This document shows, piece by piece, positions 1 through 36,020 of a stretch of DNA of 36,020 nucleotides. The notes below the pieces were generated by a model. It had not been told where the DNA came from. It did no database searches and was given only the letters and a program-made list of their open reading frames with translations. The DNA comes from a virus (taxonomy: Duplodnaviria; Caudoviricetes), in the IMG/VR virus record IMGVR_UViG_3300030433_001223, positions 1-36,020 of that record. One strand, 5' to 3'. The position numbers and the translations under genes were made by a program. The number at the start of each line of letters is the position of its first letter. The first letter of the stretch is position 1.

Positions 1-138
1 CTCTACCTCCTCTAACCGATTTACATGCTTGATAACTGCCTGCTCCTTAACTGCCTCTCGCACCTCTTCCTTAACATCACTCATCAACTCCTGCCAACCC
101 ATCGCATCACTCCAATTACGAATAGTATCCTTACTCAA
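1..138. repeat. Terminal direct repeat, copy 1 (circular assembly overlap)
   Basis: 1-138 matches 35883-36020 with one mismatch (C61 vs T35943, synonymous GTG/GTA on the minus strand). Confidence 0.97.
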
Positions 139-252
139 TGGAGGCACAAACTTGTGACGCTCCTGCATTATCGTTGCAACATCTGTAAAACTGTTGCCCT
201 CTAAATACAACTTCAATCCCTCTTCCTTATGCTTTAACTTATACTTCGCCAT
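1..252 (-). CDS. 5' part of putative terminase small subunit / HTH protein (continues across the join into 35631-35882)
   Basis: ATG at 252 gives MAKYKLKHKEEGLKLYLEGNSFTDVATIMQERHKFVPPLSKDTIRNWSDAMGW, an N-terminal HTH ending in a W-x5-W pattern typical of TerS. In frame with the 35631 ORF and upstream of TerL. Confidence 0.65.
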   Translation of the reverse strand, partial: MAKYKLKHKEEGLKLYLEGNSFTDVATIMQERHKFVPPLSKDTIRNWSDAMGWQELMSDVKEEVREAVKEQAVIKHVNRLEEVE

Positions 253-409
253 CTTCTATCAAATCCCTCAACTGTAACGCCTGTAAACATCGTTTACAAT
301 TAATATATCTACGGTCTAATTGCTTCATCTTCTGAAACTCCTGATACGTGGCCTCGTGACCACACAACGTCATCTTGAACACCGCACTAGGTGCATGCTT
401 CTTTCTCAT
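239..409 (-). CDS. 56-aa zinc-finger microprotein (H..TLCG..CKRC)
   Basis: Manual translation MRKKHAPSAVFKMTLCGHEATYQEFQKMKQLDRRYINCKRCLQALQLRDLIEDGEV; overlaps both neighbours in operon fashion. Confidence 0.7.
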   Translation of the reverse strand: MRKKHAPSAVFKMTLCGHEATYQEFQKMKQLDRRYINCKRCLQALQLRDLIEDGEV

Positions 410-507
410 AACTGCTTCTTCAACTGCTCCCTATATGTATTTACTCCTAACCAAAACCCAACTATAAACGCAACTACCATCAAAAACAAAGTAGCCAAAC
501 TACTCAT
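406..507 (-). CDS. 33-aa single-pass membrane microprotein
   Basis: MSSLATLFLMVVAFIVGFWLGVNTYREQLKKQL; ATGA overlap with the next gene. Confidence 0.65.
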   Translation of the reverse strand: MSSLATLFLMVVAFIVGFWLGVNTYREQLKKQL

Positions 508-589
508 TGCGACACTCCTTGCAAAATGAACCATACATATCTACATCCACTGGCGTTATTACCATACCACATGCCTTACACCTCCACAT
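500..589 (-). CDS. 29-aa CxxC-CxxC zinc-finger microprotein
   Basis: MWRCKACGMVITPVDVDMYGSFCKECRNE; fills the gap between coupled genes. Confidence 0.65.
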   Translation of the reverse strand: MWRCKACGMVITPVDVDMYGSFCKECRNE

Positions 590-779
590 CCTCTTTCTCC
601 TTCAGCATGTCCTCTATCATCTTCTTCATCAATACCGCCATCATACCCAAACCTGTCGTGTATGCCTTCAACTCCTTACCATCATACTCCATAGGATTGT
701 CATCCACAAACTTCTGCACATGACCAAGAAGATTATCCAACTGCACTATCCACAAATCCAAAGCCTCAGTCATTAACAC
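576..779 (-). CDS. Hypothetical protein
   Basis: ORF track, 67 aa, helical-looking, overlaps flanking minus-strand genes. Confidence 0.7.
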   Translation of the reverse strand: MLMTEALDLWIVQLDNLLGHVQKFVDDNPMEYDGKELKAYTTGLGMMAVLMKKMIEDMLKEKEDVEV

Positions 780-1002
780 TCTCCATAACCCACTTCTCTA
801 AGTCATCTAACGCCGCATGATAACCCGTCAAATAGTCCTTCAAGCTCGTATCACCTATCGGACCCCAATCGTTGTCATGTATGTCGTCTTTCAAACCCGC
901 CATCTTAGCCTTCGCAAAATTTCTAACATCTACCAAACGTAGCTTCGCCTTCAAATGCTTCTCAGTCCAAACATGGCCCTTCTTCCAAACTTTATCACTC
1001 AT
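766..1002 (-). CDS. Hypothetical protein, first gene of a minus-strand operon
   Basis: 78 aa; TATA-like TTAAATAG (1022-1029, minus strand) just upstream suggests a leaderless start. Confidence 0.75.
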   Translation of the reverse strand: MSDKVWKKGHVWTEKHLKAKLRLVDVRNFAKAKMAGLKDDIHDNDWGPIGDTSLKDYLTGYHAALDDLEKWVMESVND

Positions 1003-1006
1003 ATTA

Positions 1007-1018
1007 GGTCATATGCCC
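1007..1018. promoter_or_regulatory. Palindromic operator copy GGTCATATGCCC
   Basis: Lies between the TATA-like box and the ATG of the 766-1002 gene; matches consensus GGWCATATGWCC. Confidence 0.6.
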
Positions 1019-1083
1019 CTTGCTATTTAAGTCTACCCACTCTATCATGTCAAGTTTCAAACAAGCCAACCACATCTTATGGC

Positions 1084-1260
1084 TCATAACTTCCTTCTTC
1101 TCGTATGTATCAGCAATGCTTCCCATATCTCCTCCTGCAAACTCATCTCATCAACTTCCGCCAAACGCTGCAACTCTGCAAATACTTCCTTTCTCATAGG
1201 GTCTCTACCACAATTCAACACAAACTGCTTGGGCCATCCCTTCTTCTTAGAATATACCAT
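1084..1260 (-). CDS. Putative ribbon-helix-helix DNA-binding protein
   Basis: Start moved to ATG 1260 after a GGTGGTGGT RBS. KQFVLNC (strand), KEVFAELQRLAEVDE (helix A), MSLQEEIWEALLIHT (helix B). Confidence 0.6.
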   Translation of the reverse strand: MVYSKKKGWPKQFVLNCGRDPMRKEVFAELQRLAEVDEMSLQEEIWEALLIHTRRRKL

Positions 1261-1279
1261 ACCACCACCACCTAGGTAG

Positions 1280-1291
1280 GGACATATAACC
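1280..1291. promoter_or_regulatory. Palindromic operator copy GGACATATAACC
   Basis: 20 nt upstream of the RHH gene start; a further half-site ATATGACC at 1322-1329. Confidence 0.55.
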
Positions 1292-1419
1292 TTGCTGTTC
1301 ATAACTCCAAAAAAAAAAATAATATGACCCTCTTGATAGAAACCTTAGAAAATTTGTAGACAACCTCCCCTCAAGCACAAGGGGCGTACCCTTGACATGC
1401 TAGGCCAGCCTTAAGATGC

Positions 1420-1574
1420 GTGTGCTCATTGTTGCATTACCCGAGGATTATCGTCGAGGATTGCCGTGTTTTGTGCTATTCTAAACAAGATTTTGCACAC
1501 TGATTTAGAGATATTTTGATGTGTGCGAAAAGTTGGTGTGCTCAATGTTGCTTTTGTGCTTAAGTGTGCATAAA
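1420..1574. repeat. Cluster 1 of GTGTGC boxes
   Basis: GTGTGC at 1420, 1521, 1536, 1564; reverse copy GCACAC at 1495; variant TTGTGC at 1554. Non-coding. Confidence 0.8.
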
Positions 1575-1656
1575 TTTGCTATAGTAGAAGGATTTATTTT
1601 TTATGATAATTTTGTAAGTGTTTTGTGAAGTGCGTTCGGGAGTGCGTTCGGAGCTA

Positions 1657-1731
1657 GGATAATATGACCTAAGCACGGATTCTTGATTTTTCTTTATATA
1701 TGGTCCCGCTCCTGAATGATTGATAAGCATG
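1657..1731 (+). promoter_or_regulatory. Archaeal-type promoter and leader of the amidoligase gene
   Basis: Operator half-site ATATGACC 1662-1669, TATA box TTTATATA 1693-1700, leader TGATAAGC-ATG 1721-1731. Confidence 0.65.
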
Positions 1732-2640
1732 ACTTACAAGATAGGAATTGAAATTGAATGCAAGCTACAGAACGGCGTCTCCTTAGACGAAGTTCTCAGG
1801 AAAGTCGCAGCAGCAGGAATCACCTGCAATGACCAGCGCCACACCTCGAGCGGAAGGCTCAACGGATGTGAATGGAAATTAGTGTACGACGGTACAAGCT
1901 CCGACGACGGAGTCCCAATTTGGGAGTTTGTAAGTGAGCCTATCGTCAGTATGAAGAAGATAGAAAGAAGAGTTATCGCCATGACTTCAGTTCTTCAACA
2001 ATACTGCCGAGTTGACCGAAATACTGGCCTTCATATTCACTTTGATATCCTCGGAAAATATCACTTTAGAAGGCGTGTAGATACCTCTACTTATGAGGGG
2101 AAATTCAAGGCTCTAAGGAATAAGCCAGCACGTTTATTCTTAGCTGAGATTACAAGAAATATGCGATACTTTCAGCCTGTTTTTGATGCTTTTGTAAGCC
2201 CCTCGAGAAGAGGTAATTCATACTGTGCAACTCTCCCTAATCGTCAGCAAATTGATTCAAAACATGATTGCTTAATGTTCGCTAATAATGAGGGAGGATA
2301 CTTTCACGCTGACCCCGTTATCAGCCTAGGAGGAGGGAAATACAGAACCTTGAATATACAGAATATGGAAACAAGAGGAACCATCGAATACAGACAACAT
2401 CAAGGAACCTTAAACCCTACTAAGATTCTAAACTGGATTAAGCTATTGGAAAGGTTCACTACGAGAGCATGGGACAGAAGATACAAGAACCAAAACTGTG
2501 AAGACTTCGCCGTTGATGTTGATGGAATATTTGACTTCTTAGGATTCGGATACGATAACAGGAATATCCGAGAGTACTACCGAAGAAGGGCAGCTAGCTT
2601 CGGATTCGCAGCAATTGCCCTCAACAGTCGGCAATACTAG
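1729..2640 (+). CDS. Putative amidoligase (COOH-NH2 ligase, Amidoligase_2 family)
   Basis: Motifs GIEIE, DGT, EFVS, TGLHIHF, KYRTLN, TIEYRQHQGT in the canonical order. Start placed at the ATG after TGATAAGC. Confidence 0.9.
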   Translation: MTYKIGIEIECKLQNGVSLDEVLRKVAAAGITCNDQRHTSSGRLNGCEWKLVYDGTSSDDGVPIWEFVSEPIVSMKKIERRVIAMTSVLQQYCRVDRNTGLHIHFDILGKYHFRRRVDTSTYEGKFKALRNKPARLFLAEITRNMRYFQPVFDAFVSPSRRGNSYCATLPNRQQIDSKHDCLMFANNEGGYFHADPVISLGGGKYRTLNIQNMETRGTIEYRQHQGTLNPTKILNWIKLLERFTTRAWDRRYKNQNCEDFAVDVDGIFDFLGFGYDNRNIREYYRRRAASFGFAAIALNSRQY

Positions 2641-2658
2641 GCAAGCACGGAGAAGGTT

Positions 2659-2778
2659 ACTTAGTTGGTGATTCTAAAATCGCCATCTAAGTGCCAATAG
2701 AGCGAAGATAAGAGCCTCTATAGGTTTTCTAGGGTTACCATACCCTAGAGAATCTCAAACAAACTACGTAGATTTGAT
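2659..2778 (+). other. Cluster of stem-loops downstream of the amidoligase (terminator or structured RNA)
   Basis: 15-pair stem 2659-2692 with one mismatch and one G-U; perfect 8-bp stem TCTAGGGT/ACCCTAGA 2728-2749; smaller stems at 2713-2726 and 2755-2778. Confidence 0.5.
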
Positions 2779-2810
2779 AATTTTGATTAGAAAAGGCTAT
2801 AGGCCGATTT

Positions 2811-2826
2811 TGTTTAACCCATAGAA
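2811..2826 (+). repeat. TGTTTAACCCRTAGAA box, copy 1
   Basis: Identical 16-mer at 4194 and 6939, one-mismatch copy at 7802; 22 bp identical between 2808-2829 and 4191-4212. Confidence 0.9.
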
Positions 2827-2858
2827 ATCGTGATTTTTACTGTTTTTTACTACTTTTT

Positions 2859-2996
2859 GCACACATTTAGTACTGTGTGCGCAATCTTGCGTGTGCATTA
2901 TTCGGTTGTGTGCGTTATCTTGTGTGTGCTCTATTTTGTGTGTGTATTATTTTGTTGTGTGCATTATTATGAATTATATTTTATGTGTGCGTTATT
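2859..2996. repeat. Cluster 2: periodic iteron-like array of GTGTGC-N3-AT boxes
   Basis: Cores at 2875, 2891, 2908, 2924, 2940 (GTGTGT variant), 2957 with spacings 16,17,16,16,17; another at 2985 and a reverse copy at 2859. Confidence 0.9.
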
Positions 2997-3107
2997 ATGA
3001 TTTGTATTATTGATTATGTAAGTGAAATTTTACCCTGTCCAAAAACCTTAATCGGGATTCAAAAATGCGCTACAGAAACGCTTTAATTCTTGATTTCGTG
3101 CTTAAAT

Positions 3108-3162
3108 GGTCATATGAGCCTATTATATACCCTCTTGTATCTGTAAGGTTGTGATAAGCATG
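3108..3162 (+). promoter_or_regulatory. Operator, TATA box and leader of the small-ORF operon
   Basis: GGTCATATGAGC 3108-3119, TATTATATA 3121-3129, GTGATAAGC-ATG 3151-3162. Confidence 0.7.
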
Positions 3163-3411
3163 GAAACAAATACCAGAACACAAACACACGCAAGCAACCA
3201 GTTATCAACTGAAGGACAGCTTACTCTTAAAGGAGCTTTAGATGATTTACTATATCAAACTGAATTGATAGAATTAAGTGAACATAGTAGAGTGGCTTTA
3301 AACTTTGATTATAATGATAGAAAAAATTATCACGGTCAAAGAATGTATATCCAAGGTATCGAATATATGGCTAAAGCTGTAAGAGATATGCTAAGGAAAG
3401 AGGTGGAATAA
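3160..3411 (+). CDS. Hypothetical protein
   Basis: ORF track; start moved to the ATG after GTGATAAGC. Confidence 0.75.
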   Translation: METNTRTQTHASNQLSTEGQLTLKGALDDLLYQTELIELSEHSRVALNFDYNDRKNYHGQRMYIQGIEYMAKAVRDMLRKEVE

Positions 3412-3588
3412 ATGAATCCATTAGATAATATATGGGATTTTATAGTGGATTACAACATTGCTACTACTGAAGAATTGCAGTTAGTAACATGTATTAATGG
3501 ATATAACAAAACAGCACTTAATGATGTTATTGAAGTTAGAACGGGGTATCATAACATGGACCAATACTTAGAATGTGAGGGTGAATAA
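3412..3588 (+). CDS. 58-aa hypothetical protein
   Basis: MNPLDNIWDFIVDYNIATTEELQLVTCINGY...; GAGGTGG RBS, TAA-ATG abutment. Confidence 0.75.
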   Translation: MNPLDNIWDFIVDYNIATTEELQLVTCINGYNKTALNDVIEVRTGYHNMDQYLECEGE

Positions 3589-3756
3589 ATGTCTTCAGTA
3601 ATAGCCAAGCTAAGCCAAGAATTAACCAATACAATGACTTTAGAGGCCGTTAAAGCCGAGATAGAAGCATGGAGAGAGTACGGGCTTAATGACAGTAGAT
3701 TACAAGGGATGTGGATGCTTTACAGAATACTAGAACAAAAGTATGGGAGTGATTAA
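3589..3756 (+). CDS. 55-aa hypothetical protein
   Basis: MSSVIAKLSQELTNTMTLEAVK...; GGGTGA RBS, TAA-ATG abutment. Confidence 0.7.
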   Translation: MSSVIAKLSQELTNTMTLEAVKAEIEAWREYGLNDSRLQGMWMLYRILEQKYGSD

Positions 3757-3915
3757 ATGAATCAACAAGAATTAGAGAAGCTAGGGCGTGATATAGCTCA
3801 TAAGTGTCAATGGGTAGGGGAAGACATCTTTGTAGTCCTACAGGCTGCTTTAGAGGATGCTAATTTCCACAAAGAAAGAGAAGTATTAACTAAAGTATGG
3901 GAGGCTATACAATGA
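3757..3915 (+). CDS. 52-aa hypothetical protein
   Basis: MNQQELEKLGRDIAHKCQW...ALEDANFH...; GGAGTGAT RBS, TAA-ATG abutment. Confidence 0.75.
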   Translation: MNQQELEKLGRDIAHKCQWVGEDIFVVLQAALEDANFHKEREVLTKVWEAIQ

Positions 3916-4058
3916 ATAGAGTTTATAGTATAGAAGTGCCTAAAGATAAAAACCCCGTAAGTTTTTATTATGAAAAAACTATATTAGAAAAACATAGTTG
4001 GAAAGTATTGCATCGAATGTTTAACACTTCATTACTCATTATTGAAGTTGAAGATTAA
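3912..4058 (+). CDS. 48-aa hypothetical protein
   Basis: MNRVYSIEVPKDKNPVSF...; GGAGG RBS and ATGA overlap. Confidence 0.65.
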   Translation: MNRVYSIEVPKDKNPVSFYYEKTILEKHSWKVLHRMFNTSLLIIEVED

Positions 4059-4193
4059 ACGGTAGACATTGCGCACACGCCGGCATACTGGCAAGCATAT
4101 TTGATTTCGATGTTCTTTGATTCATGTGTGCGCAATGTTGAGAATAGTGCTGGTCATCACTATAAACTGACCATTTTACATTTATTTAGTTTT

Positions 4194-4209
4194 TGTTTAA
4201 CCCATAGAA
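4194..4209 (+). repeat. TGTTTAACCCRTAGAA box, copy 2
   Basis: Exact match to 2811-2826, preceded by a T-run. Confidence 0.9.
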
Positions 4210-4227
4210 ATCAAAGAAAAGGGCTAA

Positions 4228-4305
4228 CAAAAGCTTTAAATAGAGTGGGACATATGTCCTATTATCAGAAGGCAACTTTTGACTAAATAAAAAGTGATAA
4301 ACATG
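4228..4305 (+). promoter_or_regulatory. Promoter, perfect palindromic operator and leader of the GATase operon
   Basis: Purine-rich BRE-like stretch, TTTAAATA 4235-4242, GGACATATGTCC 4248-4259, AAAAGTGATAAAC-ATG 4290-4305. Confidence 0.75.
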
Positions 4306-5226
4306 TGCGGAATAGGAGGATATTACCAAACAGGTAATACAGAAAACGCCCCACGGTGGGCAAAGCCAGCCCTCAGGAAAATGTGGAATAGTCTACAATC
4401 CCGAGGAACCGATGCTTCAGGCATTGCGTATGAAAGTCCTAGTGGTATTAGGCACGTAAAGACAGACAAACCTGCTTACGAACTCAGTAGTTTAGGTATG
4501 AACCTAGCTTTTGGTATGAACCGAACACCTAGATGGGTTATGTTACATACTAGAGCTTCAACTCATGGTAAACCAGAACGTAACAGAAACAATCACCCCT
4601 TAATGGGAGGTAAGCTTGCATTATGTCATAATGGTGTGGTTTACAATAAAGATAATGTCTTACGTAAGTATAATACTTCACCAAAGCGTGAGGTAGATAC
4701 TGAGGCCATTCTTGTGGCATTAAAGAACGGTGGTATAGATGCAGTTGCAGGGCATGTAGAAGGCTCTATGTCTATTTCATGGGCCAAGGGTAAGACTATG
4801 TATCTTTGGACTAATGGATTGTCTCCTTTAGTTATTGGTGAACTATTCAATGGGGACTTTATGTATTCATCAACTGATAATCATCTTATGACTACAGGGC
4901 TGAGATTCAGAAATATCTTTGATGCAAAACACGGACACCTCTACAAGTTTACGCCCACAGGTATGACTGTACACAAAACTCAGTTGAGAAAAATGCAGCA
5001 ACCTATGTATTCATGGAGAGACTTAAGCAAGAAAACACACACAAAGCAAAAGGGAACCAGACAACCCAGTCTGGTCCCAAAGCGGACTCATGCTGAACGT
5101 GTGCGCAATTTTGATGAATATGATGAAGACAGTGTGCGCTATCTTGATGATATAGATGTAACATGGGAAGCAGTCTACGGAGACTGGCGTTCATGGTCTA
5201 AAAAATCTAAGGGGTTCAGACAATGA
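4303..5226 (+). CDS. Class II (Ntn) glutamine amidotransferase
   Basis: N-terminal MCGI (Cys nucleophile after Met removal fixes the start at 4303), RGTDASG, HTRAST, NNHP, HNG, VDTE motifs. Confidence 0.92.
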   Translation: MCGIGGYYQTGNTENAPRWAKPALRKMWNSLQSRGTDASGIAYESPSGIRHVKTDKPAYELSSLGMNLAFGMNRTPRWVMLHTRASTHGKPERNRNNHPLMGGKLALCHNGVVYNKDNVLRKYNTSPKREVDTEAILVALKNGGIDAVAGHVEGSMSISWAKGKTMYLWTNGLSPLVIGELFNGDFMYSSTDNHLMTTGLRFRNIFDAKHGHLYKFTPTGMTVHKTQLRKMQQPMYSWRDLSKKTHTKQKGTRQPSLVPKRTHAERVRNFDEYDEDSVRYLDDIDVTWEAVYGDWRSWSKKSKGFRQ

Positions 5227-6002
5227 AAGACAGACTACAAACTATAGATATAGCTCACCAAGGAACCACGGCAGAGTGTTTAGTAATGGCTAAATTAGCA
5301 AGTTTGCGTAATGAGGTAATTAGAACACCAGAGCATCACGTATATGATTTACAAAATTTAAAAAATGATTGTAAAATAGAAGTTAAAAGTACAAACATCG
5401 ATTCAAGAGAGGGTCCAAATGTAGCATTTAGATTATCAGAAAGACAATTTAATAGTAATGATATAGATTATATAGTTGCATTGGTATTCCATGAAACAGA
5501 CAATATATTTAATTTCGATGCTTATATCGTACCCCATAAGGTAGTAAAGTATATATCAAGTGTAAGTCGATTTGGAGGGACTAGAAGAGCAGGTTATGGA
5601 GATTATAATGAGAGGTCGTTCACATTTTCAATAGATGGGACTCATACAAGACAACCATATGTAGCAAACTTAGGTAAAAACAAATGGAACTTATTAACAT
5701 CTAAAAAAACCACCATGACAAGGAATAAAAATAAACTTATCAAACAAATGATAACTAAATTCAAACGCTGGTATCTTATAGATAATCCAAATGTAAAACA
5801 TATAACTAAAAAGACTAAAACTGGACATAAAAATTGGTATAAATGTATTCATTGTCAAAATAAACCTGTCACTAGGGCAGACATGAGAACACATTTAGAA
5901 AGAGTTCACGGATTAGATATAATGAAAGATAACAAGTCTCAAGAAGTGAAACATTACAAAAGAGTTAGGAAAAACGGGAGATTTGTAAAAGGGAGAGAGT
6001 AA
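5223..6002 (+). CDS. PD-(D/E)XK-type nuclease with C-terminal C2H2 zinc finger
   Basis: G..AE helix, YDL...IEVKS catalytic signature; CIHC-x13-H-x4-H near the C terminus. Confidence 0.7.
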   Translation: MKDRLQTIDIAHQGTTAECLVMAKLASLRNEVIRTPEHHVYDLQNLKNDCKIEVKSTNIDSREGPNVAFRLSERQFNSNDIDYIVALVFHETDNIFNFDAYIVPHKVVKYISSVSRFGGTRRAGYGDYNERSFTFSIDGTHTRQPYVANLGKNKWNLLTSKKTTMTRNKNKLIKQMITKFKRWYLIDNPNVKHITKKTKTGHKNWYKCIHCQNKPVTRADMRTHLERVHGLDIMKDNKSQEVKHYKRVRKNGRFVKGRE

Positions 6003-6181
6003 TGATACAAAAATGGAAAGACTATTACACAGATAGTTGTGATAATTGTGGCGACAACCTAACTAAGTTAGGTGTAGTATATGTAATAAATAAATCAATG
6101 GGTTTGTGTGCGTTATGTTACGACAACGCTGAGATTTATGTAATACATGAAGATATGTTAGCAAAAAAGGAGAAAGAATGA
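6002..6181 (+). CDS. 59-aa CxxC-CxxC zinc-finger protein
   Basis: MIQKWKDYYTDSCDNCGDNL...GLCALCYDN...; TAATG and ATGA overlaps. Confidence 0.7.
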   Translation: MIQKWKDYYTDSCDNCGDNLTKLGVVYVINKSMGLCALCYDNAEIYVIHEDMLAKKEKE

Positions 6182-6375
6182 AACAAGAAAGAGATAAGAG
6201 AGGAGAGAAAATAGCAGAAGACATCATAGAGCTTACTGATTCGCTAGATAACGCACACGATTTAGATATTGCGTGGATTCGAATCACTGAAGCTTTACGA
6301 TACCTTAGCGCAAAAGATACAATGTATAAGACAAAAAGGGATATAGAAAATGCCAAGAAAGAAGAAAGAAACTAG
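6178..6375 (+). CDS. Hypothetical helical protein
   Basis: ORF track, coupled to the upstream gene, AGGAG RBS. Confidence 0.7.
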   Translation: MKQERDKRGEKIAEDIIELTDSLDNAHDLDIAWIRITEALRYLSAKDTMYKTKRDIENAKKEERN

Positions 6376-6574
6376 CTTAGTAGAACGTAAGTACCTATAC
6401 GAACTATGGGAATTAGATATAGAGGGTCTTAAAGAGCATTTATTCGCACTAAATGACGCCCTTTTGTATCATAGAGAAAAGGTAGCTGATGGTGAACGTT
6501 ACAAATATCGTATTGAACACATCATGAAACTAAAACAATGGCTGGATAGAGAAGACAAGATAATAAACGAATAG
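6350..6574 (+). CDS. Hypothetical protein
   Basis: ORF track, overlaps the previous gene, last of the operon. Confidence 0.7.
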   Translation: MPRKKKETSLVERKYLYELWELDIEGLKEHLFALNDALLYHREKVADGERYKYRIEHIMKLKQWLDREDKIINE

Positions 6575-6605
6575 CGCACACATTTATATTCAGTTCCTTA
6601 TAGTA

Positions 6606-6677
6606 GGGGATAGGATAAGAGAAGTTTTGTAAGTCATGTTTATCACTTTTGTTTTATAATTTTTCTCTTATCCCCCC
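6606..6677 (+). ncRNA. Candidate antisense hairpin sRNA targeting early-operon leaders
   Basis: Stem GGATAAGAGAAG 6613-6624 / TTTCTCTTATCC 6662-6673 plus GGGG/CCCC; inner 6625-6650 is complementary to start regions at 1721, 3151, 4290 and 6987; TATA-like TTTATATT at 6583-6590. Confidence 0.6.
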
Positions 6678-6690
6678 AAATAATGCACAC

Positions 6691-6933
6691 ATGAAAAAAA
6701 TCGAATGGTTAAATGGCACTACATATAATATTGAATCGCCTAAAAGATTCATAGAACTAAGACAGATGAGACACCCTTTTTGTGAAGAAGTAGATAATCA
6801 ACAATATATGAGAGGTGTGCGCAATATTCACGTTGAGTTTTACGGTGTAGATAAAGATGCTATAGATATTACTTCAGAAGATGCGTTTATTCGGTCTTTT
6901 GTTGCTTTAGGATTAGTAAAAATTTTAGAATAG
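6691..6933 (+). CDS. Hypothetical protein (probably leaderless)
   Basis: MKKIEWLNGTTYNIESP...; start moved to ATG 6691, directly after AATAATGCACAC, with TTTTATAAT at 6652-6660. Confidence 0.75.
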   Translation: MKKIEWLNGTTYNIESPKRFIELRQMRHPFCEEVDNQQYMRGVRNIHVEFYGVDKDAIDITSEDAFIRSFVALGLVKILE

Positions 6934-6938
6934 TTTTT

Positions 6939-6999
6939 TGTTTAACCCATAGAAGTTGTTAAATAGGGCAGGTCATATTGCCTTTTGGTGATAAACATG
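6939..6999 (+). promoter_or_regulatory. Box copy 3, TATA, operator and leader of the last plus-strand operon
   Basis: TGTTTAACCCATAGAA 6939-6954, TTAAATAG 6959-6966, GGTCATATTGCC 6971-6982, GGTGATAAAC-ATG 6987-6999. Confidence 0.75.
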
Positions 7000-7203
7000 A
7001 TAATAAAATCACTCAAAATAAAACTAGGGGCTACTAGGCCCACGGCTAGACAATATGAATCAGTGAGAGCTGATATAGAATTAGACATCACGATGGATGA
7101 AAAAACATTTAGTGAAGATTGGAAACGAATCAGAAACAAAGCTAAGATAATGTTACTAGAGGCTATGGCTGACGCTGAGAAGGGGGTTCAACATGGCAAC
7201 TAA
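6997..7203 (+). CDS. Hypothetical protein
   Basis: ORF track; start moved to the ATG after GGTGATAAAC. Confidence 0.75.
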   Translation: MIIKSLKIKLGATRPTARQYESVRADIELDITMDEKTFSEDWKRIRNKAKIMLLEAMADAEKGVQHGN

Positions 7204-7432
7204 AATTGTAAGTGTCAACTCTTTGACAGTTGCTAAACGATGGCTTAAACAGATGAAAGAAACATACCACCCTAATCATCATAAAAGATTAGGTATATGG
7301 GAAAGACCAAGGCAATATCATGGTGTAAAAAGCTACGGATATAATGATAGTATGATTTACATTGTAGGTCATTCAAAAGCTGTAGAACCTAAAATAAGTC
7401 ATCTTGGTAAAAGGATTGACCATGAATTGTAA
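7193..7432 (+). CDS. Hypothetical basic protein
   Basis: ORF track, overlapping neighbours. Confidence 0.7.
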   Translation: MATKIVSVNSLTVAKRWLKQMKETYHPNHHKRLGIWERPRQYHGVKSYGYNDSMIYIVGHSKAVEPKISHLGKRIDHEL

Positions 7433-7499
7433 ACATGAAGCTCAGATATGTGGGGATAATGGTTGGGAATGTATTATATGTGGTAAGCTAGTAGATTAA
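7422..7499 (+). CDS. 25-aa CxH-CxxC microprotein
   Basis: MNCKHEAQICGDNGWECIICGKLVD. Confidence 0.55.
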   Translation: MNCKHEAQICGDNGWECIICGKLVD

Positions 7500-7500
7500 C

Positions 7501-7608
7501 ATGAGCATTACTGAATATGATGAAGAAGGCTGTCCTCAATGTGGGTCAGAATTGGATTGGCTTTATATTTGTTATAGATGTGGAGAATGCTATGAACCCA
7601 ATCCATGA
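7501..7608 (+). CDS. 35-aa CPxCG zinc-finger microprotein
   Basis: MSITEYDEEGCPQCGSELDWLYICYRCGECYEPNP; ATGA overlap with the next gene. Confidence 0.7.
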   Translation: MSITEYDEEGCPQCGSELDWLYICYRCGECYEPNP

Positions 7609-7787
7609 CGAACTACATACTGAAATGTCCTAAGTGTTACACAACAAGAGCAGGCGAAAGCAGGTACAAGTCTTGGAAATGCTTTCGCTGTGGCTATGTT
7701 ATGAATAAAAAGAATACTAAAATTCAAGCAGAAACAATAAATGTTAAAGAAAACCAAGACTTTATCTCTTTTTTAGACCAAAAATAA
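7605..7787 (+). CDS. Zinc-ribbon protein
   Basis: CPKC...CFRCG; followed by a T-run. Confidence 0.75.
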   Translation: MTNYILKCPKCYTTRAGESRYKSWKCFRCGYVMNKKNTKIQAETINVKENQDFISFLDQK

Positions 7788-7801
7788 TTTTTTGTGAATG
7801 A

Positions 7802-7817
7802 TGTTTAACCCGTAGAA
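7802..7817 (+). repeat. TGTTTAACCCRTAGAA box, copy 4
   Basis: TGTTTAACCCGTAGAA, one difference from the other copies. Confidence 0.85.
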
Positions 7818-7991
7818 GGTGTATTTTAGACAGACAGACACCTTCATTTCCACTGGAACTTTTATTTATATAAGTAAGAATATATCTTATATAACTAATA
7901 AGCCGCCGTACCTCTCTAAAAACTATAAAAAATTTGTAGAGACTTTACTAAATAGTTCCAGTGGAAGTAAAGGTGTGTGTCACTGCCTAAA
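7815..7991. other. Nested inverted-repeat region between convergent transcription units
   Basis: Perfect 13-bp IR 7848-7860/7954-7966 within a longer imperfect stem; inner IRs 7866-7874/7886-7894 and 7913-7918/7937-7942; alternative 8-bp stem 7815-7822/7838-7845. Confidence 0.7.
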
Positions 7992-9047
7992 GCTAGTTAT
8001 CAATACGTCTGAGGTTAACGCATTGTTACCTACTTCTATTATAGTAGATAGTTCTTCATTAATCATTATCTTATAACCTACTACTGGTAAAAATTCTACT
8101 TTCTTTAACGCAGGTGTTCTTAGTTCTACAATAGAACCTAGAGGCAACCATTCACCATTATTGATTGTAATTCTATATCCTTTAGTTGGATTCTTAAATT
8201 GTTCTACTACTAATCTTCCTACTTTTTCTAATACATCAATTCTACTTGTAAGGTATTCAACTTTCCTAGACATTACACCGTACTTAGCTATAGAACCCTC
8301 ATCATTATATGTAAATGATAAATCTCTATTAGATGAACTGACTACTGTACAACTGTTTACCATACCTACTGAGGTATAGTTAGCTAACAAACCATCAGAA
8401 ATAATATTAGACTCATCTAATGAAATAGTCAAGTCAGCTTTAACATTGTTGTGCAAGTGGTCTGGTTGGAATACTTCAAAATTTTTACCAGATTTTATAG
8501 CATAATAATATGGTAAATAAGAATGTAAAGGATGGTCATCATCTGTAGTAATGTCTACCATAAAGTTTATACAATTATCAATAAAATCTTTTCGAGTAGC
8601 ATATCCACTAAAGTTCATAGTGTCATCTAGTATTATACCACTACCTTGCGTCATTTTACTAATAGAAGTATTTTTATAATTAGCAACTTCAGCGATTGCC
8701 ATATACAAATCCATGCCTTGAAAGTCACCTTGTTTAAAATTAATAATTTCACTGTTAGCTAATTCAGTAATATAATCGTAAGCTACAAAACTAAAATTAC
8801 CTATTGATGGATTTATAACTCTTATAATACCAACAAACTCTTTATTTGTAATAAGGTCACCTTTACCATATTTAATTATTACCTCAGCTCCGATTCTAAC
8901 TTTCTCTAAAGCATCGACAGAAGTACATAAACAAGTAGCAGACCTTGCAGAATTTACTTTAGCATCAATATTTAATTGTGTAACAAATGGAAAAGGCTCA
9001 CCATCTATTGTAACATCAATTACTAATTCATTAGAAGTTGCTGACAT
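7980..9047 (-). CDS. Putative baseplate hub / tail tip protein
   Basis: 355 aa, beta-rich, EFVGII and SIAKYGV patterns typical of hub proteins; last gene of the tail module. Confidence 0.65.
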   Translation of the reverse strand: MSATSNELVIDVTIDGEPFPFVTQLNIDAKVNSARSATCLCTSVDALEKVRIGAEVIIKYGKGDLITNKEFVGIIRVINPSIGNFSFVAYDYITELANSEIINFKQGDFQGMDLYMAIAEVANYKNTSISKMTQGSGIILDDTMNFSGYATRKDFIDNCINFMVDITTDDDHPLHSYLPYYYAIKSGKNFEVFQPDHLHNNVKADLTISLDESNIISDGLLANYTSVGMVNSCTVVSSSNRDLSFTYNDEGSIAKYGVMSRKVEYLTSRIDVLEKVGRLVVEQFKNPTKGYRITINNGEWLPLGSIVELRTPALKKVEFLPVVGYKIMINEELSTIIEVGNNALTSDVLITSFRQ

Positions 9048-12019
9048 TATTCTAAATGTTCACCTATTACAACAAAATTTAAAGTGCTTAAGTATTGACC
9101 AGCATTGGATGGGTCTTGATTAATAGTACCACCAGTGCATTTTACTCTTAATCTTTTAAATGTTGTATATGGAGAATCAACTATATCTGTATCTACTACT
9201 GCCCAATTATATCTACCACCTTCAAGTAAAGCCCAGAGCTTTACGTATCCACTGTGTTTTAAAATTCTTATATTGGCTGAAAAAGTAGGTAACCCTAATT
9301 TAGTTTGTATAACTCCTACAGGATAACGCTTGTCACCTAAAGCCATGTTAGAACCGACACCACCTGAACGTGAAAAACTTGTACTTAAAATTGCAATACT
9401 TTTGTTGTTTATCTCTGTAAGTAAATCTAAATACCTATTAGTGCTTGAAAACACCACTATATTGTCTGTTTGTACTTCTGTAGATAAAGACCCTGCGCTG
9501 TCCTTTACACGGTGTTTAACTGCGTTAGTTTGAGCGTCATCAGCCGCACAGGATATAGATGTTAAGAAGCTAGTGTCTTTTATTATTTTACAAGTAGATG
9601 AGGCATCATTAGTAAGCGTTTCTACTATTTTTAATACATTATTTGTTACTGCATCATGTTCACTCTTAATAGTAAACGTACCATTATTTCCTGATTGGTC
9701 GTGACCTGTAATAATAATTTTATCACCGGGCGCAAAACCTTGAGTCAAAAATGCTGCGTCTGCTGAAGCTCCACCAGTTGCAGTTATCGTATCAGTGTTA
9801 CTAACTACTACTTGAATATTTTGTGGCGCAACATCAGAAGTAGTACTTTGTGCGTTATTAGGAAATGCAACAGCACTACCTCCCCAGCGATAATCTTGTT
9901 TGACTGCTCTAATTTGGGTGTTGACTAATTGATTGTCGTCAGTTAAAAGCATGTAACGTGCGCCAGTATCTTGAGCATCTAAAGTATCTACAACAACCAT
10001 ATCTACTCTTTTGAAAAATTCATCAGTAGATGTGCTAAAATCTGTAATATTATCAGGTGAAGTTATACCAACACTTTGCCATTGATAATGACTAAATGTT
10101 GAATCCGTGTCTGCAATGTTACCAGTAGTGTTGTCAGCAGAATTAAAAGATAAACTTGTCAAACCATAAACAGTAATTCTAGTAGCACCACAATCAGGAA
10201 AACTACATTTTAATTTTAATTTTTTACTACCATCTTCAAACACTGAATTATCATTATTCAATGCAAAAGATGTCATATATTGTGAACCGTCAGTAGTTTT
10301 GTATTTGTATTCAGATAAAGTTCGGTCACTTCCTATTGCAAATGAGTTCTGACCTGTAATATAAAATGCAGATGCAGAATCATTAAAATCTGTATTCAAG
10401 ACTTCTGCTCTACTTATTTTAGGCTCAGCAACAGGAGTAGGTGATGCGACAGTAGGTTGAGAAGATAAAGCAACTCTGCTACTTCTAAATCCTAATTCAT
10501 CTTCTACTTGTACTTTTATAGCTTTAGCACCACTTGAATGATATCTATGTGTAATTGTAGTGCTACCTGCAACCTCATCTAACTCTACAAAACTATAATC
10601 CTTATCTGTATCTGAAGTACCACTATCCCAATTAACTGCAAACCGTTTTACATTACCACTAAACATACCGCCTGTAGCATTTATTGTAAGTGTTATTTGT
10701 TGACCTACTGTTGGAGAAGTATCATCAACAGCAGAAGAAGAATTTACTCCGGGTCTTGTTATACTTACAATATTTCCAGCCTGTGCTAACGTTGCTGACC
10801 CAGTATTTTGATTATCTTGTGCGTAAAATTGTATTCTATACTCAGTATTGTCAGTTTTTAAGAAACTATTACTACCATCAGAAGTTAAATCAGCAGTTAC
10901 ATATGTATTTTTACCTACATCTGTAAGAGTTGCACCATAAGTGCCACTACTAACTCCAGAAGCATGATATGCAGGGTCCGCAGCTTCTTTGAAAACAGCT
11001 ACATAACTTTGTAAGTCAGGTTGCGCACCTCCATATTCTTCAGTAAAAGAAATATTAGCGTTGATTCCATCTTTTTGTGGTGTTACTTGTATTAATGGCC
11101 TGTTCGGCTTAGGATTGTCATATTCTACTTCAATTTTAGCGTTTGATATACTGTACCCAGTAGCTCCAGACGCATTTCTTCCATAAGCGTTTGTACCTAA
11201 TGGATGTTCATCATCGGCTTTTATCATAAAACCATATGATTGACCCCACTCTGGTTTATTATTTGTAAAAAAATTTTTTAAAGAAAAAGAAGTAAAGTCT
11301 CCAGAACCAGCAGGAGCCACAACATCTATCTTACCATTTGAACCATAACCATAATCAGTTTGTAAAATAGGATTGCCACCACCAATAATAATATATTCAT
11401 CACCATTGTCAAAATTATTACCACTTCCACCTGATAAAGTAATTGCATCAGTTACAGTATTAGAAGCAACACCTGAAATATTACCACTACTACCATCAGT
11501 TGTATTTAACACTTTACTACCGTTTATCGTGCCAATACCAGTTAAATTAGCGTCTTTAAAATTACCACTTGTGTCTTGTAACTGATTAGAAGTACCGCCA
11601 CTATGCGTTCCACTTCTTGATGGCGACCAAAATGTAGTTCCAGATTGACTTATGTACCACCAAGAAACATCAGTAATGTCTAAATTGTTTGGCATTTGAT
11701 ACAGAGCCATAGTTGGTGCTGAAGACTGGTCAGCAAATCTAATCATTATACGAGTGTCTAAAATCTCTAATTCATCATTGTATGGTTTTTCTGGTAAAGT
11801 AAATCTTACTAAAGTTCTAAGATATTCTCCTGAAACACGACCTACTGTGATATTATCAGAAGAAATTACAGAGCCAGCAGAACCAGTGCTAATACTATGA
11901 AAGGTAGCAAAGCCTGCTGGAGGGTCATCGGCATTAGCTTCAAAAGTTCCAGACGAAGTTGTAAGTCTAGTATTTTGACCTCCACCTTCAAAACCAAAAG
12001 TGTCAGTAAAATTCGTCAT
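9047..12019 (-). CDS. Large tail protein with DNRLRE-like, Ig/PKD-like and C-terminal Dit-like regions
   Basis: 990 aa, S/T/G/D-rich; RTLVRFTLP...YGFMIK, VNWDSG...THRY...VQVEDELG; sits between tape measure and hub. Confidence 0.6.
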   Translation of the reverse strand: MTNFTDTFGFEGGGQNTRLTTSSGTFEANADDPPAGFATFHSISTGSAGSVISSDNITVGRVSGEYLRTLVRFTLPEKPYNDELEILDTRIMIRFADQSSAPTMALYQMPNNLDITDVSWWYISQSGTTFWSPSRSGTHSGGTSNQLQDTSGNFKDANLTGIGTINGSKVLNTTDGSSGNISGVASNTVTDAITLSGGSGNNFDNGDEYIIIGGGNPILQTDYGYGSNGKIDVVAPAGSGDFTSFSLKNFFTNNKPEWGQSYGFMIKADDEHPLGTNAYGRNASGATGYSISNAKIEVEYDNPKPNRPLIQVTPQKDGINANISFTEEYGGAQPDLQSYVAVFKEAADPAYHASGVSSGTYGATLTDVGKNTYVTADLTSDGSNSFLKTDNTEYRIQFYAQDNQNTGSATLAQAGNIVSITRPGVNSSSAVDDTSPTVGQQITLTINATGGMFSGNVKRFAVNWDSGTSDTDKDYSFVELDEVAGSTTITHRYHSSGAKAIKVQVEDELGFRSSRVALSSQPTVASPTPVAEPKISRAEVLNTDFNDSASAFYITGQNSFAIGSDRTLSEYKYKTTDGSQYMTSFALNNDNSVFEDGSKKLKLKCSFPDCGATRITVYGLTSLSFNSADNTTGNIADTDSTFSHYQWQSVGITSPDNITDFSTSTDEFFKRVDMVVVDTLDAQDTGARYMLLTDDNQLVNTQIRAVKQDYRWGGSAVAFPNNAQSTTSDVAPQNIQVVVSNTDTITATGGASADAAFLTQGFAPGDKIIITGHDQSGNNGTFTIKSEHDAVTNNVLKIVETLTNDASSTCKIIKDTSFLTSISCAADDAQTNAVKHRVKDSAGSLSTEVQTDNIVVFSSTNRYLDLLTEINNKSIAILSTSFSRSGGVGSNMALGDKRYPVGVIQTKLGLPTFSANIRILKHSGYVKLWALLEGGRYNWAVVDTDIVDSPYTTFKRLRVKCTGGTINQDPSNAGQYLSTLNFVVIGEHLE

Positions 12020-12702
12020 GCTAACCCTCTACTGCCCGGTCCACTACCACCAATAAATGTGTCATTTAATTTTCTATTTAAACCGTCTAAAGAAAACTCT
12101 TGCATCAAATTAAATAACTTTTCTATACCGAAAATTACTCCATCAGTTACTATTTGCAGTTCTCTGAATATTGCTACTAAAGGCTTAAAGACATCTGTGA
12201 CTTTCTTAATACGCCCTTCTAAAATCATAATTACAGTAATTAAAGCTACAACAGCAACCGCCATCGCTATCAGTGGATTTGCTTTCATAGCTAAATTTAA
12301 CTTAGTTGTTGCTGCTGTCAATCCTCCTGTAGCTGCTGTTTGACCTGTTTTTGTTTTTATATCTGACTTACCTAATGCTATAGATAATGTAAGATACGCT
12401 AAGTATATCTCCGCAGGACCAGCAAACAATTCTAAAACAGCAGTTCCTTTACGAATCAACTCAGCTTGTTCTTTAAATCCTAATCTGTCAAACGCTCCTG
12501 CTAATTTGTTAAATCCACCTACAGTCTGATTTAGAGCAGCAGTCATTGCCTGATAACGTGCAACTTGTGCTAAAAATGCAATATTTGCTTTCTGTGTTTC
12601 TTGTTCTAATTTAGTTTGCGCATTCGCAGCTTTATTTGTTGATTGTGTTAAACCAGCAGCTTTACCTTCAAGCACTACACTAATTACATATTCTTCAGCC
12701 AT
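12016..12702 (-). CDS. Very short tape-measure-like protein
   Basis: Ala-rich helical sequence, N-terminal ISVVLEG strand, LNLAMKANP motif followed by a hydrophobic helix; canonical position. Confidence 0.75.
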   Translation of the reverse strand: MAEEYVISVVLEGKAAGLTQSTNKAANAQTKLEQETQKANIAFLAQVARYQAMTAALNQTVGGFNKLAGAFDRLGFKEQAELIRKGTAVLELFAGPAEIYLAYLTLSIALGKSDIKTKTGQTAATGGLTAATTKLNLAMKANPLIAMAVAVVALITVIMILEGRIKKVTDVFKPLVAIFRELQIVTDGVIFGIEKLFNLMQEFSLDGLNRKLNDTFIGGSGPGSRGLA

Positions 12703-13270
12703 TTAAGTTCAACTCTCCTAACATTTGTGTGCGCAATTCGTTCACTTCAGACATTCTTTCATTAGCTACAGCCTGTGCAACGCTCATTTTTTCTGACGTA
12801 AGTGTGTTTACTTGCGCCATAAGATTATCTTTGTCATTTTGGTCGCATACTTCTAACATAGCTTGTACTTCAGCGTAATTCATTTTAGGTTCTTCAATCA
12901 TTGCTTCTAACATTCCAATATAAATTGGCATTGCTTTTGCAGTTGCACTAGAAATAATTAACTTTTCATCTTGACTCAAATCATCTCCATCCATAGTTTT
13001 TGCTATAATCTCTTGTAATAATATAGAATCTTTAGCCAATTCTGTGCGTAAATCTAAAAATTTTTCATTAATTGTATCCCACTCAGTGTTGTTTAAACGC
13101 CGAATTACGCACACAGGTGTGTGCGTTTTCTTGAACCAACCTCTCCATCCTTTTGGTTTTTGGAACTTAGCAAGGCTTGGCAATTCAACAGTTTTTCTTT
13201 CCCAGTATTCTCTCTGGACTGCTCCTATGTCTACTAGGGGTGCGTCTAATTGACCTGTTGTGCTTACCAT
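12695..13270 (-). CDS. Putative tail assembly chaperone
   Basis: Between tail tube and tape measure; VIRRLN pattern, helical. Confidence 0.55.
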   Translation of the reverse strand: MVSTTGQLDAPLVDIGAVQREYWERKTVELPSLAKFQKPKGWRGWFKKTHTPVCVIRRLNNTEWDTINEKFLDLRTELAKDSILLQEIIAKTMDGDDLSQDEKLIISSATAKAMPIYIGMLEAMIEEPKMNYAEVQAMLEVCDQNDKDNLMAQVNTLTSEKMSVAQAVANERMSEVNELRTQMLGELNLNG

Positions 13271-13278
13271 TTACCTAC

Positions 13279-14589
13279 CTACTGTAATGTGAAATCAGCG
13301 CTAATTGCAAATGCACTATAGTTTCTGTAATCTCCATTACCTCTAAACTTAATAGTTAATGTATCAACTACTTCTCCACCACCTGTAAGTGGTCGTGTAA
13401 AAGAAGTAATAGTTCCATTAGTTAGTGCTATTGAACCTTGCGTACCGAAATCTAATCTCATTAAAGGAATAACTCCGCCGTTTGTTTCTCCTCTGTATAT
13501 GTCATAAAGTGTTTCATCATGGGCTGTAGCAGTAATTTCTAACGTAATATCTGCTTTACCTCTTGCAATTTTACTATTTTGAACCCATTTGCCATCTACT
13601 TTACCAGATATTGGAGTATTGTTGTTGGCAATAGTAAGTGATACAGTTCTTAAATTATTTATTTCTGTAAGTGTTTGGTCTGTATCATTTATAGCAGGAA
13701 TGTCAACCCCACTACCAGTCATTTTATATATTCCTTTTAACAAATTTTGTGGGTCTGCTGATGAAGCATTGGTTGTACATGTAGCACTTGATGTTCCATC
13801 TATAACAGTTTTGAGTGCCTGCATACCACTACTATCATAAGCTGAATTGTCTAAATCTATTACTCCCGTAGCTACAATAGAACCTCCTGTACCATAATTA
13901 TCATCAGCAGTATCGTCTTCTTTAAAGAAACGCATGTACCTTTCACCAACTTCAATATACTTACCAGCCGTATCTGTAACTACCAAAGCATTATTTACAG
14001 ACGATGTAGAATAACTTAATGTCATATCTGTTGGTATTAGTGGGTCTGCTGTAGGAGCAGATGGGAATGCTACACCATTATATGTGTCATTTTGGTTAAA
14101 AGTAAAATCACCATCATCATCATCTTCACTATACAATGCAGTGCATTGTGCATCTAAGGTTATATAACCTCCAGCAGTGTAATCAGCTTCTAAAGTAGCT
14201 TCGTTAACTACTACACCAGTACATAAGGTATGTTGACTTGTAGATAAATCTTTAGCAAGTATAGCGTGTGAATATGTGTCCCCCGTAAGACTATGAGGGA
14301 CATCTACTGAGCCATAAGCAGTTGTTTTTCCAATAGCATTACCAAGAAGTTCTTGCCAGCCAGTACCTTGACAGGCCACTTTCAAAGGTAACGTAACGTC
14401 AATTGGACCACCTGCATGATGTGCATCTGTTGACTGCCCAATACTTGGAACAGGTGTAACGTTCATGTTTACCTGTCTTGGGTCAAATGTGTCCAGTAGA
14501 CCTAAGTGAAAGAGTTGTGTGTCTGGAGGATTTCCATACGTTGTCTCTACTTCAAATGCTGCTTGTATATCTTGTGCTTTTCTTACCAT
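13279..14589 (-). CDS. Putative major tail (tube) protein
   Basis: N-terminal ETTYG motif, acidic beta-rich 436 aa, position after terminator-like gene. Confidence 0.7.
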   Translation of the reverse strand: MVRKAQDIQAAFEVETTYGNPPDTQLFHLGLLDTFDPRQVNMNVTPVPSIGQSTDAHHAGGPIDVTLPLKVACQGTGWQELLGNAIGKTTAYGSVDVPHSLTGDTYSHAILAKDLSTSQHTLCTGVVVNEATLEADYTAGGYITLDAQCTALYSEDDDDGDFTFNQNDTYNGVAFPSAPTADPLIPTDMTLSYSTSSVNNALVVTDTAGKYIEVGERYMRFFKEDDTADDNYGTGGSIVATGVIDLDNSAYDSSGMQALKTVIDGTSSATCTTNASSADPQNLLKGIYKMTGSGVDIPAINDTDQTLTEINNLRTVSLTIANNNTPISGKVDGKWVQNSKIARGKADITLEITATAHDETLYDIYRGETNGGVIPLMRLDFGTQGSIALTNGTITSFTRPLTGGGEVVDTLTIKFRGNGDYRNYSAFAISADFTLQ

Positions 14590-15053
14590 TATACCACCGC
14601 CTCGTAACTTGTGATTTCACAATCGAGAACGTAACGAAACCAGCGTCTAGTCTTATCGGACTGGTCTACTCTTGAAAGCAGCTTTATGTCTGCGTAATTG
14701 GCATTTAACGGAGTCATTCCTGATGCTCCAGCTCTAGCGCCTCTAATGATACTTACAACTTCTGAATACAAATCTCTAAGCCTTGCTCTACCTACCTTAG
14801 TTGCAATATCTATCGAAATAGTGGCTGTACCTTTGTCAAGGCCATTGCCAACTCCTAAAAAATCATGTGTAGCTGCTACTTCATAACAACGAATCACATC
14901 ATTTGTTTTTAAATTTACTTTGTTTAAATCCCAAGTATCGCCAATATTTGGTTTTACAGAAGTTCCAGCTATATCATTAACATCCCAATTAGAATCTAAC
15001 AAAGACGAAACTGTAGTTACAGGGTCGTTTAATTCAGCGTAAGTGACTCCCAT
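14589..15053 (-). CDS. Putative tail terminator
   Basis: 154 aa, ISIDI strand followed by a helix and a C-terminal strand; position. Confidence 0.55.
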   Translation of the reverse strand: MGVTYAELNDPVTTVSSLLDSNWDVNDIAGTSVKPNIGDTWDLNKVNLKTNDVIRCYEVAATHDFLGVGNGLDKGTATISIDIATKVGRARLRDLYSEVVSIIRGARAGASGMTPLNANYADIKLLSRVDQSDKTRRWFRYVLDCEITSYEAVV

Positions 15054-15775
15054 TAATCAACCACCCTACCTACTCCAAACCCACCGATAGCTCTTGCCAT
15101 AGTCATATCTCTGTCTAATCTACCGTTATCTGTAAGTATTTTCATTGCCATATCTTCAAACTTCTGAGACTTAGTAGCGTTATCCATAGAATCATCTGCT
15201 TCTTGCATTAGATTTAAATCATCATTAGCTGCAATAGTTGATGCCGTAAAATAAATAGTTGCTAGTTTTATATCTTGTGGAGTTGTAGTGTCACCATATC
15301 TATACTTTACATAAGCATCTACGCCTTGTGGACTACTGTTTAGCATATTGTGTGTAGCATAATTTTCTATGTAGATTATACCACGTTCTGTATCTACCCA
15401 AAAATCTTTGCCGTTAACATCTGTTACTGAACTTCCCATAGTTTTACTTGCCACATAATCCACATATGCACTACCTTCCCAAACCTGAAGTGTGTCTCCA
15501 CTACCGCCCGCTAGTGGCAGTATAGGATAATGAGCTAATTGTATTCTACCACGTACATTAATTGCATTAGACCGTACTGTTTGTACTCTTGCACGTTCGT
15601 CAGTTACAGTTCTTGCTTTAGCTGTAGACCATGCGTGATTTGTAAGTTCTTCAATACGGCCTTCTGCCATATCAATAAACGCTTCTACATCTGTACTAGT
15701 TGGAGTTGTACTACCACTAAAATCGTCAACTTGTAAAAAAGCTGCTACATCGTTTGCTGTACAATAACTTGGCAT
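15053..15775 (-). CDS. Putative head-tail adaptor
   Basis: YCTANDV start and VKYRYG...PQDIKLAT motif characteristic of gp6/gp15-like adaptors. Confidence 0.8.
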   Translation of the reverse strand: MPSYCTANDVAAFLQVDDFSGSTTPTSTDVEAFIDMAEGRIEELTNHAWSTAKARTVTDERARVQTVRSNAINVRGRIQLAHYPILPLAGGSGDTLQVWEGSAYVDYVASKTMGSSVTDVNGKDFWVDTERGIIYIENYATHNMLNSSPQGVDAYVKYRYGDTTTPQDIKLATIYFTASTIAANDDLNLMQEADDSMDNATKSQKFEDMAMKILTDNGRLDRDMTMARAIGGFGVGRVVD

Positions 15776-16533
15776 TACAATATCCTACTGAGCGCTGTAT
15801 TCATCAACTTTTCGCCAGTAGTTGCTACAACCATACCATTCATGTCGATAGGTTGTCCTGCCATGTTCCAGCCAATTGCTCCAACTGGTAACGTAACATA
15901 TCCTTGCTGTTGTGCAAGCGGTGGAGGACCACCGCCGTTTGCTGTGTAAAATTGTTCTCCATTAGCTAATGTATCTATAGCTGGTGGTGGCATCTGCCAT
16001 GCTTGTGGTTGGGCGGTTGCTGTGCCTACACCGAACCATGTCCACGGCTTAAACATACTAGCTCCGCCCTGCATAGGCATCTGCTGTTGCATATATGGGT
16101 TTGGCATCATTGGTTGTTGAGTCACGGCAGGAGCTTGTTGGAGTTGGCCATCGCTTCCGTAAGGATTCTGCCAATTTAATACGCTATGATGCGCATTGTC
16201 ATCTGTAGCCCACTCCTCATGCAAGGTGAGACGAGCATTAAGCTCCTCCGCAGCCTCGTCACCATACATAGTTCTAGGATGCCAGTCTATCTGTGTGTTA
16301 TAGACTGTCTTTAGAAATTCCATATTATCATGCAAATCTGTGGGAACTTGCACGTCAGTTTCCTTACACAATGCTTCTAACATCTCTACAGAGTTCTTAA
16401 TGACTGGGTACAAATATTGTACCATTCTCATTGTTGTATTTTCTGCTGCCTTTGCATCGTAATCTGGATGCTGTATCTTGTCTACTGCCACAGGGTTTAG
16501 ATAACCTGATGGACTTCCTGCATATCCGCTCAT
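15775..16533 (-). CDS. Hypothetical protein with Q/M/P/G-rich C-terminal half
   Basis: ORF track (GTG 16545); ATG 16533 preferred from ATGA overlap and GTGGAG RBS. Confidence 0.75.
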   Translation of the reverse strand: MSGYAGSPSGYLNPVAVDKIQHPDYDAKAAENTTMRMVQYLYPVIKNSVEMLEALCKETDVQVPTDLHDNMEFLKTVYNTQIDWHPRTMYGDEAAEELNARLTLHEEWATDDNAHHSVLNWQNPYGSDGQLQQAPAVTQQPMMPNPYMQQQMPMQGGASMFKPWTWFGVGTATAQPQAWQMPPPAIDTLANGEQFYTANGGGPPPLAQQQGYVTLPVGAIGWNMAGQPIDMNGMVVATTGEKLMNTALSRIL

Positions 16534-16622
16534 AGTCTTCTCCACTTTATTTTTTGCTTTACACCGTCACAGTGTAAGGTAAACTTCTCTCTTGTAAATA
16601 CAGGATGTGGGCGAGGTGGCAT
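16530..16622 (-). CDS. 30-aa basic microprotein
   Basis: MPPRPHPVFTREKFTLHCDGVKQKIKWRRL; GTGGAG RBS, closes the operon gap. Confidence 0.45.
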   Translation of the reverse strand: MPPRPHPVFTREKFTLHCDGVKQKIKWRRL

Positions 16623-16630
16623 TCTCCACT

Positions 16631-16996
16631 TCATAATCCAAACCTCCTGTTCTGACGGGTTGACAAAGCCGAGAGATACTCGTCATAGTCACGTTGGTGT
16701 AATTTACAGAAGCCTCCTCCTGTCGCCATGCCACAATAAGGACACTCGTCTTTGCCATGTTTCCGCCTTAACCCCCACCACTTTCGTGATAGCCTTTTGT
16801 GTCTCATACTGAGACGTTTTACATACAAATCCAATTCTTCATCAGACATTGCCTCCGCTGTGGGCATCATCTGTTGTTGTACTGGTTGTCTTGTAAGAAC
16901 ATTAGGGGCTGGAGCCACTTCTCGTGCTGGTTCCTCTGTTAGTGTGTGTTGAGGATTTTTGCGTACTAGGGTCGTCATTTGTGGTGGTCCAGCCAT
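16631..16996 (-). CDS. Zinc-finger protein with P/Q-rich N terminus
   Basis: CPYCG...CKLH; basic central segment. Confidence 0.75.
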   Translation of the reverse strand: MAGPPQMTTLVRKNPQHTLTEEPAREVAPAPNVLTRQPVQQQMMPTAEAMSDEELDLYVKRLSMRHKRLSRKWWGLRRKHGKDECPYCGMATGGGFCKLHQRDYDEYLSALSTRQNRRFGL

Positions 16997-17379
16997 CAGA
17001 GTCCACCTTTGCGCATCATTTGCGCTGTTCTTGTTGCTGCTTGTCCTACCTGTACTTCAGGACTGACAAACGCTTTTACTACTAATGCTTTAATCATTGA
17101 TAACAATATACTTACAGCCATAACAAACATAAGGAATCCATTGTATAACCAAGCGACTCCCCATATTGCCATACCGTATTCTGTTACTACTGAATCATAA
17201 TAATAACCAATATACAGGCCAATTCCACCTAATGCAAAGCCTATACCCATAAGCCATACACATCTCTTGAACCAAACCCATTCTATATATCTACAAAACT
17301 CTACGTCTTGTTGGCCTCCTGCACCCATTGTGCTAGGATACCTGCCAGTGCTAAACAACATATTTCTTATGAATCTCAT
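16996..17379 (-). CDS. Two-TM membrane protein
   Basis: Hydrophobic segments VWLMGIGFALGGIGLYIGYYY and AIWGVAWLYNGFLMFVMAVSILLSMI. Confidence 0.8.
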   Translation of the reverse strand: MRFIRNMLFSTGRYPSTMGAGGQQDVEFCRYIEWVWFKRCVWLMGIGFALGGIGLYIGYYYDSVVTEYGMAIWGVAWLYNGFLMFVMAVSILLSMIKALVVKAFVSPEVQVGQAATRTAQMMRKGGL

Positions 17380-18200
17380 GGTCTCACCACATCTACGTAT
17401 GCATTCTTTTGCGAATCCATCTTCTCATACATGTCACGCTTAAACTCCCTAGAGAGTTGATAAGCGACCTCGTATCCGATTGGTTCCGCTCCATCAGGCA
17501 TAGGAATCCATTTTGGATGATAAGTATATATACTTATCCTACGAAAGTTTGGCTTGAAATCTAACTTGTCATCGTGAAACTCAATGTAGGCTTTCTGTGC
17601 AAAACCTTCCTCATCTACTAATGATTCTAAACTGTGCTGAGAAAGTACGGCATTAACTGTATTTTCTATGTTTTTAACAGGAACCAATTTAGAAATAGAA
17701 ACAGGCGTCTCCCATCTGAATATGTCGGAAGGTGTCAAATTTTCTACGACAGAGTGGAGCAATTCATCACAGGAGACAATCGCCTCTGACATGTCAAATG
17801 TTTTAAGCCTTACGCCTTTTAGACTAAAATCTTTGACTTTACCTTTGATATGTCCTGCTTCATTAGATATTTTTATCCAATCATCTATAGCAAACTCTGT
17901 TTTGTATGCTACTGTAAGAAAAGATAATGCTCCGTTGACAGGACTGTACTGGGAAAAGGCAGCGTAAGTAAGTGCTGATACGCCTACTATATACTCGGTC
18001 CGTGCTAATAACCCACTATACATTAAGAGACCAATCCCGAAAACAATGGCCCCTAAAACTCCAAATACTTGCGCTGCTGCTTTTCCTTGTAAACTTCTTA
18101 TTTTATAATCTGTAAATGCTGACTTTTTTGCTTTAGCTACCGCTCCAGAAACTCCTAACGCTACTGCGATAAACCATGCAAAAACTAAGCCCTCATCCAC
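17376..18200 (-). CDS. mscS: MscS-family mechanosensitive channel homologue
   Basis: Three N-terminal hydrophobic helices, then FAIDDWIKI...GKVKDFSLKGVRLKTFD...IVSCDELLHSVVENLT matching the MscS middle beta-domain pattern, then an alpha/beta C-terminal domain. Confidence 0.75.
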   Translation of the reverse strand: MDEGLVFAWFIAVALGVSGAVAKAKKSAFTDYKIRSLQGKAAAQVFGVLGAIVFGIGLLMYSGLLARTEYIVGVSALTYAAFSQYSPVNGALSFLTVAYKTEFAIDDWIKISNEAGHIKGKVKDFSLKGVRLKTFDMSEAIVSCDELLHSVVENLTPSDIFRWETPVSISKLVPVKNIENTVNAVLSQHSLESLVDEEGFAQKAYIEFHDDKLDFKPNFRRISIYTYHPKWIPMPDGAEPIGYEVAYQLSREFKRDMYEKMDSQKNAYVDVVRP

Positions 18201-18684
18201 TATTTTTTCCCTTCTGTGCTATCTTATCAATGTGCGGTCCTTGTTCCGCTTCTAACAACTCACCAGTAGTTGGATTAATATATCCACCAGCTTGTGCTGG
18301 CATAGGCATTGGTTGTTGCTGTTGTTGTTGGTATTGCTGATATGGCATCATGTTAGGTGGGATTGGTTGCCCTACATGACCGTCTCGATTCATGTCCCAG
18401 CCTGTTCTGTTTTCCATATAGTTCATAGCATTACTGAACATTCCTTGATTTTGATAACCCGAAGGTTTTTTCTTTCTCTCTGCAAATTCTTCTAAATCTT
18501 GCGAATCTGCTATTGTGGAGAGTATGGTATATGTGAAAGCACCACTTACCGAACCAAACCAAAGGGCGTCATTGTATGCCATGTTGCCCACATACATTAA
18601 AGTGAATGCGTTAGCTATGAAAACTAACAAGGCACTCAACCTGTTGTATGATTGTTTTATTTTGTGCTTAATCGTTTCTTCCAT
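18193..18684 (-). CDS. Two-TM membrane protein with Q/P/M-rich tail
   Basis: Two N-terminal hydrophobic helices, DMNRDG loop, YQQYQQQQQQPMPMP tract. Confidence 0.8.
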   Translation of the reverse strand: MEETIKHKIKQSYNRLSALLVFIANAFTLMYVGNMAYNDALWFGSVSGAFTYTILSTIADSQDLEEFAERKKKPSGYQNQGMFSNAMNYMENRTGWDMNRDGHVGQPIPPNMMPYQQYQQQQQQPMPMPAQAGGYINPTTGELLEAEQGPHIDKIAQKGKNSG

Positions 18685-19009
18685 TCTCGATTTCCTCTTT
18701 TGCTCTTAGCGTCACAAACCGTGCAGTGTTGTAATTCCACGGCCTGTCTGCTTTTGTCTTGATACCTGCATCGTTTAAATACTTTGCTATACCGCCATAC
18801 GTATAGCCATTTTCTCTTAAAAATACCATTTTTTTACACACTAACCACTCCTTGACAGATGCGCCAAACCTAACAGACCGATACGGGCGTTTGCGCTGGC
18901 TTTTTTCTGCGCTAAAGTTACTTTGAGTAGATGAACCCATGCCATACCATAAATCACCTTTAAACGGCTTCTGTGCCGCTTTTAGTCCTAATTCAGATTT
19001 TACTCTCAT
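18668..19009 (-). CDS. Stand-alone Recombinase-type DNA-binding domain (no catalytic resolvase domain)
   Basis: GYTYGGIAKYLNDAGIKTKADRPWNYNTARFV fits the IA..LN..GI.T....W signature of serine-recombinase Recombinase domains; only 113 aa. Confidence 0.7.
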   Translation of the reverse strand: MRVKSELGLKAAQKPFKGDLWYGMGSSTQSNFSAEKSQRKRPYRSVRFGASVKEWLVCKKMVFLRENGYTYGGIAKYLNDAGIKTKADRPWNYNTARFVTLRAKEEIENGRND

Positions 19010-22000
19010 TTAGTCATTAACTCTAGTGCGTTGTCTAGTGCTGGCTTTGTAAGTCTCAAATCATCATCCCCTGCCTCATCTGCATCCAATAACTGCTGAG
19101 TGTCTAAGGTGTGAAAGAATTGTCTTATGTTAGCTGTACCATCATCATCATATTGAATATTTGTAACTGAACCAACCACTGTAAGGTCTCCGTCATCTTT
19201 TACTCTAATATTAGATACGTCTCCAACTATTTCTAAATTAGCTGCTGGCGGAAAATATCCTTGTGTATGTGGGGATGTTGTTCCTATTATCGTTGTGTTT
19301 CCAGTAAGTAAACTAACGCTTGAACCACAATGAAAGAAATCAAACCTGTTAAAACTTCCTGATTTACTTCCAAGATATGTAGAGTTTCTTAAGTCTACAG
19401 TTGCACCATTGTCTACATCTAAAAACGCACAAGTTATTGTATTACCATTAGCATTGTAGGTTGTACCATTGTTTACTTCTAACTCTTCTGTAATTGTATG
19501 ATTGCCTGTTGCTACTGTAGTTGATGAACCACTACATTGTATTCTTGGTATTGTTACTTCAGGAATATTTACACTTCTTGGCGAAGTCATAGAATTCAAA
19601 ATTTTAAATAAATTAGCAACATTAGTTGCTGGGTCTGCAAATGTGACTGTTCCGCCATCCATAGCGTTAAGAAACCTTAATGGTTCAGTGGTGTTAGAAC
19701 TTAGTGTTGCCCCTGAACCGCAAGTAAATGTATCTCCATTTAGTCTAAAAGAACTGCCTCCTCCATCTAAATCTTTTAAGGTAATAGTTCCAGTAATGTT
19801 TAAATTATAAATATCTTCGACTCCACCATTGTAATTTATGAACTTGTTAGAACCAGCCATGACAAGCGTAGAAGTGCCGTGTGTAAATGTTCCTGAGCCT
19901 GCCCAAGATGCTCCTGACATTGTTCCATCTACATTATTGCTTGTCGAATCAAACACAGTTGTACCTGAGCCTGTATCAAATTGCCACCAAGCATTAAGAT
20001 TAGTTTTTGACACTGCGGCATAATCTTGAAACATTAAAGTTCTTATTTGAGCTTCTGTAAGCTCTGCTGACCAGATAGAAGTTCTAGCAATATCTCCATC
20101 ATAATAAAAATCTGCGTTATTACTTCTACGACCCATACGAAATTCATGTACTCCATTACAGTCTCCAGCAACCGTTACAGTTTCTTGTTGCAATTTGCCA
20201 TCAACATACATTTTCATTACACCGCTGCTATCTTTAGTACATGCAACGTGCGCATATTTACCTGTAGTAAAAGTGTCATCTGAAGAAATATTATTTGATG
20301 TACTTGAACTAACACATTTGAAAAACCACTTACCACCATTGATGCCAAGACCATACTCTTTTGTACCTGCACTGCCAAAATTGACTTTACCTACTACAGC
20401 TTGTAAACCAGTTGCATCAGGTTTAAACCATCCTTCGATTGTAAAAGCTCCTGTTAAATCTGTTGATGCAGGATGTCCAAAATCTACTTCATCATTAGTG
20501 CCGTCAAATGTCATAGCACTCTTACCAATAAGACCACCACTGGTAGTAAAATCTCCATGCACTGTAAGTATATCATTATCTCCATCCAATTCCCCTCCTG
20601 TTGCAACAATTAAATTACCACATTTGTTATTTGTTCCATTTAAACTTCGATATGGAGATGCAATGCGCAAATTACCTCTATAACCAAACGAGTTATTCCA
20701 ATCACAACTTGTCGTTCCATTGTTAATTAAAATATTTGTTGTAGAATCACCAACAAATGAAGTATCATTAAATCTAATATTGTCTCCAGATGTAGAACCT
20801 GTTACAATTATAGAAGCTCCGTTTTCATTATCATACGTGCCATTTTGAATATCTAACAAAGAAGTAATTAACATCCCTGCACCAAAGTCTACTGTGGTTC
20901 CTGTATCTGCTGTAAATGCACCAGAACATTCCATCCTCTGTCCATTCAAATCTAAAGTATATCCACTACTTACTGTTACGGCATCAAACTCACAATCTCC
21001 TGTAAGTGTTATTTTTTCTGATGCAGAACCTGAACCTGTTGTAAGTGCTATCTGATAATCTAAATTAGCTAACTTCCAATCTGCTGCGGAATTTGCATTC
21101 CAATCCCAATCAGTTCCTGTACATACCGCAGGAAATAAATTCGAGGCACCCTGTACTGTTGGCTTGTTAGTGCCTGAATTGTCTACACTTAACGTACCAT
21201 TGTTGACTATAGAGCCTGCTGCTGTTGTAGTACCGATAGTAAGAGTAACTGCATTAGAACTGTTGTTTAATTTAAAATGACCTGTACTAATCGTAAGTGC
21301 GTTTTCTACAGTTGTATCTCTGTAAATCTGTGTAAAAGCCCCTCCACTATATGTGAAGTTGTGGAATGTAATTGGTGCAGTTCCAGAGGTGTTTATCAGA
21401 GTATTATCTCCGCTGACTGACTCGAATGTTCCGCTGTTGTGTGTAAATGTACCAGAGTTCTGAAAGTTGCGTACTAAAGATACTGTGCCTCTTGGTGCTG
21501 AAAACGTACCGTTAGCTGCTATAACAAGGTCAAAGTCAAGGTCAAGAGTGCCGTTCTGCCATCCGCTACCGCCTCCACCTCCAGCATTACCTGTAGTTGT
21601 AACAAAACTATCAAGCGAACCGTTAACCGCATTTGCCGTTCCTGAATTCACAGCAGTTGTAGTTGCAGTGCCTTGAATACTGTCATCTAATTTCCAATGA
21701 TGTAATGGCGTTTGTGGATATGTGTTAGAATAAAGAGAAGAAGCTTGGTCTTGTGAAAGTGCATAGTCGTAAATCCTAACATCTCGAATCTCACCATCGT
21801 AGTAGTTACTACTGCCGTTAAAACCTATAAGCAACGCATTACTACTTGTGGACAAAGCACTATCCCAAGTGTCACCTCCTGTAAACTCTTCAAATGTTGC
21901 ACCGTTTAAAGAAAATAATATTTTATTATTTGCCCTGTCAAATACAACCGTTATATGATTCCAGACGTTTAAAGTTAAAGCAGAAAAAGTAGAAGCTGTA

Positions 22001-23046
22001 TCTTTAGCATTTCCATTAACATCTTTGCAATATACTCTAACTCTTTGAGATGAACCGCCACTAATCATAAAATCACCATTACCAGTAATGCCTCTTGCTA
22101 TGATTCTGTCATTAGAATCAAACGTATCTGGTCTTACCCATGTTGATATTGTAAAGTCTCCACTTTGGTCTAAAGATGCGTCATCAGCAACAATAACACT
22201 ATCATTAGTACCATCAAAAGCAAGTGATGTCAAAGCCTTACCCTCTACCTTTCCTTGTGTTACTGTAAACGTTCCATCTGTCGTTGTACTATTATCATAT
22301 ACATCTACACTGTATTGGTCAAACACCCAGTTGCCATTGCTTAAAGTAGCATCATAATCTGTTCCCGAATCATCATGGTCTACAATACTTGTTCCTGTTC
22401 CTTCGTTGATTTTGTACCAAGCTTTTCTATTATCTATGCCAAACGTAGCTGAGTCAACATTTATTTTAGATGCCAGTTGTTGTATTTCTGCTGCTGTAAG
22501 TAAATCTCCAAAAAACTTTACATCTGCTATATACCCTTTCCATAAATTGGCTGGACTTGCAGAATTTTCTCCACCAAGCAACCACTGATTATGAGATATA
22601 GCATTTGATGATTTTGAAGAAATGTCTTGTGTAACTTGAGCTACACCGTTTACATACAACACTGCGTTAGCACTTCTGTCAAAAGTCATAGCAATATGCG
22701 CCCAACTATCTAAAATAGGTGCTAAAGCAAAATTACCACTGTTACTGCCGCTAGATACCTTAAAGAATAAATTAGTTTGATTGTGCCTTAATGTAAATCC
22801 GTTTGTGTTTCCTGCTTGTCCCCTTGATATAATGTGTAATTCAGAACTGTCAAGAGTGCTTGGAAACTTGACCCACATAGAAAAAGAAAAGTCATTAGTT
22901 CCAAAATCTAAATCACTAGCAGAAGGAATGGTAATGTAATCCCCCGTGCCATCTAAATACAAAGCACTGTCAAGATTTACATTAACGTTTGCTGCTCCAA
23001 GATTTCCTTCTATTATTCCGCCCGTGCCTGTTATTTCTATTGTCAT
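19006..23046 (-). CDS. Virion fibre/adhesin with three LamG (ConA-like) domains
   Basis: Three repeats of (L/F)DG..D...F(S/T)...W...HI/HV...(Y)VNG/DG...G.I.DV-type LamG pattern separated by G/T/N-rich beta-helix-like spacers. Confidence 0.88.
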   Translation of the reverse strand: MTIEITGTGGIIEGNLGAANVNVNLDSALYLDGTGDYITIPSASDLDFGTNDFSFSMWVKFPSTLDSSELHIISRGQAGNTNGFTLRHNQTNLFFKVSSGSNSGNFALAPILDSWAHIAMTFDRSANAVLYVNGVAQVTQDISSKSSNAISHNQWLLGGENSASPANLWKGYIADVKFFGDLLTAAEIQQLASKINVDSATFGIDNRKAWYKINEGTGTSIVDHDDSGTDYDATLSNGNWVFDQYSVDVYDNSTTTDGTFTVTQGKVEGKALTSLAFDGTNDSVIVADDASLDQSGDFTISTWVRPDTFDSNDRIIARGITGNGDFMISGGSSQRVRVYCKDVNGNAKDTASTFSALTLNVWNHITVVFDRANNKILFSLNGATFEEFTGGDTWDSALSTSSNALLIGFNGSSNYYDGEIRDVRIYDYALSQDQASSLYSNTYPQTPLHHWKLDDSIQGTATTTAVNSGTANAVNGSLDSFVTTTGNAGGGGGSGWQNGTLDLDFDLVIAANGTFSAPRGTVSLVRNFQNSGTFTHNSGTFESVSGDNTLINTSGTAPITFHNFTYSGGAFTQIYRDTTVENALTISTGHFKLNNSSNAVTLTIGTTTAAGSIVNNGTLSVDNSGTNKPTVQGASNLFPAVCTGTDWDWNANSAADWKLANLDYQIALTTGSGSASEKITLTGDCEFDAVTVSSGYTLDLNGQRMECSGAFTADTGTTVDFGAGMLITSLLDIQNGTYDNENGASIIVTGSTSGDNIRFNDTSFVGDSTTNILINNGTTSCDWNNSFGYRGNLRIASPYRSLNGTNNKCGNLIVATGGELDGDNDILTVHGDFTTSGGLIGKSAMTFDGTNDEVDFGHPASTDLTGAFTIEGWFKPDATGLQAVVGKVNFGSAGTKEYGLGINGGKWFFKCVSSSTSNNISSDDTFTTGKYAHVACTKDSSGVMKMYVDGKLQQETVTVAGDCNGVHEFRMGRRSNNADFYYDGDIARTSIWSAELTEAQIRTLMFQDYAAVSKTNLNAWWQFDTGSGTTVFDSTSNNVDGTMSGASWAGSGTFTHGTSTLVMAGSNKFINYNGGVEDIYNLNITGTITLKDLDGGGSSFRLNGDTFTCGSGATLSSNTTEPLRFLNAMDGGTVTFADPATNVANLFKILNSMTSPRSVNIPEVTIPRIQCSGSSTTVATGNHTITEELEVNNGTTYNANGNTITCAFLDVDNGATVDLRNSTYLGSKSGSFNRFDFFHCGSSVSLLTGNTTIIGTTSPHTQGYFPPAANLEIVGDVSNIRVKDDGDLTVVGSVTNIQYDDDGTANIRQFFHTLDTQQLLDADEAGDDDLRLTKPALDNALELMTK

Positions 23047-23048
23047 AA

Positions 23049-24455
23049 TTATACTGCGTTAGATACAGTCCCTCCTACATTTCTTATTCCACCTACTTTA
23101 GTAAATCCACCTGTGTCATTTTGTACTTTGTAAGTGCCATCTAATATTGTTAAAAATCCAAAAGTATGCTCAGAAGTTCCAATGAAGGTCAATGATTTTG
23201 CTGATGAATTGATTGTTACATTACCTTTAACTGTCAAATTTTCGTTACCGTTAGCACCTTGAAAATTAGCTCCAGTCATTGTTAAGTTATTTTCTATTGT
23301 TGTATTTGTAGTAATAAACGTAGTAGCAGTAGGTGCGTGTTCAAAATTGTAAAGATTGCCTGTGCCTGACAAATCAAACGCACCACCACCGCCAGTATAT
23401 TTTAACGTTCCATTGTTATGGGTAAATGTTCCGTCAATGTTTATTCCGAAATTAGGATAACCACCGGGGTCACCATTAATAGTAGTAGTTCCGCTTGTTG
23501 CATTGTAGGTTCCTCCACTGTTTATTCTAATGCCTCCAAAAGTCATTGGTTTGTCACTACCATTTGATATTAACTGACCTGTAACGTCTACATCTCCATT
23601 TACAGTAAATACTCTAGTTCCTGTGCTAAAATTAGAATTAGCTCCAACTGTTAAATTACCAGTAATTGTACAATTACCATTCAAGGTATCTGTATGAGTA
23701 TCTGTTCCTGCTCCTCTGCTTGTTGTAATATTGTGCATATTACCAGAAGCAAAAGTAAAGTTATGCGCTCTATTAGAACCATTTAATCCTATTAAATTAA
23801 ACGTGCTAGTGTTTGTATCAAAGTTAGCACTTGTAGATGGAATAAAATTAGCACCGCCTGCTGTGTGATAATTGATTGTAGAAGTATCTAAATTAAACGT
23901 TCCTGCTCCTGTTACATCACCTGCTTCTGTACTTGTAGAACCTAAATTTACAGTAGAACCGTTAAGTGTAAGAGTCCCATCGTTTGCCAAAGCTCCTGCT
24001 ACTGTAAGGTCATTACCGCCAGTATTCAAACTTCCTGCTGTTATTGTTAAATTACCTGTAATTGTCATAAAACCACCAGCAATAGCTGCTGCACAACTTG
24101 CGTGATTGATTGTTACATGACGAACATTTCCTGAAGTTGCTTTTAAATCTATATTTGTAGCTGCTGGAGTTTCAACAGTAAAATTTGTGGTTGTTCCAAC
24201 TACCTCACCATCTATATCTATCGCAAAACCTGAACTGTTTTCACCAACTACTGTTATAGTTTCAGTATTGCCGTTAAACCTAGCTCCAGATTGAACTGTC
24301 CAAGAATTAACTGTAGGACTACCAGTAAGCACACAATCGTTTGTTACGTTTGCAATTATTACATCATCAGATGATGTAGGTTTTGAGCCAGTGTCCCAGT
24401 TACCGTCTGTAGAGTATGTTGTAGAAACTGCACCTGTCCAAGTTACTGTAGCCAT
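23049..24455 (-). CDS. Beta-helix-like virion fibre protein
   Basis: TWTG...NW...P...DDVII N-terminal motif, TITGNLT repeats, GTFTHNNGT shared with the LamG protein. Confidence 0.7.
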   Translation of the reverse strand: MATVTWTGAVSTTYSTDGNWDTGSKPTSSDDVIIANVTNDCVLTGSPTVNSWTVQSGARFNGNTETITVVGENSSGFAIDIDGEVVGTTTNFTVETPAATNIDLKATSGNVRHVTINHASCAAAIAGGFMTITGNLTITAGSLNTGGNDLTVAGALANDGTLTLNGSTVNLGSTSTEAGDVTGAGTFNLDTSTINYHTAGGANFIPSTSANFDTNTSTFNLIGLNGSNRAHNFTFASGNMHNITTSRGAGTDTHTDTLNGNCTITGNLTVGANSNFSTGTRVFTVNGDVDVTGQLISNGSDKPMTFGGIRINSGGTYNATSGTTTINGDPGGYPNFGINIDGTFTHNNGTLKYTGGGGAFDLSGTGNLYNFEHAPTATTFITTNTTIENNLTMTGANFQGANGNENLTVKGNVTINSSAKSLTFIGTSEHTFGFLTILDGTYKVQNDTGGFTKVGGIRNVGGTVSNAV

Positions 24456-24458
24456 TCA

Positions 24459-24887
24459 CTAAATGGTCCCCTGACAAAACACTACACAATCGCCTGCTGG
24501 GAATGTTTGTGTGTTTGAACCTTGGTCTCTAATTACTACACAGATTTTTTTCAATGCAGTTGTAGATATAGACTTGATTGCTCCTGTAGAAGCTCCAATA
24601 TCTATGTCATCTCCAATTTGTACCCATTTAGAATCTAGTGGAGTAGTTGCTGTAGGCGTATCACCGGGAGCAGGAAACAAAGTACCAAACACTCTTACTT
24701 TAGGAGTACTAGTATCGTCTACGTTTCTTACCTGTATGGTGACTTTATCATACGCCCTTACGTCTACTGCATCTATAAGTGTAGCAAAATTGTTACTACT
24801 TGCTAATACAGATACATTATTTGCGTTTGTAACTTCTTTAATATGTCTATTGCTTGTAAGTTTCTTGGTCGTTTCAGTATTTGCCAT
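24459..24887 (-). CDS. Putative capsid-associated beta-sandwich protein
   Basis: 142 aa beta-rich, two genes downstream of the MCP. Confidence 0.5.
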   Translation of the reverse strand: MANTETTKKLTSNRHIKEVTNANNVSVLASSNNFATLIDAVDVRAYDKVTIQVRNVDDTSTPKVRVFGTLFPAPGDTPTATTPLDSKWVQIGDDIDIGASTGAIKSISTTALKKICVVIRDQGSNTQTFPAGDCVVFCQGTI

Positions 24888-25186
24888 TAATCTGCCCTCT
24901 TAGGCTTCTTAAGTCCCTTGGGCTTTTTAGGCTTTACTTCTTTTTTGGGCTTGGCTCTAGCAGGTTTGCTGCTAGATTTAGGCTTCCTGACGTTAGTCTT
25001 AATCCCTGCACCAGCCTTGTGTTCAACAACGTCTTTAACTTCCTCGAAGTCTCCACGAGCTTGTAGTCTTTCAATAAACTCAGGTTCTTCGACTTCAATG
25101 ACTTGTCCTTTGTTAACAAATAACCTGCCCCCATGGCGCCTGCCAACAGTAACGCCAACGGGGTTGAGATTCCTAAATTTTGCCAT
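24887..25186 (-). CDS. Small protein with Lys/Pro-rich tail
   Basis: GAGGT RBS, directly after the MCP; KPKK repeats. Confidence 0.75.
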   Translation of the reverse strand: MAKFRNLNPVGVTVGRRHGGRLFVNKGQVIEVEEPEFIERLQARGDFEEVKDVVEHKAGAGIKTNVRKPKSSSKPARAKPKKEVKPKKPKGLKKPKRAD

Positions 25187-25200
25187 TTAAGATACCTCAT

Positions 25201-26361
25201 CTATGACAGGTCTAAGTCAGTTAATTTTCCACTTGTGTTAAATCTGTAGACAATTAGTTCACCAGCAGTGATGAAAGCAAATTGCTTTTTCAATGCGTTG
25301 GTTACAGCTAAATTCTCGTTAGCAACATAAGTTGTTGGTGCTGCAATTCTTAGTTCCATTGCAGTCCTGTCTAACAAGTAAATCTTAGATGCTGTGTCTT
25401 TTGTAACGTGTTGTGATACGAAAATTGGTATTCCGTCATAGTAACCGACACGAGTATCGAAGTTCAAACCAGCTTCACCAGCTACTCCATTTATTGAACC
25501 TGCTGCCTGCGCTCTAACATCAAAGTTTCCTAGACTGTTTGCTTGAATTGCTATCTTTTTCTTTAGATTGTATAATGTATCATGTCCAGTTAAGAAGAAC
25601 AAATCTTGATAGTTAGCTCCGTTTTCTAAACAAGACCTGATTAATGTATCTAAATCATCTAAATCTAATGCACGAACACTTCCTGCCGCACTTGGGTTTT
25701 GAATACAAGCTGCTGGCTGCATCCACTCTGTGAATCCTGCTGCGTCTCTGTCTACCAAATACATGTCTTCTAAATGATTTTGAATGTCACTGTCTGCTGC
25801 AACTGCTGCGGATGAAGTGGTCATTTTATCAATAGATTCAAAGTTATTGTTAGCATCATCTTGTGCAACTGTGTCTGCATCTGAATTGTTAACAGAGGCT
25901 AGTAATTGTTTGTCTAGGAAAAAAGCGTGTGCTTCTCCGTTTTCTTTTCTTAAGAAAGCTGCTAGACCTTTGATTCCGTCATCTGCGTCAGCTAGTAACT
26001 CTGCTCTGGTTGTTGTGTCCCAGCGAGTTGTAACTTCTTTGATGGTTGCACTCATTTCTTTGAGTTCTGGGTGGTCAGTAGTACCTAGTGCTGCTCCTTC
26101 TGCTTTACCAACAGTGTTTGCGTGTCTTTGGGTCAATACTCTCCAACCAGATTGTGTCCAACCTGCTTTGTTTAGAAGCTTGAATACTTCTGACTTGGTA
26201 TTTAATTGATTAAATACTGATGCTCCGAACATGACATTGAAATACTGGTCGTTTGCAGTAGTCATGTCATCGGATTTTTCTATTCCATATCTTTTTGAGA
26301 TGCCTAGTGTCCCGCCGTAATAAGCGTTAACATAGTCCTCGAAACTTGTTTCTGTGCTCAT
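25201..26361 (-). CDS. Major capsid protein (HK97 fold, archaeal tailed-virus type)
   Basis: 386 aa after protease and scaffold; FGASVFNQLN...WTQSGWRV, DKQLL, YDGIPIF, GKLTDL motifs. Confidence 0.88.
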   Translation of the reverse strand: MSTETSFEDYVNAYYGGTLGISKRYGIEKSDDMTTANDQYFNVMFGASVFNQLNTKSEVFKLLNKAGWTQSGWRVLTQRHANTVGKAEGAALGTTDHPELKEMSATIKEVTTRWDTTTRAELLADADDGIKGLAAFLRKENGEAHAFFLDKQLLASVNNSDADTVAQDDANNNFESIDKMTTSSAAVAADSDIQNHLEDMYLVDRDAAGFTEWMQPAACIQNPSAAGSVRALDLDDLDTLIRSCLENGANYQDLFFLTGHDTLYNLKKKIAIQANSLGNFDVRAQAAGSINGVAGEAGLNFDTRVGYYDGIPIFVSQHVTKDTASKIYLLDRTAMELRIAAPTTYVANENLAVTNALKKQFAFITAGELIVYRFNTSGKLTDLDLS

Positions 26362-26906
26362 ATTTTTGTTTCCTCTCCTTTCATGTATGCAACTTCATCC
26401 AATGATTTGGAGAAGTTAAACCAATCGGTTTTTTCTTCAACTGCGGGAGTGTCAATTTTCTTTGGTGCTGGAGTTTTCCTGCTACCTGAATATACGTTAA
26501 TTCCGTATTTCTTTAAAGTTGTAAGTGATTTGTGAAGTTCATCAATGGTGTCCTTTTTCTTGTGGTCCATCTTTTCTTCTTCATCCTCTTCTTCCTCTTC
26601 TTCTTCATGTTCAGCCTTTTCTTCATCTTCCATCTTTTCTTCGTGGTCCATTTTTTCCTCGTCTTCCTCTTTCTCCTCTTCGTGTTCGGCTTTCTCTTCG
26701 TGGTCCATCTTTTCGTCTTTCATTTCTTCAAGGTAGGCCATGATTTCTTTGAGTTTTCCAAGGGTGGCTTCCATGTCTTTGTATAATTCATCTGCTTTAT
26801 CTATATCAGATTCCATAACTGGCTCGTCTAAGGCTTCACTTTTCTCAGCCTCTACCATTTCTTCGGTAGGTGCTTCGTGTGTACCTCCACAACTGCATGC
26901 GCTCAT
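26358..26906 (-). CDS. Putative scaffold protein, very acidic
   Basis: EEKMDH/EEKAEH repeats, coiled-coil segment, ATGA overlap with the MCP gene. Confidence 0.75.
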   Translation of the reverse strand: MSACSCGGTHEAPTEEMVEAEKSEALDEPVMESDIDKADELYKDMEATLGKLKEIMAYLEEMKDEKMDHEEKAEHEEEKEEDEEKMDHEEKMEDEEKAEHEEEEEEEDEEEKMDHKKKDTIDELHKSLTTLKKYGINVYSGSRKTPAPKKIDTPAVEEKTDWFNFSKSLDEVAYMKGEETKI

Positions 26907-26970
26907 GTGTGCGTTATTTGGCTCAGCCTATATAAATAACAAAAAATACTCGGGTTTGTGTGCGTTATTT
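26902..26970 (-). promoter_or_regulatory. Putative late promoter of the scaffold-MCP operon
   Basis: Minus strand: AACCCGAGTA (26947-26956), TTTATATA (26929-26936), flanked by two GTGTGCGTTATTT boxes (26907, 26958). Confidence 0.65.
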
Positions 26971-26974
26971 AGTT

Positions 26975-29221
26975 TTATGGCTTAAAATTAGCTCTGCCTA
27001 CTGCGTCTCTAAGTTTGAATCCGCTAGTCATTCCGCCACCACCATCTGGTTTTTTGTATGGTTTACTAAATTTTCCGGGATTTCTATATAACTCCGCACA
27101 CCATGCAGACTCATCTCTTATAACATTACGAGGTCCAGTAAATTTATCGCCTGTAAAACCACTTAACTTTCTTGCTGCAAGTTTACAATTAGCCATCCAA
27201 GTTCCCGGAGGTTGTCTTGCACCCCTACCTTTAGGTGGTCTTTTCTTTGGTTGTTTTTGTATAATGTCTAAAATATCATCTATATGTTCATTGCTTTTTG
27301 CAAGTATGTCTGACACGTTTTTTGCACTCCACATCTTACAAGACCAGTATCTTGCCTTGTGTTTAGGTCCGGGACTATCGCAATTATGTCTTGCCCTAAA
27401 GTTTCTACGTCTTTCTGGGTCATCACGTTTTATGTCTAAGTTAGGGTCGCCAAACTTAACTTGCACTACATTGCCTTTATCGTTTTTGACATAAACTCCA
27501 AACTTTTTGTTTTCTCCAGACAGTCTGCGTGGTTTGTTAAGTTCTACTTTGCGACCTTGATACTCAGCTTTTATAATTCTTTCATCCTTGTGGCTTTCTA
27601 ATACTGTAAATGGAAACGCCTCTACTGCACCATCATGTGGTTCGTAGTCTCCTTCCATCAATACTGGACCTTCTCTTGTCTGCATCCAGTGATAACCTTT
27701 AGGCGGATTTACTTTTACAGTATCTTCTTTAGATTTCTTTGTAGATTTAGGATGTTCTTTTGGTAACAAATCATAATCTGTAGTATATTTTGGATTAGAT
27801 GGCCTACCAGAACTTAGTAATTTTAAAAATGCTTTGACTCTACCTAACGCCCATTGGTCACGACTTCTTACACTTGGCCTGTGACTTGTTGAAAATGCGC
27901 CTGCACCCCTACGGAATACAGCTTTCAATGCTCCGAGATTTGCTCTCTTGCCTTTTGCATCACCAACTTTTTCGTTATGTTCTTTAATATAATTCTTAAG
28001 TGTTTTTATGTTTGCTTCACTAAGTTTGATTCCGCCACGTTGTCCGCCTGCTGAACCTCTTGGGTTTCTAGTACTGCCTCTACGCCTCTCGCTAGGCTTT
28101 GCAGGTGTTTGTGGATGTCTACTCTTACTTACAGGTACACAATTTGGCACACGTTTGCCTCCTTCGTTCTTAAATCCGACCATCTCATAACCTGTCCAAC
28201 ATGGTGCAGCTTTTACTTTATCTTGTAAACTCTTACTCCAGCTATGTCCTGCATCGCCGCCCATCATCTTCCACATAATCAAACCCTTACTAGGTCTTTT
28301 CTTATTGTCAAAGTTTTTACCTTTAGGGTCTACCTTTTCATGTCTTCTATAATACTTGTGAATCTTCATTGCCATGCCATATGATACATATTTTTTATTT
28401 ATCAAGTGTGCGTTTATTGCTTTTGTAACTTTACCGCCACCATATCCAAACTTCTTACGTAGCTCTCGGCCTGCCAGCGCTTCTTCTCTTACGCCATTTG
28501 GTATCTTGTACTTTTCTACTTTTGTCACAAGGTCATTGAGTAAATCAGATTTACTGAATCTTCTCGCTTGTATGGCCCTTTCCTGCCTTATAGCTCCAGC
28601 TTTGGTATCGTGACAACCCAGAAGCCTTCGGTCCTTTTTAGCATACAAACAGTATTTGCCTTTTTTACGCTCTATGATTTTTTCAACCATGCCTTCTATC
28701 TCATCTAAAGTGACTTGTACACTTTTAGATTTGACCATAGCAACATCCGTGACTTTTGCCTCTGGGTTAGCAGGATTATCGCCAACCCAAGATATGCTCC
28801 AAAGAGAAAGTTCGTTTATACGATTGTGGCAGTCGTTTTCTGATTGACAAACCTTCTCTTGTTTTGTGGCTTCTCCACGTATGCTGCTTGCTCCTGTGTG
28901 TCCGTATTGTTTAATCTCATCCCACACTTTATCGTGCATTCCGATTTTACTGTGTATTCCAACTCTAATCTTGACTTTACCGTCTTTTATTTTGTAAGCC
29001 AAAGGTAAACCGATTGGCATCTCTTCGTGACGATAAGAATATACGCCGTAGCGCATGTAAAAATCCATAGCTTCTTTGATAGTATCAGTGGGTATCATAT
29101 CGTTCTGTTTATCAACGATAGGAGCGGAGATGTATGTCTCCATTACTCTGTCATTATACCACTCTGGTCGGTAGACTTTCCAACCAGTGTTACTTTCGTC
29201 TGCCACAAATAACGCACACAT
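26975..29221 (-). CDS. HK97-type prohead protease fused to multiple basic modules
   Basis: N-terminal VDKQND, YRHEE, SSIRG, ISWVGDNPANPEA; about 580 aa of C-terminal K/R-rich modules. True start may be GTG 29206. Confidence 0.85.
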   Translation of the reverse strand: MCALFVADESNTGWKVYRPEWYNDRVMETYISAPIVDKQNDMIPTDTIKEAMDFYMRYGVYSYRHEEMPIGLPLAYKIKDGKVKIRVGIHSKIGMHDKVWDEIKQYGHTGASSIRGEATKQEKVCQSENDCHNRINELSLWSISWVGDNPANPEAKVTDVAMVKSKSVQVTLDEIEGMVEKIIERKKGKYCLYAKKDRRLLGCHDTKAGAIRQERAIQARRFSKSDLLNDLVTKVEKYKIPNGVREEALAGRELRKKFGYGGGKVTKAINAHLINKKYVSYGMAMKIHKYYRRHEKVDPKGKNFDNKKRPSKGLIMWKMMGGDAGHSWSKSLQDKVKAAPCWTGYEMVGFKNEGGKRVPNCVPVSKSRHPQTPAKPSERRRGSTRNPRGSAGGQRGGIKLSEANIKTLKNYIKEHNEKVGDAKGKRANLGALKAVFRRGAGAFSTSHRPSVRSRDQWALGRVKAFLKLLSSGRPSNPKYTTDYDLLPKEHPKSTKKSKEDTVKVNPPKGYHWMQTREGPVLMEGDYEPHDGAVEAFPFTVLESHKDERIIKAEYQGRKVELNKPRRLSGENKKFGVYVKNDKGNVVQVKFGDPNLDIKRDDPERRRNFRARHNCDSPGPKHKARYWSCKMWSAKNVSDILAKSNEHIDDILDIIQKQPKKRPPKGRGARQPPGTWMANCKLAARKLSGFTGDKFTGPRNVIRDESAWCAELYRNPGKFSKPYKKPDGGGGMTSGFKLRDAVGRANFKP

Positions 29222-29287
29222 GAGGCAATATAAAAAGAAAAATATTTACTCGGGTTGCAAAATAATGCACACATTGTGTGCGCAATC
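29206..29287 (-). promoter_or_regulatory. Putative late promoter of the protease gene
   Basis: Minus strand: AACCCGAGTA (29247-29256), TTTATATT (29227-29234); three GTGTGC boxes (29214, 29266, 29276). Confidence 0.65.
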
Positions 29288-29290
29288 TGG

Positions 29291-29833
29291 TTATCGCCTT
29301 GTTACTTTTATGTTCTTTTGTGCAGCCATAGATATTTTTCTAGCTAATATCTTTGCAAATCTTTCAGGCAAAATACCTTTCTTTTTTACAAACGCTCTAC
29401 CTAAAAATCTACGAGGTTGTGTACCAAACCTCATTATGCTTTGCTGTACTGCATCTTCATCTTTACCTTTGCTTTTTGACCAAGGTGCAAGTTTTCCGTC
29501 TGGAGGCCGATATGCAGGTCTGCCTGCTGCTGGTCCAGTACCAAACTCCATGTGTGCAGAATATGGTAAATCACTGCCTACAGTAAATTTGTAATCGCCG
29601 TCTGCAACAACGCCTCTCAAGCTTGCCGCTAAAATACCTCTATCATATGCACCGCCATCTTTACCATGTGTGCTTTTTCTATAACCTTGTCTAAGATTAT
29701 CTATAGCCTGCGCCTCTATGGCATCAGCAGTATCTCTTAATGATAAATGTAATGTTTTTAAACAATTAGGTCTAATCTTTTGAAAAAACTCTCTTACTCT
29801 TGGCGTATCTTGTATAACTACTCTGCCTGTCAT
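29291..29833 (-). CDS. HK97 gp10-like neck/tail-completion protein
   Basis: DRGILAAS...VGSDLPYSAHMEFGT...GTQPRRFLGRAF. Confidence 0.85.
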   Translation of the reverse strand: MTGRVVIQDTPRVREFFQKIRPNCLKTLHLSLRDTADAIEAQAIDNLRQGYRKSTHGKDGGAYDRGILAASLRGVVADGDYKFTVGSDLPYSAHMEFGTGPAAGRPAYRPPDGKLAPWSKSKGKDEDAVQQSIMRFGTQPRRFLGRAFVKKKGILPERFAKILARKISMAAQKNIKVTRR

Positions 29834-30108
29834 TTGTATAACTTGACGTTTTCTATATGCTCGTCACCGTACTTTTCTTTCCACTTTTTGTCAATATACT
29901 TCTGTGCCTTTTGATAATAATCTATACGTTTTTTTCTTTGTGCTGCAAGTATGGTCTGCCTGTCTGCATTCTTCCAAGCTCTTTCTGTTTCACACTCTTC
30001 ACATAATCCGTTAGCCGCTATATGGACTGTCATTGCTCCTCTTAAACATTTTTTACACTGTTTGCTCATCTTTCTCCTTTCCGTTTCCGTGATGACCATA
30101 CTTTGCAT
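29830..30108 (-). CDS. Zinc-finger protein
   Basis: CKKC...CEEC; start uncertain (may be MSKQC at 30069). Confidence 0.7.
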   Translation of the reverse strand: MQSMVITETERRKMSKQCKKCLRGAMTVHIAANGLCEECETERAWKNADRQTILAAQRKKRIDYYQKAQKYIDKKWKEKYGDEHIENVKLYK

Positions 30109-30144
30109 TACTTATATGTATTTTAATATGGTCAGGCATTCTAC

Positions 30145-30867
30145 TCATACTATCCTCACTAGTTGTGTTCTCTGATTAGGATGTAACAAAGAATGACCTC
30201 TTAAATTCATTCTATATTTAGCTCCTACTTCTTGTTGTAACATAATTAAATCTCCTAAAAACATACCGCTTTTAGGCATACGTCTTGCTAACTCTCTATG
30301 TGCAGGACATACACGCCTGTCTTTACCTACTAGCAATCTATATTTAAATTGTTGACCAGCAATCTTTTCTGCAACTTTATAACCTCTTAATCTACCTTCA
30401 TTTGCTATTTGATTAATCTCTGTTCTTGCTATTCTTGTAAGCTTGTATGTTTCACCAATGCCTACTTGACGCATGCTCTGCACTATCTGCGGTATTGTAC
30501 TGTTTTGTGCAATGCCTGCCGTTATAGCTGCATTTAATTTTTGCACAAGTAAATTTTGAAATTGATTGTATGCATTGTACAAAGCACCTTCTGTTTTTAA
30601 CAATGCCAATACGTCTAAATCTTCTTGACTCATGTCAGGAGCTTTAGCTGCTGTTTTTTTAAGTCCTTTTATTTCTCCATATGCTGACTGATAACCATTT
30701 CTAAATGCAGAATCCATATCATCCATAATTGCATCACGCATTCGTTTAGCTAACATAATTGCAATTTCATCTATTTGTGTGCGCAAATCTGCGTAAGTAC
30801 GTACTTTTTCTAGTTGCTTAAGTTCTTGTATAAGGACTCCTCGTAATTCTCGAGCTGCCGATTCCAT
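30145..30867 (-). CDS. MuF/SPP1 gp7-like head morphogenesis protein
   Basis: RIARTE, DRRVCPAH, HPNQR motifs (variant of HPNCRC). Confidence 0.85.
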   Translation of the reverse strand: MESAARELRGVLIQELKQLEKVRTYADLRTQIDEIAIMLAKRMRDAIMDDMDSAFRNGYQSAYGEIKGLKKTAAKAPDMSQEDLDVLALLKTEGALYNAYNQFQNLLVQKLNAAITAGIAQNSTIPQIVQSMRQVGIGETYKLTRIARTEINQIANEGRLRGYKVAEKIAGQQFKYRLLVGKDRRVCPAHRELARRMPKSGMFLGDLIMLQQEVGAKYRMNLRGHSLLHPNQRTQLVRIV

Positions 30868-32282
30868 GTATCCAGATGTTCTTTTAGCTCCTCGGCCTCC
30901 TGCGACTCCTGTGTACTGTTTCGAAAATCCTGACGCACCACCTCTGGAGCTTGTGGTAATACTAAATTACCGTCTGCGTCTAAATCCATCTCTACGCCTA
31001 CATTCTGCATCTGTGTAAGTATCTGTGCTTTTAAGTTCATATTGTTCAAATACTTAGTTTCATCACGCTCGTTAATGTCGTTAAATCTAATTTTCCAAGT
31101 GTCAATTTCCATAAGCTTTAACAACGGTTTTATGAATCCCATTTCTAAACATTGCTGTGTTTCTCTTATGGTTCTGTCAAAAATTGTAATTTGCTCGCCC
31201 TCTGAGTTAAGTCCGCCTACACCTTGCATCTGTCCTACGACTAGCGGCATGACTCCATACGATGCGTTTATGTCGTTGTTAATGCGGTCCATGTAAGGCA
31301 GCATCATCAACTCATCCATGTTAGGCATAACAGGCACAAACTTCGCTGTAGTGCTTGCATCTCTGCTACTTAGTATAGGAATAAAATTAGGATTACGTCT
31401 TGTTTCTTCTGCAATATATTCTCCTAACCTGTTAAGTGACTCCTCATCATGGCCGGGAACGTCTAAGAATCCTTTAGGTGGTCTTTCTAATCTATAGATT
31501 TTGTTTTGAAATGACTCTATGGCCAATGCTGTTTCGATTTTTTTAGAAAGACCTATAATTGGCGACTGCCCATACAACCGAGCATTCGCACTGTATTTGT
31601 TAAAGTGAATCATCTCATCACGTGCAAAAGGTATCTTACCATCCTCATAATCATAATAATAAGCCATGTACTCCAACTCCACTCCTGTCTTTGGATTTAC
31701 ATCTCCTTCCATAAACTCTCTAGTAACTGGGTCAAACTTTTCTTCTTCTACAAAACGACCATATTCATCAACGTTAAATCGCATGTGCTTTGCATCTTCT
31801 ACCCAAAGTTCTTTGACTATTTTATTTGTAACTTTACCTGAACCGTCTGCAACTCTGTCATACACAATACTTACCCAGCAGTCATCAAAGACTTCTAGCT
31901 GTCTAATCATTGCCTTAAAGAACTCTGAACCCGTCATGTCACTGCTACCGTTAGTAGGATTGCGTAACAACCTCTCAACCATCTTGCGTTGCTCTGGGTC
32001 ACCTTTGCCAATGGCTTGGTATTCCCACCCTTTGGCGACCGACTGCGAAGCTATCCGAGTGATTACAGTACGAAGATGAGAATACCTGTCAGCTAATTGT
32101 TCTAAATAAAATTGGTCAACTGGCGGTAAGATAGATTGTCTGTATGCTGTGTCTGTACTTACGCCTGAATATACTGGAGTTCTAGCATCCTTAGATATGT
32201 CTGCGGTTGCATCCTCTAAGAACGCATCTATGCCAGTGGTCTTTCTAACTGGCTTGCTCCTGAATCGGTCAAATATTCCCAT
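30810..32282 (-). CDS. Portal protein
   Basis: 490 aa after TerL; DEMIHF...YGQSPI, PKGFL, YGVMPLVVG motifs of HK97-like portals. Confidence 0.9.
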   Translation of the reverse strand: MGIFDRFRSKPVRKTTGIDAFLEDATADISKDARTPVYSGVSTDTAYRQSILPPVDQFYLEQLADRYSHLRTVITRIASQSVAKGWEYQAIGKGDPEQRKMVERLLRNPTNGSSDMTGSEFFKAMIRQLEVFDDCWVSIVYDRVADGSGKVTNKIVKELWVEDAKHMRFNVDEYGRFVEEEKFDPVTREFMEGDVNPKTGVELEYMAYYYDYEDGKIPFARDEMIHFNKYSANARLYGQSPIIGLSKKIETALAIESFQNKIYRLERPPKGFLDVPGHDEESLNRLGEYIAEETRRNPNFIPILSSRDASTTAKFVPVMPNMDELMMLPYMDRINNDINASYGVMPLVVGQMQGVGGLNSEGEQITIFDRTIRETQQCLEMGFIKPLLKLMEIDTWKIRFNDINERDETKYLNNMNLKAQILTQMQNVGVEMDLDADGNLVLPQAPEVVRQDFRNSTQESQEAEELKEHLDTWNRQLENYEESLYKNLSN

Positions 32283-32461
32283 TATAGTCTCCTCGACTCA
32301 AGGACATGACGATGCCTGTGTATATAATCTTCGATAACAGGTTCTAACATTTTAGATACTGGCGTTTCTTTTACCTTTGCTAACGTCTTCAAATTTCGTT
32401 TTGTCTCAACAGATATTCCCCACAATTCCATTCGTGTTCCGTTGCTGGGTGAACTTGTCAT
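32282..32461 (-). CDS. 59-aa ribbon-helix-helix protein (not in ORF track)
   Basis: MTSSPSNGTRMELWGISVETKRNLKTLAKVKETPVSKMLEPVIEDYIHRHRHVLESRRL; TAATG overlap with the portal start. Confidence 0.75.
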   Translation of the reverse strand: MTSSPSNGTRMELWGISVETKRNLKTLAKVKETPVSKMLEPVIEDYIHRHRHVLESRRL

Positions 32462-32506
32462 CTGGAATCCCAGTGTAATTCATTAGTATATATGTCTTTC
32501 TATAGA

Positions 32507-32518
32507 GGATATATGTCC
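32507..32518. promoter_or_regulatory. Palindromic operator copy GGATATATGTCC
   Basis: Between TerL stop and the RHH/portal operon, next to TATATA at 32487-32492. Confidence 0.6.
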
Positions 32519-32522
32519 TACT

Positions 32523-34010
32523 CTAAATGTAGTCCCATCGTGTAAAAACTAATCTCTTTTTTTCCAAATAATGCACACATAACTCACACATCCATAGCGC
32601 CATAACGGCATCGGGCGTATGTCCTTCTAGCCTTCCATTCTTACCATAAATCAATCTACTCAAACCATCTACTAACTTTCTCATTCCCGGTTTTGAACTC
32701 TCTCTTGCTTCTTTATTCCAAGGTATGAAATACTTGCCCTGCTCCATCGCTAACGCAATCCTAGGAACTCCAACATCATGCTTGTGTTTTTCTTTACCTG
32801 TGTTGTGACCCTCGACAGGCATACCATCTAACTGCTTCGCAGTGTGAACTACAAGCCTCTGATAACCATTAGACTCGACCATAATCTTGTCAGGCTTGAA
32901 TTTGTCAGCCAAACTCTTCATAGTAACAACCTGTGCCTCTAACCATCCTGCACCCTTAGCCCTAATCTTACCACTCCAGCAATACAATACCTTGCGCTCT
33001 TGCGTTACACGATTGTAAGCCATTATCACATAAGCCGACTCGTCATTCTGACTGTCCATACCTACAGCCAAGTCAACACCCATAGTTACAAACCAATCCT
33101 GACCACGCTCTGCCAATCCCATCTCCATGCCTTCTTTCAAACATGGCTTCAATACTTCGTAAGGTATAACTGCACTCTCTGGGTCCAACGGATTCAGCAT
33201 ATACTCAGACTCAAATGCCCGACTTCCCATCGTCTCTCGCTCCTTGTCAAGCCTTTCCTGATTCCAATACTCAGGCCAACGTGGTGTTCCGTCTTCTAAC
33301 AAAGCTGGATGACGTACCGAGTGCCATTGACTATTTTGCTCTGCCCAATCTGTAACATCTCCTACTCTCTTCTGCGTTCCTACCAATAACATCTTTGCCT
33401 TTGGCAACCTCATCGGCATAACCACACGCTTAATGTAGTGAATTACTTTTTCATCTGTCATGTTAGGAAACTCTTGTAAAATATCGTCAAGAATAATCAT
33501 GTGAACGTGCGGACCCTCGAGTGCTTTACCAATACTTGCAGCGTGAACCCTACTTCCATTATTGAAATACTTAGCACCCTTACGCCAAGTTACTTTGTCA
33601 TCCTCATGTTGCGATTTCATAAAAGAATTAAGCCTCCATGAACGTCTACATATTTCCTCAAACTGCTCTAACTTATCCCATGCCTGCTCCAAGGTTGCTG
33701 AAAGATATAGCGCACGGTAATTTGGCTGCATTGCCATCTGATACGCAAGTGCCGATAACCCCCAAGACGTCTTTAAGTGACCTCTTGCACAAATTATCGA
33801 AGTATGTGTGCCTGCTTCAAAAGCATCGGCCCACTCTGCATGCATCTGACCTAAAGGAACATATTCTCCCGGTTCTAATTCCATGTAATGACGCAATACA
33901 TCGTCTATAAACTCCTCTAAAGTAAGCGGAGTACTCTTTAACGTATTCAATGCGCCACTAATCGCTAAGTTCAGCAGCTTGTCGTCTATTCCTTTCTTCG
34001 ATTTCGTCAT
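32523..34010 (-). CDS. terL: Terminase large subunit
   Basis: Walker A variant ARGHLKT, Walker B IILDD, VGT coupling motif, nuclease GVDLA...ESN...DAVMA. Confidence 0.93.
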   Translation of the reverse strand: MTKSKKGIDDKLLNLAISGALNTLKSTPLTLEEFIDDVLRHYMELEPGEYVPLGQMHAEWADAFEAGTHTSIICARGHLKTSWGLSALAYQMAMQPNYRALYLSATLEQAWDKLEQFEEICRRSWRLNSFMKSQHEDDKVTWRKGAKYFNNGSRVHAASIGKALEGPHVHMIILDDILQEFPNMTDEKVIHYIKRVVMPMRLPKAKMLLVGTQKRVGDVTDWAEQNSQWHSVRHPALLEDGTPRWPEYWNQERLDKERETMGSRAFESEYMLNPLDPESAVIPYEVLKPCLKEGMEMGLAERGQDWFVTMGVDLAVGMDSQNDESAYVIMAYNRVTQERKVLYCWSGKIRAKGAGWLEAQVVTMKSLADKFKPDKIMVESNGYQRLVVHTAKQLDGMPVEGHNTGKEKHKHDVGVPRIALAMEQGKYFIPWNKEARESSKPGMRKLVDGLSRLIYGKNGRLEGHTPDAVMALWMCELCVHYLEKKRLVFTRWDYI

Positions 34011-34149
34011 TGTTAAGGCTAAATTCTACTCTTTTTGGCTCAGAATCATAGAAATCTATGAATTGAACTAAAGTTTGCATGTCAAGCGTCTCTTTTATAA
34101 TTTCGCCATCCTTAATTATGCGTATCATTCGCTTAATTCCCTCAACCAA
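33958..34149 (-). CDS. Hypothetical protein
   Basis: ORF track; likely start MIRII at 34128 via ATGA overlap. Confidence 0.55.
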   Translation of the reverse strand: MVEGIKRMIRIIKDGEIIKETLDMQTLVQFIDFYDSEPKRVEFSLNNDEIEERNRRQAAELSD

Positions 34150-34637
34150 CGCTCTCCATCAAACGAATATATGTCAAAATGCTTCTTGTACTCAAATCTA
34201 GGTATCATATAGCACTTTGCAACCTTCTCATCACTGTCATAATGCCTCTCACCCACTGTTTTACTAGGAAATTTCTCCTGTAACAACAAATCTTGTAACT
34301 TTTCTGTCTCAATTAACCAAATCTGCTTGTCAGATACGTTTACTAGATAGTAAACAAAGTATTTTGCCTTCGTAACTGCTATTCCACTAGGCTTTCCACG
34401 GCATTTGTACTCTATTGCCATGTTTCCTGACCCTCCTTTGCCCCAATCTACCTCCCAGAGGTCTGTTTTTACCTCGTAAGTAATCAAATCTATGTTATCA
34501 TCCTCAAAAAGTAGGTCATATGCGCTAGTATCGTTGTCTTTGATATACCTTTGACCCAAAGTAGACTCTACAAAGAAGCGAATAACCTGCTCACCCTTCT
34601 TTCCATCCTTCAAATCCTCGTCAAAGTTGTAATTCAT
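34125..34637 (-). CDS. PD-(D/E)XK-family nuclease-like protein
   Basis: GKKGE, YDL...YEVKTD, GNMAIE...GKPSGI..TKA. Confidence 0.75.
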   Translation of the reverse strand: MNYNFDEDLKDGKKGEQVIRFFVESTLGQRYIKDNDTSAYDLLFEDDNIDLITYEVKTDLWEVDWGKGGSGNMAIEYKCRGKPSGIAVTKAKYFVYYLVNVSDKQIWLIETEKLQDLLLQEKFPSKTVGERHYDSDEKVAKCYMIPRFEYKKHFDIYSFDGERWLRELSE

Positions 34638-34975
34638 AACAACAACTCCTCCGAAAACTCACTGTGTGCGTTAATTGGCCGTATTTCTAACGGATAATGA
34701 CGGTTTTTTCGCAATATACTTGCCTCATCTTCTGTATTCACCACCTCATAAATCACTTTAGCATCTGCATCTATCACATCGGCTCGTAATCCTGAGTCGT
34801 CAAACACTGCCTCTGTGTAAAACTCGTGTCCCCACTTCTTAAGTTGCTTACAAATCGCAAACTTCATGTCAATATGCGCCTCTGTTTCGTTTTTACTCCA
34901 TCGCATCGCATTCCTGTTGCGATTACTCATACGCAATAACCGAGATACCTCGTTGCGCCTTGCTTGTATGCTCAC
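34634..34975 (-). CDS. Restriction-fold nuclease-like protein
   Basis: H...K, TEAVF, RADVID...IYEV..TE. Confidence 0.6.
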   Translation of the reverse strand: MSIQARRNEVSRLLRMSNRNRNAMRWSKNETEAHIDMKFAICKQLKKWGHEFYTEAVFDDSGLRADVIDADAKVIYEVVNTEDEASILRKNRHYPLEIRPINAHSEFSEELLL

Positions 34976-35160
34976 ATCTCACCTACCCATCTACCGCAAA
35001 CTCTACCCATTTCTATCTGTTTACAAGACTTGCAAGTAATCTCATGGTCTTTATCGCTAGCATTTAAATTCATACTACCTTCTTCCCATTCAACATAGCG
35101 CCCACACAGTGTCAACTGTGATTCGTCTCTATACTTATGAACGACTCCCAACCAAATCAC
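34972..35160 (-). CDS. Zinc-finger microprotein (H..TLCG..CKSC)
   Basis: Same motif as 239-409; start uncertain. Confidence 0.65.
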   Translation of the reverse strand: MIWLGVVHKYRDESQLTLCGRYVEWEEGSMNLNASDKDHEITCKSCKQIEMGRVCGRWVGEM

Positions 35161-35302
35161 CTACTACCTTCGTATTGCACTCTCGACAAGATAATGTCGG
35201 CCTGCCTTTTTTTTCTGGAGTATAAAACACAGTCTTGTGCAACTGCCTGTGTTCTATCTGATAGACTGTACCACATGAATGACAATTAAACTTCCACTTC
35301 AT
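35135..35302 (-). CDS. 55-aa zinc-ribbon protein (not in ORF track)
   Basis: MKWKFNCHSCGTVYQ...LSCRECNTKVVGDLVGSRS; ATGA overlap. Confidence 0.7.
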   Translation of the reverse strand: MKWKFNCHSCGTVYQIEHRQLHKTVFYTPEKKGRPTLSCRECNTKVVGDLVGSRS

Positions 35303-35634
35303 TGAGAAGCCCAATCCATAAACTTAGCCTCTAACTCTTGACGTTGCTTGCGTACCTCTTCTGTACTTTGATACATACCATCATCGTTCTGTATCTTCCT
35401 GCGCATCCGACTTACACTACTCTTACTAGGTGCAAACTTCAACAACAAATACAAGTCTGCCAAAAACTGCTCCTCGTACAAACTGTGCTTCTTATCAACA
35501 GGTATTGCTCTATAATAATCCTTTAGAATCATATAAAACAACTCCATATCACTGTCTCGTGTATGCGGAAACTCCTTCAAACACTTTATCGCCAACTTCT
35601 TTACCGTATCTAAATTCTTAAACCACTCTTTCAT
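35299..35634 (-). CDS. Hypothetical, possibly DNA-binding protein
   Basis: TRDSD and SVSRMRRKIQ basic helix. Confidence 0.7.
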   Translation of the reverse strand: MKEWFKNLDTVKKLAIKCLKEFPHTRDSDMELFYMILKDYYRAIPVDKKHSLYEEQFLADLYLLLKFAPSKSSVSRMRRKIQNDDGMYQSTEEVRKQRQELEAKFMDWASQ

Positions 35635-36020
35635 ATGTAATTACTTGCGTTCCTTAACTTCTCTATGTAACGTAAAAGGAACTGCTGTTTTACGTTCTCA
35701 TCCATCTGCACCTCTTCCAACGCCTGACTTATACAATCATTGATAGTCTCCACTAACTCCTGCTTTTCATTCTCACGCAAGGACATACGCTCTGCCATCT
35801 CTGTCAACTTTGCAAACTCATGACCACGAATGTCTGCACCCTGCTTCTCTCGCATCCTATCCAAAAATGCATGACGTACTTCCTCTACCTCCTCTAACCG
35901 ATTTACATGCTTGATAACTGCCTGCTCCTTAACTGCCTCTCGTACCTCTTCCTTAACATCACTCATCAACTCCTGCCAACCCATCGCATCACTCCAATTA
36001 CGAATAGTATCCTTACTCAA
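35631..36020 (-). CDS. 3' part of putative terminase small subunit (starts at 252)
   Basis: Reads through the circular join; 167 aa in total, helical. Confidence 0.65.
   Translation of the reverse strand: MSKDTIRNWSDAMGWQELMSDVKEEVREAVKEQAVIKHVNRLEEVEEVRHAFLDRMREKQGADIRGHEFAKLTEMAERMSLRENEKQELVETINDCISQALEEVQMDENVKQQFLLRYIEKLRNASNYI
35883..36020. repeat. Terminal direct repeat, copy 2
   Basis: Matches 1-138. Confidence 0.97.

Follow-up and report, generated by a model that had tools for sequence, protein, structure and literature searches.

Genome setting and virus type

The DNA analysed here (the window) is a stretch of 36,020 nt that makes up a whole assembly, with ~138 bases repeated at its ends, and is therefore a near-complete, circular 36-kb genome. 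Judged by gene content and a family scan, the minus strand encodes the terminase, portal, and head and tail proteins, and a block of small genes occupies the plus strand at 1.7–7.8 kb, including an amidoligase and a glutamine amidotransferase (GATase). The transcription units of this block are taken to be early from their position and gene content. Among the 48 ORFs scanned there was no match to polymerase, primase or helicase families, and, short of a full integrase, only a partial recombinase domain was recognised, in a 113-aa ORF (18668–19009, minus strand). This ORF lies inside the virion block, as does a small mechanosensitive-channel domain protein (17376–18200, minus strand). A weak Rfam match to a microRNA precursor at 7825–7991 (29 bits, against a cut-off of 85) suggests a long inverted repeat where the early and late blocks converge. 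The motif GTGTGC/GCACAC is dense in the non-coding stretches 1300–1730 and 2640–3160 (12–13 per kb, versus 0.7 in the late region), which are possible origin or factor sites.

In a phage collection, the capsid, portal and ORF 15053 proteins matched archaeal viruses in 9/9, 8/8 and 10/10 records respectively, at 22–31% identity across the three, with capsid and portal matching HVTV-1/HCTV-1. Terminase matches were mixed, the best being Bacteroides phages and phiCh1/phiH (~25% identity). Together with the archaeal promoter and Shine–Dalgarno (SD) signals described below, these matches agree with the archaeal-type virus proposed in an earlier note on this DNA. The host is likely archaeal and marine, because of the archaeal-virus matches and because many of the relatives are Tara-named contigs, and it probably belongs to the marine Euryarchaeota/Thermoplasmatota. 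No relative turned up in two scans of GTDB genomes.

Vyasavirus (Satyavativiridae) is described, in the covered parts of two reports, as carrying an amidoligase and a GATase, lacking a DNA polymerase and having a Druskaviridae-like capsid (PMC11706807; PMC13108676). Likened by description, the two viruses have amidoligase and GATase in common, whereas the genome is 87 kb there and 36 kb here; the Vyasavirus text covered contains no hairpin RNA like the one described below (PMC11706807; PMC13108676). By analogy with this virus and its gene pair, a Poseidoniales host may be supposed.

A hairpin with its own promoter signals

Within the early block, a hairpin lies behind a TATA box and directly upstream of an 80-aa ORF (Table 1). 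The plus-strand fold has a predicted energy of -26.8 kcal/mol (z -4.8 to -5.4), and none of 200 shuffles was as stable, which confirms the 12-pair stem reported earlier. The claim that the core UGUUUAUCAC sits in the loop holds for 10 of its 12 bases, which are apical, and fails for the first two (CA), which close the loop; the part that pairs with amidoligase codons 2–4 sits in the weak inner stem.

Table 1. Coordinates of the hairpin, its neighbouring features and its four predicted targets in the window
Feature	Position	Strand	Remarks
GCACAC box	6576..6581	+	just 5' of TATA box, at BRE position; putative role
TATA box of the RNA's predicted promoter	6583..6590	+	invariant T/A columns in alignments
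GGGG able to pair with 6674–6677	6606..6609	+	5' of predicted start
Predicted regulatory RNA domain	6612..6677	+	predicted start A6612
5' arm of 12-bp closing stem	6613..6624	+	from fold
Antisense region	6625..6650	+	core CATGTTTATCAC at 6635–6646; anti-SD part TATCAC invariant
3' arm of 12-bp closing stem	6662..6673	+	from fold
80-aa ORF without SD, directly 3' of hairpin	6691..6933	+	co-occurs with hairpin in 44/44 scored loci
Junction motif TGTTTAACCCATAG	6939..6952	+	candidate terminator or factor site
Target 1: leader and codons 1–4 of amidoligase gene (1729–2640)	1721..1741	+	TATA 1693–1700; predicted start 1722; operator 1658–1669
Target 2: leader and start of ORF 3160–3411	3151..3163	+	TATA 3122–3129; predicted start 3151; operator 3108–3119
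Target 3: leader and start of GATase gene (4303–5226)	4290..4305	+	TATA 4235–4242; predicted start 4264; operator 4248–4259
Target 4: leader and start of ORF 6997–7203	6987..7001	+	TATA 6958–6965; predicted start 6987; operator 6971–6982

A TATA-like box precedes the stem by 27–29 nt in all 30 distinct homologs, and a pyrimidine–purine step lies 27–29 nt past the first TATA base in 26 of them, +29 having been imposed in the other four. By the archaeal spacing rule from TATA box to transcription start, the RNA most likely begins at A6612; in 30/30 the first base of the stem falls at +1 to +3 from the start so predicted, at which the fold had been begun. The flanking GTGTGC boxes to which the earlier note drew attention (6576 and 6685) are present, as is the TATA box at 6583–6590, but the two flanking boxes are not constant: the one at 6576 reads CACAC/CACAA in group-1 relatives and differs in several group-3 relatives, and L081, L085, L128 and group 3 have no GCACAC box ahead of ORF 6691.

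Since the GGGG at 6606–6609 is upstream of the predicted start, it would pair only in a read-through or alternative-start RNA. Compensated versions of this pairing with 6674–6677 nevertheless occur (GAGG/CCTC in L092, GAG/CTC in L064), and such compensated outer pairs 5' of the predicted start have no explanation in an antisense-RNA reading of the hairpin, against which they count. Just 5' of the predicted start, the beginning of the stem is repeated as a short G-rich copy (6606–6609, and in the L076–L124 group); when it is included in the group-3 consensus fold, the register shifts and part of the TATCAC core becomes paired, so that a read-through RNA might carry a masked loop.

Across the 30 distinct homologs, neither a U-tract terminator nor a CCA is conserved after the stem, and the bases that follow vary. 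The hairpin most likely opens a unit that extends through ORF 6691 to the junction motif at 6939. Because the stem is not followed by a terminator, the active RNA may be a processed, cut-out one of 60–70 nt, or it may be the 5' domain of the ORF 6691 mRNA, comparable to c4 in the c4-icd-ant operon. A single small RNA (sRNA) from about 6606 had been proposed; its antisense action in trans is retained here, with the likely start moved to 6612 and a free-standing 75-nt sRNA as only one possible form. The structure of the ORF 6691 product was modelled with confidence (pLDDT 95). It had no Pfam or PHROG family, its Atlas clusters were unnamed, and its model gave no clear match to PDB structures, with none by Foldseek and a best Z of 4.1 by VIA, and one uncharacterised viral match.

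Pairing with four early gene starts

The loop is complementary to the ribosome-binding site (RBS) and start codon of the first gene of four early units. Positions 6625–6645 pair with the amidoligase start (1721–1741) over 21 bp with 2 G-U, 6635–6650 with the GATase start (4290–4305) over 16 Watson–Crick pairs, 6633–6647 with ORF 6997 (6987–7001) over 15 bp with 2 G-U, and 6634–6646 with ORF 3160 (3151–3163) over 13 bp with 2 G-U. All four had been claimed, the 14 bp with 1 G-U at 6987–7000 given earlier being the same run as the 15 bp listed here. The shared target leader reads GTGATAA(A/G)CATG. One more run of 15 bp with 2 G-U is found at 5342–5356, inside ORF 5223 and away from any start.

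By duplex energy the four targets take ranks 1–4 of 54 start regions, and when the costs of opening both molecules are included, a comparison that had been suggested as a check, they remain ranks 1–4 of 52 (-17.7, -15.1, -12.4 and -11.6 kcal/mol, the next being -8.1). When 5,538 tiled 26-mers were compared by a pairing rule of at least 12 bp with at most 2 G-U, four starts were reached only by the loop and, trivially, by the reverse complement of one target leader.

The hairpin is on the same strand as its targets, at a distance of 0.3–4.9 kb, and each target has its own TATA box. From a TATA spacing of 29 nt, transcription is predicted to start at the first paired base of targets 2 and 4 and no more than one base away from it in target 1, the predicted leaders being 7–10 nt in three targets. 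The GATase leader opens with a small GCAA-tetraloop hairpin (4264–4283), the target site, as judged by eye, staying single-stranded.

Putative operators and junction motifs

A palindrome, GGNCATATGNCC, occurs in the window at 1007, 1280, 1658, 3108, 4248, 6971 and 32507, that is, at early promoters, around the divergent gene 1084–1260 and before the portal block. Scored with up to 2 mismatches (background, 2 in 24.4 kb), it was found at the promoters of ORF 6997 (30/30), GATase (12/12), amidoligase (8/10) and ORF 3160 (6/8), and at the RNA's own promoter in 0/30. From this distribution it is likely a repressor operator. The sites around the divergent gene lie on both sides of a conserved 58-aa protein (1087–1260, minus strand), whose strand-helix-helix pattern, seen by eye, makes it a candidate ribbon-helix-helix-like repressor; Pfam gave no support for this fold, and the monomer model is low-confidence at the N terminus. 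The junction motif TGTTTAACCCATAG has four plus-strand copies, at 2811, 4194, 6939 and 7802, all between early units, and in relatives that lack the hairpin it appears as a pair 66–67 nt apart.

Conservation and co-loss of the hairpin

Relatives were collected with GATase and ORF 6997 as queries, which yielded sets of 11, 70 and 14 loci, with redundancy present; one locus, L060, is 100% identical to the window in its matched proteins. After removal of L143, which is without an ORF 6997 match, 83 loci remained from the 70- and 14-locus sets. The hairpin, ORF 6691 and a GTG(A/G)T leader on ORF 6997 occur together in 44 of the 83, and 22 are without all three; in those 22, the leader of ORF 6997, there an internal gene, is AGGAG-like. 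The remaining 17 had <420 nt upstream, too short to score, and two of them (L081, L104) still display the hairpin. Profile searches of the 22 hairpin-less loci found no hairpin homolog, and amidoligase was seen in none of them, though many do not extend far enough to contain it. A single evolutionary event probably accounts for the 44/22 split, with the hairpin-less loci forming one clade. A DNA pattern scan of IMG/VR returned 42 loci, of which 4 are true relatives.

The window and its relatives provide 30 distinct hairpins in the same genomic place, with 22 distinct stems of 6–13 bp, scored sequence by sequence and not from an alignment. Plus-strand z scores run from -2.2 to -7.9, the plus strand folds more strongly than the minus strand in 25/30, and in the predictions the core's ATCA is left unpaired in 30/30. 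Because the 3' arms of group 1 do not align in register, RNAalifold returned no pairs for that group's alignment; for group 3 it chose a shifted register in which 1/12 pairs is doubly changed.

Covariation of loop and leaders

The earlier note had proposed a trans-acting, multi-target antisense RNA and had named compensatory change in related genomes as a test of it; loop and leaders do covary across the relatives. In L048 a G-to-A change makes the loop read against GTGATAAATATG, and the leaders of amidoligase, GATase and ORF 6997 all end ATATG, with L063, L045 and L090 representing the G-U intermediate of this change. An altered amidoligase start is met in L047 by a new, perfect 13-bp loop match, altered ORF 6997 spacers are matched by the loop in L076 and L120, and between L112 and L114 a 1-nt insertion in the leader is matched by 1 nt in the loop. 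L119, whose amidoligase and GATase leaders are AGGAG-type, has a second, CU-rich loop module that makes 17 and 14 perfect pairs with them, and a different version of the module in L123/L124 matches their own GATase leader over 13 bp. About eight separate covariation events were counted, without the use of a tree.

Cognate duplexes are on average predicted to be stronger than non-cognate ones at the amidoligase (-23.5 versus -15.1 kcal/mol, n=10), GATase (-22.9 versus -19.7 kcal/mol, n=12) and ORF 6997 (-19.1 versus -16.4 kcal/mol, n=28), and within group 3 alone (-17.9 versus -14.3, n=7); permutation of cognate pairing gave p values of 5e-5 to 1e-3, which ignore relatedness. The group-1 RNA is predicted to bind the L119 amidoligase leader at about -9 and its own at about -24 kcal/mol. 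The match is not uniform. The L046 loop also tracks an altered amidoligase start, with the helix broken, and the L046 GATase leader would bind the window's RNA better than its own (-29 versus -21); the L076 RNA would bind the L104 leader as well as its own; the cognate pairs of L104, L095, L064 and L110 at ORF 6997 are weak (-13.6 to -14.7); in L043/L061 the amidoligase pairing is interrupted between SD and AUG; and the leader at the ORF 3160 position of L048 pairs over just 9 bp. L049 and L053 have AGGAG-type GATase leaders on contigs that end before the hairpin position, and their RNA is predicted to carry the CU-rich module.

Little weight attaches to one argument made before, that target differences run from A to G and so are tolerated as wobble pairs. 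In 21 distinct pairs there are 12 wobble-compatible transitions, 0 opposite and 6 transversions, and the asymmetry is uninformative because spacer positions are A/C only, where every transition is wobble-compatible; GUGGU suits 16S pairing as well.

Alternative explanations

Complementarity to the RBS and start codon of four first genes, covarying among relatives, points to a plus-strand RNA that likely pairs in trans and blocks translation initiation. The same inverted match could instead be the ordinary SD and start codon of a minus-strand micro-ORF (MTYK...), an alternative raised in the earlier note. GTGAT is a normal euryarchaeal SD, and the minus-strand ATG is kept in group-1 relatives, but the product varies in length between 3 and 25 or more codons and has no sequence in common, no ATG is found there in 4/4 group-3 homologs tested, and ~29 nt upstream on the minus strand there is a G run and no TATA box. 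As the micro-ORF is not conserved, and an SD consensus cannot account for the 21-nt or AGGAG-module matches, this explanation is barely credible. Control in the reverse direction, with the hairpin as a sensor in the 5' UTR of ORF 6691 whose processing or translation is altered when early mRNAs bind the loop, is unlikely. It draws on the constant company of hairpin and ORF 6691 (44/44 scored loci), on the start of this SD-less ORF lying 10–20 nt past the stem with no terminator between, and on covariation being symmetric, which gives no direction; yet predicted folds leave the start of ORF 6691 outside the stem, and the paired sites fall exactly on the partners' SD and AUG, a placement unneeded for a mere trigger.

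It is also very improbable that the leaders carry a protein-bound tag, as proposed for the start-associated sequences (SAS) of cluster K mycobacteriophages, with the inverted copy serving as a DNA site or decoy that inverted-repeat conversion keeps in step with them. The perfect 13–17 nt matches in L047 and L119 do resemble recent copying, and the cluster K precedent, in the part of its description covered, also has one reverse copy (PMC3203893). The matches here are, however, gene-specific and extend into coding sequence (amidoligase codons 2–4 or more), group-3 loops contain two unrelated modules for different leaders, and in every case a covarying stem, preceded by a plus-strand TATA box, leaves the copy exposed; copying may account for the origin of the loop, not for its retention.

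Comparison with known systems

No description of the hairpin RNA was found in the literature searched. It may be among the unnamed candidates of Fremin et al. 2023; in the part of that study covered, the core and four contig ids are absent (PMC10690425).

The earlier note likened the RNA to C4 of phage P1 and to the similar CI RNA of P4. Both of these carry a tRNA-like end with CCA for RNase P processing. According to the part covered of the source, C4 of P1/P7 (immI) is a viral RNA at an operon 5' end whose loop pairs with separate viral mRNA sites and which backs a protein repressor (PMC8198154), and to this extent the two would work alike. C4 differs in its bacterial host and in having its targets in its own c4-icd-ant operon, where here there are four separately promoted units. 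Membership of the C4/CI family was rejected: Rfam gave no match at the hairpin (window 1200–8100, E up to 5; in 5 relatives at gathering, 0), the targets are outside the RNA's own operon, no antirepressor family was matched among the scanned ORFs, and the CCA after the stem is not conserved.

Among archaeal RNAs, sRNA162 of Methanosarcina mazei masks the RBS of a trans-encoded mRNA, in the covered parts of its description (PMC3510493; PMC3432209), and the present RNA would do likewise. It too is encoded apart from its targets, has short, accessible complementarity over SD and start codon, shows compensatory change across relatives and has its own promoter signals on the right strand (TATA box and spacing, read from sequence). 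The differences are that sRNA162 is cellular and acts through an unstructured linker on one trans target, while the viral RNA has four self targets and a hairpin loop; likeness in sequence was judged via Rfam alone. Control at the RNA level is on record for the archaeal viruses phiH1, SSV1 (T3E) and HFTV1, where, in the parts covered, the RNAs given as antisense are encoded opposite their target and overlap it (PMC6210493, 10.64898/2026.06.17.732947, 10.64898/2026.09.13.751334). Here the RNA is on the same strand and apart, and a cis antisense RNA was ruled out, there being no opposite-strand overlap with the targets. The covered part of a review of phage sRNAs gives bacterial examples only (PMC12197685).

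The SAS of cluster K mycobacteriophages is, in the part covered, a repeated RBS tag of selected genes in 11–19 copies, and in four K1 phages a single further copy lies reversed and apart from gene starts (PMC3203893). A tag at the RBS of selected genes plus a reverse copy is thus common to both, whereas the SAS host is bacterial and the covered text reports no hairpin or covariation (PMC3203893); membership was rejected, the shared leader GTGATAA(A/G)CATG being unlike the 13-bp SAS consensus (PMC3203893). In Adephagia, part of the single reverse SAS (L144:28683–28695, between genes 92 and 93) falls within the loop of a predicted hairpin (z -2.3 versus base shuffles), so that it is possible, as a lead only, that it too is an anti-start RNA. 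In the 31 kb of Pixie examined, no reverse SAS occurs at up to 2 mismatches.

Proposed mechanism and role

The pairings, the conserved closing stem with its exposed UAUCAC core, the covariation and the co-loss are all established at the level of sequence. They are very probably explained by loop-initiated pairing in trans over the SD and AUG of each unit's first gene, which would block initiation, act in a polar manner downstream and reinforce a protein repressor. Transcription would proceed from the TATA box at 6583 with a start at about A6612, and the stem would lock the 5' end of the RNA and so make it stable. The loop would nucleate on the GUGAU SD, after which the weak inner stem would unzip to give a duplex of 13–21 bp across SD, spacer and AUG; with leaders of only 7–10 nt in three targets, nearly the whole leader would be covered. 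Downstream genes that abut or overlap the first would be silenced by polarity. A repressor at GGNCATATGNCC would shut the target promoters while the RNA likely stays on, because its promoter is without GGNCATATGNCC, and the result would be a double lock.

The RNA would accumulate after infection, end the early phase and silence later-arriving kin with matching leaders. Early-phase shut-off together with exclusion of like viruses is the preferred role, on a roughly even balance against a lasting carrier state. The invariant UAUCAC core may dampen SD-led host mRNAs as well. A broader proposal, quite conceivable though falling somewhat short of probable, is that the hairpin represents, as type member, a class of rewritable anti-start RNAs in archaeal viruses, in which a fixed promoter–stem scaffold carries a loop recopied from the virus's own gene starts, silences all early operons and splits co-infecting relatives into mutually insensitive immunity groups, as the weak predicted pairing of the group-1 RNA with the L119 amidoligase leader would illustrate.

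Significance

As judged from its homologs, the hairpin is a real, conserved and coevolving anti-start RNA element. The anti-start logic may explain the start tags of other phages, and for the SAS of cluster K mycobacteriophages it suggests a hypothesis that can be tested. If the reading is true, the relatives offer ready orthogonal RNA/leader pairs, testable and usable as translation repressors in a tractable archaeon, and their natural series of compensatory alleles would show that very short, SD-led leaders matter for initiation. To our knowledge, next to nothing has been learned of how viruses of marine archaea control their genes, since the hosts are uncultured. RNA control in archaeal viruses is, in the literature found, of the cis-antisense kind, and a trans-acting RNA with four targets would extend phage-style riboregulation to them.

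Follow-up and report, generated by a model that had tools for sequence, protein, structure and literature searches.

A conserved gene block with an MscS-family protein before the tail genes of small marine viruses: a candidate egress module

Five genes, encoding a two-helix protein with a Q-rich tail (G2), an MscS-family protein (G3), a second two-helix protein (G4), a zinc-finger-like protein (G5) and a Q/P/M-rich protein (G7), retain this order in all 15 distinct contigs (43 loci) spanning the interval from a LamG fibre gene to a head-tail adaptor-like gene in a group of tailed viruses. By elimination and from its position, we propose with a probability of roughly 0.45 that this block opens the host membrane at a late stage of infection and so releases progeny.

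Results

Gene block and its surroundings

In the window, i.e. the whole stretch of 36,020 nt analysed here, seven ORFs (G1–G7) lie on the minus strand within 15775..19009, successive ORFs overlapping (Table 1), and the LamG stop overlaps G1 at 19006-19009. The arrangement agrees in its span with an earlier sequence-only reading, which had placed seven tightly coupled genes between the LamG fibre and the adaptor. The conserved unit is nevertheless five genes rather than seven, since G1 is present in only 7 of the 15 spanning contigs and the G6 slot is variable: different ORFs of 15-66 aa occupy it in 12 of 14 genomes and it is empty in two. Thus G6 (34 aa, not the 30 given before) is one of many swappable micro-ORFs and is ruled out as a conserved regulator. 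G1 consists solely of the DNA-binding domain found in large serine recombinases, and its missing catalytic domain rules it out as an integrase. The name "adaptor" comes from the position of the gene and from the earlier reading, PHROG 17057 being of unknown function.

Table 1. Positions of the block, its flanking genes and a possible promoter element in the window
Feature	Position	Strand	Remarks
LamG-repeat virion fibre/decoration protein (flank)	19006..23046	-	PF13385 E 5e-67; phrog_8510 virion structural protein
G1, optional, 113 aa	18668..19009	-	PF07508 E 7.8e-6, over cut-off
Possible BRE/TATA-like box inside G1	18774..18787	-	~90 nt before G2; weak
G2, core, 163 aa	18193..18684	-	two-helix hairpin + Q/P/M-rich tail; no family match
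G3, core, 274 aa, MscS-family	17376..18200	-	PF00924 E 1.7e-8
G4, core, 127 aa	16996..17379	-	membrane hairpin
G5, core, 121 aa	16631..16996	-	zinc-finger-like C-x2-C-x8-C-x2-H
G6, non-core micro-ORF, 34 aa	16530..16634	-	variable insertion slot
G7, core, soluble	15775..16533 (ORF to 16545; likely start ATG 16533)	-	coupled to adaptor gene
Head-tail adaptor-like gene (flank)	15053..15775	-	HVTV-1 gp125 homologue, profile E 1.5e-26

Co-occurrence in related viruses, on which the sequence-only reading had made its proposal depend, is evident from the spanning contigs. Moreover, G7 directly precedes the adaptor in all 32 adaptor-picked contigs having upstream DNA. Among capsid-picked loci (best 80 of 169, with identity of at least 48%, so that more distant viruses fall outside the sample) and additional ones, 13 extend more than 5.5 kb beyond the capsid gene; six pass LamG, and all six enter G1 or G2. 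The block heads the tail genes, in line with the late-operon position suggested earlier.

A 138-bp terminal overlap means that the genome is complete, a 35.9-kb circle. Its capsid protein, of halovirus type, is nearest to that of haloarchaeal HVTV-1 (30% identical), and all nine matches in the phage collection are archaeal viruses, which supports the archaeal-type virus assumed at the outset. Relatives of the cassette come from marine metagenomes, while pattern scans of GTDB genomes (185,579 for MscS) gave no relatives of the MscS or capsid genes, and no host link to Poseidoniales emerged. The group consists of small marine tailed viruses whose hosts are likely archaeal. Profiles of Pfam and PHROGs detected no DNA polymerase among the long ORFs of the window and no integrase catalytic domain in 29 scanned proteins; because of the latter the lifestyle is probably lytic, hence a lesion would be needed. 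Of the features of Magrovirales the halovirus-type capsid protein is present, whereas the family B DNA polymerase and the genome of ~90 kb (the magrovirus average, PMC10160649) are not. Membership in Satyavativiridae is unsupported by size, the sole comparison made (87 kb against 36 kb). In four metatranscriptome runs there are contigs matching parts of G1, G2, G3, G4, G5, G7 and the capsid gene; they carry neither strand, level nor timing and DNA carry-over is uncontrolled, so no expression is inferred from them.

G3 has the MscS architecture with an altered pore helix

The MscS fold, the other point on which the earlier proposal hinged, was found. The PF00924 beta-domain scores 34.9 bits in G3 against a cut-off of 20.2 (33-38 bits in its relatives), profile-profile comparison with MscS gave a probability of 98.5% (E 2e-15, 183 columns), and MscS structures rank top in every PDB fold search with G3, while PDB searches with sequence only returned no match for G3, nor any for G2, G4, G5 and G7. 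The protein has the full architecture of TM1-TM2-TM3a/3b, beta-domain and alpha/beta domain and represents a virus-specific subfamily. The first model was poor at residues 63-152 (pLDDT <50); the second (75.5) was built with 11 cellular MscS rows, and its matches, including that to 7onj found with VIA (Z 11.5, rmsd 6.0, 226 residues), therefore lean MscS-ward. The same rows were included in the alignment from which helices 3-27, 37-61, 68-81 and 87-100 were predicted; TM3 is weakly hydrophobic. For the C-terminal domain, unmatched by PF21082, a model from viral sequences only, and hence free of this lean, ranked MscK/MscS first (Z 9.6, rmsd 2.3, 87 residues). The predicted G3+G4 complex scored 0.00 with an uncertain partner fold and was counted neither way.

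It had been claimed that the third helix lacks the usual Gly-rich gate pattern, which is true in part. A76, T78 and A80 replace G104, A106 and G108 of E. coli MscS, so the E. coli-type packing pattern of G101/G104/G108 with A106 was not found, whereas G73 (= G101) is kept in 126 of 126 aligned sequences and the gate residue L77 (= L105) is leucine in 118, otherwise F or I. The second gate position, F82 (= L109), is L/F/I/V in all 126, although its register could be off by one (A81 or F82). S86-P87 at the TM3 kink is invariant in 126 of 126, as are the pore-lining G73, A76, A81, S83, S86, P87 and N89, which are among the most invariant residues of the protein. G108-to-Ala also occurs in two of 11 cellular relatives aligned; the wider family does not require the E. 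coli-type pattern. Gly-to-Ala replacement raises the threshold. A106V, on the other hand, locks EcMscS open, as a passage of PMC6261518 states, which leaves the functional direction of the gate changes in G3 ambiguous.

No relatives of G3 were present in 50,697 phage records. P0247 and P0248 are distant members of the viral-type subfamily (28-30% identity); seven metagenome loci with matches of 32-35 residues, unrecognised by any cassette profile, were dropped.

Other proteins of the block

G2 begins with a two-helix hydrophobic hairpin (approximately residues 13-57) followed by a hydrophilic Q/P/M-rich tail, a holin-like layout. G4 combines an amphipathic N-terminus, a Gly-rich first helix, a long second helix and a basic C-terminus; it has 39 protein matches (two partial), none with a functional name. 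Both show the features listed for holins in PMC10791045, namely small size, at least one TM helix and a hydrophilic C-terminus. G5 has a Q/P-rich N-terminus, a basic helix and a zinc-finger-like motif, whose C85, C88, C97 and H100 are invariant in nine of nine aligned sequences; it has no family match. G7, with a helical N-domain, a Q/P/M linker and a C-terminal amphipathic helix, has 153 homologues and no Pfam match; in the ESM Atlas, G7 and G4 matched nothing but unnamed clusters of their own families. Neither G5 nor G7 has a membrane segment, and Q/P/M-rich segments are present in three of the five core proteins.

Conservation, codon use and a promoter-like box

Mean identity of the core proteins is 86-91% versus 48-67% for flanking virion proteins (89% for G2). 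Core pN is 0.05-0.09 with pS 0.45-0.58, against pN 0.21-0.38 in five flanking virion genes; G4 has the lowest pN of the block (0.048), and the values for G7, G2 and G3 are 0.063, 0.072 (pS 0.56) and 0.086 (pS 0.58). MscS proteins reach 95-98% identity between genomes whose terminase and portal share 68-71%. At the deepest split, however, MscS (52%) is close to terminase (54%) and portal (58%), and part of the high identity is therefore due to recent exchange and not to constraint. The high core identity reflects purifying selection together with exchange between genomes.

A TATA-like box is located 18-19 nt before G2 in seven of eight G1-less genomes (1/158 in the control). The box inside G1 coincides with a run of six codons shared without change by all seven G1 copies; no other run in this gene is as long, but runs of 5 and 9 exist in G3 and G5. 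The box may, as a weak candidate, be the cassette promoter in G1-bearing genomes. Codon use of the cassette differs on average from that of flanking virion genes: four-fold-site GC is 0.21-0.39 versus 0.10-0.15 (LamG, fibre, adaptor, major tail, tail tip), though values of 0.23 and 0.33 are seen in two virion genes as well.

Search for other lysis and membrane genes

As stated earlier, no endolysin is visible: Pfam and PHROGs revealed none in 29 proteins, a set which outside the cassette consists mostly of ORFs of ~100 aa or more. A single PHROG row (E 2.8e-4) is labelled "endolysin", but it belongs to the tape-measure-like gene, whose top match and four of five others are tape-measure families. 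None of the neighbours of G2 and G4 (MscS, G1, G5) scores as a lysin, so an endolysin adjacent to the holin-like genes was not found. Among 197 window ORFs of at least 40 aa, the following combine a hydrophobic segment with the appearance of a real gene: the tape-measure-like gene, G2, G3, G4 and a 42-aa ORF with a single helix. The others with such a segment lie over larger genes in a different frame or on the other strand, or lack any divergent homologue. Apart from the tape-measure-like gene, conserved membrane proteins with several helices were thus found only within the cassette, and a host-membrane role such as egress is favoured for this reason.

Discussion

If the block serves egress, an archaeal promoter of its own would drive its transcription as the leading part of the tail operon. 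G3 subunits would form a viral homo-heptamer, G2 and/or G4 would accumulate in the manner of holins, setting off the lesion or enlarging it, while G5 and G7 may be soluble partners clustering or timing the membrane proteins via Q/P/M-rich segments and amphipathic helices. Ions and water would then enter a cell without rigid wall, and no endolysin would be needed because colloid-osmotic swelling would suffice to burst it. The argument from position is that HVTV-1, a Haloarcula virus of Druskaviridae with a homologous adaptor, has a holin-layout protein in the same slot directly before this gene, 110 aa long, with an N-terminal hydrophobic segment (hydropathy 2.04) and a hydrophilic tail; its sequence is unrelated to the core, and the five core genes have no homologue in 25 kb of HVTV-1 or 30 kb of vir519.

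The usual function of MscS channels, protection of the cell from lysis, counts against egress, as does the ambiguous direction of the gate changes, and we know of no lysis-cassette precedent for proteins like G5 and G7. Lack of a holin family match for G2 and G4 in Pfam, PHROGs and NCBIfam, as well as in PDB profiles and the ESM Atlas, is on the same side, though holins are too diverse for absence to be decisive. Phage holins are typically diverse (PMC10791045), unlike this block, the most conserved in its region, and an interaction with a host target that is itself conserved would fit this equally well. Holin/pinholin cassettes of phages and the putative holins of Vyasavirus (PMC11706807), an 87-kb virus in whose main-text description the word "mechanosensitive" does not occur, share with the block small proteins with two hydrophobic helices, a hydrophilic tail and a late operon; the marine block differs in having MscS and two soluble proteins, no holin-family sequence match and no endolysin alongside.

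G3 shares with the MscS family (E. coli MscS, YnaI, YbiO, MscK; plant MSL1/MSL10, FLYC1) three N-terminal helices, kinked TM3, beta-domain and alpha/beta domain, and differs from it in ~8-19% identity to solved members, an extra TM3 residue, Ser-Pro at the G113 kink, inserted C-domain loops and its encoding as a core viral gene. The sole BFVD match of the MscS-leaning G3 model at E<=0.001 (1.4e-7) was A0A076FGK6, a virus-encoded 3-TM MscS of similar length from the algal giant virus of Aureococcus anophagefferens. It is 11% identical to G3 and, in the relevant part of PMC6163359, a lone gene of putative function with no cassette described. Thus a lone giant-virus MscS gene was already known, while no description of the cassette was found in the literature searched.

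The complete architecture, in which G101, the hydrophobic gate and the kink persist, would also suit an ordinary tension-gated MscS that keeps the infected cell intact, neighbours inserting or regulating it and lysis being due to something else. The G108-to-Ala change of cellular relatives fits such a valve as well. Auxiliary genes are, however, usually patchy and near to a host copy, whereas G3 occurs in every spanning contig, lacks a close relative in cells and is enclosed by four genes exclusive to viruses, and other conserved lysis candidates were not found among window ORFs. Even though viral channel genes (MscL) were interpreted as osmotic aids in PMC13288924, we consider this protective role unlikely.

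Slightly lower still we place a non-lytic platform, in which an MscS cage with little or no conductance is a scaffold, and Q/P-rich segments the glue, for virion assembly, tethering of DNA or superinfection exclusion. The first position of a tail operon is an unusual place for an exclusion gene, and the invariance of pore-lining residues is what a working pore would predict. The Q/P/M-rich segments, the basic G5 with its zinc-finger-like motif and strong conservation with inter-genome exchange, which suit a shared interface, speak for it, as does the non-conducting role of plant MSL10 reported in a passage of PMC6261518.

That packaged proteins form a DNA conduit at infection, the entry option of the sequence-only reading, appears improbable. 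Virion genes do surround the block, the tape-measure-like gene has a short product (228 aa) and Q-rich ejection proteins are known in other phages; but the own-promoter layout of the eight G1-less genomes and, on average, the distinct codon use point elsewhere, there is no lipid in HK97-type virions and dsDNA is wider than the MscS pore. Poisoning of host MscS, whereby viral subunits join host heptamers, disable the safety valve and burst the cell, is consistent with altered TM3 packing residues and the late position, but very improbable with 23-34% identity across the stretches matched to the nearest cellular MscS, nothing close in GTDB and hosts often carrying several MscS paralogues.

According to reviews, none of the factors by which tailed archaeal viruses leave the cell through lysis has been characterised, and tests of a holin from an archaeal virus are lacking so far (PMC10791045; bioRxiv 2022.10.18.512658). 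Against this background the widest form of the egress reading, possible but doubtful, is that the block would be the missing egress machine of a tailed archaeal virus lineage: an endolysin-free lysis system turning the anti-lysis valve MscS into the lesion itself or its trigger, comprising two new holin-like families and its own promoter, and exchanged as a unit between divergent viruses. Even without a lysis role, it is unexpected that MscS belongs to the core genes of a virus of 36 kb and is better conserved than its capsid protein. Three membrane proteins of the block are accessible to expression and patch clamp in laboratory hosts with no need of virus culture, and the natural gate variant of G3 is useful to channel biophysics.

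Composition and probable promoter of the cassette

Seven overlapping ORFs (G1–G7) lie between the LamG fibre gene and the head-tail adaptor-like gene, as the sequence-only reading proposed, but the conserved unit is smaller. G2, G3 (MscS), G4, G5 and G7 co-occur in 15/15 distinct contigs that cover the LamG-to-adaptor span (among 43 loci; two spanning contigs are identical over that region), while G1, the Recombinase-domain gene, is found in only 7/15 and G6 is one of the swappable micro-ORFs of about 15–66 aa that occupy the G4–G5 and G5–G7 spacers. With G3 as the query 17 viral loci were found, and their neighbourhood is the same as far as each contig extends. In order that loci were not chosen by MscS, the adaptor alignment served as a second query and gave 35 loci; three have no upstream DNA, and in 32/32 of the remainder the end of G7 directly precedes the adaptor. 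Contig starts fall inside G5–G7 in 17 of these 32, which is expected if co-occurring genotypes share near-identical cassette DNA that breaks assemblies. At one locus (L005) the G5–G7 spacer contains an inserted Cys-rich ORF of 66 aa ending in the same residues as G5, and this duplicated junction shows a route of micro-ORF entry into the slot.

In the eight genomes devoid of G1 a short AT-rich stretch was registered 5' of G2. A TATA-like box ends there 18–19 nt before the G2 ATG in seven cases, with a near match at that place in the remaining genome; in the control, such a box was present at 15–26 nt in 1/158 gene starts. This spacing fits a leaderless archaeal transcript and, together with the box, makes it likely that the cassette heads the tail operon. 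G1-bearing genomes have a similar box within G1, with six identical codons in 7/7, which is only suggestive of a retained promoter signal.

Coordinates of the features discussed
Feature	Locus	Position	Strand	Content
G1–G7	window	15775–19009	(-)	seven overlapping ORFs
G2 insert	window	about 18380–18460	(-)	optional, 25 residues
Small membrane ORF	window	406–534	(-)	42 aa
Tape-measure-like gene	window	12016–12702	(-)	228 aa
Two enzyme genes	window	1720–2640 and 4294–5226	(+)	amidoligase, glutamine amidotransferase
AACCCGAGTA-T/A box motif	window, upstream regions	about 26907–26975 and 26975–29260	(-)	repeat before protease, scaffold
Inserted-ORF spacer	L005	4396–4667		Cys-rich ORF, 66 aa
gp124	HVTV-1 (L164)	14250–14582		110 aa
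7-deazaguanine pathway genes	L160 (G005)	13089–15359	(-)	QueC, GTP cyclohydrolase I, radical SAM, PTPS

Fold and pore of the MscS homologue

The JGI annotation of G3 already reads "small-conductance mechanosensitive channel". Its score for the MscS beta-domain exceeds the threshold set by Pfam, and the profile-versus-profile comparison of G3 with MscS gave 98.5%. When folding used no sequences other than 21 viral ones, the resulting model (pLDDT 56.8) had MscS-family chains, gaps aside, in the first 16 ranks listed by Foldseek (best E 4e-4) and in the first seven VIA rows (Z 9.6, rmsd 2.3 over 87 C-domain residues). With cellular rows included pLDDT was 75.5 and the alignment with MscS ran end to end (E 2.5e-9; Z 11.5). 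The MscS fold suggested earlier can be considered settled. P0247 and P0248 (28–30%), two distant MscS-like proteins that belong to this viral type, share its Ser-Pro kink.

The Gly-rich gate pattern, reported as missing, is lost only in part. In the alignment of E. coli MscS (from NC_000913.3) with 126 viral sequences G101 is kept as G73 (126/126), while G104 and G108 are replaced by A76 (126/126) and A80 (117/126). Gly-to-Ala substitution raises the MscS threshold. A106 corresponds to T78 in 124 sequences, L105 to L77 in 118 (F in 6, I in 2), L109 to F82 (116/126; L in 9) or else A81, and a kink is placed at S86-P87 in all of them. In the E. coli channel, according to PMC6261518, L105/L109 form the gate, G113 the kink, G104/A106/G108 are critical and A106V locks the channel open. 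Judged by these residues, the viral gate is intact though altered, with a set point not readable from sequence.

Among the partners, G2 combines a weakly hydrophobic hairpin with a Q/P tail; G4 has a Gly-rich first helix and a long second one, both ends being amphipathic; G5 has four zinc-type ligands, all invariant, besides a basic helix; G7 is without a membrane segment and has an amphipathic C-terminal helix. The searches run gave neither a named family nor relatives beyond this virus group for any of the four. The G2 insert, present in some relatives and cleanly missing in others, carries a calcium-loop-like motif, DxNxDG.

Conservation and exchange

Across a set formed by the window plus 12 close relatives, which omits the two deepest, amino-acid identity averages 86–91% in the five core genes versus 48–67% in LamG, adaptor, terminator, major tail and chaperone. 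Since pN is 0.05–0.09 versus 0.21–0.38 in these flanking genes at similar pS (0.45–0.58 versus 0.53–0.66), strong purifying selection acts on the core. Exchange occurs too, as follows from the low cassette pS against relative L138 (0.19–0.25; flanks 0.52–0.74) and from a blastn block at 85–91% across about 17.0–19.1 kb in four relatives. Three loci (G001–G003) are 95–98% identical to the window in MscS, 69–71% in terminase, 68–71% in portal and 51–56% in capsid where seen. For the most distant relative, G005, the values are 52% (MscS), 72% (G7), 54% (terminase) and 58% (portal); by these identities the cassette at deep divergence evolves like a core gene. The 7-deazaguanine pathway genes of G005, absent from the window, adjoin its terminase genes and may serve to modify viral DNA.

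Virus and host

The window ends share 138 bases (137/138 identical), so it represents a whole genome of ~35.9 kb (CheckV completeness 99). Its minus strand encodes terminase, portal, Mu-F-like protein, protease, capsid, LamG fibre and tail proteins; DNA polymerase was not found among the long ORFs. The capsid search of 50,697 phage records gave nine matches, all archaeal viruses, namely HVTV-1/HCTV types at 29–30% and a Methanofastidiosa virus; terminase matches (~25%) are mixed bacterial and haloarchaeal. Sequencing runs containing the cassette are marine metagenomes, 12 of them with at least half of its words. The host is likely archaeal; Poseidoniales is a guess. The short tape-measure-like gene (192–275 aa in relatives) would imply a very short tail. 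The amidoligase and glutamine amidotransferase genes are reported for Vyasavirus as well (PMC11706807). The repeated AACCCGAGTA-T/A box motif is a possible late promoter or operator.

Possible role in egress

The virus is probably lytic and hence must breach the membrane. The hydropathy scan of the window found credible membrane genes only in the tape-measure-like gene, G2–G4 and the 42-aa ORF. HVTV-1, a cultured halovirus, has in the same slot, directly before the homologous adaptor, a single small membrane-type gene unrelated in sequence to the cassette: gp124, a holin candidate with an N-terminal hydrophobic helix. These three points favour egress, in which the cassette membrane proteins would breach the host membrane; we give it a probability of about 0.45 and infer every mechanistic step. 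A protective valve ranks below it as a doubtful reading, and a non-lytic platform is still less probable. Entry, offered earlier side by side with lysis or egress, now seems improbable, and poisoning of host MscS has the poorest prospects. The 42-aa ORF, one strongly hydrophobic helix with a basic tail, is matched at 12 other loci (10 of them <85% identity) and is a possible second membrane actor outside the cassette.

A putative MscS is listed for Aureococcus anophagefferens virus and putative MscL-like genes for two other large viruses (PMC6163359), and MscL is mentioned for estuarine viruses (PMC13288924). "Mechanosensitive" does not occur in the accessible parts of PMC11706807, PMC5332604, PMC12934983, PMC8651126, PMC10791045 and bioRxiv 2022.10.18.512658, and "channel" stands once, in a reference, in that of PMC10160649. 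The full-text literature open to search gave no account of the cassette. It is real and conserved, apparently undescribed, and represents a new variant built of known parts, with a putative function that is directly testable.
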